A stretch of 64,000 nt of DNA from Iphione sp. A-MEVVRFRX5. Taxonomy: Eukaryota. The notes under the pieces are model-generated. The model saw nothing but the letters and a program-made list of their open reading frames with translations. It had not been told where the DNA came from and ran no database searches. Numbering within the stretch: the stretch's first letter is position 1; every line of letters starts with the position of its first letter. Positions 1-64,000 of this stretch are shown here, in pieces. The stretch covers positions 62,124,001 to 62,188,000 of the forward strand of contig OZ320313.1 in the NCBI GenBank assembly GCA_976226885.1, given 5' to 3'. A program made the position numbers and the translations under genes.

Positions 1-3000
1 TATTTTTGAATATACAGTGAAATCTCTCTATTCTGTCGACTCCGTATTCCACTGCCCTTGTCACTCCAGACACAAACCTGCAGGAATAGATTTGTTCCCT
101 CCATAACCTGATATGTCAGTCCACCAGTATCGCAAGCAAAATTTTAGGTAGAGATGGGACACCCTCACATTGCCACACCTGTCCTCCGGCTACTCTTAGA
201 TATTCTCCTAGTCAAGGTGTCGCCCCATTCTTTACCCGCCCTCCTGCTAATCTTAGATGTGCTTGCCAGGTAGTCCAGGTGTAGCCGCAATCCTCACCCG
301 CCGTGTAGCTGCTCTTAGGTATTCTTGACACCTTGTTGAGGTGCAGTCTCTGTCTTCTCACACCTTGTTTATATGCAAGTGTATGTACATGTATATGGAA
401 TGCCATGTCCTGATATGTTATGATGATTAAATCTGCAAATGCTTCATTAATGTGTCTCATTACCAGAGATATGGTCAGAGCTAAAAGGTGCAGAGTGTAT
501 GCTATATAGACGATCCCAAAACATTTTCATCGGGCTTGACCACAAAGGTCACCAGTCAGTATCCAACCGCTCTCACTATTGCGGGCATATTCACTTGGAA
601 CCGATCAATGTTTAAATAGCTTTTGGAACAATCTTTATCATAGAGGTAGCTCGGATAAAGATGAGAATAATGGAAGTTTTCCTCAATGAACTGTTAGGAC
701 ATCAACAATTGGCATTGTCACGGATCGCCAACTTTCTTTCCTGCGTTCTCCACAAATACATACTCAGTATATAAAAAAATGTAATGCAGGAAAGCTAAAA
801 CGGAAAACATTTCAAGTTAGTATGGACCGTCATTACCTTTCCTTTAAATTGGCACTGTGCCACATAAAATTATCAAACAAGGCTGTATAAGAACATTTTC
901 GATTGACTGTTCCAGGTTAAGTGACCTTCTCCGTCATAGTAATCGTCCAATCTAAAATATATGTACGCATGTGAAGTCTATAGGACACATTTCGTCAACA
1001 TCAAAAGTAATTGAAAGAAACAAGCATTCTATAGATTGCACATATTTCACGTACATCATTACTTCGTGATTGGGCCGCAGCCGCCCTGTCCAGTCGTCTA
1101 CAAATTAATGAATACCTGCAAAATGCCACTTGAACCTAACATGTAAACCTATACGTCTGCTAGTTAGCGGTATGGTACAGCGCTTCATACTCACATGGAC
1201 GATTTGGGCAACGGTTTGTCTGTATGTGCATGACTTTTAAATACACGAACTCACCGGCCAGTTGTAAGCGGTTGAATTGGATATGTGAAGCAGCTGTATC
1301 ATAGGTATTTTCTTTGCTAGTTAATATTTCCCATCTGTAGCTATTTCCACATTAGCATGTATCATATTTTGTGTTTGTACCGCGTCGGTGACCTAGAAGC
1401 GAAGACGATTGTGATACTGAACAGATCAAAGGGCTGGTCCTGTGGCCAAGTTGCCTACCACTGGTAATACAGTATAAATGAATCACACCTGGTGATATTC
1501 ACGGATGTGGTGAGAGAATTAAGTCTGGTTTGTGACGGGAGGCACCCAAGACTATGTCCATATATGGTCCCAACTCGTCTTAAAAGCAGCACATCATTAC
1601 AAGTGTGCTGAGGGTCCGCTTGCACTCATATATTCACTGACCTCAAGTTATTCCTCATATTAAAGAACCTGGGTGCTTTTTGCCGTCGGCGCTTCAATAT
1701 AAGGTATAACTGCTATTTGTGGCTAACATCGGGATAACTGAGATATGTTTTCACTGAAACTAGATGCAGCGTTTCGTCACCCAATCGATAGGGTTTTTAT
1801 CCAACGGTAATCATGCATCATCGGAAAGAAAACCCTTAGATCCTTTAAAAATGTAGGGAGTTGTCCGGCCAGTCAATATTCCACCCTTTGGATCACGCGT
1901 TTTCGGAGCGTCTAGTTGCACTGAATCATAAACATAAACACGTATAAGTGACTCGGTAATGAATCGCTATCTACGACTCACGCCCACAGTTCCTGTCTTT
2001 AGGGGGCATGTAGCAGTAGTTCTGAACATAATTGCAACCATAATGAGTTCACTTTTTCTAGTATGTGGTGTCTGGAACGATCTCTTCTATTGAGTATAAT
2101 CCTGTATCCTTCGTCACGACAATGGTTGTTTCGGAAGGGGGTGGGGGTGGTAAAGGGTTCGCTGTGTACGGAAGACCCCACACAACTCTGCAACATTTTA
2201 GTTAGTTCCAGCACGTGTTTACCTCTTCCTTTCAATTCACCTACTAACACAAAGCGCCCCCCCCCCCTCACCTCTACCGACCAAAACCTCATCGTAGATA
2301 AACTGCTAGCTCCGCCCTGGCGTCGTTTTTTTTTCAGGACACGTAATACGGGCCAGTACGCATGTCCTCAATTGTTACCTTCCAGGGTATTTAGCGGAGG
2401 CTAACACAAATGTGCTTACGACTACCTCAGATTCATACAGAGTCACTGATATACCAAGGTAGAGACAATATTAACCACTAACACATACTATCACCTGCTA
2501 TGGAATGGGACGTACCGATACTGAACGTAGCCTTGCAGAATGACAGGACGTTCTAATAAATGTATCGGGTTTCCCTTGTGTTGTCAAAATAACTTTAAGT
2601 GCACAGGTGGGGCTGGCGTCACCTGAATATAAACCTTTCGAACATAAACAGCAAGCACTAACTTGGCCGTCTTGTGTTCAAATGAGTGTTGGCCAGTTGG
2701 TGGTGGGTCTCAATCCAAATAAGACTCTTTCGGGATGAACAGCTCGGTGGAGAGATGGCTACAAAAAAATAAAGATGGCGACCTGATTAGATTGTTGATC
2801 ATATCTTCATTAGCACACATACTGCGAGCAAAATCTGGAAAGGATTATATCATCATAATAATGACTGACCTCGAAACAATTAGCCACATTTCGCTAGCTG
2901 TACAGTATTCGCTGCAAGTGCGGGCTGGTAATGGGCTACATTTGCATCCTCGCTTTCTTGACATAACTGCCCTCAAAGGATTCTGCGCCAGAGGACTAGA

Positions 3001-5491
3001 GTGACCGCCTGCTATTGTGCTTTCCTAGCGGCCTTACTCTTTTCTGGGGACACGTTAGGAGTTTCGAGGTCCGTAATATACATGTACGCCATTGCCTCTA
3101 AGATAGAGCTACCTTTCAACCAGCGCACAATCCGGTGTGTCGTAGAGGACAGAAGGTTAAATGTCTTGGACTGCCAATGCCACTGTCAGGCAGTAGATGC
3201 CTCCAGGCTCTTCCTTTCGGAGCTGACCGTCTACATCGAGCTGCCCATAGTCAGTATCAAGTTCAAAGTAACAGAATACCTAACAATGCTTTGTGTTCCC
3301 AAGCAATAAATGTATGCCTGTCTCCAAATTAGAAGCCCCCCCCCCGGGTTTATAGCGTCCAGGACATTGCATTGTACTCGATCAAGACGATCGCGGCTTC
3401 AGCCTAAGCATATTTTACATTTCCTTTTTCAATCCTGATTAAAACATTGCATTGACAATTTTCTTGGACCTTGGACGACCCTTGGCCAAGAAAGATGGAT
3501 AATACATAGACGGTTGTATAGAAATTACAGGTATACAATTAACGTGTTTTGTATTTTTCTAGAGGTTTTATTCTTTCCTTGGCACACGTTACGAGTTCGG
3601 GGTCCATCATTTGCCTCTTTTCAACCGGCGCACAATCCTGTATGTTGTAGAGGACAGAAGATTACATTTATAAACATATTTTACACCAATCGGGACGCTG
3701 GGTTATATCTTAACCCGCCAACCAATTTAAAAATTGTGGAATGTCCTATGATTAGACCAACGGTTTTTTCTACCCGAGTGCAGATCACCCCCTCACACAT
3801 GATTTGTCTAAAATAAGCGACGATCAACAAATTGAGTACTACAACCATAGTGAAATCTCCAGCGATAACAAACATTAAGAAAAGTCGACATATTCCTACA
3901 TCATTATGTATTTTAAATACTTTCAAATGAGTATTTTAATGCTGTCGTTAATGAGCGTGTACATATCATGGTCGTTCCGGTGCATACATTTAGGCTCAAA
4001 TGAGCATTGCCTGTAAATTTCACACACCACATTACAGAGTCTTGCATTAAATCCAGTATGGTATGGCAAATGTCCTAGGACCAGGTTCTGAGTAATATAA
4101 CATGTAGAAAAGCAGCAGGGATCCATACACAGAAACACACCTTACGGAGATTTGCAGTAAAAGCTCATTCTCCCCAGACACTCTCTGCACACAGTCATGC
4201 ATAAAAATCGAATTCATGGAAACACAGCCGACTACTGATGCTTACTTCATACAGCCTGCCAACTTTTTTTGCACAAATGTAAAATTCACGTAGGCTGAGT
4301 CACAAATTGCGTCAATAACTGATGATATATACTGTTAAAGAAAGGGTATGTTTTCCTTTGTTGTTTGAATAGTCTGCTGACTGCATTGACAAAAAATGGC
4401 GAATAGTCTAGCCACGTGATTCTTACTTAAATTTTGGCCCAACCAGCAAAAAAGCCCGCAGCTCGGGGCAAAGTCACGAGATTTTCCATCAAACAAGGAA
4501 AGCGAACAGATTGCCTGAAGAGGGCTCTAAAAGGGAAGAGGGAAGCACCCCGGGTTATGCTGACCTTGTGAATGCAAATGGTGGCTCTCTACCGCAACCT
4601 GGTTTGCTTACCACATTTTCAAAAGTTTTCGCTCTACGTCCAATTAAAAGTTCTGACAGTTAGTTTAGAAATATTATTACATATACATATACAAAATGAT
4701 ACATATGTATGTGTATGTAGGGCATCTCAGGGGTTAGTTTGGTACAGAAATAGCGCCTATACTGAAGTCCTCTTTGTGTAAGTTTGTGTATGTTACATGA
4801 GCAATGTATCTAGCATACCTGATCACTTATGTTATCGCATGAACCATATAGCACAACTCAACCGTGTCAAAGGGAAATTTGTCCTCTAGCGTCAAAATTC
4901 AATGATTTACATGGATATACATGTATACCTATTTACATACAGGAGTTCTTTGGTTCTCAATTGCTATACCTTTAGATATAGACTTAGAACTACGCCAACA
5001 GCAAGTTTGAAATCCACCACCTAGGATTTCTTCATCATCTTGTTGATTCCTGTTTCGTTGTAATAATTAGAATATAATTAACTACACTATTGCGGTCATT
5101 AGAGGCGGAAGCCTACACGGTGACTGAATGCAGCTGAATGTTGGCACAGTAAATTCATTAGTTCTCACATAATACAAACACTGATCAACAAGCAACTTGT
5201 AGCTACATAGGTGTAAACGCCTTTACTTGGATGTATATATGTACATGTATATATTATTTACGCGTTCCGAGATTCCAGACGGCAGGGAATAGATTGTCGA
5301 CTTAATCGGTGAACAAATGCTGTAGCCTATACATTGCCTATTACCTATATTAAAAAGAAATAATGGTACAGACATTAGATGATGGAACACAAAATGGGCC
5401 AGGGTCTTGATATAGTTTGTCGGGCAACTATTGACTGGAACTATTGGTCATCTTAAGAAAGTCAGAATCTACCAGGAATCTAGAGACCTAA

Positions 5492-6123
5492 GCCCCGGTT
5501 TCCATACATGCGGCGACCTGCGTTGGTATGCGTGTGCGTTTCAGTGCGGGAAACGCATTGTCGGGGTGTTACTGCATGGCGACGCACAGGGGTGTCCTTG
5601 TTCATGTGTGCGTTTGTGTGTGTGAACTAAGCAAAAAAATACAAAAAACAGCCAAAAAACGCCGAAAAACAGCAAATTACATGGAAACTGGGCCGAAAAA
5701 CGCTTATTTCATGCAAATTCAGCAAAAAAATGGCAAATTACATGGAAAATCGGCCGATAAATGGCTTATTTCATGCAAATTAGGCTGAAAAATGGCAAAA
5801 TTGTGCGGAAAAATTTGGGGAAAACACAACATTGTGCGGAAATGTGCAGTATCCACATCCAAAAAGTGAGTAAAAGTGAGTAAAAACAAGTAAAAGTGGG
5901 GAAATACAGGTGCGTTGGTGTGTGTTGGTGTGCGTTGCTGTGCATTTGCGGCAAATTTACGGGAAAGGATGGAAAATGGGCCCCGCAGGTCACCGCAGGT
6001 TACCGCACACGCAGGTCACCGCATGTATGGAAACCATCTCACTGTTTGCCTATAGATCAATAATGACATAATTCACCACAGGTCACCGCACACGCATACC
6101 ACCACACGTAAGGAAACCGGGCC
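5492..6123. mobile_element. PIF/Harbinger-like MITE, GGCCCGGTTTCC family
   Basis: TAA|GCCCCGGTTTCC...GGAAACCGGGCC|TAA; internal A-rich repeats related to the 58093 copy. Confidence 0.8.
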
Positions 6124-9100
6124 TAAAGGCCACTCTGGTCCATTCAAAACAGCAAGGTAGAAGCAAAACCTTCAGCTGACCAAAACTCACGTCCCACACC
6201 AACAAAACTGTTTATACTGTAACAGTATGAGATGCTATTAAAAGATTATTCACATATTGCGACTGGCTGAGGACAAGTCATCAGAGGCAGGAAGGCGGGG
6301 AGGGGGGGGCCGTGGGGTTGTAATGTCATATTGGTCTAATTGATCTAACATTGTCCGACTCTCACTTGTCTTTTTAATTGTTACAACTTTTGATTATCTA
6401 GTAAGTGATTTCCAGCTGGGAAAACGTACAAGTGTACAGCCAGGCGATATACATGAGTAAACGAGTAGAGTAGGTATGGACAAGTGCAAGTTGGATAATG
6501 TCTTAGGCTCCCAGTGATGGGTCAATTCAAAACATTTGCGATATTGACGTTTGTGTGCGTAAGGACTGATAATTGGGATAATGTATAATCTGTGAGGCTA
6601 TCCTCGCCTTAGCCTGGCAATGTTCGAGGCATTCTTTGTCCTTTCAGGTTAAACTGGGGACATGTTTCCACTAGAAATGTGTGATTCTTCTCTCCAAAAT
6701 AAAACACAAGGGGTGTATTCAGAGTACGTTCAAGGTTAGGATAGAGGCGGAAAATTCAGTTTAGTGTCACCTGTAAGAGTGCGTTTGGATTACTGGATTA
6801 CCTGTAAAAGATGCGGAGGGGGGGGCGATATATAGGTCGAATTGGAAATGTATCATGTGACAGGACGGTGTCCTATTTCTAGGGGATTACAAGCAAGATA
6901 GGGAGACACCCTGTTGCCATATTGTAATTAGAAGGGACGAATATTAAGTCCGGATTCGCATCCTAGATAACACATTGGGTTATCCATACAAACCAAATGC
7001 CGACATATTACGACTCGCAGTTCCTTTATGGAGAGCCATTCGCTAGAGTAAACTGGTGAGAGTATAAATCGCAACAAAGTAAGAATATTTGGCTGAATAC
7101 CAGTTAGTCTGCGGAGTTAATCGTCTTAATGCGGTAGTAATGTAAATGTAAGAGCATCATTATAACTTAATTAAATCTAATATCTAATATCAGAAAAAAT
7201 AACTAGCAATGTCTACAGTATTTTCCCAGTTGGCTAGTTGGAGTATTTCCTGCATACTAGACAAAGGACATCTCTGGTTCGAGTTGGGGAGAAGGTATCG
7301 GTTAGTACGAAACAGAAAAAGGTCATAAGAATAAGCCTCCAGTGATGGGGTCTGGCCTCAATCTGTGGTGTCTTACCTCCAGTGATGATCGCGCCATATC
7401 ATGGGATGATCTGCTTATGCAAACAGCCCTCACCTCTTGTGTATTGTAGCCTTATTTATCCGGGATTGGAGTTCTAATTCTTGCCCTTTCGAAGAAAACC
7501 ACCAAAGTCAGTGCCTGTGAATGAACACTGAGCGTAGACCTTCAAGGTCATATTTTTAGTGGATTTGATATTAAGTGCTGTATTGAAAGTTGTCTATAAT
7601 ACCAAAAGAAAAAAAAGAAAAATTAAAGCATTTAAATTACTCTAAAAGGAAATTTGATTTCAACAATCTTGAGTTGTACTCCTTCACAAAACATTCTTCT
7701 CTGGCCCAGTTTTATTTATCAGGAGGATGTCTCCTCTCATTGACTGCCTTGGTTAAAGATTCTTTTAGTTCATTTAAGCCATAAATTATAATAGAGTAAG
7801 TGAAACTCTTATAGATAGAAATACCAATAGGATTTGTGATTTCACACATCTAGAATTAAAATAGTCTTCTTTTGTTCCTCCCCAGATAGAATCATCCACT
7901 TTTTTATCATTCAGTTGATTTTCTTAAAGGTCAACACTGCACATTTTGGTCAGTTATAAAAATGTTTTTGATCTAAATTTTAATTGTACACATCTTTTAG
8001 ATCTCCTAATTATAACTTAACACACGTTCTACCCACAAGGTGATCATTATATATGCATATAGTCCACATTATCAGTCTGCAAAAAATATAGCTTATAATA
8101 TATAAACGTATATGTATGTATTGCACGTTTCCCTTAGAAATAGCAGCATAAAAGAAAGTCGTCGCCTGCTTTCGACTACAGTCGCAAATAGATTGAACTA
8201 CATCTGTATTGGTACTTCTCGTATTACCAGTGAATTGTAGAATACAGTATATTCTCACATCACCATGACCAGTTCTATATACTTGACACAACATATCTTA
8301 TACGCTGAGTAGCAATTGGCTAAGAACATGTTATACATCTATTTGTACATCTATTTGATTAGTTACAGTGTAGCATTAATATTCCATACTCTATTTTAAT
8401 TGGTTGAAAACATTCCGGTCCCATGAACAATCATTCCATATACAGATGGTTCTCCGAAACCGAACACTCAAAAAAGAAATACCTGTGACCAATACGGGAG
8501 TCTATACTTGGACCTGGGGTTGGGCAGTTGGCTTCATTGAACTAAAAGTTGGAAATACAGAATTACTGGGTATTATTTGCACTCTATTAGGGACTGTGTT
8601 TACTGACAAATTAAGTGGCTGTGTTTAAATTGACCTATGGCAACATATAGATCACTTAGTTAAACATAAGAAAACCATGCGCCTGTTCAGTGTATCATGG
8701 AACACATTTTGAATACGCTCAATACACAAGCCTGTCAAACCATCTTCCCTGACGTTTCTACCTTGTGTTTGGCATAAGAAAGACTTTTTGTCACGCAACG
8801 TACACATTATGACAAAGACGAACACGTACAGACACAAAGAGAGAACCTTTGCTCTTAAAGCAACTGCATTCAGCTGTTGTCTCTACTGTAGACAAATGAG
8901 TATTACTGGTCGATATATCATTTAGAAAAAGACTTGAATAAAAGAATACAAGTAAAAGGCCGGTATATACATGGAACCTTGGATATTCCGAGGATGCATA
9001 CTGTCAGCTAGTAACTGAATTTCCTGTATGAATTCTAATGTTTCTCTACCTAAGACTTAATGTGATTGATCTTGTGAAGCTATAACCACACTGGCGCCTT

Positions 9101-10457
9101 ATCATTCAATGCCGTGGCGCTCGAGAAGTGACATTACGTTCCAGAATGTCGGGCTTACTATGGTGGCATTGCGCTACATGTTAGAGATTATAGGTTCTTT
9201 GTCGCTGGGCTCCCTCAAGGTCATCTCGGGTTAGCTTTGTTGGTAAAAACCTGTCTTCTGTAGCTGGAACTCCCTTTTGGAGAAACACATTGTCGAATTC
9301 TGTAATGCCTTGTATTGTCAACCTTGCTGTAGTTGAAACCGCCCACATATCTTGACCTCGCTCCATTATATTCGATACATTCCTTGCCTTTGTGCAGCTC
9401 GTAAGAATTGACTTCTCTCTGTTGTTTTCAATCATAACTAGCTAAAACCTGCTTGCATTTTCGATCGAGGCCATACATTATGACGAAGAGCCCTTGCTGG
9501 GTAAGCTCCGATGCCTCGGTGCCAAGTCTTCTATCGCTTGGCGACTGCCCTAGTGTCACGCTTAAATGTAGTGCATTATAATAAACACCACCCAGCAGAT
9601 TATTGTGGTTGAAGTGATGCCAGGAACCTGAGCAGCGCACTACAGAGTTCACAAGTGTACATGTACAATGTACTATAGCACTGAGTACTCATGCTAGTCT
9701 TGACATATCACGCCGGTTCCATTCCTGTCATGAATACTTGTAAAACGCTCGTCCATACATGCCCTATCAAATATAATGTATTGATCGTCTGGTGTTGGTG
9801 CCAAAGTATAGCCTTATTCTCCCACACATGAACATCCGGCAAGTAAGCACTTGTTTTCCGCGCGTTTGAAAACATGGAAATTCAGATTGTCCAACTAAAA
9901 CATTTGATCAGAAGGGTTACATGCATGTGATTATTTCCGTATTACAGCAACAACGCCAAACAGATAATTTATTGTGTAGAGGTTTGTAGGGAGAATATTA
10001 CCTCCCGATTTGGAATTAGAAAATATGGTAATCCGTTCTTGGAATGAATGTGATGACAGCCCTTTACACGCTTGCCTTATACAGTTACTTCATCAGGCAT
10101 TTTTATACCCAACTAAGATTCCTCATTGCGATAAAACGTTTCGTCGTTGGGAAGCAAAGTATAATAATACATGCATATAATTATATAGTATAAATATTTA
10201 CATTTTCATTACTGATCGTCGAAAGGAAGAAATTCATGAAGTATCAATTTCGAAGGCATCACACTGACGCACACTCACACACACTCACGAATACGTACTT
10301 CTCTCCTCTCCTCAACATTTCGTTTTATACCTTGTACTTCTCCCTGCCTGATCTGAACCTCTCTCCCCAGAACTCCTCACTCCTCTCAACCATCGCATCT
10401 CTAGCCGTAACCTTTCCTTGTCTCCCCTCACCTTCTCTTGTCACCCTCACAAGAATG

Positions 10458-10463
<6 letters not shown>

Positions 10464-10528
<65 letters not shown>
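10464..10528. repeat. (CT)n microsatellite
   Basis: Direct. Confidence 0.98.
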
Positions 10529-10534
<6 letters not shown>

Positions 10535-10995
10535 ATTATTTCCCTCCCTCCAGCACTGCTCATTTGTCCCTGTAGTCTCCCTTTCTTCCTTAATTATAGA
10601 TTGTGAATGAATGTAATTGAGTATCAAAATATGTAGTGTTATTGGTCAATAAGGAACTATCATCAACATCGATAAATCCCTAATTATTATTATAATCATT
10701 ATTTCCACTGGTAATTCTTTACATCCAAAGGAGTAACTGCAGTGTGTCAGCACATTGAAGCCTTTGTACTTCGCATGTTCAAACTTAATGCGAACAAATG
10801 TAGTAGCGCTTGCTTTGTGATTTTAATATAGTGGTTTAATACTTCACACAGAATTCTGGCAACCATAAATATCCGAAATAATGAGGTTTAACTGTAATCA
10901 TCCCAGAATACATTATTTCTTCTTATTCTTTAGGGTTTCTTGCTTAAAGAACCCATCGGTCATTGTTTTAATAACTTTGCATTTCTACTTCACAG

Positions 10996-11113
10996 GACGA
11001 ACTTGTTAAATATGGATTCGCGCAAAAGAGTGCAGATAGTGAGAGTGTGGAAGAAGACATTGCCAAAGAGGCGTTTAAGTCCTTTCAAAATTATTATGGT
11101 CTGGCAGAAACCG
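10996..11113 (+). CDS. MMP: MMP exon: prodomain (peptidoglycan-binding-like)
   Basis: cacag|GAC...ACC G|gtgtgt; DELVKYGFAQKSADSESVEEDIAKEAFKSFQNYYGLAETG; not present in the ORF track. Confidence 0.88.
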
Positions 11114-14100
11114 GTGTGTAAATTTACACTTTCGTAGAGAATAGATCTTATTAGAACAGCTCAGTAAGTTTCTTACAGTTTTTGTTCTAGCACTGTCTTC
11201 CAGTAGCCTTAACAGATGATCGGTCCCATATAAGTATTTGTGTACAATGTATTTGCACAGATGCCGAATAAAGCAGTCAATGTGTACATTAAATATGTAT
11301 AGGATACAAAAATAATATGATAATATATAATATGTATATAATACATATATTGTAGATTATCGTGAAGTCAAAATTGTCGAAGCAACAAGATCTTATGAAG
11401 TATCAATTTATTCGGATATTTATTCGGATCCAAATTTTGGAGAATAGCCTGGATCTATGTTTTCATATCTTTTCATCTGCAGGCGTTCCGGATCAAGAAA
11501 CGGTCAAATTAATGAGCACTCCTCGCTGTGGATTCCCTGACATACTGGACAATAGCACTTTATCAGGGCGGCGAAAAAAGAGATTTCTTCCTTTAGGTAG
11601 TATTGTCTGTATTCCTACATGTGCCCCAATACTAAAGGATACTGTTCCGCGGAATATAGCTCCACAGCTCTGGAAGTCTTTGATTCTTGAATGATCAGTT
11701 ACCCAAATTGGAGAGCTTTGTGTTAAAAGTTGAAGTTTAGCATAACATTTGAACATACTGATTGCAGTATAATAGGAAATCTATTATGTTATTTATTATC
11801 ATCAAGCTTATTAATTATTGTATACATGTATTTTCCTAATATATACAGTATCACCTCGCTAATACGACCACCATTTGTTCTGACTTTAAATGGTCTTTAT
11901 AGGGAGTGGTCTTATTAGAGAAGGGTATCTATATACAGATGAACCTCGCCAGCCTGAGTCACAACAACCGGAATTCTTCCCTAACCGTAATGATTTTAAA
12001 TAACCAAGTGTTTCTCTGTATAAAATGTACTATTTAACCAGATTTTCATTTTCCATGGCTGGATTCCACTTGACCACATTCTTACATGCCTTACTATAGG
12101 AAATACACACAGTCAACTGGACTAGAGAGAACAAAGGAAGCGTCAGAGACATGTAAAATGATTATACAACAGTGATATGTGGGCCAGCTCTCATAAACAT
12201 ACATCTCACCCATACAAAAAAACCAATATCCACAGGCCCTCCGGTTAACAAGGTTCCTCTGTACCCCTAGGACTTTCTGTTCCTTTCAATGGTCTTAAGA
12301 GGGAGGTGATCTGATTAGAGAGGTGGTCGTAGTCCAAGGGGATACTGCATTGTCTTTTTGGTTACCATGGCAACAGCATGGGATAAGACATTATGATAGA
12401 GTACCAGGATTCACTTTCCAGTGCTACCTATTTTGATTCCTAGAAAGAAACAGTAATAGTTCCAAACTTCCCCCCAAAAAGCACATGCACTTACACATAC
12501 GTCATGTGACTCCCTTAGTGATTGCCCATAATGTAATTTAGTCAATTTTCATCTAGCCATCTGCTTTACACTTCTTGGGACTTGTATTGTCTATTTCCCT
12601 GAAAAGAAGAGATTATTACTTAAGGCTCTTCAGAAAACCCATAGGCTTATCTGCCAATAGTGGTGGTTAAGCCTAGATTCTTCCTTGGTTGTCACATGCA
12701 ATATGTGTGAAAAACTGATGGGGCAACAATACTTAGTTTGCTTAATTACTGTAATAATCAAAGTATATACTGTAATAATCTATGTATATTTTTTCAAGGT
12801 CGTTGGACTAGGACAGATTTGACGTATAGCGTGGGAAGCTCAACTAAAATGCCTTTACATCAGGTCGAAGCAATAATTGCTAAAGCTTTGGAGGTATTTA
12901 TGAATAATTCTATTGTAGCGTGGAATTTTGCATGTTGAACAGTGATTTCAGCTGCTTCCGTGTAAATGATATTTTTTATGATGATTAAATGCACAGCCCT
13001 TTGTGTACGGAGAGTAATAATATATGTTGAGAAACTCAAATGAAGCAAAGCTTTAAGATATCCTTGAATCAGTCTCAAAACATAAAGCATTTCCAAAGCA
13101 TTGAGGAGCCAGGCATATACATGAATTGAATAGTCCATATCTGTAAAGGTCTTTGCCGTGATGCAGCCATTCATATTTTGAAAATGGATATTGCAACATA
13201 TAAATAATGCCTTTCTAGCTTAACCCCGTCCAGGCGGCCACTGTAAAAATGCACTCCCAGGGCGATGATGGCGAATGCACTAACACATTCCCATGTGAAC
13301 GATGGGCAATGCATTTTTGCAACAGGACCCCAAGAGCATTAATTTAATGATATCAAATGGAGATAATAGATGGATTTTTATGAGATTTGAACAAAATATA
13401 GACAAATAACCATACGCCATTCTAGTTTATTCCGAAATTATGAATTCTGAAGTGAATATGACATTTTCCATTAAAACTGTCATATTTCCCTGTGTTTACA
13501 TAGGAAACTGCTGACATATGAAGTAAATTACCTACCTGATATTAAAATCATCTGTCCATACAAAAATGACGCAATAGTAAAGTGCCGCCCTCTGTAGGAA
13601 AGTGCCAAAATTAACTCCACTGCATGAGTCCATGACTTATCGTCAGGTCCCGCTGTTAAAGGGTTAATTAAGTAGGTGTGTTCCATAACTTTACTGTGTT
13701 GTCAACAATGTGATAGCAGATGCATAACTTATTACAAAAATGAGGATGGGCTTAGAGCTGGGCACCCAAAGAAAAGTTGTCGCAAATTTGAACCTCTCTG
13801 TAGCAAATATACAATCAGTTCAGCACTAAACTAGTCAACAATGAAAGAGGATTGTCGCATTCATTAATATCTTTGTCGCATGTTTTTTTGCGAAATGCAA
13901 CAGGTTGCCCAGCCCTGTAAAGTCGTAACTACTCATTTAAGATGATAAGGCATTAATAACTATCAATTCTGCATATGTTACATTCTCTCTATTCAAACAG
14001 ATTTTCTGCTATATTTTCTAACGTCATTATGAAGGCTCTACACTCTCAGAGGGTTCATTCAGAGAACTGTACCTATACATTTACAGAGAACACATTGAAA

Positions 14101-17100
14101 ATGAAAAATATTTGACCTATCTATAGTTTTGACCATCACAAGGAATTGCAATGAGAGTTAATTATATTTAACCGCCATAGCACAGTTATCATGCGTATTA
14201 CTAGTCTGAGCAAGGAGTGATCTAAGGGGAGGATCTAGCCCTCACCTCAAACATTTTGGATCTGCCACTGCTCTGTGTGGAGCTCGCATTTTAAACTACC
14301 TCTTTATTCCTCTATGTTCAAGTTCAATTTCATGTTCCAGTATCTGTTTATTGTGATAAACCTCATTACCAGAGGTCACCCATGACAGCACTTAGGTGCT
14401 ACCCCCATGTATGTCAGATATCTGGACGCAGACCTTTAAAGATATTAACATATTGTTAGGCGGAGAAGTTACTCTGCACAGAGTTTGGTTCCGGTTTTCA
14501 GAGTATGTTCTCAGCTCATGTTGGTCTGTCTCAGTTCATATCAGTCTCCAGAGTTTCTTGAGGTTATGTTCCTATTACCGAAGCTTTGTGAAGAACTTGG
14601 CAGCATTGTTAGCCCTGCTGAACACATTGTTGCAGAAAGAGGCAGAGTTCCACTGGAATGGAAAGTGCAAAGAGGCATTCAATAGCTTAAAGACATGGTT
14701 GATGATGGTGCCTATGTTGAGTTACCCCTGGCCAGAAGGGCAACTACACTTGGACACGGATGCAATAGCAGGCATAATTGCTGCCATATTGTCCCAAGAC
14801 TAGGACGGCAAGGAGGGAGTTCTTGCTTATGCCAGCCAGACTGTCACCAAAGTGGAACACAACTACTGCATGTCTAGGAAAGAGCTGTTGGCTGTCGTAT
14901 TTGGACTGAGGAAGTTCTGCCCATATCTGGGAGCTCAGCATGTTATTATCTGGACTAATCACAATTCCCTTAAGTGGCTCTGCCACTTTAAGGAACTGGA
15001 GACCCAGCTGGCATGGTGGCTTGAAGAGATATATGCCTACAACCTCACCATCAACCATCAACTAAACAGCGTTCACAGGATCTTGGATGCAGTGTATGCA
15101 ATGAGGCTGAAGGGAAGAGAGCCAAGCTGAAGCACAGAATAACTCTGTGTGGGTGTAACAAGGCAGAAAAAGACTCTTGCAGACAGTGCAGTGGGAAGAA
15201 AGGATGGTGGGTGCTTTGCTGGAGGCCCTGGAGTTAGAGGAAGGACTAGCCAATGTCCTTTCCCCTAGAGACTGTGAAGAGTGCTGGCTCTACAGTGAGA
15301 GAGAACAACTAGCCTTGAAAGAGGGAGTGTTGTGCCACATGGGAATGGGAAGACAGAAGCATTCTGATGCAGGCGTACATCCCCAAGACCCTGTAGCATG
15401 AAACATAGAAGCAGGTGCATGCAGGCCCTCTTGGAGGTCATTTGGGGACCAAGAGGATGCAGGGAGCAATCTATCTCAAATATTTTTGGCTGCAGCTGAG
15501 TAAGAATGTGGAGGTGTTGAGAAAGTGCTGCGTGATGTGCCAGAAGACTAAGGACCCCCCCCCCCAGCTAAACATCAGAGGCCACTCGTGTTGAATTCAG
15601 TGGCAGGACCTTAGGTGTTTGTAGCAGTGGATGTATGTGGACCATTTTCTAAGACACCAGGAGGCAATCGGTTCATTATTGTAGTAGCAGACCATTTCAC
15701 CAAGTGAGTTGAAGCCTTGGAAACCCTAGACATCATGGCCGAGACCAGAACTTTAAGGCTGCAGTCTTAAAGAACTTCTGCATTCCATTGGAGTGGACAA
15801 GTTGCGGACCACCCCATATCTCCCACAGATTGACAGGGTGGTTGAAAGGTTTAACCAGACACTGGGAAAGATGTTTGCAGCCTTAGTGAATTTAACTTGG
15901 ATGAACAATTCCCTTTCATGACAGCTGCATACCAGGTCACTTCTCATCCAGGAATTGGTTTTACCCCAATTGGCTGATACTGCAATGGGAGACTACCTTG
16001 CCATCAGAGTTGGCAGAGATTTTTGAAGTGCCCCCAGACCAGAGCCCTTTGCAGAGTGAATTTCTATCTGTGGTATCAGAGAAAAGGAAGTGGAGGCCCA
16101 CTGGTTGGCCTGGGAACGGTTGCAGTGCAACACAATTAGGCAGAAGGATTACTACAACAAGCACGTGTGCGAGCAGACCTATCAACCAGGAGCACAGGTG
16201 TGGTTACTTTCCTTATTAAAGAAGAATGGGTGTTCCCCCGAGTTGGAAAAGGTTTGGCAAGGCCCATGTACCATACACAACCAACTAGATGTATCAGAAG
16301 TAATCTCCCAGATCAAGAATGGGACCAGACGGCATGTGGTACACACAGATTTCCTGAAGCCAGCAGTAGACCCCCTGCATGATAACGTCATAGAGGTGCC
16401 ATGTGTCCTACGTGGGATGAGTGGGGACAAGGCAAAAGGAGCTGAGCAGAAGAGAGCGACAACATGCTGTGTGTCAAGGGAGGGGCGACAACCAGTCCAA
16501 CAGGAGAGCAGGAGGGGCAGAGGGACCCTGGCTCTACCCCTGACAACCTCTGATTCCGGGTAGTAATGTTAAGCCCAGATCTCAAGAAGGACCTCTACCA
16601 GCACCTCGCTAGTACAGACACTGGGGCGAGACAATGGCCAGCCTGGTATGGCCCCTGCCCAGACAGTGGAAGCCCCATAACCCAATGGAAGGGGCATGGG
16701 CAAAGCTTCTAGCCCCATTATTGAAGAAAGCATTCCTTGCAGGAGTTTTAGCTAGATAGGAAGGAGGAAGAGGAGGAGACTACTGGTTTGGGCATTTCAT
16801 GTAGAAGGTCCAGGATGTCCACTGGAAAATGAAGAAGTGACTAGGAGAGATGACCATGGCTGATGTCTTTGCTGAACTCAGACAGCTAAATCAGGAGCTG
16901 TTTCAGTGACTGCGGAGCAGAAGTTGGCATTCCCTGCCTGTTGTGCAGAGACTCAATGTGGAGTATTAGGTTTTCTATCTTCTTTATCCACTATCATTTC
17001 AATAAGGTGTATCTGTTATAATGACATGATAAGATATTGTGAAATGTATATTAACTGTTCCAAAGTAGGCATAAAAATGTTAATCGATACAGTGTAAGGA

Positions 17101-20100
17101 CTTTGAGTTTATGAAAAATGCTCCATGAGGCTGTTTTTTTGTTATGTTATGGCTCAAGTATTGTCATATTCATAAAAGTATATCATTACTCGGGATGAAA
17201 TGTACTATTGTAAGTATATGTTTTGATTAAAATCTTTGAATATGAAAAAAACAATGAGTGAAGAACTGGGTGGACAACTTTCGCTGCGCGGGGAAGTCCA
17301 GGATGGCAGAGACTCTGGAAGAATGAATTCATGGTTACCCAGGGTGGAGGTGGTGATGGGAGGTCAAGATTATCTGCATGCAGCACTGAGCTACCATTAC
17401 TGTGGGGAAATGAAAGACTGCAAGCCAGGAGATTTGAACTAACCAATCAGCATTTGGCTGAGACACGATATGGCCTATATAATGGAACTGTCGCGTGGGG
17501 TTCAGACCTAAGTCAGTCAGAGAACATGGTACAAAGACAAGCTTCATCAACATGCATTGGCAGATTATCCTATGGGCAGACCAGTGTTCTCCAAGTAAGA
17601 GACAGAGCTGAGGACACAGTGAACTTCATCTGTTCACCGCCATTGTCAACAAGATGTGCCAAGTCCTGGCAGACGACCTTCATTTTGGTGGAGAATGACC
17701 ATCATGCAGGGACCGTCTTCCTTGTGTGGGGATTGTCTTCCTGGCCGGGAACCTCTGTGTTTTGGAGATTGTGGGTATGGTGGAGACGGCAGCATGCCTG
17801 ATTGTGAATTCTACTGTAGCGACTACAGGGTGAAATTTAAAAGGGAGGTCACTCTGGTGACCATTTCTGTGTGCACAAGGAGGCAGGCTTCAGTGGGCGA
17901 TGCCCAGTGGCAAGATATCAAGGGAAAATGTTCAAGCACTGCGACGATTTCAGACGCCACTTACAGAGAATTGACAAAGACTATCTACTCGACTATTTGG
18001 CACTAGGGCAGTCAGTGGACATGGAATATCTTATTCGTCAGGGTCCGGGCCAGTCACCAGCACCCCGGCTGAGGTCCATGCGTCCTTGCAAAAGGAGTAC
18101 CGAAGATTAGAGGAGCTTGAGGCCTTCAAAAGACAAAAGGAAGCTGCCATCATGAGGGGGAAATAGCCACCATGAAAGAAGTCCAAGGCTGCTGTTTCCA
18201 AATCCTAAGAAGACTCTGATAATGAAAAATCTGCACTGCCTCGAAACCAGAGGCTGTGACCAGCCCAGAAGTGCAAGTTCAGTTGTGGGGGCTGGACACT
18301 GAGAGCCTGCCAGAGACACCAGCCCTAACCCCTCAGTTGGCCAAAGTGGCACGGCTGAGCAAGAGACTGCACCTAGGGCAGTCTGGCACACTCAAGACTG
18401 AGAGAGTCTGACTGGTTTCTCTGTGGCAACAGTCATCCCTGGGTGGGGGCGGACCCTGCCATCTTCTAAGGTGCCTCAAAGGCGAGGCCTTGGGGCCTCT
18501 TTCTGGTCACACACGTGTACACTCCCCACCCCTGACAAGGAGTAGATGTCCCCACACCCCTTCTATGCTGGCATCCTCGTCGTCGGGGTATAGAGGGGCT
18601 GTGCAAGATCTGGATTGGCAGCTGATGGATCTCAGGTAACACCTGCATGAAGAAGAGAGGAACCGGCGGCCGAGGTTCCGGGCCATGAGAGAAGAGACCA
18701 GTAGGAGGGTGGTCCTCCTCCACTTGGCAGCGGCTGCCTTTTTCTTCCTGCTTGGAGGAGTGTACATGTATGTGATAGTAGCATGGAGGCACCCCCGTCC
18801 AGTGACGCAGTGCATATTGTTTTTATGTGGTTAGAGTAATGTGGAGCCCTCGTCCAGTACAGGTACCAGGTTTCTGTGGTGCGTGGTAGTGATAGTGCTT
18901 GGGATGTACTTACCAGTAGCTCTAAGACCAAACAGTGTTTTCGAGGGGGGTACTGTTAGGCAGAGAAGGTGCTCCACACAGAGTTTGGTTCTACAGTGCT
19001 TTTTACTCTGCTGTCTTATTATTTTATGTAGATATAAGGGGGCATGCAGAGTATGTTCTCAGTTCATTTCAGTCTGTTGAATAAACCATATCTGTTCATA
19101 TCCAGACGCTTTATTAGTTCATTATGCTACGTTTTGGTCACAACAATATGTAAAACAGTGTGTATACCCCACATACATGGGGATAAAGACCCAGCACCTG
19201 TGATGGGTGGATGCGGACAGCCTGGAATTCAACCCCTGACATGGGTGTTTTACCCATGCATATAGGGATAGGGCCTTATTTTTATGTTACTTAGCTGAAC
19301 GTTTATTGATAAATCATTTGTATGTGGGCTACTGTGTCTGTGACTGTTCCCCACATTTTAGTGGATTCTTTTAAAGATAAGTTGATAGAAAGTGGCCTCA
19401 GGCCAAGAAAATATCTACCAGGAGCCAACTTTGTTATAAGGAACTTCGTCCTCAGAATACATACACTCATTTCACGCCATGTTCAAACTTGTTGCAAGAT
19501 ATCTCTTTTTCTGCCTGCTATTCCATGACCTGATGTCTGCTCTCGGCCCCTCTGCCTCTATTTGTATGTAACTGCTATAGTGTAATTTAGTGATTGTGTG
19601 ATTTAGTGATGGAGGAATTTGATGATGGCGTGATTCGGTGATAGCATCGGTTAGAATACTCATGGTGCAATTTCAACAGCATAGCCCTTAAGCGCTATCC
19701 CCATAGATGCGAACCTTATGGACCCGCCACTCTGTGCGTGAAAGGCGGGATGACCGGACCAAGCAGTTAACATAGAACAATACCCATGTGCGCGGACAAC
19801 CCGGACCCGCCACTCTGTGCGTGCGGGATGATCGGGTTTGGTCCGGGAATCCCGCACCACGCCACTCTGTGCGGGCTGGGATTACACAGGGGGGGACAGC
19901 TATTTTGGTGAAGCGTTATCAGTTGTTTAATTCCTGGTGAAACGTTATGGACCTGCTAACGTTTTTCGTTATGAAGACAATGCGTATAATTCGCGCACAT
20001 GGGGATAGACCCCGCCACCTGTTGCGTGACAGTCCGGGAATTCCGCACCACGCCACTTTGTGCGTGCGGATAATTCGTGTCTATGGGGATAGCTCTTTAG

Positions 20101-23100
20101 ATGGCCTGATGTGACCAGAACCCCTTGAGTATCCCACCTTTGTCTGTCTTGAGAGTTCCTCTCTATTCAAGAACAATGAGCTATTTCCTTGTTGCTGGAG
20201 GATTGTGGACTTATAAATTATGGTGATGTAAAACTATGTCGTATTTGTTATTTTCATCTATAGATATGGAGTAATTCTAGTCGGCTTAGCTTCCGAAAAG
20301 TCTCCCCCATAGGAGATATCGACGTTCGTTTTTTCAAGGGTGACCATGGAGACGGAAATCCCTTCGATGGTCCACTGAAGGTTCTCGCACACGCATTCTA
20401 TCCGTTCGCCGGTGGCGATGCACATTTTGATGACGACGAGACGTGGACTGCCAATACACATTTAGGTACCGCATACTTTATGAAGAAGAGTTTCAGTACC
20501 TTGATGACACATGAAATAGATATCATTCTCTCTATATATATTAATTTGCATATTAAGTAAACCAGGATCCGGGTGAATAATTCAGGTTAGAATAAGCACG
20601 CATGGAAACCGGCCCTCACTATGAAGTCCAACTAATAGAGAGGGTATGTGAAGGTTTTACCGTCATGCTTGTAGGTCGTATGTAAGCGGAGTGGAGTGGA
20701 GGGAAAGGGAGGTACATTTGCAATTGGGATGGATAGGTCACTTTTTCTTATATTTTGCATGGTAAAACGAAAACAATCCATTAGAAGAGAGTATTGAGAT
20801 TATAATAATTATTCAATGCTCAGTTACTATAAATCAGAGAGAAAATTATTCCGTTTTCTATTGTTGATTGACGTGTTGGCATGTGGATCGAAGTCCTCTG
20901 TGGGTGGGTAGCGAGTCGGCGGACCGGCCGACTAATGAATTGCTGCAGTTATTTGAATTTGTCTATCCTTCGTTTCCCTTGTTGTCCTATTTTGCAGGAG
21001 TCAACTTGCTCCAAATTGCGGCACACGAACTGGGTCATTCACTCGGCCTGGGCCATACCCCACTGCCAGACGCCCTGATGTATGCCTATTACAAGGGTTA
21101 CTCCCCAAACTTGAGGCTGGCACCTGATGATATCAATGGCATTCAGTATATTTACGGTGTGTCCACCTAATTCTTTCTAGGAAAATACATTGAATTGCTA
21201 AAAACTGGGGATGTTGTTAATGGCTCCTCAAGTTCAACAGAAAGTACAATTAGATGGGCTGGCCCAGTGGCTCGTTTCTGATCTCATCGGAACATAATTG
21301 AAGAGTATCAGAAGAAAATAAATGATGTACATAACTCTTAAAGATGACCATTTATCTCATATGATGTTTTATGTAAAGTAGAACATAATACAAGTTAAGA
21401 CCATGCTTGCGTATTGAGGCAATAATTAAATGCATTAAGTGCAATTAACCCTACTGACAAGTATATTTACGTCGGTCATTTTCTGCTTGACCTGTGTGTG
21501 ATCGATAGTATGAGCACACAATAGCCTCTTCAACTGAACCTTCCTGGATTAACTCACCGTCCCCTGTACCTGTTTGTTTTTCCTTTTAACAACAGGGGCC
21601 CCGCCAGCGCCGCCACGGCCACTACCTCAACCCACCGCTCGGCCTACGCCACAGCCTACACAGCGTCCACAACCTCCACAGCCGACCCCTCCGCCAACTC
21701 CTATCCCACCCTTCTGCAACAATAGACTTACGTTTGATGCCATCTTCAGCATCAACCGACGAGCATTTGCTATAGCAGGTTCAAAGCAACGCCTTATCAA
21801 ACTTACATAGCTGATTCACCTTATGGCAAGAACGATAAGACCGACAAAGAATATCATATCCAGTTATGAAACACTTAATAATTATGATATTGAAAAATCA
21901 CTATGAAGACAAAGATACTAATACTTTACTCAAAAAGCAGGGAAATAATTAAGAAACCTGTTTTACTTTGAATGATCCTTAACCTGGGAATATTCTCTAT
22001 CTGCAGGAAGCAGTGTGTTTGAGCTAAGCCCCCAGGGAGTTCTGAATGGATATCCAAAAAGTCTTACCGACGTCTTCGGTGTTTCTATCAGGCGGGTAGA
22101 TGCAGCATTAGTGAGACGAGAGGACAACCGAGAGGTTTTATATCTCTTCGAGGTGAGCAATTCTTCTCGTTATAACCAATTTCATACAGGTTTCTGTTTT
22201 TTATTATTGTTAATAATGAGGACAATGACACAGAATCATATTTGGGCCAGTAACATTGACAGCCACTTTATTACATTCATATACACAAACAACCAAAAAA
22301 CAGAAGCAATTTCTTTCATGGCAGCAGAGGCACCAGTCCACTCTCACACAGCTTATATATGTGAGGGTATTAATCTATCTTTTCAGACATATAAATGCAG
22401 CAGCGACATGTACTTTACATTGACGTTGATGTTGGCTGGTTGCAGTATTGAAAACTGTGGGGCCTCGATGGTTAGTCAGTCCAATTCTGAAGTTGTGGAC
22501 AGTGTGTGACAAGTTCACTTGGTGTGACTCACTCACCCCCTCTCACAAGGGTTATGGTGGTCTGGGATAAGCACCGCTGTGCTGCCACATAGGTGGTCAA
22601 CAAGGATGTCTGGCTTGATCTAAACTTGTGCCCAACCACAAATAAGCTGTCATCAGGGCCCCTAATGGAACTATATTTAGCGTCAGGCTGGGGGTTAACG
22701 ATGGCAGTAGACCCTGATGTGGCTCTGCAGATATGATGATGATTGACAGATACCTGTGAGTATAGGGTGAGTGGATGCTCAACCAAGCATGAAGTGCAGA
22801 TGAGGATGGTCTCCCAACGATTCAACTCTGTCCTTTGACACCCCCACCAACAAGGTTACAGTGGCTCAGTGACCACTAGTGCACAAACAGTTGAACCAGG
22901 CATGGCAGGTAGCCAGGGCAGTTAACTGCCATGCCATTCACCCCCTGCCAACAGGGTTATGGTGGTTTGGGAAGGCCACTGGTGGTCTGGTACACAAAGT
23001 GACAATGAATGAGTTCTTCAGTAAACTAAGGCCCTCATCCAGTATCTGAGAACAGGCACCATAAAGGGTTACAGGCTGGTCAAACCAACAGCCCTGCCTT

Positions 23101-26100
23101 TTACATGCCACACTGTGGAAGAGTTCTGCTCACCCTCTATGACGGGCACTTACCTCTCACAGCATGTCCTCTCAGCTCCACACTGAAGACTGTCCTGTGT
23201 ACTCTATATGCCCTTGCATTTCTCACTAGATTTCATGTTGTGATATCACACCAAACAATTTCAACATTTCACAATTTAAAGTGATTATTTAGATGAGAGT
23301 TACTTTATATATGTACAAAACCAGGCACTCCATAAATTAACTGCCATTATACATCGACTGACTGCATTATGTTAATGATTCTTAAATGATGACATGTTAG
23401 GAAGTATAGAGTGCATTTATAGCAATATAAATTTGATATCATGAAGAACTGGTTTACGGACATATTTATTCATAGTGCTGTACACTGCATTATATTTAAA
23501 ACAAAATTAATAGGTTAATTGTAATGAAAAGTCCAGACCTTATAACTGTGCATTATGATTCAGAGTGTGATGAATGGTACCTCTGAGTTATGACTAAATG
23601 TCATGTTATTGTCCCATGCCCATAAAAAGGGGGGACCATAGGAATGCTGCTGGCTGATTGTCTGACCTTTCATTACACTCTTGTGGGCCTTATAACTCTC
23701 AAACCCTGCAGTCTACTCAACTGATTTTGATATATGATACTTATGTGCATGGACCCATGGCACTGGCTAATTTTGGTAGTAATATATAAGTATTCTAAAG
23801 CTGAAATTGTGCCAATGTATTCTTTTCTAAAACTCCCACAAGCATACATACTTGGATTATGGATTTCTAGGTCTGAAAATGTACTCACGTACAAGCATAA
23901 ACACTGACCAATATTCCCCTTCTACCAGCACCACCTTGTGGTAATCTGATATGATTTAAAGTCGTTCAAATAAAACGAGGTGCCAATCAAGGTGGATGTT
24001 GAGAGAGAGCCACCCCCCCCCCACACACACACACACACATCCACCCCCCCCCCCCCAACTGAGTGATTAGTGGTTGTGCCAGGACCGTCAAGTTTACCCC
24101 AAACAAAAACAAGGTACCTATCAAGGTAGTTGTGTACACACACATCCCACAACCACACTCACCCCACTCACCAGCCATGAGAGCCTTGAAATGGGCAGTT
24201 AATGGTGGGGGATAATAGACCTTGCAGGTCCACACTCTTGCTCTCATCATTTTGCATGTTTTCCAGAAACTCGTGGTACCTAATTGGTGTTGATGAGGTC
24301 CAGACATATAAAGTCAAAATTATGCTCATATTGCCTTTCTGAGTGTAATTGGTAATTGTTATGGCAGTGATAAGAATTCTTTTTCTGAGATTGCATTAGT
24401 AATGCTTCTTCATTGTTAAGGGCCTGCTGGGAATGTAAGGCACTGTCCCCATGTACATGAACTATCCGGACCTGTACCTGTTTGTGTGTACAGCAGGGAT
24501 ACCGTACGAAGTAACCCCATGTAAGTGGGCCACCCAGACATGTCACCTGACGCATACGGACCAAGCGGCATTCATCTGGTCCACCTGGCCCCTCCACCTT
24601 GTGTGTGCTGGGAAAAGACATTTAACATGTGACCAACTGTGGGAAAAGCTGTATCTAATGTAGTAAAGTAAATATGTAAAATATTAGACGTTCAATATTA
24701 TATTAGAGGTCTTAAAAATGAAGGAAATCAAAATCTAGTAATGAAAAGCTCTTTTTGCTAATTTCTCCTAAAGAATATGTTGCAAAAATTCGTTTTTGTA
24801 AACTTTTATTCCTTATCAAGTAATTTTGAGTCATGTGATCAGATATATGTAGATGAGCTAATTTACATAAATACATATATTAGGTTACCATGGTGACAAA
24901 ATTTGAGGATTATTTTAAATGTCTATATAATGCAGGAATATTAAAAAATGTCCTATCAAGAATTGAAATCCCTTCAAAAGTATCTTTTCTAGAACTGATT
25001 CTGTGTAATTTTAAAGAGTTAAAATATGTTTTAGGTGTACTTGCCGTATGTAAAACAACAAAAAAACAGTGTTTATAACCCACATACATTGGAGTATGCC
25101 CTGCCACTGGTGGCGGTGAGGGCCGGACAGCGCGGACCACACCACCGGTGGCCAACATATAGTTCGCGTACATGGGGATAGTGCCTAAGAGGTGCAAGTA
25201 TCTAATGGGTTCTCTGTATTTTCTTACAGAGGATCACCAGGAAAATATTGCTTTATTCGAAGTAGTACACACACTGAAACATTCCAACTTTTTACTGAAT
25301 TCTTTTGAATGGTAATTGTAGGATAACAGTGTGTGGAAGTTCACCGCCAGCCTGAGATTTTTATGGGCGAACGCTTTGTCCATAAATTCCGTCTTTCAAG
25401 GATTACCTGGTAATATCGATGCCGCATTCTACTTCGCACGCTTTGGGGCAATCTACTTCTTCAAAGGTAACATTGTCAGGTATTGAAATCCGTAATGCAC
25501 CAGCAATATGTGACGGAAGTAACCGTTCTGTAGCGATGCAGTCGAAATGCTGATTCCTTCACGGTTATTTTGCAAAATGTAGGTAAATTGTTGAGCGAGA
25601 ATGCAATAAACCAAGAGACTTTGGCGTCCTTTGTAACATATCCGAATTCAACTGGAAGGGAAACTAGAGATATTCGAAAATCGTAAAGATCAAAGGATGC
25701 AGTGAAAAAGAGGATTACACAGGACAATGTCATGCTAATGGGAAAGGTCAAAAGGAATAATGAAAGTTAAGAGTGTCAGTTGGTTTTCCGTATGAAATCT
25801 AAATCAAGTTTAGCATCAATGATATGCTGAAGATATTGTTGGTGAGCATCCAAGGGAAACGCCTTTGCCTTTTTATATGTGTGTGAGAAAAATCAGGAAT
25901 CCTCCCATTAAGGCGGTGTTCACATGTATTATGATTTTTCCGTTCTGCACCCGGAGACGTATAATTGTCAAGGCCATTCTTATCCGTTGTTGCATTTACA
26001 TATAAGCGGAATTTTACATATCTGCATGTTGGTGTGGAGGTCAAACCATCACGGATGGGTTTGGTCCGGACACGTATGCAGATTCCATAGGAAGCAATGT

Positions 26101-28256
26101 TGAAAGACATCCGCTAACCATATGTAGGTAATTAACAAAAAGAGTGACCGGGTGCGGTTTTTTTGTAAGGATGCATGTGAAACGTGCCTTAACCAAGGCC
26201 AAAAAGTATTTTCTAGTGTAAATATATGTATACTTTGTTGGAACTAATATATTGAAGCGTTCGGCCCAGTTTCCATATGTGCATTAGTGCCCATGTGCAT
26301 TGCCATGTGTTCCCATGTGTTTTTATAGGATAGGATGATTTCATTGTGAGTGTCTTCTGTATGCATGTGTCCGTGTGCCCTGGATATCCATTGTTTATTA
26401 TTGAACACTGCTGGTTAATTTCACACACACACACATACACCAACACACAGTAGTATACAGCAGATTGTCTTTGCAGCAGGACGAACACTGTCTACAAAAT
26501 GTCAGTTCATATTAAATTATTTATCTAGTTTGCATATGGTTTGCATTAAACCACACAATTTCCACAGAAATGTCTCAGCAATATGCTTTGATTTCCGTAA
26601 AAAACTGCACAATTGATTTCCGTAAAAAACGGCACAATTTCCACAGGTATCCTTTGATTTCCATTAAAAAAAACACAATGTCCACAGATATGCTCCTCTT
26701 TCTACACACACATGCTTACTTGCACACACTTTCTCTCTCTTTGTCTGTTTCATTCATACAAACGCACACAATTGCACGGTTAATGGTAAACCCCTGTGCA
26801 TTAGGCTGCATAAAAAGAGAAACGCATTGAGACACACCCATCCCTCTCATACAGCCTCATGCAGCCAAACACACATATGGAAACCGGGCCTTAAGACAGC
26901 AACACAAAGATGTGTTGACCATTCAGCATACAAAAAGCATGGTTGCATTTTTTGTTTCCTCACTGTATTTATGGGATTAGAAACACCCCACAAGAAAGGT
27001 GCACAGTGATTAACAGCAGTATCGTGAGGCTGGTATCTCAATCAAAATGTTAGTACCCCAGATCAATTTCACATATCATTGTTATCCCACCCAAAGTGAA
27101 AGCGAACTAAAGTTGATCTCCATGGATTAAAGTAGCATTCTTTCATAATAGAAAGTTTTTGTTATACAGAAAACCTAAAATCTAATTAATTTCCATTGGT
27201 TTAGTCAGGAATGTTACAATGATATGCACTCGTTTTATTTTTATCCATATCTCTTAAAAATAAAAAAAATCCCCATTTGTTACCCTGACGAATAATACAC
27301 GGATACACACAATGCAATCATGGATTTTCTGCTCACCGTTGGTTTAATGTATGAATACCGTGTTGCTTACAAAATCGGTCATGAAATTTCCGCTTTCCTT
27401 TCAGTTATGTTTCATGTTTTATTTTTAGGTAACCAATACTACCGGAGTACCCCGAGCGTTTTCCCTCCGAACAGCTACAGAGTTGATAATGGTTATCCTC
27501 GTTCACTAAGCGTCTGGGGTACAGGCTTTACAAAAATCGATGCCGTTTTCACCTGGTATTATAACAGGAGGGTTTACTTCTTCTCTGGACATCAGTACAT
27601 CAGATACAATGATGTGCTGCTCCGGGTAAATATCGGCAATATGCCAGCAGACAAGTCATACAAGTTTACATAGCTGATGCTGGACCCATGCTATATATAG
27701 GTGCATGTAAATATAAATGTATAAGGACATATCTACTAAATATTACTGGGCTGGAGTATGTAGATTCATAAAAATGTTTGGTTAAATCAATCTATAAATC
27801 AAATCAAAGCGATTTCATTGAATACATTTCGTCATAGCTAATAGCGCTCCAACTTATATATCATCACACCTTTGTGCTCATTCAATTCAGGTGGATACCC
27901 CGACCACGTTTCCGTACCCACGGGATTTAGAGCAGTGGTGGTTATCATGCCCAACAAGTCGACAACTGCTCGCCGATATTAGGTCCGAGCATCTCGCCGA
28001 CAATTCCACGAACAGTTCCAGTCAGACGCTTAATGTCGAACAAGATCAAGAGGCAAATGGCCCCGAGCGGCTAAGGATCTTCCATGAGTCATCAGATCAA
28101 ATACCGGACCTCCCCGGATCAATGAACTCTCGCTTCGTAGAGTTTGAGTTGGGCGTTCAAGATAGCGATTCTGCCTCTACAGCGACTCTTTCGCGTGACA
28201 TTCAGTGGATTTGTATAAGCACATCCTCTCTTCTTTTCTTTCAGTTTTTCTCATAG
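10996..28256 (+). CDS. MMP: Matrix metalloproteinase (M10A family), spliced, 5'-incomplete; probably GPI-anchored. Exons 10996-11113, 11483-11596, 12799-12893, 20264-20465, 20998-21156, 21596-21778, 22007-22152, 25322-25466, 27429-27625, 27891-28256 (574 aa without the signal-peptide exon)
   Basis: All ten exons are bounded by AG/GT and join in one open frame (1725 nt). Motifs: prodomain LVKYGF...FQNYYGLAETG, cysteine switch PRCGFPD, furin site RRKKR, structural-zinc segment [24 protein letters not shown], catalytic [11 protein letters not shown], Met-turn ALMY, Pro/Thr hinge, four hemopexin repeats between C(NNRLTFDA) and WWLSC, hydrophobic C-terminus. The exact orthologue cannot be assigned. 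Confidence 0.95.
11483..11596 (+). CDS. MMP: MMP exon: cysteine switch and furin site
   Basis: ctgcag|GC...TTA G|gtagt; VPDQETVKLMSTPRCGFPDILDNSTLSGRRKKRFLPLG. Confidence 0.95.
12799..12893 (+). CDS. MMP: MMP exon: start of catalytic domain
   Basis: ttcaag|GT...GAG|gtattt; RWTRTDLTYSVGSSTKMPLHQVEAIIAKALE. Confidence 0.92.
13224..13663. mobile_element. Possible non-autonomous piggyBac-type element
   Basis: TTAA|CCC...GGG|TTAA, but the TIR match is weak (about 8/14). Confidence 0.45.
14454..14545 (+). repeat. 5' LTR remnant, deleted and fused directly to pol
   Basis: Shares tgttaggc.gagaag, cacagagtttggttc and cagagtatgttctcag.tcat with the 3' LTR; the right end is approximate. Confidence 0.75.
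14540..16450 (+). pseudogene. Gypsy pol relic (RT C-terminus, RNase H, integrase) with stops and frameshifts
   Basis: SFLRLCSYYRSFVKN, FHWNGKCKEAFNSLK, LDTDA, LAYASQT...NYCMSRKELLAVVFGLRKF, GHLGTK...CVMCQ (integrase HHCC remnant), GPF...RFIIVVADHFTK, TPYLPQIDRVVERFNQTL; boundaries approximate. Confidence 0.9.
17809..17978 (+). pseudogene. Relic of two tandem C2H2 zinc fingers in an extra ORF in the Gypsy 3' internal region
   Basis: FYCSDYRVKFKREVTL-(frameshift)-DHFCVH and CPVARYQGKMFKHCDDFRRHLQRIDK. C2H2 spacing is restored by single-base reversions (TAC>TGC, TAT>TGT, GAC>CAC) plus one indel. Confidence 0.65.
18954..19145 (+). repeat. 3' LTR (192 bp)
   Basis: TGTT...AACA termini, preceded by the PPT, TATAAG near 19032, AATAAA at 19079-84. 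Confidence 0.88.
19691..20096. mobile_element. Harbinger-like MITE, AGYRCTATCCCCAT family
   Basis: TTA|AGCGCTATCCCCATAGA...TCTATGGGGATAGCTCT|TTA; internal GC-rich repeats shared with the 41657 copy. Confidence 0.82.
20264..20465 (+). CDS. MMP: MMP exon: catalytic domain, structural Zn/Ca ligands
   Basis: ctatag|ATA...TTA G|gtacc; IWSNSSRLSF...[45 protein letters not shown]; missed by the ORF track. Confidence 0.95.
20998..21156 (+). CDS. MMP: MMP exon: catalytic zinc motif and Met-turn
   Basis: ttgcag|GA...TAC G|gtgtgt; [31 protein letters not shown]...DDINGIQYIYG. Confidence 0.97.
21596..21778 (+). CDS. MMP: MMP exon: proline-rich hinge and start of hemopexin domain
   Basis: aacag|GG...GCA G|gttcaa; APPAPPRPLPQPT...PPFCNNRLTFDAIFSINRRAFAIAG. 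Confidence 0.93.
22007..22152 (+). CDS. MMP: MMP exon: hemopexin repeats 1-2
   Basis: ctgcag|GA...GAG|gtgagc; SSVFELSPQGVLNGYPKSLTDVFG...VDAAL...VLYLFE. Confidence 0.93.
23625..24150 (+). repeat. Dispersed repeat, copy 1 (homologous to about 56405-57260)
   Basis: Shared ggggggacc..aggaatgctgctg, cttataactct.aaaccct and tgccaatcaaggtgg.tgt..agagagag in the same order. Confidence 0.75.
24439..25185. mobile_element. Harbinger-like MITE (GGCACTRTCCCCATGTAC TIR)
   Basis: TAA TSD on both sides; 27-bp TIR with 3 mismatches. Confidence 0.8.
25322..25466 (+). CDS. MMP: MMP exon: hemopexin repeats 2-3
   Basis: tgtag|GAT...AAA G|gtaac; DNSVWKF...FQGLPGNIDAAFYFARFGAIYFFKG; missed by the ORF track. Confidence 0.93.
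25912..26188. mobile_element. MITE, GGCGGTGTWCACATG family, degenerate
   Basis: GGCGGTGTTCACATGTAT...ATGCATGTGAAACGTGCC, TTAA on both sides; related to the 56643 copy. Confidence 0.6.
26263..26890. mobile_element. Harbinger-like MITE, GGCCCGGTTTCC family
   Basis: GGCCCAGTTTCCATATGTG...CACATATGGAAACCGGGCC|TTA. Confidence 0.78.
27429..27625 (+). CDS. MMP: MMP exon: hemopexin repeats 3-4
   Basis: ttttag|GT...CGG|gtaaat; NQYYR...GYPRSLSVWGTGFTKIDAVFTWYYNRRVYFFSGHQYIRYND. Confidence 0.94.
27891..28256 (+). CDS. MMP: MMP terminal exon: end of hemopexin, ~100-aa stalk, hydrophobic GPI-signal-like tail
   Basis: ttcag|GTG...TAG; VDTPTTFPYPRDLEQWWLSC...DSDSASTATLSRDIQWICISTSSLLFFQFFS*. Confidence 0.92.
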   Translation: MDTPTTFPYPRDLEQWWLSCPTSRQLLADIRSEHLADNSTNSSSQTLNVEQDQEANGPERLRIFHESSDQIPDLPGSMNSRFVEFELGVQDSDSASTATLSRDIQWICISTSSLLFFQFFS

Positions 28257-31200
28257 ATCTACAAAGGTTCCTTTCATAATATCAATATTTCTGCAATTTA
28301 TGAACTACAAACGCTCATGTGAAATTTAGTCAGGAAATTTTAGAACTTAAAATACTTGAGAGACTTGCAGACTTAAAGTTTCTCGGAAAAACAGAAAAAC
28401 ATACAGTATAGCTGTTTGATACTGATACTGTTATGTACGTTTCTTGTGAGTTAGTTGCATTTACATAGTCTCTTATAATAGTATGCCCAGCACTTATTTT
28501 CTTATCAAACAGAGATCCTTGTCCAGTTATAAGCGCTAGACAGGAAATATGAACACATATTTCGCTACAAACATTATTTACAAAGAAAACATGTTGACTG
28601 AAAGCTTGATTTTGATCCGGCTGTGATCCGTAGGTTTTTACCTGAACCATGACTGATTAAGCTATATTTTACCTATTTGAGATTTTTTTCTGTATGTTGC
28701 ATATTAATATATTCTTCAAAATAAGGATGGCTGTCTGTGATAAGACAAGTTGTAATGACTGAGCTAGCATTACAAACTAGGGAAACAAGAGTAAACCAAA
28801 TAATGAACTGCATTTCTATAGAGCAAGGCCTGATAAATCTTCAGAATATCTCTAGGAAGAGCACTACAGTGGTAACGAATGCCAATCAATCGCTACATAA
28901 CACTAGGTATATAGATAACGTTGGCTTCATAATAAATGTAATTTTTTCCACAGAATGTCATAACATATCCAAAAGACTGCCATCTAACATATAGATAAGG
29001 ACTAATGCAGTACGTACTATAATATTAAGAAATTATGCCTTTCCCTTAATCTAGCATACAAGCGCATCACGGACATCCCTGTCATAGGGGCATATATAAG
29101 AAATAAGCATTTACTAATTCGTTTGTCTTGAAACAAGTCTTATTTTCCGGTTCTCTGGCTACATGGTGTCGACTATGTCACTTGTTGATTGAGAATGAAA
29201 CGCCTATCATATCATGGCACTGCAAAGAGAAAACCAGGTAACTTATATTTGCACATGTATAGAACTGTAAAATCATGATGGAATATGGTAAAACGGGACA
29301 TGTTTTAAATCAGCTGATCAATGCGGGTGTGCTGGCATACCCATCAAACGTGTAAGATACGTCTCATCTTGTGGCAATTTCGTATTATACAGTCCATACT
29401 ATGTCAAGATTAATTTATACAACGTTATAAAACCTTAATCGTATTGCTCTACTTTTTGTCTGGCGAAACACTTTTATCCCAATATTCAACACAGTAAGAT
29501 ATCTCGCCAACCCTTTCGTTATATTAAGAGACAAAGCATGGTTAATGCATCTGAGGGAAGGTCATATTGTGGGTATTGCCGCTAAATTTTGTTACATCCA
29601 ATTCTATGCAGGCTATCAGAGCAATATATCTACCCTCATGATACATAGACATAAGATAAAGGTTCGCTAATACATTTTGTTTTGTTATTGCTGTCCTAAT
29701 CTTCACCCTTAACTGTAGATTCAACTCTCTTCATATTTTGACAGTAAACATTATGATCATTATTTCCATGAAGAATCACTTCGATAAAGTGGAAATTGAT
29801 GTTATGTCACCTACGTACCATGGAAGATTTCATAGTGCTTCCAGGCTGCACGGGTGGTTGGAATTTCCGCGTAATAGTAATAACATGCTAGATGTCTATG
29901 TAACAAGAAGAGAATACATGTAAGATGAATACATGTGACTAACCGTAAGATGAACGATGATATGCACCTAAATAGACAGGTCATATCCATGTTTGTGTCA
30001 TCGATTTATATAAGCATAATGGGGCTTAACATAGATTAACATAGTTTTCGATCTGAAATATCAGATCTGGGGACGGTGAAAGTATTGAAATGTCACCCCA
30101 GCATGTAATGATAAAGCCAAGACTTGTTTTCACTGACATGTACAGTTGCTGGCACAGTATTGGGGAGTCAATAGATCCATTGGATGAAGGCAACAAATCA
30201 GTTGGATGATCTGGTACATATAAGGGACAACTTACAAATGGAACTAACACATATATTTAAAGTGGAGAGGGTGACATGAAAATAGATACACTATGTGTGT
30301 CTTTTCACAACAGTTATGTAACGGAATAGTAATGAAAGTAAAATGGAAGATAGAACATGGAGAACAGGATTGTTTATACATGGCTATACCCATCCTCTTT
30401 TGCTCTAAATTCTGCTGACAAGACTACATATTTCATAATCCGTGGTGTGTGCACAGGTTATGTGTATGTATATTTACTTGCAAGTGTTTGTATGTGTATG
30501 AAAACGTTTTTCGTCAAGTGGACATCCAGATATTTGTAGAAATTGTATATTTGGTGTGTACTGTGGATCATCATTAAAAGAGCAACCCAACTCATGTTGT
30601 GTGTGTTCACAAATGTTTTGTCGAGAAAGTGGAGGTATGAACTTCTTCTTCTCATTCTTTATGCCATCCACATTCCTGTTTACAAAGAGGCACTACGATA
30701 AAATATAGTGCCAATGACACTTCCCGCAAGCACATAGTTTTGTTGTGTTTTTTCTCCTCACTAACTAGTTTACATGTAATATGTATAACATTTGAATACC
30801 GACCATGTAAAATAAACTCACTCGTTTCCTCTCTCTGCCAGTCTATCTGTCCGCCTCCATTTGTGCATATCTGCATTAATATACATGTATTTCACTGAAG
30901 ATACAAACCCATGTCTCTGTATGTGACATGTGTCTGTCTGCCCCTGCTTCTTTCTCTGTCCTTCTCTATCTCTCGTTTTCATTTTATTACGACTTTGTTC
31001 AAAGGATATGCAACATCAAAAGGAAAAGTGCTTAATTACCTTAGTTTCATGACACCACCATGGCCATGATAGTATTGTATCCCGCACAAAATAATATGGT
31101 AAATTTTACTTTAATTTATGAAAATATGCCACATTTTACCAGAGTAAGATGCCTTAATTAATGAAAATATGGCAAATACAGCAATTTGTACTGGAGGTTA

Positions 31201-31994
31201 CGCTAAACATGCCTTTGATTCATGAAAGCAAGAACAGTTAATGAAAAAAGGAATAAATACCAAATCAAATCTTTAACTATATTCAACTATAATGTAGTTC
31301 ACATTTTCAGTGTTAATACCTGCAAAAAGATCTACAGGTGCAAAAGGAATCATCTAGCCATTGTTCAGTCTCTGTAGTCTACTGAGTACGAGCACCGACA
31401 TCATGTATACTATCTGCCGGTGGCACAAGCCATGCAGCCAAGACGAGCTCCAATCTTCCAGCAGCAATAAAAAATGAAGAGCACCTAGGACAGACCGTAC
31501 AGATAGTATCCACTTATTTGTGGCCATTTGTCGCCATGTGGTAGATAAAGACTGAATACAAACGATTACTGCCTGTAATATAAACGTTTCGCGGAAGCAA
31601 ACAAGTAAAGTAGAACCTCTTTTTCCAACTATCCCTTGGGTCCCAGTAGAAGTAGTTGTATTAGTGAGAATGGTCGCAAATTGATCACAATTTGTATAGA
31701 AATTATCACTTCTGTTCCCACCTCAAGTGGTCGTATTATTGAGGGTGGTCGCAAATTGGAGTGGTCGCAAATTGAGGTTTGATTGAACATTATATAGAGG
31801 CAGTTATTGTCTGTACAAGAAGTATATCTGATTTAAAGTACCCCCCCCCCTGCCGAACCATGCAATATGCTGGAGCCATCAAGAGGATAGGATCTAGTGG
31901 GGTGATAGCTGAGATGGCCCTTGAGTGAACTTCGATTTTGTAGACAGCTTTCCCAGTCAATTATCCCTCCCTCACAGTCAAGATATGACTGTTA

Positions 31995-32429
31995 AGTGCT
32001 ATCCTTATGTACATGAATTGTCCGCATGCCACTTGTGTGGTGTGGGCTGCCTGGACCTCCCCACCACCTGGCATGGGGTCTATCCCCATGGATGCGGGTT
32101 ATACTCACTGTCTTCCTGATGTACTATTGTGCAAATCTTGTTTTAATTCCTGTCAAATTTGTGTAAATGATGTGTTTTTTGTGCAGATCTCATTGAATTC
32201 CTGTCTATTTTACTCTATTCTGTGGTATTCTCTTCTATTCTCAATCTGCATGAGGTGGCGGGGTGCGGGTGGACTGGGCCTCAAGCGATCAGCCCGCACA
32301 CATCAGGTGGCAGGTTGGGAGGGTCCACACACATGGGGATACTTGTATTTAATTGCTTAGGTCTGTTCCTCCTAGTCTCCATGCACAGAATGATGGGTCC
32401 GGAGGGTTTGCATACATTAGGATAGCACT
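31995..32429. mobile_element. Harbinger-like MITE, AGTGCTATCC family
   Basis: TTA|AGTGCTATCCTTATGTA...TACATTAGGATAGCACT|TTA; carries the ttcctgtcaaatttgtgtaa minisatellite unit. Confidence 0.8.
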
Positions 32430-32837
32430 TTAAGTGCCAATCAAGAGGATCAGGTCTGCTGATGATGAGCCGTACAGTATAGGTAGGCTTGAATATATAA
32501 TGTGTATTGGTTTAACAAGAATCTTTACTGGAAGTAACATAGTCAAAATTTGAAAAAGAAGAGAAAAGGGAGAGGGAAGGGTCTTCCCCAACATTAATGA
32601 AAGGAAAAAAAATTTCTGAAGGCTATGTTGAAGATGCATTTAATTTATAAAAGAGCAGCAAATATTTGCAGAGGTCATGCTAAACATGCATTTAGTTCAG
32701 AAAAAATTGGAAAGAAAGGGGGTGTGTAAGGGGTCTTCCTTCACATGAATAAAGTTATGGAATTAAAGTTAAAGGTCTAACTATGGTTAAACTTTTACAC
32801 TGCAATGAATGAGAGAATTATGGTTTAACCTTTGTTC

Positions 32838-32930
32838 AGCCTCCATGGCGCATTGGATAGTAGCACTAGCCCTCACATAGGTATAGAGAGGCATTCATGC
32901 TGATGAGCAGGTTCAAATCCACATCCAGCC
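32838..32930 (+). mobile_element. tRNA-derived SINE head (Pol III A and B boxes)
   Basis: A-box-like TGGCGCATTGG at 32846-56; B box GGTTCAAATCC at 32910-20; no complete cloverleaf seen. Confidence 0.45.
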
Positions 32931-34337
32931 TTGACACATTTCGGTAGAGTAACTGAAAACATCAGACCTCCTCATATACATCACAGATCAGCTAGTAGAA
33001 TACATATACATGATATGATAGACAAGGGAGTCAAATAGGAAGATAGAGAGAAGGGGCTGTAGGGGTACGTTATAATATGGATGTCACATTTATATACGCC
33101 CTACTAGTTACGTGTAAAATTTTCCCGTTATGTTCTCCACTTGGCAGGCACAACAGGACGAGATTAAATATTGCAAGTTACAACTATGCAGCTCTGAATC
33201 GCCGACCCTATCTCTGTATTTTATTTAGACTGTGGCACTGTTGTTGAAGGTAACTGGTAAGGTCTGAAAGCCTCTTTCCTAAATTTTGCAATTGTTTATT
33301 ATGGGTCTTCTCAATATATTTGCAGGCAAATGCGTGGTTGTTATTGAAGCCCACTTGAAATGAGCCTACTACCATACTAGCGTCATACAGTATTTTCTTA
33401 ACGTATACATGTATGTCTACGCTATCACGTGAAGCGCCATCTGCAGTATTTCGTTGTAGACAACTCCTCATTAGATCTACCATGGAGTCCTATATACATG
33501 TATATGTCAAAGCAGGGATGCAACGAATGTTGAACATCTGTGACAATTACACCAGATGCATAAAAAAAAACAAGAAAACACATGGAAATGAAAACCTGAA
33601 ACAATGGAACACTAGGACCGTATTTATATGTAACACATGTTTCTGTTTCAAATAAACACAAATAAACCACTAAACCCTTACAAATAATACAAATAAGAAA
33701 TAAAAGCCAGGGTTCCCTGTAGAAACAATACAAAGTTTCAAATTTGAAATACAAATTGTATATCGATTATATATGAACAGGTTTCGCGAATTGGAACCCC
33801 ACTTTTCTGTCACTTATTTATCACCATAATCGTAGCTCAGTGAAGAAGTTACTAGCACAATTATACTATCATAGGGTATAAGAGAAAGTAAAAATCATAG
33901 AAAAGAAGGAAACGTTTTCTCAGTAGTCGAACTTCATATCTACATGTATATATATAAATGCTGTATGTTCCAGTTTCGCCATAAACAAGTACATTTAATT
34001 TAATGAAGTTAAACTCCAGTTTACCTCCCTGCGTTTAGAATATATGATGGCAGGAAGAGTATCTAAAGGGTATACAATTAAATGCTGCTATTGCAATACT
34101 ATATAGATTGTGTCTTGACCTAATTTAGCTTCCCAATGGTTCCTATATGTGAGATAATTCGATCCAAGATGACCCTTTTTATCTGTAGCCCTACGATTTG
34201 AAACTAAGAGAAGAACTATTACCAGAGAGCCTCACTTTGAAACGTCTACACCGCCATGTTGGGAGAAGCTCCTACTTGACAGAGTTTGTCAGAGGCCTTC
34301 GACCTATTTCTTTGTAATTATTTTCAATAGCGATATA

Positions 34338-34501
34338 CAGGCCCGTAGCCAAGGGGGTATCGGGGTATCAGACGATATCCCCAAAGAGATTGATTACTAT
34401 AGATCCTTATATGGATTTTTAAAAATTAGTTCCACCTCTGTGGTACTGGGGGTATCGTCCGATACCCCCCCCCCCCACAAAAAGCCCTGGCTATGGGCCT
34501 G
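34338..34501. mobile_element. MITE with CAGGCCCGTAGCCA TIRs and a 5-bp TSD
   Basis: ATATA|CAGGCCCGTAGCCA...TGGCTATGGGCCTG|ATATA. Confidence 0.8.
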
Positions 34502-34973
34502 ATATACATGTACGTTAGCTTCACTGGGGAAAACTACCATAAACAAAAGTTTCTTCATCAGAAATTCATGAACCACCAATACAAGTTTAGTAAATAGGTT
34601 CCATGTAGTCAGCTTGTTGTGGGAACTTTATTATCAGAGGTACACCAGTAAAGAGCTAATTCTTTACGTTACTTAGTTTGATATTAATAGTAATAAATCG
34701 TTTGTTATGCAACACTTTCTGTCTGTGGTTGTCTTCCTCATTTTAAGTCAATCGTTTTCAAAGTGACAGAAAGTGAATTCAGGCACAAAACTATCTCTCC
34801 AAAGGCAACTTCGTTACAAATGATCTTCATTCTCTCTCAGTGCTTCATTAATAATGATACAGATGTACATGTAGTTCTTCACCTGTACATTTCCTCCCCC
34901 CCAAAAAAAAAGTCCTGCAAAAGGGAGTTTGTTATGAGATAATACATGGAATCTCACTAATCAAGACAAATGA

Positions 34974-35241
34974 AGTGCTATCCCCAGACCTGCCACCTGA
35001 CACGTGGAAAGCGGAAGGACCACTTCTAGGCTATAAAATACAATTATCCCCATGTGCGCGGACAAACCCAGAATTTAATATATGCTAGGTATACTTTTGT
35101 TATGTATGAAGAACGATAAAGACAATGTGTATAACCAATGTACATGAGGACAAGCCCCACATCAGGTGACAGGGAGGTCCAGGCAGCCTGCACCACACCA
35201 ATGGTTGTAGATGGAATACCCATATACATGGGAATAGTGCT
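34974..35241. mobile_element. Degenerate AGTGCTATCCCC-family MITE
   Basis: AGTGCTATCCCCAG...ATGGGAATAGTGCT|TTA; internal cccatgtgcgcggacaa motif shared with other copies. Confidence 0.6.
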
Positions 35242-36108
35242 TTAGTGTCCAGATTATGGAATGTTACTGTGGATCATTTGCAGTTTAATCAGTAACAAGG
35301 TTATTAACTGCTTTTATATCTAACTAGATTGATATTTTCTTCAGTTTGTGTTGTCTAGAATGGAATAAATCATCTGGTAAATTTTGCAGGTTCATTTGTT
35401 ACTTGCTATGTTGTGCGACACTGTCCTCAGACCCTTCCTTGCACATTATTTCCACACTTGTCATAACACATATTGACATTTCAAAGGGCAGGTGCCACCC
35501 TATCTGCAGACCGTTCCTCGCAATGTTCCAGAGACCGTTGTGGGAAAGTCTGTTATATGTCTGGTATAGACTTTAATACATCTTGTTTACTACTAGAAAT
35601 TGAGTGTTCATAGGTGAGCGTCCAGAACTTGTGAATGTATGGAATAGACAGATTTAATCAAACATGAAATAGAGACTTTCCTTTTATGTCTAAAATGTCT
35701 TTAGAACTCTTGATGATGTCTGAAAAAACCGATTGTCTGGAATCTGATATAGATTCCCCTCTAAGCTGCAAAGGTTTCCCTGCACAAAAGGGATACTTAC
35801 CTACAATTATACTGGGAGGACTGTGGATTTATGGGGTAATTGAATAGAGAACCAGTTTAACATGAATGACAGCATTGAAAAAACATAAATATAACATATA
35901 ATATGCATGTAGGCTGTGATCGTTGCTGAAATTATATAAATATGTAAAGAAAAACATATTTGGCATATATCATATGAACTCCTGACAATATTCATTATAT
36001 ATTAGGTCACAGTAACAATTCCACTAGGACTTTCTTTCCACCTTTCGCTAATGCTACTTGGGTTACGATGGTTGGAACAAGATTGGTTAATACATTTGGG
36101 TCATTTGA

Positions 36109-36294
36109 ACCAGAGCAGACAAAAAATCGAAATTTGTCCTGGCGAGACAGAAGCTTGAAAGTTATGAGAGAAGTGTGAATTAAGAAGGCTTGAAGCTATG
36201 GAATGGCCTCCTGGAAAACATCACAAACCTACCGAGAGACAAGTTCAAAAAGAGGGCCAAAATAAGGCTGGGAGAGAGACACAAACAAGAATGA
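36109..36294 (+). pseudogene. 3' end relic of a non-LTR retrotransposon ORF2 (CR1/L2-group-like)
   Basis: TRADKKSKFVLARQKLESYERSVN*EGLKLWNGLLENITNLPRDKFKKRAKIRL matches the TR...S..Y.G.KLWN.LP...FK C-terminal signature. Confidence 0.65.
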
Positions 36295-39200
36295 ATGAAG
36301 AAAACATGGAAATGGAAATAGGAAATAAGGGATCCCAAACGTGACTGGGCTAATGTCTGTCATTGTGTAATCACTCTGTAATAATTGTGAAATAACTGTG
36401 CAATAATTGTGTAATAACAGTCACCGCTGACTTGATGTGACGTACAATATGAAATTAATGAACTAGCACTTTCACAATTCGATCACCAAAACTACACTAG
36501 CCGAGTACAGATAAATAACGGCCTCATGGGACCAAGGGCGAATGTCCAGGTCTCAACAAACTTGGTAGATGTCATGGAGGGGCTAGGGATGGTTGTCCAA
36601 GTTCCAACATGTCCAGCAAATGTCCCACATTAACGAGAAAACTTGAATATCCAATCAGCATAACAGGTGGCATCCCATGTCTAACCAGTAAGTGTCATAT
36701 TTGAAAGTACCAGATGACCACCAAAAAGAAAAGATTAGTAAGCTATGTTATCTGTGTAGCATGTACAAAAACTTTCAAGTTTCCACAAACTATGACAGAT
36801 TGCATTTTGCACTTATATCTGTTTGACTTGATCGCCAATTCGACTAAGGACCATTCTTGATGAGAAGGAAGGAGGGAACCACTCATCCAACTTTGTGGCA
36901 CCAACTTTGTCGATTGCCTTTTGCCATGGATCAGAATCAATATCTCTATATTTATTAAAAGACTCTGAAAAGGAATTCAATGTAACAATCTGTATCTAGT
37001 CCAGCATGCCAGTATCTAGTCACTGAATGGCAGGCTGGTGCTCCATTGAAGTAATCTTTTATTGTCATTGGGTGGTCATTTTTGAGCCTCAGTGGACAGT
37101 ATGAGGGGCGAGGGGGGTTGGTTCCTCTCTCTGTCCCTCTCCCTGATCAACTTTCCAAAGCCCTCAGTATCTAGTCACTGAATGGCAGGCTGGTGCTCCA
37201 TTGTGCCCTCTCTATCTCTATATTTATTAGAAGACTCAGAAAAAAATGTTAGTATGAGCAGATAGCAGATAGTATGGGCACACCACCAGTATCTTATATA
37301 TTTTATTGTCAAATTATCTTCAATTACATTGGGGGACACTATCAACGTTGTTGGTAGATCCATTAATCCCTGGGCTGGAGGCAGACAGCTGCTGTCTAGC
37401 CCTTTTTGAGCCTCACTTGGTAAGATTATTCTCTGTGAGCCAATGCAAGATGATGTTGCAGAATGCACCTGACCGTTCAAGCAAGTCCCTTATATCCCTG
37501 AGTCCTGCACATAGATTGGGTGTCATTTAGTCATGTAATTAATGCCAGTCAACTAGTCTGCAATCCTGAATTGATAATTTTCCATATCTTGATTGAAACA
37601 GTAATTTTGGAATCAATCCTGTTGTCCCCAAACCCCTGGTGTCTGGATGTCCAGCCTGTCCTCACACTTCCCCATTCAGTAACATTGAGTGGAAATCTAG
37701 GTCATTTCTTCCGCTGTAGACCACCCCCTAATTGTGGGCCACTGGCAGCATCTGACTGGAAGCACTAAGTTTTCAGGTTGTGCTGTTCGCCAGTGGTGGC
37801 GGTGCAATTGTGGCATTTGCAGTGATGTCTGTGACAGCAGGTTCGAGTCCCTGTTCTCTTCTACTGACTCATCTTTAGTAGCATCTTGAACCTCCATTGA
37901 AAGGGCTTGCTATCGTTGGTGTATCTATTACCCCCACATTCTCTCTGGCTGACTTTTTGGTAGACCCATTATTCCATAGATTACAGCTGAAACCTGCCAT
38001 TTCACCAGAATGGGTCACAAATAGATTATAAACATATCAATGAGAACTTTATAGAATTACTTATATCCATTGAAGTTTTCATGAAGGAAAATACTAATAT
38101 GGGAAAGAAGAACCGAATAACTGCATATTGGCTGTTCTGGCTAGAAGATGAAAAAGGGGACTATTTGAGAAACGCAGTCAACATTGTTTGGTCAAAGGTG
38201 TCTAAAGCTCATTGAAATATTTATAAAGAGCAAGCAAAGGAATAGAACCAGGCAAAAGAAGTGGCACATCCACCAAGGGGACTTGAGTTAATCATTAGAA
38301 GTCAGTTGTTGAATGTGCACAGAGCTTTGGATTCACAGATGGTATACATGGAACAAGAGGATGATCACTTAAGAGATGTTGGTAAGTCTGTCCATGTGGA
38401 ATTACAGCTGAGGTAAGAAGATAGGAAAAAGAGAAACAAGTCTTGACAGCACAAAAGAGTGGAATTTAAAAAATCCTGTAAGTATTAATTGGATAATTTA
38501 TACCTATTGGGGTGAGCAGTTTTTTTTATTTGAGGAGAGCCATAGATATCGTCATCAGACACACTGTTTTTCCATGCAACTCTAATATTGCAACATGATG
38601 ATACTAGATGTCAGTCTGACAGTATGCAACACTGGCTATAACAACCTGTCTCACAAAAAAATATGATGGTATGGGTACCAGTCTAACACTTGCCTACTCT
38701 GCCACACACAAACAGAACAGACATAATCCATCCAGGCATGTCTCAGAAACATGATAATGACATCTTCCTTGCACACCTTATAATGACATCATAATAACTT
38801 TAAGTGGTTGGCACTAAAAACTTGCAACACTAGATATTGTTTTAGTTTGACGTCATCAAGTACTGACATTACACATTCCCTGCCCCTCTTTAAAAATGGT
38901 ACTGTCCCAAATTGCACCATGCCATAATCCTGACACAAAACACAAAATGAGGGCATGGGTACCAGTATAAGCAAGGATGCTGAAACCAACCAACACATCT
39001 GGGACACCCATGATGACATCATCCAGGCACTAGAAATAATTGTCCTTTAGATATTGCTGCATGATGATGCTAGATGTCAGTCCTTGTCATCATACAAAGG
39101 TCTATCCACACTCCTGTTGCAACACATTGAACCTGACATCATTATATGAAGACACAGGTTTTGCTGCTAGATGTCATCTCAGTCATTGTGACAATGTCAC

Positions 39201-39548
39201 CTACAAAACCTTCTACCACTCAGAACCTTCAGTTGCAACACAATGAAGCAATCTACAAAAAAAACCATGGGTCTAAAAGCACTGAATAAAAAGAGTTACT
39301 TCTTGCTGTCTGTCTGACGTCATGCAAAAATGTTTTATCCCCCATCCAGGAATGATCCCAGAATTTCCCACATTGCACCACACATTATGTGCACCTCATA
39401 ATGACAATATTGTAAGGTCATAACTAGGACATGTGACTCCTACATGACTTAAGTAGGTCAAAGTCCAAAGGTCAAGTTGTTTGCACTAAAACAAGTTGCA
39501 ACCTTGTACCCCTATATACCACTGTTATTGAGTAAGATGTCATCTCGA

Positions 39549-39770
39549 CAGGGGGTGTCACCTATTCTGGTGAAGCATTTTTAGGTATTTTAATTCATGG
39601 TGAAATGTCATTTGCCTGTTGAAATAAGGGTGAATTACTATGAAGCATTTACTTGTGAAGTGCTACCAATGAATTAATTTTTGGTGGAGCGTTATCAGAT
39701 ATTTGTAAAAGTGTTATGGTGGCCTTGAATTCTTCGTGAAGCGTTATTGGGTACCCCCTTATCCCCCCTG
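39549..39770. mobile_element. Tc1/mariner-like MITE remnant (CAGGGGG ends, gtgaagcgttat internal repeats)
   Basis: CAGGGGG...CCCCCCTG|TA; a related fragment sits at about 19885-19975 inside another MITE. Confidence 0.45.
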
Positions 39771-40290
39771 TATCTCACTTATACTATGATAAACTTCAAA
39801 TTTTTATAAGATTGTCGACCTGTGATTCAATAATATGTACTAGCTGTGAAGTTCTAGCTTTAGTTTCTATTTATGAGATAGGGTAGTAATTAGAAACAAT
39901 ATTCTCTTTTTCAACTTGATCATAAGAATAAGATTTGTTATACATGTATATACAAATTAGTTTCTTGATCCTCACTAATTCATTTCATCCCATTTTTTCA
40001 CCCCTATATATTGCATGCATGTATATCACCTCCAGTGAATAAACACGATTTTTGAAAAACTTACCTACAGACCCCGTACATTAATCCTTATGAACACCAA
40101 ACTCCAATATGCGCAGAATGTTACCTGCTGTACACGCAGCTCTCCCTGAGCAGTTTTTCTACAGTATCATCGGAACAGTACAGAATTAATTATAATGTGA
40201 GAAATAGATTTAGGACTCCAAATGACGGAAAGAAGTTCCCGTTGGTTGGAAAGGAAAACCACTCCTGCAAAACGTCATTAGACCACACTA

Positions 40291-40506
40291 CAGGCCCGTA
40301 GCCAGGGAGGTATCGGGGGTATCAGCCGATACCCCCCAAGCAAGCCAAGAGTTCCATCTCTAGGCCTTCAAAGGTGTTTCATGAGAAAGAGGGGAGAGAG
40401 AGAGATAGAGAGACAGGGTGGAGAGAGAGGAAGAATGACTTCTCTAAACAGGAGTTTCACCTCTCTAGGCCTATATAGCCAAGGGTGTATCATAAGAAAG
40501 GGGGAG

Positions 40507-40584
<78 letters not shown>

Positions 40585-40677
40585 GACCTATTTAACCAAT
40601 AGTTCCACCTCTCTAGCTATGAGTTCCACCTCTCTAATTTGAGATACCCCCCAAAAGACTTCCTGGCTACGGGCCTG
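40291..40677. mobile_element. MITE with CAGGCCCGTAGCCAGG TIRs and a 5-bp TSD, containing a (GA)n tract
   Basis: CACTA|CAGGCCCGTAGCCAGG...CCTGGCTACGGGCCTG|CACTA. Confidence 0.88.
40509..40581. repeat. (GA)n microsatellite
   Basis: Direct. Confidence 0.98.
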
Positions 40678-41656
40678 CACTACCTCTAGATGAAGACAGC
40701 AAGTAACTGGTTCTGATGGACCTGTGTGATAGATGGTAGATGGCAGCACTGGTTGTCACCTGATGGCAACGGGCCGCTACACAAATGGACTAAATGGTGG
40801 TATTTTTCTCTCAAATAGGCCCACATTTTTACATATAGAAACATATTTGCCTGTCATAATCCACTAGAATATGAAATTATTCACACTAAATGAAAGTCAA
40901 ATGAGAATTGCTTGCTATTTGTAGCGTACCGACCCAGTGAGGCCATCAGGTCCCCATCCAACAAGCTTGTACACATACTTTGTCATTGAGTCCTTTCCAT
41001 TCTGAAAGAGAAAGTTCATTCCTCACAACCATTCAATGCCTTCACCTGAAGCTGGGGACACAACTTTTAAACTAAATACCTATAGTTTATTGCATGATTA
41101 TAACTCTCATTGAATAAAGGCAGGAGCCTTTCAGTTACAATATCCGCCAAACCACGTAGGCACGTTACGAATACCTGTTAAAGTACTGCTAATTAACCTA
41201 GGGGCCGGGGCCTGTTCGCATTCCATCAAGATTGCCTACAGTACAACCTTGCACTGAAAACAGTATTGCGGATAATCCGAGAATACGGGTACATGTACAT
41301 GTTTGGCATTTTGCATACCCACGCGCAGTACATCCATGACTTTAATCCTTTATTGAAATTCGCGGTAGTGAAAATATGTTGGACACGGCAGTCTAACCAT
41401 GGTTAATTTCGCATGACAAGCATATCTTAGCATGTACCCAAGTCAGAACCATTAAAACTCGTACTTTCCTTATGTACATGTTTCGGGAATCCAGTTGGTA
41501 ATGTATCCCCACCTGCTGCAAGAAGTATAAAATCATGCGCCCGCGAAACACTCGCCATCTGTTCAGCCTAATGCAGGTCACAGGATAGGTTAGATTTAAC
41601 ACTGGTTGGGTGGGCGCTGGTATAAGGCAAGTGCCCCGCATGCCTCCTAGCTTTTA

Positions 41657-42316
41657 AGTACTATCCCCATAGACGCGAACCTTCCGCACCCGCCACTCTG
41701 TGCGTGAAGAGCGGGGAGACCGCTTGAAGCAGTTAAGATATAATTATACCCATGTACGCGGACAACCCGGACACGGCACCTGCTGCGTGCGGGATGATCG
41801 GGTGTGGTCCGGGAATCACGCATACCCCGCCACCTTGCGCGTGATGGGAATAGGTGTGTGTGTGTGTGTGTGTGTGCGTGTGTGTGTGTGCATGTGTGTG
41901 TGTGCATGTGTGTGTGTGTGCATATCTCCCTGGATTCCTGTCAAATTTGTGTAAGTAATGTGTTTTTTGTGCAAATCTCACTGAATTCCTGTCAAATTTG
42001 TGTAGAAAATGTGTTTTTTATGCAGATCTCACTGAATTCCTGTCAAATTTGTGTAAATAATGTGTTTTTTTTGTGCAGATCTCACTGAATTCCTGTCAAA
42101 TTTGTGTAAATGATGTGTTTTTTGTGCATATCACATTGAATTCCTATCTTTTGTACTATATTTTGTTGTATTTCTTTTGTATTCTCAGCCTACCTGAGGT
42201 GGCGAATAGTTCGCGCATATGGGGATAAACCCCGCCACCTGTTGCGTACAGGTCCGGGCTGCACGCACCACGCCACAATTTGCGTGCGGGCAATTCGCGT
42301 CTATGGGGATAGTGCT
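41657..42316. mobile_element. Harbinger-like MITE just upstream of the LRR-Ig gene
   Basis: TTA|AGTACTATCCCCATAGACGCGAA...TTCGCGTCTATGGGGATAGTGCT|TTA (23-bp TIR, 1 mismatch); internal (TG)n and about four 51-52-bp tandem units. Confidence 0.88.
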
Positions 42317-42632
42317 TTACACAATAGACTACAGACAAATCTGGAGGCGCAAACCAGACCTGTCCCCCCAGACGTTCGCCGTACCTCACTCGAATAACCT
42401 TCGCTACACGGGTCTTTTCCGCCTGCCCGCCCACAGTGCATCGCCTGCCAGAGGAACTAGGTCACAGAGACGCGCCGAAAACAAGCGACGAGGGAAGGGC
42501 CAGTCGTGGAAAGGTGAGGAGGGTGCATGGACAAACAGTGAGCGTGTGCACCGTTTTGGAAGAGAAGAGAAACCAAGTCGGCCAGACTGGGGACGAGTTG
42601 AGGTGAGGGTTATCCAAGGCCGGACTCGGGAA

Positions 42633-43785
42633 ATGGCGGTGTGGCAGGCCTGTAGCCGGTTAGTAGTCGTTGGTGTTGTGGCGGTGTGCTTCACCGTGGC
42701 GGCGGTCGAAGCTTTCGATGGGTGTAGGATACGGTATGGCCCGCGCGGCTGCCACGACAATGTCTATGAAGGTGTGCTTGTTACCTGTGATGGCGACGGC
42801 AACTACGGAGCCATACCGCCGGTCATACCTAGCGATACAGTCTACATCTCGCTCAACAACTTTCAGTTCGACACACTCGCGCGCGCCAACTTCTCCAAGT
42901 TCAAGATGGTGCAGTGCATGAGCATCATGAACTCCGGCATTAATGAGATCGACTTCGATACCTTCACCGACATGGAGTCACTGCTCGAATTAGAGCTGCA
43001 TAACACTGACTTGGACGGCTACGATCTGAACTTTATCAACCACCCTGAATTCAAACCCGTCCGGGTCGCGATTACAGGATCCCCGCGCATCACTGCCTTG
43101 AATTTCCATGGTACACCCCTGATGGAGAAGATCACTGGATTCAGCCTTAAGGGCAATAGTATAACATTTATTCAGCCAAGCCTGATCTCAGCCCTCCAGA
43201 ATCTAGTCACTCTCGATCTCAGTGATAACAGGCTGGACACACTCGAATGGGACAAGCTGAGTGAGATGAGCAAGCTCAATGGACTCTACCTAAGCGGGAA
43301 CAACTTCCAGAACATCCCGCAGCGTGTTTTCCGCACCTTCTTTGCTGTGAGGGAGCTTAAGATTGCCGGCAATCCTTTCCACTGTAATTGCAACCTGCGC
43401 TGGCTGCGGGACTTCTACGCTGACACTAGTGACCGTATCATCGACCTTGACCAAGTGCACTGTGTTTCACCCTTCAAAAAGCGCATGATTGACGTACCTG
43501 AAAGCCAGTTTCTATGCACTCAACCCTCGCTACCCGTCATCGAGCGCTACCCCCTCGACTCGGAGGGTAAGGAGTATGCATACAATTGTTCGTCGATGGC
43601 GGATCCAGCGCCCAGTCTCACCCTGCACTTCACGGGCGACCAGACGCTCATCACGCCACCTAGCGAAGACCTGTCCAAGCTTAAAACAGCAACACCACGG
43701 ATTATAGGGTCAGCAGGAGGTGTCAAATGCATTGCCACCAACTCCGAGGGCTTCAGGGAGAAAGTAGAGTTTGTACCTCTCACAG
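42633..43785 (+). CDS. Leucine-rich repeat and Ig-like domain cell-surface protein (LIG-type), first coding exon; downstream exon(s) unresolved
   Basis: Signal peptide MAVWQACSRLVVVGVVAVCFTVAAVEA, Cys N-cap, LRRs (LVTLDLSDNRL, LNGLYLSGNNF), LRRCT NPFHCNCNLRWL...C...C, Ig-like C...ADPAP...CIATNSEG; strong donor ACAG|gtaggt at 43785/6. Confidence 0.9.
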
Positions 43786-44247
43786 GTAGGTTAACCCAGA
43801 CAGTGTCTTACTTCCTTGTGGACTTACGTCCAGTTTTCATGTGTACAGGGTTTTTTTTCTGGAAGCCATGATTGTCCAGAAAATGGGCAAATTTTCTGGA
43901 TGACCACAGACATCCAGTTTGCATCTCTACAGGCAGGAGAGAGGGTGTGTGTGTGTTGATCGGAAGGAATTCTTACCAACTCTGTGTAAATGGTTAGTTT
44001 TTTTTGTGCTGATTTGAAGAAATCCACCTCAGATCTGTGGAAATGGCAAGTGTTTTAACCCTTTCCTGACCGACAATGTTAAATCGTTCACTGGTGAACG
44101 ATGACCTTCAAGTTCAATTTACGTGTAGAGAGATTGTGATTTTGGATAAAACTGTTACATAATAAGGAAGATAAACTTGCAATAAAGGCATATAGACCCT
44201 AGAAATTTGCAAATATCTATATTTATACATTTAAATTGACTTTCGGC

Positions 44248-44271
44248 TGACGTCACTATGATGTTACGTCA
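44248..44271 (+). promoter_or_regulatory. CRE/ATF-type bZIP sites immediately upstream of the transposase ATG
   Basis: TGACGTCA at 44248-55 and TTACGTCA at 44264-71; ATG at 44280. Confidence 0.4.
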
Positions 44272-44279
44272 CTGACAAT

Positions 44280-47261
44280 ATGTCGCGGCCTAAGAGGATC
44301 GCAGCAGAGCGAGCGAAGGAGCTATTTCAAGCTAATCTTCAAGAAGAGGAAAGTGATGATTGTGAATTTTACGATGTTTCATCATCAGAAGATGAAGATG
44401 ATGAATCAATGGTTGTTGATGAAGAGTATTATGATTTAGAAGAGGAGGAAGAAGAAAATGCAGGTCTTATGGATGTGAGCGTAGCAGACGATCAACAAAG
44501 CCCGACGTGAGTTTGTGTTTATCAAGAAATAATTTCAAATCTTACAAATATTTACATGGAATCAATACATATGATACTATGAGTTTGGATTGTTATTGAA
44601 ACATGATAATAAAGTTTTATTCGCACTGTTTGAATAAAACAGAAACAGAAATGTAAAGCGCTCGGATTATGATTGACGTTAGGTTATGACGTAAACAGTT
44701 ACGTCATTGTTGTAAACAAAAGCACGTGTGCGCTGTAGTTGAAGTTATTGTCATTACGTGGCAATGGTACGATTATTACAGAAATAATGGCATAAGGTTG
44801 CCCTTTTGCTAATAATTCAACATGTCTATTAAAATTTAAAAAGAAAACACTAACGAATACAGGATATGTATAAATATTACGGTTTGTATATCCTTACATT
44901 CATAGATCGTCACCCGTAGGGTCGTATGACACTCCAGATATACAAGTTGAGTCTTCTGAATTCCAACCTGATGCTTCCCCTGGACCTCAATTGCCTCTCG
45001 GAGACAATAGATATGGACAACATCTCTTCAATCGGGCAATTGATTTCTTCCATCTCTTCTTTTCCGTGGAGGTGATTAAAGTAAGTTTTTACCTTGTGTT
45101 ACTGTCTATCATGTTCAATGCAATATAGACCTCATTTTGATAAGGATGTGCTTGTGTGATACTACTCCTTTGGGATATCTCTATGGAATGGTTCATGGCA
45201 TGAGATTTATTTCTAACAGGTGAAGATCACGATATATTATTTTTTGTAATATTTTTATTTTTATCTTTACAGATGATTACGGATTCAACCAATGCTTATG
45301 GTAATCTCCACATTCTCCAAAAGCAGACGTATGGCGTACATGCTGATGGCTGTTGGAAAGACGTCCAAATTGAGGAGATGCAGAATTTCTTAGCACTGAT
45401 AATTTTCATGGGCTTCATCCACAGAGCAGACATAAGCCGTTATTGGTCCCAGGCCACACTGTATGCAGGAGGATGGGCAAGGCGATTTATGTCTAGGAAC
45501 CGGTGAGTGTTGGATATGTCATATGACTAGGCAAATTATAGGATAATTATGATGTTTCAGCTGTAATACTGTGGCCTTATATTTCTTTCCATCCATGTTT
45601 GATGAATCGGGGCCCCCCCCTCTATCAATTAATCTATTTTATCATGGATAACTCTTTTTTTCAGCTTCAAAGCAGTTCTAGGCATGTTGCACGTTACAAA
45701 CCCTGAAAACGAGGATGTCAATGACAAACTGACCAAGGTTCGACCCCTGATAACGATAATAAAGAAGGCATGCCAGTCTACCTACGTTCCTTTCCAAAAC
45801 CTCTCTGTGGACGAACGTATGGTGCGTTCCAAAGCTAGATCCGGAATTCGGCAATACATCCCCAAGAAACCTGTTCGCTTTGGCATAAAATTGTGGTGCC
45901 TATGTGATGCAAAGACAGGATTCACCTCGGATTTCAAGTAAGAAAATAGACAATGCTGTGTCACGTATATGTATGAATCTATGGATCAATGCAATAAAAT
46001 GTACTGGCTATTTCCATTGACATTGCACAATATTAATACCTTTCTTCCAAAATGTTGATTTATTACAGTGTGTACACTGGACGAAGGGAAAAACCTAGTG
46101 GACGAGGCATTGGATTCGATGTTGTCACATCCTTGGTCGACCGTTTCAGAGATAAGGGTTACACTGTGTATTTCGACAATTACTTCACTTCATTGCCTCT
46201 CCTTCAACACCTGAAAGCAGCTGGAATATTTGCTTGTGGAACGACCATTCCTACCCGTCGTGGATTTCCCAAGGTGAGATAACTGATGAATGTACTGATA
46301 ACAGGTTGTCATAGTGAAGTATATTATTTTTACATTATGTGGATGAATTGTGCCTACATATATGTCGTGTTCTTTCAATGCAGAAACTGAGAGACAAGGC
46401 CTGGCTGCGTAAACCTAAACGTGGACAGATGAGGTATACAAGAGTAAATGGTACTTTATGCCTGCAATGGTATGACAACAGATCGGTTTGCATTTGTTCT
46501 ACCAAACACAATGCAAACGACTTTGTGATGGTTGACAGAAGAACCAAGAACAAGGCTGGAAAATTTGAATGTATCCAAGTGAAGAAACCAGTATCTGTCC
46601 ACGAATACAATAAGTATATGGGCGGAGTCGATATTTCTGACCAGAGGCTCGAGAGGTACTGCATACTGCTCAAATCCATGAGGTGGTGGAAGACAATATT
46701 TTATCACCTCCTGGACATGTCCGTCCTTAACGCTTACATCTTGTTCGACCTCTGGAGAAAGGCTCATCCTGAAAATCCGCTACTGCACAGACCAGCTGGT
46801 AAGACATTACTTTAGTACTCTGATATACCCAATAATTGAAAGAAAGAAGGCACTGTAATGTTTCCTTTCAGGTAACTACATGGCTTTGTATGACATTCCA
46901 CAAACATTTTTGTCGGCACTGTTCTGATTGACTCATTCTTTTTTTCCTGGTAACAGGGTATTCACATCTGTCATTCAGAGAAGAGTTGGTGAGGCAGCTG
47001 GCTTGCATTGCTGATACTGAAGACATCCCTAGTCAAGGTGTCCTGGTCAGGCAGCCCAATCATAACACACGACATGCTTCACATATGCCTGAAGTCTCAG
47101 AGAAAAGAAAGAATTGTCGTGTATGCTACACACTTCACAAGAAACAAAACAAGACCTCTTGGATGTGTCCAGAACCGGGTTGTCAAGTCAGCTTGTGCCT
47201 AAACGTAAACAGAAATTGCTTCAAGCTTTGGCACTCCAGTGCATTTGATGAGTACGTGTGA
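44280..47261 (+). CDS. piggyBac transposase, 609 aa, 7 exons: 44280-44506, 44906-45080, 45273-45502, 45665-45937, 46069-46273, 46384-46798, 46957-47261
   Basis: All junctions are GT-AG and phase-compatible (2,0,2,2,0,1), 1830 nt with no internal stop. Acidic N-terminus, DFFHLFF..E.I..ITDSTNAY, catalytic triad in SVDE, YFDNYFTS and MGGVDISDQ, QYIPKKPVRFGIK, C-terminal Cys-rich domain CRVC...CPEPGC...LC...CF..WH. Confidence 0.95.
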
Positions 47262-47462
47262 ATGTAAGTATTGACATACTATATACAGATGGACACAAAA
47301 TCTAAATCATACAGGAATGTTTCATGATTTATTCATGAAATTCTACAAATACTCAAAGAATACTGTAGTCCACAAACTAGATAATCTCTCAGTACTTCTA
47401 GGAATAGTACCCATTCTGCCATATTACAGTTTATTGTCACTGCAGCTGCTACACTACTTTTT

Positions 47463-48588
47463 TTAGGGATACGGCATTATTGTTAGCTCTTTCAGGGAAA
47501 CATGGTACACTCCTGGAGCATGTTGGTATTGCTCGTCGTAGGCGCCCTGGTTGTCACTTGGAAATTGCTCTCTCACAGCTGCGCGGAGCTCACTGGGGAA
47601 CACGAATGTGTGACAATCTTCTCCAAGTCCAGCTCCAAACTGCAAGAAAATTGACACTATTTTGTTGTAATTGTAAAAAAAGAGCATGTCTAAATCTTAT
47701 ATGGTGCATTTCCAATAATAGCAATTCCATACTCTGGATGTAGAGAATTACCTTGGTTGTGTTATATTGCCCCAGTATTAGCATAACAGTTTCCATCCAG
47801 TAGGACAACAGATGTAAGATAATGTAAAACAATGAAGGGCAAACAATAGCATGTATTCCATTATGGTTTTGTATAAGGAATGGAGGATTGTAAGAAAACT
47901 GGAAAACAGCACCAAAGAGTGATTGTCTATATGACAATATACTCACTTTGGCAGAGGCCCGCAGCTTCTTATATACATACTTTCGGCTGGGGCTCTCCTT
48001 TATGAGTTGCAGAAGAGGAACAGGCACATGAAGACTGGGTAAGGAAAATTGGACATGTAAATATGTTTATGTGACGATGTTACAAGAAATTTACAGTAAG
48101 CAAGGGCATTCAGTCAAGAGCAACTTCTTTTCAGTATATCATACAGCGACATGGTAAACATCAATGCACAAAGCAATCTGTGCTATAAGGATAGAAGCAT
48201 TACAATGGCAAGCATTCCAGAAGACAAAACCTGACCTATCCAAGTTTCCTTTTTACACATGAATTTAAAAAAAAAAACAACACAAAACCTGCACATTTTA
48301 CATCGTATTACCAAAGTGTCTTACTTCAACGTACTTGTCCAGATGGTCTAGCTATATTGTACATATTTCTAATACATATGTGATTTAAATGCTACAGCGT
48401 GAGTGCTACCCTCTTGGTATCATGCACCAAAGTACGTGAACGTTTTGTACGGTAAGCACATGGTGTTCGACATATGTCTGTTTTATAAGCATTAGAAATA
48501 ATAACATCTGCAATCATTTCCATTAATAAAGACTCTGGTATTATTACACTTACCCTGCCTTGTAGAAAGCCTTTATTAATTCATCCAT
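47463..48588 (-). CDS. Second (passenger) gene inside piggyBac, convergent with the transposase; exons 48588-48554, 48034-47947, 47639-47463; 99 aa, KolX / P2X7-ballast-like motif (tentative)
   Basis: Donors CAGG|gtaagt and CAAA|gtgagt; acceptors ttttccttacccag| and aattttcttgcag|. The 300-nt frame is open: MDELIKAFYKAGLHVPVPLLQLIKESPSRKYVYKKLRASAKFGAGLGEDCHTFVFPSELRAAVREQFPSDNQGAYDEQYQHAPGVYHVSLKELTIMPYP*. Minus-strand AATAAA at 47430-35 and 47328-33. Confidence 0.68.
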
Positions 48589-49337
48589 CTTCTATTCTGC
48601 CGCAAGAATGAGAAAACCAGGTTCGACTTGCACTGCGCACCCAACGGTTTTGAACGACTGACACGTCACGTCACGGCATAAACATGTATTTCAGTGAAAT
48701 CCACCATTTTTTTTAAATTTTCACATTTATTTCAAGCCATCAAATCATAACTTATATGTGATACTGCCGTTATATAAAAAAAAATCGATTTAATTACATT
48801 TTTCTCAACTCAAACATAATAACCGTTATGCACTCCTGCCCTCTGGCTTTTCATATACGCACCAACATTCGCCTTTCATTTTTTAACACCAGAGTGCTCA
48901 CATTCGAGATGTTGCAGTCCAGCTCATAATCATCAGGTATCTTTAAACGAACTATCAATTGATAGCAAATGTCTCAGGGAACATTCCATCAATAATGACT
49001 GAAATTGTCAGATGTGAACTAAATAGGCTTTTGGCTCATTCTATCAATTTTTGCTGTTTTTTGCGTCTTTTCCAGACAACTCTCTTCTTTGTTCATCTCC
49101 ACCTCCCTTATATTTAACCCTTTCATGCATTCTAATTTGAGTATGATAACCATGAAGTAAACAATCTAATTTCATTTAAACCATTTCTTATTAAAATCGG
49201 ATCATTTTTAACGAAATTATTAAATAAAATGTAACCTTATGTCCCGGTTCCCAAATGACAACAGCCGAAAACGCGGTCAGGAAAGGGTTAATGCACATGA
49301 TATGCAAACAAAATATTTTACATTACCTAACATGTTA

Positions 49338-49560
49338 GGCTGTGTTCATCCTGCTGCAAAGACAGTCTTCTCTACACTACTGTCCGTGGGCATCCGTGGT
49401 CAGGAAAAAATTAACACTGTCCTGTTTATCTCCATATGCACATGCAAAATGGAGCATGTACACATAGAAACAATCATGTATATTAGCATAGGATCATTTT
49501 TGTCCTGTACACACCTACATGGAGTACAGAAAGAAAACCCATACACATGGAAACTAGGCC
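49338..49560. mobile_element. Degenerate Harbinger-like MITE
   Basis: TTA|GGCTGTGTTCAT...ATGGAAACTAGGCC|TTA. Confidence 0.5.
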
Positions 49561-50075
49561 TTATGGTGGATTGATACTGACTAAAGCCCTATCACTGAAG
49601 GAAGGCAATCATCATTACAGCTAAGTGCCTCGAAGTGAGCACCCCTCGCCTCTGTCAATTGCAGCCAAACCCTTGTTTTCATGTTGTAGTGGTTTTTCCG
49701 TGAATAAGGACCACTTTATCAGGATGATTCATGCCCACGTATAATCAGTTCATTTTGATTGAAAAAACAGCTGTCAAAATAAATACTAGCTAAATATCGT
49801 TAAACAATCAGCTGAAGAGTCAAGGCCCCAATTTTCATCACTTGATTTGTGACCAGCCATGGGAAAAGGGTATGCAATGCTCTAAAAATGAAGGAAATGA
49901 AAATCATAAAAATTATTTGCTTATTTTTCTTCAGGAATCTATTGCCAAAATTAGTTTTGGTAAATCTTTCCTGGGACTCCTGATCATGACCAGACAGATT
50001 TACTGTAGCCCCAACCCAGAGTGGTCCACAACTCGTAAAAAGGCCGTGGGTGTATAGGATTCTGTCCCCTATGCA

Positions 50076-50155
50076 CAAAAAGACCCCAGAAACCTATTCG
50101 AAATAAGAGTAGGGGGCAACCCCGGGTATTCTGGTCTCTCAATTCTCAACAATAG
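50076..50155 (+). mobile_element. SINE central-domain fragment, Deu-domain-like; second partial copy reversed at 61070-61108
   Basis: aaaagaccccag...ctattcgaaataagagtagggg...ccccggg...ctgg resembles the Deu-domain consensus as recalled; 39 bp recur inverted with 1 mismatch. Confidence 0.45.
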
Positions 50156-50671
50156 ATGGTAGTATGCTACCCCAGGAGGATATGGAAGATCCCTGTCATA
50201 TGATAGGTGAATATATTCCTGGTAAAAGATACAATGAAATGAAATATGTAAATGAGCTTATCTACAAAAATACATTAAGTTACCATAGTGACAATTGTTT
50301 AAATGCTTATGTAATGTAAAAATGTAAATAATATTCTATCAAGAACTGAACCCTTTCAAGAATATATTTATAGGACTGATTCTGTATAATAATTAGAGTA
50401 TGAGATTAATTTACACATGTCACATAATCAAGATGTTTTACTTTATAAAATGTCAAAGAATGCATTAAGCATTAATTTACAGTAGAACCTGTCTGTTCCC
50501 ACATTGCTTGGTTCCAGCTGATTGTGCCTGCAATAGCAAGGGTGATGGAATTGTACTTTGCAAGGTAAACATAAAGAATAGATAATGTTTTGACCTGAAC
50601 ACAATACAGAGTCCTTCTTTTAGCTGCAGCAAATGCAGGGGGGCCACCTCCTGAAGTCTGGGGACTTCTAT

Positions 50672-50845
50672 GAGCGACAGGAGAAAAGCCGAAGAGAGGG
50701 GAGCACCTTGCAAGGTGTGGGGACATCTAAGGGCGACAGGAGGACAGCGAAGGAGAGGAGAGCACCTGACAAGGTGTGGGAACATCTAAGGGCGACAGGA
50801 GGACAGCTAAGGACAGAGGGCGACAGGAGGGCATCTAAGAACAGT
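50672..50845. repeat. 59-bp imperfect tandem repeat
   Basis: Units start at 50672, 50731, 50790 and (partial) 50818, core gggcgacaggag. Confidence 0.8.
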
Positions 50846-53141
50846 CGTAGCAACTAATGAGGTGTGGAGAGAGCTAAAAGTGGCAGGAGGGTGGCCAAGG
50901 ATGAGGGTAGAACTTGATGGGCCAGACATTAGATGTTGGAAGGTTAAGGTCTCCCTTTGTTTCCTGCGTCTGTATCTGCAATATTGAGGGACAAACATAT
51001 GAGAATATAGAGGAATCTATTCTGTTCCAAGGAATTGTGTGTAGTGAGGGTACTAAAATCGTGAGGTGATTGAATAGCAAAGTTCTACTGTACGTCTGGT
51101 TATATCAACTTTGAATTGAGATTTTTCAGGATGTAGACAGAGTATTGACGCATCTTTACACCAAATGATGCCCCAAAACGTTCTTACTTTCCATACGTTT
51201 GCACTCGAGTACCCTGCAATGGGACAGCACCAGGGTAGAACAGCGAACATAAAAAACTTCTTATTTTACAATATTTGAATTACACAAGGCTAGTTATTTC
51301 ACATATGCTTTCAATATATGTAACTTTTTAACAGATTTAACTTTTATCATTGATCACGGAAGGTAAATTTCATTGTTTAAGCAGTGTTTTAGCACAGCTT
51401 GCCCAATTTATATGCACGAACGAGCGTTAGGTGATTCTAGCCAATAGGTCTATACTATGTAGGCCATGAGACTTCTCTTTGAATGGTTCTTTCTACCAAA
51501 GCAGTACATGACAGTGTTGTATTTATGGAACGCTTATATCTACATGTATAATCCAAATCTATTTTTAAGTTTTAATTACTTTTATAGTCTCCTTAAATTT
51601 GCTATTGCTGCATCAGTGACACCAGGCATACTTTTGGTGAAGCTCATATCACCCAGACCATGATAAAACATGATATCTTCCAAAACTAAGAATGATTTTA
51701 AGTATCAAAAGATTACAAATCACTTGCTCTAGATTGCTGTTGAGGATATCCTATTGCCATAACAACCAAATAAGGAAGCATTCATTGATACTTAAACTCA
51801 CCTTTCAGGGCATTTCTTTCGATATATCACGTGATATTACATAGCATAAAATAAGGGGTGCGATGTGAAAATTTCTTCTACCATTTCCAATACAAAAGGG
51901 TTGTTTTTGCACCGGCCTTCAAGTATTATCACAGTTCACAGTGTTATCACTAGATTATCCTAGCCATGTATATTTGTTTGCAAAGGAAGTACATGTACTC
52001 GTTCTACCATTAAGTTCAATATAAAAAAGTTTATGGCAGTTATTCCGTGTATCCAATTTCGATGTATTCATGTAGGAATCAGCTGGGAAAGTCTTGTTGT
52101 TTTCACAAGTTTCCAGACCCTCATCGAGTGGTTGATTCCATTGGTGCATGAGTTCTCTATCTTAAGCATAGGAAACCAGTCCTCTCGAGCATAGAACTGC
52201 ACAGAACTGTATAGGAATACTTGGTGCGAGGTATCTAAAGACCACACTATTTTTCTTATCCACTAGCTTTGCTATTGTTAATATGATTTGTTACACTACC
52301 TATATAAAACGTTGCCTGAAAGTAGTACGGCCATGGGGACGAGGTCTCACACAGATGTGAGTTAAAAAGGAGAGATAATTTTTTATTGTAGCTAATCTAT
52401 CCAGTGAGAATATTACAAAAGAAGAGAAGTTCTGTAGATTTTATCTTGATTATAACTACTTTAAGTAGAACCAGAATATTATACTGCACTATTTTCTCAG
52501 TTCAAGGGTGTTTCCCAGTGATGACATCATCATAGGGAATCTGTAAGGGGTGTATCACTACACCGATTGCAAACAAGCATCCACTGTATGTTCAGGGAAG
52601 TATAAACGAGGGTTGTAAAATGCTAGCCCTGTCTGTACTTTGACCCAGGAGGATGGGCGATGGAGGGGGGAGGGAGTGCAGGTGCCGAAGGCGCTTGTTC
52701 ACAAAGAAATCATGAACTAACACTTTTCTGAAGCGGTATCCTCTTGTGCACATTTATACTGATTATGACCTCATAATAAATTGTTTAACGAGGCAGCAGC
52801 GCTAATATCAGTGTAAGCATTTCACATCACTCTCATACATAACTTCAGTACATATGCAACTGCAACGAATCATTTCTCCTCTATGTACGAAATGCCGAAT
52901 GATTGGTAGAGAATAAGAATGAAGAATCGATTAACATCTTTGTAACGTTTGAAATACAACTTGATCTCAGATTCTACTTTGGATGAAACTGATACTTTGT
53001 CCAACACCACAAAATCTTGATCCAGTAATACCAATATCGAAGTATATGTACTGTATTATATTTACACTTGTATACTTATATAGAAAAGATACATCAAATA
53101 AGGTTTGTTCTCCTAATCGTTGGATATGTTTCAGCAGATAA

Positions 53142-53497
53142 GGCCAAAAAAAATAGGTGTGTTTCTGGTAACCCACCCCTAGCTAGTAAAACCTCACTCT
53201 ACCTAAAAAATTTTTGGCCCCAAAGAGTTTCCAAGGCTGAATTTCCCTAGATATGTGTTTTCACGACATATGTTCTTGGTAAATTCAGTAGAAAAACAGC
53301 AAAATCCATGGAAATTCACCAAAAAACTGTAAAACTCATACAAATTAGTCAAAATTCTTCATATTGTCTTTATTGTTATTGAAAACCAGAGGAAGAAAGT
53401 AGACAAAAATTTTAAAAAAAAAGATACCCCCCTCCCTACCTAGGTTTTGGGCTGGTCGTGACCAGAAACGCACCTATTTTTTTGGGGGGGGGGGGCC
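53142..53497. mobile_element. Harbinger-like MITE (GGCC-A-tract-TAGGTGYGTTTCTGG TIR)
   Basis: TAA TSD on both sides; AAAAAAATAGGTGTGTTTCTGG / CCAGAAACGCACCTATTTTTTT. Confidence 0.78.
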
Positions 53498-54392
53498 TAA
53501 GGGAAGTTCACAAACCTTTCCTTGGTGTAAAAGCATAGAGGGTACTTTGTGGGATATTGCTGGCCCATAGATACTCAGAGCTAATCATAAAGGAAACCAT
53601 AAAACAGGCTCTTGAACGACCTGGATTTCAGTGGGTTTCTTTTAGTGAGCATTCCCCCCACCACTGTTGTGATAGATTCCCGGGAGGATACAGGTGATGC
53701 TCAGTAGAACTGGTGCACATTGACAGAACGTTATGGTGCCTCCAGGGAAGGTAAACCCCTGTACTTACCAACCTCAATATGGCGCCACTCTCGTATTGTT
53801 CAATTTGTTGGCCACATTCCCATTACCTAAGAAGAGACAAACGGTACTGTACCGATTTCCTCTGTAATGTTCTCAGCAGAGAATTTGATATTGCTACGGC
53901 CCTCATACTAAAGGGTGTGTTGGAGGAGATAGTGCCAGTCCATAGCGTCATAGTCCGAGCTAAACGTTTAGGTCTGGTTCAATATGTGCATTCGTGTCTG
54001 TTAGGCTGCATTTTAGTTGACAGTTTCTCGCAGCCTCATGCACAGGGGTGTTCCACACCTGCTGGAAAACAGGTGGGAAACTGGAGAAATTGTTGAGGAA
54101 AAAAGTCTGGAAATGGGCAAATTTGATGAAAACCAGCGAAAACCAGTCAAATTAAAAGGAAAAAGTATGAAAAGTGATGAATTTGATGATAAAAGGGGCA
54201 ACAGGTGGTGAAATTGATGGGGAAAAATGAAAAGTGACGAATTTGTGTGTAAATATCCCATAAATGTGCACAAACAGATATCCTCTATCCTACTTGTGCA
54301 TTTCCATGCATTGGTGTGTGAAATTATCGGACATGTTCGAAAACCAAAAACAGGTCCCCAGTTCACACATGCACACTGGAGACACCCTTCAA

Positions 54393-54666
54393 NNNNNNNN
54401 NNNNNNNNNNNNNNNNNNNNNNNNNNNNNNNNNNNNNNNNNNNNNNNNNNNNNNNNNNNNNNNNNNNNNNNNNNNNNNNNNNNNNNNNNNNNNNNNNNNN
54501 NNNNNNNNNNNNNNNNNNNNNNNNNNNNNNNNNNNNNNNNNNNNNNNNNNNNNNNNNNNNNNNNNNNNNNNNNNNNNNNNNNNNNNNNNNNNNNNNNNNN
54601 NNNNNNNNNNNNNNNNNNNNNNNNNNNNNNNNNNNNNNNNNNNNNNNNNNNNNNNNNNNNNNNNNN
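54393..54666. other. Assembly gap (274 N)
   Basis: Run of n. Confidence 1.
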
Positions 54667-55063
54667 CCAGGAGTATATCATAGATATATGAAAAAGGATG
54701 AATATGATGCTAAAAGCCATGAAAATGGTAATGAAAAATGATAATAAAAGACGAATATAATGCTAAAAGCCGTGAACCGATCCGAAAAACGATGATAAAG
54801 GACAAATCTTATGGTAAAAGCCTTGAATATGATGGGGAAAAATGATGTAAAAGGACGGATATGTATGATAATGTATGGAAATGTGCAGTAGTCGTACATG
54901 TTTGTTCATAGCTTTGCTGGTATTTTCACCCGATTCAAAGGATAGATCCTCTATTCTACTGGTGCGTTAGTGTCCGTCTGTATGAAATTATCGGGCAGGG
55001 ACCAGTAATGAACATTGGACCAAAAACAGACCCCGATGGATTCCAACAGGCTTTGACGTATTA

Positions 55064-55589
55064 GGCCTGGTTTCCATACCTGCAGGAGGATGTGGGAGCC
55101 TGCAGGAGCTGTCCGTGTGCATTATATTGCATTTTCTATTTCCCACAGGCTCCTGGAGAGGGGCGTCCTTCGGGGGCAGTGTGGGGCAGTCACTGGAAAA
55201 GTAGGAAACATGGCAAAAGTCGAGAAAAACTGCTTATTGAATCGAAAGTCATCTGAAAAACAGCTGTTTTCAGAGGAAGTCGGTCTAAAAGCGGTAAAAA
55301 AATAAGTGGAAAATGGGGAAAAGATGAAATGTTTAAATGCGTATAAAATTAATGTGCATATATCATGTTGAAAAGTGAAGAAATAGGCCCGGTTTTCAGT
55401 GTGTTGGTGTGCGGGTGTCTGGAAAATTTTCGTCCAGTGACCACTAATGAACACACGCAGACACACACACATGCAGTTATGGAACGTGTCACACTGTTAA
55501 CCATTGCTTCATTATTAAAATCGGAGTTGAATGGATGGGAAATGAACAGGAATGCATCGGGACAGCCCCACAGGTATGGAAAGCGGGCC
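55064..55589. mobile_element. Harbinger-like MITE, GGCCCGGTTTCC family, within a nested cluster
   Basis: TTA|GGCCTGGTTTCCATACCTG...CAGGTATGGAAAGCGGGCC; extra end-like copies near 55385 and 55660. Confidence 0.68.
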
Positions 55590-56009
55590 CTAGACACCCT
55601 TCAACAGATATCACTGGTTCAATAAAAAAATGTAGGCACACCAATGCAGGTGTGGAATCCGGCCCTAACACACACACACACACACACACAAAAGCCTAAC
55701 ACGGGTATGCAAACAGGGTGACCCAGTTGGTAATGTGATCTCTTTCCTTTCCTACTCCATGAAATGAATCCATACTGGCATTCTAGAGAGGTCTGTTAAA
55801 TCTATCTCACCTCCTGTTTGACCATCACTGCACCCTCCACCAGGCGGGGAGGAAAATACGGTTTGCATAATAAGGGTCCTTAAAAGGTATTGACCCAAAT
55901 GAAGCGTCTCCTCGTAGTCCCTGTGTAATTACAATTTCTAAGTCACGCATAGAGAACATTTTGAATTGGTATTTTTTTCAAGTATGAAACAAGACCACCA
56001 CCACCACCA

Positions 56010-56043
<34 letters not shown>

Positions 56044-56404
56044 CTGCTCCTCGAGTATACGTGGACACATGTACAACATACATGTATGTACTTATGTTAC
56101 CATGCCTGGATAGTAGTCATATATAAGAATGAATTGGTATTAGATACTTGTATCTGTATTTATTTCACTTTCTATATCTTTCTTGCAAGACCTCTGGAGG
56201 AATAAGTAATTATGACCCTTAATGAATTGGTGCCGTTCTACTCGGATCATTTTGCGTACATACTGTAAGGACAAAGGAAATTTACCCTCTCCTCCGGGTT
56301 GCCCGCCTAGTTGAGTCATCATATCGGAGGGACTTCACTGTAGTTTCTTTACAACGTTTCACATACACTTCCCATATTCCCATTGATATACCTTTTTTTC
56401 CCCC

Positions 56405-57260
56405 ACCTCATAGAGAGGGGGGACCTCAGGAATGCTGCTGTTTGGTGTCCTGACCTTCCATCATACTCTTAGAGGTCTTATAACTCTGAAACCCTTCACT
56501 CAAAAGAACTCATTTTAATATAATTTATAATATTTGTATACAGGGCCACATGGGTAATTTTGGGAGTGATTCAAGTATTTTAAAGGTGAAGTTATACCAA
56601 TTTTACTCTTTTGCTAACATACCTACAAACATACATGGTTAAGGCGGTGTACACATGTATCCGTATTTTTTCAAAACGGCTACGGATCCGTAGACGTTTT
56701 TTATCCGGCTCATAGCCTTATAACTAAAGGGTTCAGATGTATCCGTTCAATACGGATACGGACCCGTAGACGTTTTCTGAAACCGTCGCCAATGGATTTT
56801 TTACGGACAACCGTCCGTTTCCCATAGACTCCAGTGGTAGACAGACATCTGTGATTATTCTTGAACAAACACAGCAGGAGGTCGTCTACGTCTACGGACC
56901 CATAGCCGTTTTTTTGTACGGATACATGTGTACGCCGCCTTAGGGATTCCTAAGTCTGATACTGCACATACATGCATACACATACACACTCACTAATACC
57001 TCCCTTCTGCTTAAAGCAATCTGGTGCTCAGTCAGGTAGAACTGAGGGTTATGTGCCCAGTCTGGCAAAACTGAGGGTTGTGTGCTCAGGCAGGCAAAAC
57101 CAAGGGTTATAAACCTGAAGGACTTAAACAAACCCACCCAACCACCCCAAAAGAAGATGCCAATCAAGGTGGTTGTAAAGAGAGAGACACCACACAGTTG
57201 TAATGCAACCTATCTCCTTATTTCTGTGATTAATTTACCTCATAACAGCCAATTTTCAAA
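56405..57260 (+). repeat. Dispersed repeat, copy 2, interrupted by the 56643-56939 MITE
   Basis: Homology to the 23625-24150 copy resumes on both sides of the MITE. Confidence 0.75.
56643..56939. mobile_element. MITE inserted in an older dispersed repeat
   Basis: 23-bp TIR GGCGGTGTACACATGTATCCGTA with 1 mismatch; TAA/TTA flanks. Confidence 0.85.
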
Positions 57261-58092
57261 TAAACGAAAAAATTAAGAGAAACAAGTATGACTATCAGTC
57301 TCTATATTTTATAAAAAAAAAAAAAATTAAGTCACCAATCTCGAGCGGATTTGACAGGTCTACTTGACTGATGATCCCGGTTGACTTGTGGGACTATCGA
57401 AGCTATAAACACGCCCAAACAGCTCCATCTCCACTGCTTGGGATGAAAAGATTCTATGCAGGACGAAGGAAGTTTAGAGGGGAGGAGGACAATCATATAC
57501 AGAAACAACGAATCCTCTGAGAACGAAGCCTTTTTGTAATGAAATGACAGCTTACTGTCCAAAGAACAGTTACTTCAAATCACTTTTAAGGTATGCAGTG
57601 GTAATATGTGTCAACAAACCTTGTCATTTTGTCATAAGGCATCAATAAGAATGTAGAACGTTCGCTCAAGAAGTGCTATGAAAAAGCAGTCTGTTTGTTA
57701 ATGGGAGTTAGTAAAAAAACAGGCTAATAGATCAGGTATATCGTTTGACTGGTATACCACAGCTTAATGAAATAATCACAACTGAGTTGCTGTGTAATAT
57801 TCACAATATGTACCTAAAGGGAGAAATCGAAGAAAGGCATGCAACTAAAACTAGACAGGGAGCTACTATTAAACTGAAAGAACTGAAGGGTAAGACTAAT
57901 ATGATAAGGAGAAGTTGGTTAAATCTGGGCATAAGACAGTGAAATAGTCTAAACAACCAGATGCGAACACAAAGTACAGTGAAATTGTTCAAAAAACACT
58001 GTTGAGTTGAACTAGCATTTACCGCAATGTTTGTGTGAAAAAACGATGAAATGTAAATATGTTCTGTCACTGCAATGTTACCTACTGTGTAA

Positions 58093-58744
58093 GGCCCGGT
58101 TTCCTTACCTGCGTTGGTGTCCGTGTGCGTTCATGTGCGTTCACGTGCGGTGAATTACATAATTATCGGCATATAAGCTATCAGTGGGACTGTTTCCTTA
58201 TCTGCGGTGGTGTCCGTGTGCGTTGGTGTGCGTCGCCATGCGTGGCCGCTTTTCGGACCGTTCCCGTAAATTCCACGCACACGGACGGCAACGCAGGGCA
58301 AGCCACTGCTATTTCCTCATTTTGACTGAATTTGGCTGACTTTTGACTGATGATACCGCACATATCTGCACATTTCCGCACAATGCCGTTTTTTTCCCGA
58401 ATTTTTCCGCACATTTTTGCCGTTTTTCGGCCGAATTTCCTTGAAATCAGCCGTTTTTCGGCCGAATTTCCATGAAATTTGCCGTTTTTCGGCCGAATTT
58501 CCATGGAATTAGCCATTTTTCGGGCCAATTTCCATGAAATTTGCCGTTTTTCGGGTGGGTTTTGCCCGTTTTCCATATTTTCCAGTCAAAAAACGCACTG
58601 GTCCGCACTGGCCCGCACTGGTTGTCAAAGGGCACCCCTGTGCGTCGCCATGCGGTGAAGTCCCAACGCAGACCAACGCACTGGAAACGCACGCATAGCC
58701 CGCCGCACCTCGCCGCAGACCAACGCATGTAAGGAAACCGGGCC
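58093..58744. mobile_element. Harbinger-like MITE, GGCCCGGTTTCC family, well preserved
   Basis: TAA|GGCCCGGTTTCCTTAC...GTAAGGAAACCGGGCC|TAA; about 30-bp internal tandem repeats gccgtttttcggccgaatttccatgaaattt. Confidence 0.9.
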
Positions 58745-59765
58745 TAATGCATAGTTGACAATAAACTGAATTGAACTGAATTGAAATGATCTCTTGAACA
58801 CCTCTGCGTCGCTAAGAGAGGTGCACGTGTAATGAGGCCAGATATGTAGCTTGGAGCTAAATAACGTATTTGCTGTGAAATGAAACAGAGGAAAGCGTTA
58901 GTATTGGCAATACAAATACCAATGACAAAATGTATCGCTGTTAATTACTCCGTATGGAAATACCAGACCAAATGGAATGTCACATCGTATCGTTTTTTCA
59001 ACCGCCCTCCAAATGGGCAATTTGCCAGATTATGAGTAACCGACGAAGAGAATTGCATCACTCAGCTGTCTGGTGTACATGTACATTTGAAGTTGGTTCT
59101 CTCCAGAAATGTCTCAAACTGAGACATGTCCCTCTTAAAGAACCGGTATAGTACATTTATGAGTTACTTGTCCACGTATATATATAAGACATTTCTTCTT
59201 CCGAAAACTCTTTCTATTTAAGGTGTATCAGGCCAATAGAAAGGGACAGAGATAGGGACAACCAGGGCGACAGAGGGGGGTAGGAAAACAAGAGGAAAAA
59301 GATAAGAAAATAAGAGAGGGAGAGGAAGAGGAGGAGAACATAGGGGGAGACCTGAAGACTTATACCTGAAATTATTTTAGTTTCCATGCTGAGGACATGA
59401 GGTGGTTGAGGTACGAGTTGATCATGGTAGGAAACATCCTGTTCCCAATGTTTATTATGTGAACGTTTTTTTCTTCACAAGAAAAAAATCACACCGACGA
59501 AAGTCGGAGGGTACGGCTTTGCCAACTACAGTGAATATACGCCATTGTTTACCACAGAGGTAGGAGAGCAGTATATAGTAACTGTTTATGATGTGTATTC
59601 TTTTCCGCCTGTATCTCGTCACTGTACATGTACATGTATAGTCTACCCGAAGGGCTGCTTATATCTGCGTAGGGTCTGCTTATACTCTACATTTGTGTAC
59701 AGGTAATTTGTATGCATTATTAAACTCCTCATTAAAGTATATCGGCATCATTATACATGCATTTA

Positions 59766-59942
59766 CAGTGGTGTCTCTATTTACGACCATATCAATTTGT
59801 GACCATTCTCTATTCAAGACCACTTTAGTTGGGAACAAAAATCTTAATTTCTATACATTTAATACTCTATTTAAGACCAAGTTTGCCATTAAGACCATTT
59901 GAGCTTGGTCCCACGTGGTGGTCGTAAATAGACATTCCACTG
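59766..59942. mobile_element. Tc1/mariner (pogo/Tigger-like) MITE
   Basis: TA|CAGTGG....TCTATTTACGACCA...TGGTCGTAAATAGA....CCACTG|TA; similar remnants near 11846-11931, 12235-12350 and 31610-31790. Confidence 0.8.
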
Positions 59943-60462
59943 TATTTTGGAAACAAAGTTAACCCCTCTATTCTACTTCCATGACAGTAGCTTAATGCGC
60001 ACAGTGGATGGCACAACTTTGAAATATCTGCCGTCGCACAAAAATAGTGCGTGTAGTCAGGAGGTGGTCGAAGTAAGGACGCCACATTGGATTGTAGTTA
60101 ATTTGTCATACACATGTGGGTTGTAGCTTAGGGGGTTATTCGTGGTTGGGAGGGGGGGGGGGCGCTCGGGCATTTCTACAAAGTAGAGCTTGCATTTAGT
60201 GTATACCGTTCATGTTCTGAACTTTTGAACGTGTGAGTTAATTGACCTTTCGGCCTGCCACCTACGGACTGATAAATCTCTGATATCCTCCTCGACTACG
60301 ATATCGATGATAGCGTAGTGCGCCATGTACTGTTTAATGTATGGGGTATAAATAGTTTCGCCAGTGACTGTGGGTCATACTATAACGTCTGTCTCTCTTC
60401 CATCTGTTCTGTCTCTCTTCCATCTGTTCCTTCCACGAACCGTTAGTTCCTGTCAGCCCCCC

Positions 60463-60465
<3 letters not shown>

Positions 60466-60532
<67 letters not shown>
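60466..60532. repeat. (CT)n microsatellite
   Basis: Direct. Confidence 0.98.
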
Positions 60533-60539
<7 letters not shown>

Positions 60540-63500
60540 TGTCCACCTTTACGTATCTATTGTTGAACGCACGGTGTACCTCTAGATAGGCAAGGTGTTG
60601 TCGGTGTCCTTTTTTCGGCGTCTATATCTTGCCAGTATCAGTCTATTCGACTTTTGCTACTAGTCTGACCCTCACTATGTACATGTTTTGTATGTCCTTT
60701 CTGCGATGGAATATTAATCATTCGTTTCAATGTTAAACAGAGTCGTTTGTATGAGTCAACGATCGGTACTGTTGCCAGTATTTTTTTATCTTTTCTATCA
60801 TCAAATTCTGTTCCCTCCCCCTTCTTCATAAAATTAATCAGAGGAACATGGCGGGTGTAGGAATATTTAATTCACCGGCTTTTGTTGGGCTAATCTCTCG
60901 TATAACACCATTAGTGCTAAATATCGATGGTGTTTAAAGTACCATGTACATGGGACAGACCAGTGTCATTTTTTTTCATTTTCCTTACATCTTTAACGAG
61001 GAACTATAATATCCAGCTATCAATTTAGCTGTTCTTCATTATCATCCTGGCGTAGCATATACATGTAATCTATTATTGAGAATTGAGAGACCAGAATACC
61101 CGGGGTTGTTCATGTATTTGCATTCAGTTCGTTCTTCGGCTACGCAAGCAGAACGGCGCTGAACACGGATCCTGACACTCGTATGTTGTGTCCCACGCAC
61201 GTTACCCAATATGATTCAGACCTCGCAAGGTAATTACTACAGGTGACCAATCCCTGATAGGACGACAATAATCAAGCAACGACAGCGACAAGTAAATGGC
61301 AGGCATATTATGTTACATGGTCGATTGCGGAGTGTGATTTATGACCAAACAGGTAATAGTTGATGGGTATTTCTTGGAGGAGGGGTAATGATTTGCGAGC
61401 GGCCCTTGACACTGTTTTGCAGCATTTTTTTGGTATGCTTGACCTGCCATAAATTGGTTCCTTTCATGTGTATTTATGTTTAAACAAATATACAGTGTAT
61501 ATTGTTCGTTGCAAGGAGGAGGTCTACAACTGATGAAATGCAAGGAACGGCGACATGTTTTGATTTGTAGAGATGGACGCTATGTATATTAACCTTCGTG
61601 TTTTTTTTACACGCAGTTGCCTAAATATTATGTTGGCAACAGGTGTATTCTATGGATGCTTTTTGTCTAGTGTGGGATGATACCGTCACTCTACCTTTTT
61701 CATGTCTCCTCCGTTCGCTCTATTTGTCAGACTGGTCAAATTCACCGTCTGCGAAAATGCTCGCCGTATCTCCTGCTATAAAATACACTTGCGCTTCATT
61801 TGCCCTTTGCCATTTCCAAGTCTGGATATACTTAAGCACTACTTTTTAACCATTAAACGACTTGCTATGCACATCAGTATACACAGATTGAAATGAAACA
61901 GTGGGCTTAGGCCTTACAGTCCCCCTATTTCATATGTGCCTGTCAGGGAGAGGGCAGGGAAGCATAAAAAGATGGACGAACATTGTCTAACATTTGTTAG
62001 TTCAGGTTAAAATTTTATCTTATTTGCACATAATTTGCATTAAAAACAGCTTATACAGATTTAACAGGAATCCAATGAGATCCGTACAAAAACCATGCAA
62101 TTAACACAGATTTGACAGGAATAAAAGGTTAAACTCATTTCTGTAGCCTACTTATCCATGTTGGTCTGAAGTTCGGAAAAAATGAGCATTGTATGTTTCC
62201 CTTCCACGAGCCCCTCCAGACCCCGGACCCCAGACTTGTATGCAAGAAACAACCTGGTTGGAAGCCGTAGGATGCTATTTTTCATAAACACACATAATGC
62301 AGAGTCTAGGATAAAAATTCGGACGTATGTAAACTGGGCCTTAGTTTTGTTCGTTTTAAATACAATGTACCACCCATGTGATATCTACCAAAGGCCCAGT
62401 CGTTTGGTGAAATTAGAATCGTTTTCAGGGCTCATATTATATTTCGTCATATTCATAAATAAGGCAGCATTAAAGATTGGCTGTTGACAAAGAAAAGCAT
62501 TTAAAATAGAAAGCAACAGTCTTTTTAACCAGCAGGTTTTCGTCGCAGCTCGCGAGAAGGCATTCGTTTCTAGGTATACTGTGATAATTGCTCGGTTGTA
62601 ATACATGTACTGAGAATATAGCTGCGTACATCCGTATCCAGGCATATAATCCTTTATGCTTATACTAGATGTGCGCGTACGTATACATGTATGCGTAAGA
62701 TATATATTTCCTATTGGCCATGTCACCCCGTTATTCATTACGTGCTTCGCTGCAGCCAGGACAAATTCGGCTTAAAACTCAGTTCTCGAACGAAACAGGC
62801 GAGACAAGTCACTGGTCATGTCGGGTTCTGTCAGACGCGCGAATAACCTTGGGCTGTCTGTGACTGATGCGAAGGATAAAAGGAAGCGCTAGGTCTGACA
62901 TTGGATGCAGATTATTTGCAGTGCTTTTAAATACATTTTTTTAATTCGTACGATTTTGAAAATAGTGTCTAAATAGGCTAAACAAAAATGTTGATGTGCA
63001 CTTCTCAAGTATGCACCTGAGTATAGACGAATCAACCTATATGATGTAAATGTAGTTCAGAACCACATATTCCTTTTTATGTATAAAAAAGGGGCACCGA
63101 GTAAGAATTTTGAGCACCCGCATCTCCTGTTTAATGTGATAGAAATCTTTAGTCGGCGAATCAGAGAAGTATGTCAGCACTGTCAGTGATTGTCGACAGT
63201 CAGAATGACATTGTTCGAGTTGTTTACCTACTAACCCCATGTATCTGGATGGCGGTTCTGTCCAGTGATCTACGCCAGGTCGTGACACTAACTACTTGTA
63301 TAACAATTGCTGTGCCGCATCACATGTTGGCCCTCGTAACCCAAGCCCAGTTCTTATAAAAAGACAGTTGCCTCTAAGTATTTGAAAGGGAAAAAGTCTT
63401 TTTTAAAGGCCTCGTGAGATTTCCTCCCTTACGTAGGTACCCACAAATTAAAAAAAAAATAATTAAGTTTTTCTCCTCTACGATCACACAAATGCACGCA

Positions 63501-64000
63501 AATGTTTAGAAGGCTTTTCTAAATCTTAGTTAGATTGAAAGAAAGTATATCTGTTAGATTTATTAATTATAAGGAGAAAATTTTACATTGCATAGGTCGT
63601 AGACAGGAACTTCACACTAAGCTCACGGACTGGCTGTCTCTATGATGTAATCAAAGAAGTCTGTAATAGAGATGCGGTCTAAGTAAGGAATAGGCATATT
63701 AATTGTTGCCTTCCTAAAGTTAGGTATTTAAAAATGCACAGGAATGCCTGTCTGTTGTGTAACCTCTCTAATCTAGCCACATTGAGTAGGTGCAAGTTAA
63801 AATCACTTGCTGTTTGTCGTAAAAAAGACTGTATTCCAACCAAAAAGGATTACAACCAGTCATGGTGGAAATTGCAGTGTTAGGCGTAATTTCCATGTGC
63901 ATGTGTTTTTATGGCGTTGGTGCATTGTTTTCGGCATGTTTTTTAAAAGCTAACTCGTATCCATAAAGCATATCCATGTGTAGCATGTGTTTAGATTGAG

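Follow-up and report, generated by a model that had tools for sequence, protein, structure and literature searches.

The window, the whole 64-kb stretch of DNA analysed here, harbors a piggyBac element of 5,229 bp which, counted with the TTAA on both sides, spans positions 44055–49291. The query TTAACCCTTTCCTGACCG has two exact matches in the window, at 44055–44072 on the plus strand and at 49274–49291 on the minus strand, with a chance expectation of 0.02 and no shuffle reaching two matches. The ends consist of TTAA, a perfect inverted repeat of 14/14 bp and TTAA, with identity lost from base 15; the inverted ends start with 5′-CCC and finish with GGG-3′, as piggyBac ends do. Perfect 14-bp repeats with TTAA on both sides had been claimed in a preliminary description of the locus, and the exact end matches agree with it. 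Two intron-bearing genes lie inside the element: a plus-strand transposase gene of seven exons and, convergent with it (tail-to-tail), a minus-strand gene of three exons coding for 99 aa, which was missing from that description. Several features have counterparts in L001, an element on ENA contig ERZ25767047:ctg38044 (locus coordinates 2220–9990) from another assembly. The features are the following:

26440–26600, minus strand: paralogous empty site, where the flanking repeat recurs as left flank, single TTAA, right flank, with no element
44055–44058, no strand: left TTAA target-site duplication; a single TTAA stands there in paralogous empty sites
44059–44072, plus strand: left 14-bp terminal inverted repeat CCCTTTCCTGACCG, resembling the L001 ends CCCTAT(GG/CC)TGACG
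44084–44101, no strand: left subterminal palindrome TCGTTCAC-TGG-GTGAACGA, similar to the L001 palindrome
44248–44271, plus strand: cluster of CRE-like TGACGTCA / TTACGTCA motifs, putative promoter element, 9 nt upstream of the transposase ATG
44280–44506, plus strand: transposase exon 1, starting with the ATG at 44280 and coding for an acidic N-terminus; MSRPKRIAAERAKELFQ matches MARPRRAAASRALELFQ of L001 exon 1
44906–45080, plus strand: transposase exon 2, from gene model and alignment
45273–45502, plus strand: transposase exon 3, DDE_Tnp_1_7 positions 18–80
45665–45937, plus strand: transposase exon 4, first catalytic D, in VDERM
46069–46273, plus strand: transposase exon 5, second catalytic D, in YFDNYF
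46384–46798, plus strand: transposase exon 6, third D and D450 equivalent, in GGVDISDQ
46957–47261, plus strand: transposase exon 7, Cys-rich zf-Tnp_2 tail, stop at 47259–47261
47463–47639, minus strand: second gene exon 3, KolX-tail-like motif, stop at 47463–47465, conserved in L001
47947–48034, minus strand: second gene exon 2
48554–48588, minus strand: second gene exon 1, ATG at 48588–48586
48663–48673, minus strand: cluster of TGACGTGACGT motifs, putative promoter element, ~75 nt upstream of the second-gene ATG
49114–49127, plus strand: internal copy TTAACCCTTTCATG resembling the left end, 150 nt inward of the right end
49274–49287, minus strand: right 14-bp terminal inverted repeat, exact end match
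49288–49291, no strand: right TTAA target-site duplication, exact end match
61960–62070, minus strand: second, weaker paralogous empty site, a flanking-repeat copy with a single TTAA

The seven transposase exons total 1830 nt and join into 609 aa plus a stop, with zero internal stops. The six introns (399, 192, 162, 131, 110 and 158 bp) are all GT-AG, begin with GT(A/G)AG, end with a pyrimidine-rich tract and AG, and have a GC content of 0.30–0.36 vs 0.42–0.46 in the exons. These exons, the stop-free 609-aa product and the intron sizes are as proposed beforehand, and it was also right that the unspliced ORF track conceals the gene; the introns said to fall within the catalytic core number four of the six. 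The position of intron 1 is based on a weakly conserved acidic region. ARAGORN found no tRNA in this intron, and Rfam gave two sub-threshold miRNA matches only, both outside the element. Since retention of any single intron brings a stop within 1–15 codons, the transposase would be made only after removal of all six.

Matches to the Pfam family DDE_Tnp_1_7 (PF13843) are distributed over exons 3–6 in contiguous order (18–80, 82–170, 190–244 and 251–349; E 1e-9 to 8e-23, every one above the curated cut-off), and exon 7 matches zf-Tnp_2 (PF13842) at 28.5 bits vs a cut-off of 24. D268, D447 and D450 of the T. ni piggyBac (PDB 6x67) align to the D residues in VDERM and GGVDISDQ, and the second catalytic D sits in YFDNYF by alignment to piggyBat (9c0f); we take the latter to be the D346 equivalent, given this alignment and the DNW/DNY motif. 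The retention of the DDD triad and of the Cys-rich C-terminal domain, previously suggested, is borne out by these alignments and by the zf-Tnp_2 match. The TTAA duplication, the short CCC...GGG ends and the subterminal palindrome are also shared with T. ni piggyBac/IFP2 and piggyBat. The kind of transposon is ordinary, but the gene layout is unusual: the T. ni piggyBac is a one-gene element with a single uninterrupted ORF, whereas here the transposase gene is split by six introns and a second gene accompanies it.

The insertion site is a TTAA in a short dispersed repeat, and an LRR ORF of 550 aa lies 184 bp upstream. The empty site at 26440–26600 is 76% identical over 124 nt, crossing the junction, and both paralogues in the window (n = 2) line up exactly at the element ends, indicating precise insertion. 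The element is a true insertion, directly visible in these comparisons, and probably a fairly recent one. The window holds a run of N at 54393–54666.

One could argue that a domesticated, PGBD-like host gene happens to lie between inverted repeats. Most piggyBac genes published with several introns are domesticated (PGBD5, PGM, TPB2; PMC5381638, PMC3902484), and the element resembles PGBD5 and its like in having a multi-intron piggyBac-derived coding sequence. However, such genes occupy fixed orthologous loci without terminal inverted repeats or target-site duplication, and the catalytic motif of PGBD5 is degenerate. Here the TTAA and CCC...GGG ends are present, the paralogous empty sites fit them exactly, the triad is complete, unlike that of PGBD5 as tabulated in PMC5381638, and L001 in another assembly also carries terminal inverted repeats and TTAA. 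The ends lost from PGBD genes being in place in both elements, we reject domestication as very improbable; the locus is a transposon, as the preliminary description had it.

L001 is the sister of the element in the tree (SH-aLRT 99, 51% aa identity). It, too, bears TTAA, along with terminal inverted repeats that agree with those of the element at 11/13 positions, a convergent small KolX-like second gene, introns at the same codon and phase as introns 2–6 of the element, and an intron after the homologous, conserved exon 1. From exon 2 onward its transposase frame stays open. L001 differs in being 7.8 kb long, with longer introns and one additional transposase intron (about aa 336), and tblastn matches suggest one more split in its second gene. 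DNA similarity between the two involves only the exons and the left end, the latter being the sole non-coding stretch alike. Within it, the L001 counterpart of the palindrome, TCGATCA-CATA-TGATCGA, lies at an equal distance from its end with the altered base mirrored, and it is probable that the palindrome is a transposase binding site.

The L001 comparison bears on whether the introns are introns at all. P0002, P0004 and L009, all close relatives, are uninterrupted, so that the interruptions might be read as later insertions or decay splitting a continuous ORF, with coincidental GT-AG borders. We give this reading hardly any credence: all six sites are canonical and preserve the frame, the profile coordinates are contiguous across exons, and no intron matches any other repeat in the window. 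It is contradicted by introns 2–6, which match L001 in position and phase despite unrelated intron sequence.

The observed sharing with L001 of intron positions and phases, TTAA and similar terminal inverted repeats supports the intron-rich mobile piggyBac lineage proposed earlier. Residues 94–602 of the spliced protein give one colinear alignment, at 44% identity, with the intronless full-length transposases P0002 and P0004. Because the closest full-length relatives checked are intronless, we infer that the introns were gained in the sub-lineage of the element, in its common ancestor with L001, and have been carried by a mobile element since; they are old features of a mobile piggyBac lineage. 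L004, considered for a third case of intron 4, was rejected, its intron being 11 nt off and in another phase. Five exon ORFs, looked up by exact match, are missing from the protein collection, and a word-indexed homologue search with exon 6 returned no matches; with the exon 6 ORF of L001 as query, it returned only that ORF and one distant match. A metagenome scan with exon 6 recovered only two distant intronless relatives (36–39% identity in the best-matching segment). Only two members of the intron-rich clade were found, the element and L001.

Surveyed animal piggyBacs contain single ORFs (PMC10813416). Pokey, a mobile, rDNA-specific piggyBac of Daphnia with terminal inverted repeats and TTAA, has a spliceosomal intron in its transposase gene, confirmed by RT-PCR (PMC3849761). 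It differs in having one intron of 68–84 bp, compared with six of 110–399 bp here, where no rDNA specificity is evident. The novelty claimed in the preliminary description was overstated, Pokey being a precedent for an intron-bearing mobile piggyBac. The bivalve TLEWI, Tc1-like elements of invertebrate genomes, also have a DDE transposase gene with 2–5 GT-AG introns, but they are low-copy, lack terminal inverted repeats and are discussed as domestication candidates (bioRxiv 10.1101/656579), whereas the present element keeps its ends and target-site duplication. Besides the one-intron Pokey, piggyBacs with a KolX-like gene have also been published before. The searchable literature treats intron-rich piggyBac genes almost as a sign of domestication; here a cut-and-paste piggyBac appears able to keep a host-like multi-intron gene over the long term and still be a transposon. 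Surveys based on single long ORFs would score such elements as broken, and intact piggyBacs may be undercounted in invertebrate genomes. The understanding of how piggyBac works is unchanged by this element.

Taken together, these observations describe what is very probably a full-length, autonomous-type, two-gene piggyBac with a seven-exon transposase and ancestral introns, inserted at a TTAA. We hypothesize that it entered the dispersed repeat by cut-and-paste and that, once all six spliceosomal introns are removed, a 609-aa DDD enzyme with a Cys-rich DNA-binding tail would be produced. Binding of this enzyme to the 14-bp ends and to the subterminal palindrome would be followed by excision of the element and its reinsertion at TTAA, as in any piggyBac. 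Alternatively, and as a somewhat unlikely reading, this may be a structurally intact yet immobile copy, fairly recently inserted and either silenced by the host or equipped with an inactive transposase, for which “potentially active” would be too strong. No second copy was found within the 64-kb window, the CpG observed/expected ratio of the element (0.65) is little above that of the rest of the window (0.57), and the transposase has no nearby poly(A) signal, with no canonical AATAAA on the plus strand in the ~440 nt past its stop. On the other hand, both frames are open (609 and 99 aa), the inverted repeats and target-site duplication are perfect and all catalytic residues are retained.

For a mobile two-gene piggyBac, it is tempting to ask what the introns may do. 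The Drosophila P element belongs to another superfamily but offers an analogy, as a DNA transposon in which the transposase depends on intron removal and splicing can set the site of activity; its tissue-specific intron retention is demonstrated (Laski et al. 1986, as cited in bioRxiv 10.1101/656579), whereas that of the present element is hypothetical. A similar control is conceivable because a stop follows at once whichever intron is retained: tissue-limited retention would yield truncated, possibly repressing proteins, and jumping would be restricted to the germ line. Introns kept at fixed places across about 50% protein divergence and a cluster of CRE-like motifs within intron 1 would fit such gating. 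However, all donors are strong consensus sites with good pyrimidine tracts, which favours constitutive splicing, and intron positions, once gained, are expected to persist in an element copied as DNA; we consider gating of this kind quite unlikely. The broader conjecture that the six introns, along with a small accessory gene, have persisted across long divergence because the introns are useful to the element, be it as a splicing gate confining transposase to certain cells or as a mark by which its transcripts evade host surveillance of intronless mobile DNA, is unlikely as well. The evasion idea is based on HUSH-mediated silencing of intronless mobile elements, as outlined for vertebrates in PMC8770142.

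The two introns of the second gene, both GT-AG, measure 519 and 307 bp, and an AATAAA lies on the minus strand ~30 nt downstream of exon 3. Its exon 3 matches L001 by tblastn (40% over 45 aa, E 6.5e-9). The families piggyBac-2_GrCh and piggyBac-14_PI, from other organisms, likewise have a second, KolX-like protein (Kojima et al. 2022, PMC9587614, Data S6); the likeness is a short motif, RK..YK...G.LG......P.......R...P....GAY, seen by eye against the printed sequence of a KolX-like piggyBac protein. A Pfam scan of two second-gene exon pieces gave no family, P2X7 C-terminal included, even at E up to 1, and the 99 aa contain one Cys vs seven Zn-binding Cys in KolX/P2X7; kinship by Pfam was set aside, and the resemblance is limited to the motif. 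Facing the transposase tail-to-tail, the gene may provide a small accessory protein, to be paired with a cDNA that is a candidate new piggyBac transposase. As for putative promoters, 8/24 of the window's copies of TGACGT/ACGTCA lie inside the element, where about 2 are expected (binomial 5e-4), and L001 has a similar motif cluster at 9314–9376, on the same side of its second gene.

The ends of the element are formed by TTAACCCTTTCCTGACCG at 44055-44072 (+) and its exact reverse complement at 49274-49291, as established by sequence reading and by script. The terminal inverted repeats (TIRs) are 14 bp long, identity ending past base 14, with TTAA on either side, and the pair is the longest inverted repeat of the region. 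With up to 3 mismatches allowed, TTAACCCTTTCCTGACCG has only 2 matches in the window; shuffled sequences gave a mean of 0.02, and none contained two. This confirms the perfect 14-bp TIRs and flanking TTAAs of the preliminary description.

The insertion itself can be read from the surroundings. An empty-site query, built from 100 nt of the left flank, continued through the TTAA, and 100 nt of the right flank, was compared with the window. Across its junction it aligns with 26447-26568 (-) at 76% over 124 nt; a weaker match is at 61974-62045. In the alignment, these are paralogs of a short dispersed repeat in which left flank, a single TTAA and right flank follow one another; therefore, the 5,229 bp from TTAA to TTAA are an insertion into a TTAA, which was duplicated. 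A domesticated gene lying fortuitously between inverted repeats is excluded by this insertion and by the single TTAA of the paralogous copies. Perfect ends, together with two open frames, suggest that the insertion is fairly recent.

Our script joined the seven exons into 1830 nt (609 codons and a stop) with 0 internal stops. Together with the six introns of 399, 192, 162, 131, 110 and 158 bp, this reproduces the gene model first proposed from reading alone. All six introns have a 5′ GT(A/G)AG and a 3′ pyrimidine-rich tract followed by AG, and their GC, at 0.30-0.36 vs. 0.42-0.46 in the exons, is markedly lower. A Pfam scan run exon by exon, each alone, gave the following matches:

Exon 3: DDE_Tnp_1_7, profile positions 18-80
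Exon 4: DDE_Tnp_1_7, profile positions 82-170
Exon 5: DDE_Tnp_1_7, profile positions 190-244
Exon 6: DDE_Tnp_1_7, profile positions 251-349
Exon 7: zf-Tnp_2, the piggyBac zinc-finger tail

Since the profile positions are consecutive in exons 3-6, splicing restores one continuous domain. D268 of T. ni piggyBac (6x67) aligned with the D of VDERM in exon 4, its D447 and D450 aligned with both D of GGVDISDQ in exon 6, and YFDNYF of exon 5 aligned with YMDNYY of piggyBat (9c0f). The DDD triad and Cys-rich C-terminal domain attributed to this protein are, accordingly, both present. The element is shown to be a piggyBac that has all its cis and trans parts and was inserted by transposition specific to TTAA.

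P0001, the best exon 6 match, is a fragment of an ORF and lies on an ENA contig of 690 kb, at a locus (L001) that holds a sister element. In tblastn, the spliced protein breaks against L001 at residues 134, 211, 301, 371 and 508, as in the window, with one additional break near residue 336. By canonical splice-site search and direct reading, introns 2 (phase 0), 3 (phase 2), 5 (phase 0) and 6 (phase 1) interrupt the same codon in the same phase in both elements, and intron 4 (phase 2) reads ...DF-GA/gtaagt ... cag/T-GTG-TAC in both alike. The first exon of L001 is homologous (MARPRRAAASRALELFQ in the window, MSRPKRIAAERAKELFQ in L001) and is followed by an intron. L001 is bounded by TTAA-CCCTATGGTGACG at 2220 and CGTCAGGATAGGG-TTAA at 9990, ends that are clearly related to those of the window element. 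No stop interrupts its transposase frame from exon 2 on, and the DDD residues and Cys-rich tail are retained. At the DNA level, likeness is limited to the left terminus and the exons, and the intron sequences are unrelated. The proposal of a mobile, intron-rich piggyBac lineage is supported by introns shared in position and phase with another TIR-bearing element.

An HMMER search with exon 6 (1.84 billion representatives) returned 9,050 relatives. The best full-length ones align with the spliced protein in one colinear stretch each, P0002 with 44% over residues 94-602 and P0004 with 43% over residues 76-597, and the DNA of both genes is uninterrupted. A maximum-likelihood tree (35 proteins) makes the window element and L001 sisters (SH-aLRT 99, 51% identity), nested in a clade in which all members checked lack introns; therefore, the introns were acquired on the branch leading to this pair. 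Exon 6 homologue searches, including the 9,050 HMMER relatives, found no further members of the intron-rich clade beyond these two. P0002 (559 aa), the closest full-length intronless relative, lies at L002:4770-8828 (GCA_037042905.1) in a unit of ~4.1 kb bounded by TTAA and 12-bp inverted repeats (CTCTTATCCAAC), which is therefore also an element with ends. A related piggyBac at L004:80-199 (GCA_024449465.1) carries an intron of 118 bp (GT-AG) that sits, relative to intron 4, 11 nt downstream, with phase 1 rather than 2. We rejected its identity with intron 4 owing to this offset and different phase, which suggests a separate gain or slide.

Other DNA transposon superfamilies, such as P, Ac, En/Spm and MuDR, commonly have introns, and Repbase probably has multi-exon piggyBac entries. 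In reviews, mobile piggyBac-like elements are presented as single ORFs between TIRs, and the multi-intron PGBD5, PGM and TPB2 are placed among domesticated genes (PMC5381638); a 2023 survey of animal genomes describes the piggyBacs it found as having single ORFs (PMC10813416). Pokey of Daphnia is, like the window element, a mobile piggyBac with an intron, but it has one (confirmed by RT-PCR) and not six (PMC3849761). What is added here is evidence that two elements with TIRs, sharing 51% identity, have the six introns in common by position and phase.

Transcription would begin in the ~200-bp 5′ region, the host spliceosome would take out the six introns, and the 609-aa protein would excise the element and reinsert it at TTAA. 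Any retained intron leads to a stop after 1-15 codons, so the enzyme is obtainable only from fully spliced mRNA. By analogy, a splicing control like that of the P element is possible but unlikely; the strong consensus donors argue for splicing that would be constitutive rather than regulated.

A second gene, encoding 99 aa and with two GT-AG introns, occupies part of the stretch from the transposase stop (47261) to the right end:

48588-48554, minus strand, first exon
48034-47947, minus strand, second exon
47639-47463, minus strand, third exon

A conserved counterpart in L001 is likewise convergent with the transposase gene (40% over 45 aa, E 6.5e-9). Seen by eye, the tail of the second gene's protein, RK.VYKK...G.GLG......P.E.R..VR..FP....GAY, resembles KolX-like proteins reported in "a few piggyBac families" (Kojima et al., PMC9587614); two-gene piggyBacs with such proteins are already published. 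Membership in the KolX/P2X7-ballast family is not established, because the two exon pieces scanned have no Pfam match and the protein has one Cys. The stops of the convergent genes are 201 nt apart (47262-47462). For the second gene, AATAAA occurs (-) at about 47430 and 47328; no such signal follows the transposase on its own strand for about 440 nt past its stop, and GTAAGT occurs 4 nt past that stop. Hence, the transposase 3′ end may overlap the second gene in antisense or have a 3′ UTR intron. CRE-like TGACGT(CA) is four-fold enriched in the element (8/24 of the window total, binomial 5e-4), with clusters just upstream of both start codons (44248-44271 and 48663-48673) and inside intron 1 (44674-44706). 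L001 has such a cluster at 9314-9376, upstream of the second gene, and none before the transposase.

A palindrome with perfect 8-bp arms, TCGTTCAC TGG GTGAACGA, lies at 44084-44101, 12 nt inward of the left TIR. L001 has TCGATCA CATA TGATCGA in the same place (about 2250-2270), with a mirrored base change, and the palindrome has the look of a conserved site for dimer binding by the transposase tail. 150 nt inward of the right TIR lies TTAACCCTTTCATG, which nearly copies the left end and makes a 178-bp TTAA-to-TTAA unit (49114-49291) with inverted termini matching 9/10; it could serve as a subterminal site for binding or as the starting point of a miniature derivative. CGTGGTCAGGAAAAAATTAA at 49395-49414, 104 nt beyond the element, is 16/20 like the right end, TTAA included; the resemblance may be meaningless, since other regional 20-mers match equally well by chance.

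Upstream, an uninterrupted 550-aa ORF (42219-43871, +) with leucine-rich repeats, as shown by an LRR_8 match (E 2.5e-18), GC of 0.53 and CpG o/e of 0.86 stops 184 nt short of the element; a 51-bp repeat has copies on both sides of this ORF, with a tandem array at 41917-42145. In the GC-rich 14-20 kb stretch, an ORF fragment at 14396-14803 with an RT_RNaseH_2 match (E 2e-8) is probably a retroelement remnant. Finally, 54393-54666 is a run of 274 N, an assembly gap or masked sequence.

Follow-up and report, generated by a model that had tools for sequence, protein, structure and literature searches.

The piggyBac element that we analysed in a 64-kb stretch of Iphione sp. DNA (the whole stretch is here called the window) contains a genuine second gene beside its transposase gene. 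The 99-aa frame, on the strand opposite to the transposase, belongs to a family of short proteins that recur with distantly related piggyBac transposases, carry the signature of purifying selection and are predicted to fold with confidence. What is this family? We put at roughly 60% the likelihood that it is a distant, cysteine-poor derivative of the guanine-nucleotide-binding C-terminal half of KolX and of the P2X7 ballast, a remote homology that is probable but unproven.

The element and its two genes

The element at 44055-49291 is a complete piggyBac of 5.2 kb with TTAA ends and perfect 14-bp terminal inverted repeats (TIRs). It has the marks of the superfamily, which are a TTAA target-site duplication with short TIRs starting CCC and an intact ORF that combines DDE_Tnp_1_7 with a C-terminal cysteine-rich zf-Tnp_2. 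Its features are these:

44055-44058: left TTAA target-site duplication (TTAACCC at 44055)
44059-44072, plus strand: left TIR, CCCTTTCCTGACCG, perfect 14-bp complement of 49274-49287
44280-47261, plus strand: transposase gene, 7 exons (44280-44506, 44906-45080, 45273-45502, 45665-45937, 46069-46273, 46384-46798 and 46957-47261)
47328-47333 and 47430-47435, minus strand: AATAAA signals of the second gene, 3' of its stop
47424-47462, minus strand: letters after the stop of the second gene, in the same frame (KK-stop-CSSCSDNKL-stop)
47463-47639, minus strand: exon 3 of the second gene, 58 codons and TAA
47947-48034, minus strand: exon 2 of the second gene (LHVPVPLLQLIKESPSRKYVYKKLRASAK), with the R..VYK.L motif
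48554-48588, minus strand: exon 1 of the second gene (MDELIKAFYKAG); a TAG in the same frame stands two codons 5' of the ATG
48663-48673: ACGTCACGTCA, a CRE-like motif observed about 75 nt upstream of the ATG of the second gene, a motif observation only
49274-49287, minus strand: right TIR, the inverted-repeat match
49288-49291: right TTAA target-site duplication

The transposase gene was delineated by Pfam matches, splice-site enumeration and the spliced ORF. Four exon pieces match DDE_Tnp_1_7, zf-Tnp_2 is found in the last exon, all of the enumerated introns are GT-AG, and the spliced ORF of 1830 nt encodes 609 aa without an internal stop. With boundaries taken approximately, the contrast in G+C between its exons and introns is about that of the second gene, in which exons 2 and 3 have 49-50% G+C and both introns 34-35%.

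An earlier note on this DNA had described three minus-strand segments that join into an open 99-aa frame, preceded by an in-frame stop, followed by two AATAAA signals and lying tail-to-tail with the transposase about 200 bp away, and each of these readings was borne out. Joined, 48588-48554, 48034-47947 and 47639-47463 give 300 nt, that is 99 codons and a TAA. Both introns are GT-AG, with the splice donors AGG/GTAAGT and AAA/GTGAGT and the acceptors TTACCCAG and TTTTCTTGCAG, which are pyrimidine-rich and end in CAG. The core of exon 3 reads FG.G.G..TFVFPSELR..VR..FP....G.YDEQY....GVYHVS. The transposase stop ends at 47261 and the stop of the second gene is at 47465-47463, so that 201 bp separate the two tails.

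The second protein would be expressed from a promoter of its own at the right end of the element and translated after the removal of the two introns. Two copies of ACGTCA, resembling CRE half-sites, stand a short way 5' of the transposase ATG, at 44248 and 44266 (44248-44271), and these motifs together with ACGTCACGTCA may be a promoter element common to both genes. After the transposase stop there is no plus-strand AATAAA or ATTAAA in 47262-48525 before 48525, a position within intron 1 of the second gene, and the convergent transcripts may therefore overlap. Such an overlap could, speculatively, add antisense regulation.

Neither the element nor the 99-aa protein has a further copy elsewhere in the 64-kb window, and ARAGORN found no tRNA-like gene in the element. 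Within its right end, an additional TIR copy that points inward and has a TTAA to itself (TTAACCCTTTCATG at 49114) and the right TIR (CAGGAAAGGGTTAA, 49278-49291) outline a MITE-like mini-element of 178 bp (49114-49291). Outside the element, a single-exon ORF of 550 aa with leucine-rich repeats (42219-43871; Pfam LRR_8, E 2.5e-18) stops some 185 bp short of the insertion site, and an ORF at 14396-14803 whose RNase H-like domain is of the reverse-transcriptase type (RT_RNaseH_2, E 2e-8) is a retroelement fragment. Additional TTAACCC...GGGTTAA pairs at 13220/13661 and 21445/22692 may delimit further small piggyBac-type elements. At 54393-54666 there are 274 consecutive N, a gap or masked sequence.

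A protein family that accompanies piggyBac

Does the second gene have relatives? An exhaustive phmmer search of 1.84 billion cluster representatives with the 58 aa of exon 3 gave nine matches (E 2e-8 to 6e-4), each a short protein (69-146 aa) that has no Pfam domain. Three proteins more came from a profile search, and a scan of JGI metagenome contigs with a sub-alignment of the family as query added 25 further loci. The open frames of the homologous loci define a family of about 100-110 aa with the consensus D.GL.HIL.HYG..R.EVYKRLF.vLWFGN.vG.(5-8)PTYVFP.ELR..VR.RFP....G..DEQY....GvY.VT..E...AKWP.PPKSC..C.

The spliced 99-aa product aligns with this family from end to end at 29-43% identity. 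Homology runs unbroken across the junction of exons 2 and 3, where the window has VYKKLRASAK/FGAGLG and intron-less relatives have VYRSLYVHLKANGVGSG; in these intron-less homologues the R..VYK.L motif of exon 2 directly abuts the motif of exon 3. The N-terminus is as long as that of the intron-less loci L004 and L005. At P0008, on a 7.3-Mb contig, an initial intron-like tract ends exactly at the position where intron 2 of the window ends.

The earlier note had proposed dN/dS among copies of the element; among 12 members of the family with DNA, pN was below pS in all 66 pairs. Values of pN ranged from 0.04 to 0.53; pS was 0.63-0.95, near saturation, in all pairs except the close pair L019/L021, and dN/dS was 0.11-0.41 where dS could be estimated. 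The AlphaFold2 model of the 99-aa protein, made on an 18-row family alignment, has a mean pLDDT of 91.1 and a pTM of 0.81. Its predicted fold consists of three N-terminal helices followed by a strand-helix-helix-strand-helix unit, and an unnamed 103-aa cluster representative in AlphaFold-DB matches it over the full length (TM 0.58, probability 1.0). For the relative P0002, an alignment of 15 rows gave a model of low confidence (pLDDT 65), for which Foldseek found no match.

Homologues are also linked to piggyBac. A PF13843 transposase adjoins the homologue at five places by gene calls and tBLASTn, and the gene is enclosed by TTAA/TIR pairs in five elements, namely that of the window and those of L001, L004, L020 and L029. 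The arrangements are these:

L001: transposase and homologue divergent, 577 bp between starts; the TTAA/TIR element 5140-8993 holds both transposase and accessory gene
L003: divergent
L007: convergent, like the window
P0008 place: convergent
L010: tandem
L004: TTAA/TIR element 5907-8351 with the accessory gene only and no recognisable transposase
L020 and L029: TTAA/TIR elements that are internal-deletion derivatives, with a truncated transposase fused to a truncated accessory gene

In all, a transposase is within reach in 17 of the 34 unique loci, and most of the others are contigs of 1-2 kb. The 2.4-kb element of L004 has a second copy, 94-97% identical, at L005 (7629-10060). The linked transposases are only 24-30% identical (about 26%) to that of the window and to one another, and the association thus spans deep piggyBac lineages. 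Gene order is not conserved: relative to the transposase, the gene may be divergent, convergent or tandem. The tail-to-tail order described in the earlier note occurs in the window, L007 and the P0008 place and is no trait of the family as a whole. Across loci the identities of accessory proteins and transposases are uncorrelated (Spearman -0.03), in a comparison made uninformative by decayed copies, fragments and saturation, and it gives no proof that the two are inherited together.

Some of these loci have been rearranged further. Between the accessory gene and the transposase of L007 a 247-bp MITE is nested (3101-3347), with 49-bp TIRs (TTAACCCTTTGACGCCC...). A common internal deletion in L023, L025, L029 and L031 joins transposase residue ~271 to accessory residue ~46; it removes both 5' halves of the divergent gene pair and represents a propagated deletion derivative.

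Could the frame nevertheless have arisen by chance, with sites that only look like splice sites, or be a fragment of a host gene captured once by this copy? The protein is short and belongs to no Pfam family: neither exon 2 nor exon 3 matched Pfam, a word-index search with the 74-aa ORF of the window was empty, an exact look-up of that ORF in public assemblies found no record, and feature searches of the ESM Atlas, with exon 3 and the L007 homologue as queries, returned nothing beyond bacterial 'hypothetical' clusters below the threshold. Against this, the significant homologues, the purifying selection in every pair and the confident predicted fold rule out a chance ORF. The earlier note had named unlinked host genes, captured by this one copy, as the outcome that would speak against its reading; the homologues are instead repeatedly linked to piggyBac, and their linkage to distantly related transposases, within TIRs in five elements, rules out a one-off capture. 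Either origin is barely conceivable, and the 99-aa frame is a real gene, the second of this piggyBac.

Whether the gene is still in full working order in this copy is a separate question. The window protein ends ...LTIMPYP, about 12-20 residues short of the C-terminal KWP..PKSC..C motif of the family, and it has neither the W of the WFGN motif nor the second H of the H...H motif. The KWP.PPKSC..C tail is present in 14 of the 18 aligned members. Judged against the family alignment, the letters KK-stop-CSSCSDNKL-stop that follow the stop may be a remnant of the PKSCxxC tail, and they look like a tail severed by two nonsense codons. With the C-terminal CxxC tail missing, this copy may encode a truncated, possibly weakened version of the protein.

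The gene might even be a decaying, non-functional remnant in this copy, its tail lost by nonsense mutations and its open frame a reflection of the youth of the insertion. The early stop, the CxxC-like letters beyond it where CxxC is expected, and the lost W and H all point that way. However, the same copy has a 1830-nt transposase ORF without a defect and perfect TIRs, and two nonsense changes within 4 codons of a 300-nt gene are therefore unexpected under neutral decay. The truncated protein is still predicted to fold (pLDDT 91), and P0004, P0008 and P0011 likewise have no KWP..PKSC..C tail. We therefore consider decay possible though unlikely. A lineage-specific shorter form is as possible as a severed tail, since the transposase of the same copy is flawless.

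A probable relation to KolX and the P2X7 ballast

KolX, encoded by Kolobok elements of the Kol0 lineage, resembles residues 476-595 of human P2X7 (Kojima & Bao 2022, Mob DNA 13:24, PMC9587614). Across metazoan ballast domains R546, Y550, P570, R578 and F/Y581-P582 are conserved, and the GDP ligands in rat P2X7 are R546, R574 and R578 (Rump et al. 2020, PMC7016195). The earlier note had likened the core of the second protein to a motif of KolX and of the ballast. The signal for this likeness is weak: hhalign aligned the family with a KolX set over 39 columns (score 28.7, P 1.4e-4, probability 52%), in the register predicted by eye and with a 5-residue insertion, the set being thin, at 6 rows. 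Matches to the Pfam domain or to a solved structure were not found.

The KolX set was composed of three PF20478 database proteins and three C-terminal blocks typed from the machine-read Fig. S6 of PMC9587614. When columns were shuffled, 300 times in the KolX set and 250 times in the family, not one shuffle reached the real score; the shuffles scored 11 on average (sd 2.3), with maxima of 23.8 and 21.4, and the real score lies 7-8 sd higher. Against a single KolX block (P 0.076) or the three PF20478 proteins (P 0.015) hhalign was not significant, and significance was reached only with the better family alignment and the 6-row KolX set.

In the hhalign register R546 corresponds to R29, Y550 to Y33, P570 to P56, rat R574 to R60, R578 to R64 and F/Y581-P582 to F67-P68. 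The 99-aa protein thus has equivalents of R546, Y550, P570, R574, R578 and F581-P582 of the ballast of rat P2X7 (6U9V), with its GDP/GTP and dinuclear zinc sites. Shared with KolX/P2RX7_C in the same register are R..[AV]Y[KR]..., W.[FY]G..[LFV]GK, [IV].P and ...[IV]R..[FY]P. From the C-terminal motif R..AY...W..G.LG...[IV].P.C...[IV]R..[FY]P...G.Y.GF, C572 and the terminal G.Y.GF are not retained as such.

There are also clear differences. The earlier note had remarked that the zinc-ligand cysteines are largely absent, and this is so: the seven conserved zinc-coordinating cysteines (ZCD motif) are missing, the 99-aa protein having a single cysteine, and unlike KolX (Fig. S6 of PMC9587614) the family has no WC.CG.C...E..CC half. 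H547 and K583 of the ballast are absent from the window protein as well, and the protein stands alone at 99 aa whereas the ballast is the tail of a channel. Compared with KolX, the family has a 5-residue insertion before the P and about 35 extra C-terminal residues, and its host transposon belongs to a different superfamily.

The differences raise the alternative that this is a real, conserved piggyBac-borne family unrelated to KolX and the ballast, with a fold of its own, in which R..Y..W.G..G and P.....R..FP arose by convergence or chance. Pfam P2RX7_C (PF20478) was matched at E up to 10 neither by exons 2 and 3, nor by the nine homologues, nor by the full 99 aa and 17 relatives, that is by none of 18 members; as a control, a KolX fragment does retrieve PF20478 proteins. 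The family profile did not find P2X7 among PDB sequences, where its sole match was a chance one to BT3088 (E 0.1). The pLDDT-91 model has no significant match to P2X7 or any other solved structure, or to Swiss-Prot models, by Foldseek (PDB, Swiss-Prot) and a wide VIA-align search, tools that are weak for a 50-residue sub-domain of a 595-residue chain. The C-terminal extension of the family (GvY.VT..E...KWP.PPKSC..C), absent from KolX, the insertion and an hhalign probability of only 52% also fit an independent origin. But chance would have to account for a score that exceeds the 550 column shuffles by 7-8 sd and for an alignment that falls exactly into the predicted register, and the matched columns are those conserved across metazoan ballast domains. 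Moreover, both occur as accessory genes in DNA transposons with TTAA targets, and KolX-C-like proteins in piggyBac have an independent published precedent (PMC9587614). An unrelated family would therefore be rather unlikely, and descent from the C-terminal half of KolX/P2X7 remains our preferred reading of the sequence comparisons.

Precedent, possible function and meaning

The arrangement, which the earlier note had thought might be undescribed, is not so: second genes were noted in two non-animal piggyBac families (PMC9587614). Since that work describes KolX-like piggyBac proteins, the concept of a piggyBac second gene is already published. The published precedent amounts to one sentence and two sequences, the KolX-like second proteins piggyBac-2_GrCh_2p of a red alga and piggyBac-14_PI_2p of Phytophthora (Data S6 of PMC9587614). 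As in these, the second ORF of the window lies within a piggyBac element, resembles the KolX C-terminus and lacks most of the cysteines. The published proteins differ in being non-animal and 113-175 aa long, whereas the window gene is split by two introns and its family has its own N-terminal GL.HIL.HYG motif and C-terminal KWP.PPKSC..C tail. An hhalign comparison of the family with the C-terminal 84 aa of piggyBac-2_GrCh_2p was not significant (P 0.46), with 17 aligned columns in the right register. The idea as such is therefore not new, and the contribution of the present analysis lies in how broad the family is, in the evidence of selection and in the structural model.

PIF/Harbinger elements are two-gene DNA transposons that encode a transposase and a Myb-like protein. 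The window element is like them in that a small second protein is encoded within the TIRs beside the transposase. The likeness extends to non-autonomous derivatives that keep only parts, L004 keeping only the accessory gene. It differs from them in that a DNA-binding domain is not recognisable in its second protein.

What might the protein do? It could be a small accessory or regulatory factor for the element, with a basic pocket that possibly binds a nucleotide. It would bind the transposase or the transposition complex as a non-catalytic partner, and a guanine nucleotide might be bound through the surface formed by R29, Y33, R60 and R64. Taken further, many animal piggyBac lineages would be two-component transposons. 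Their accessory protein would have retained the part of the ballast/KolX domain that binds guanine nucleotide, though not the zinc module, and would link transposition to the nucleotide or GTP state of the cell or control the transposase in some other way. We regard this wider proposal as doubtful.

In textbooks and in genome engineering piggyBac is treated as a one-protein transposon. A second protein that is under selection, is predicted to fold well and recurs in piggyBacs whose transposases are about 26% identical suggests that many natural piggyBacs depend on, or profit from, a partner protein. Such a partner could bear on host range, on regulation and on the behaviour of piggyBac vectors. 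If the link to KolX is true, the family would be part of a wider one from which the P2X7 ballast domain was recruited, with the nucleotide-binding half isolated as an independent module, and it would offer a small, tractable protein for testing what the ballast/KolX domain does. If the two-component reading were true as well, Kolobok, piggyBac and the tail of vertebrate P2X7 would share one ancient mobile-element module.
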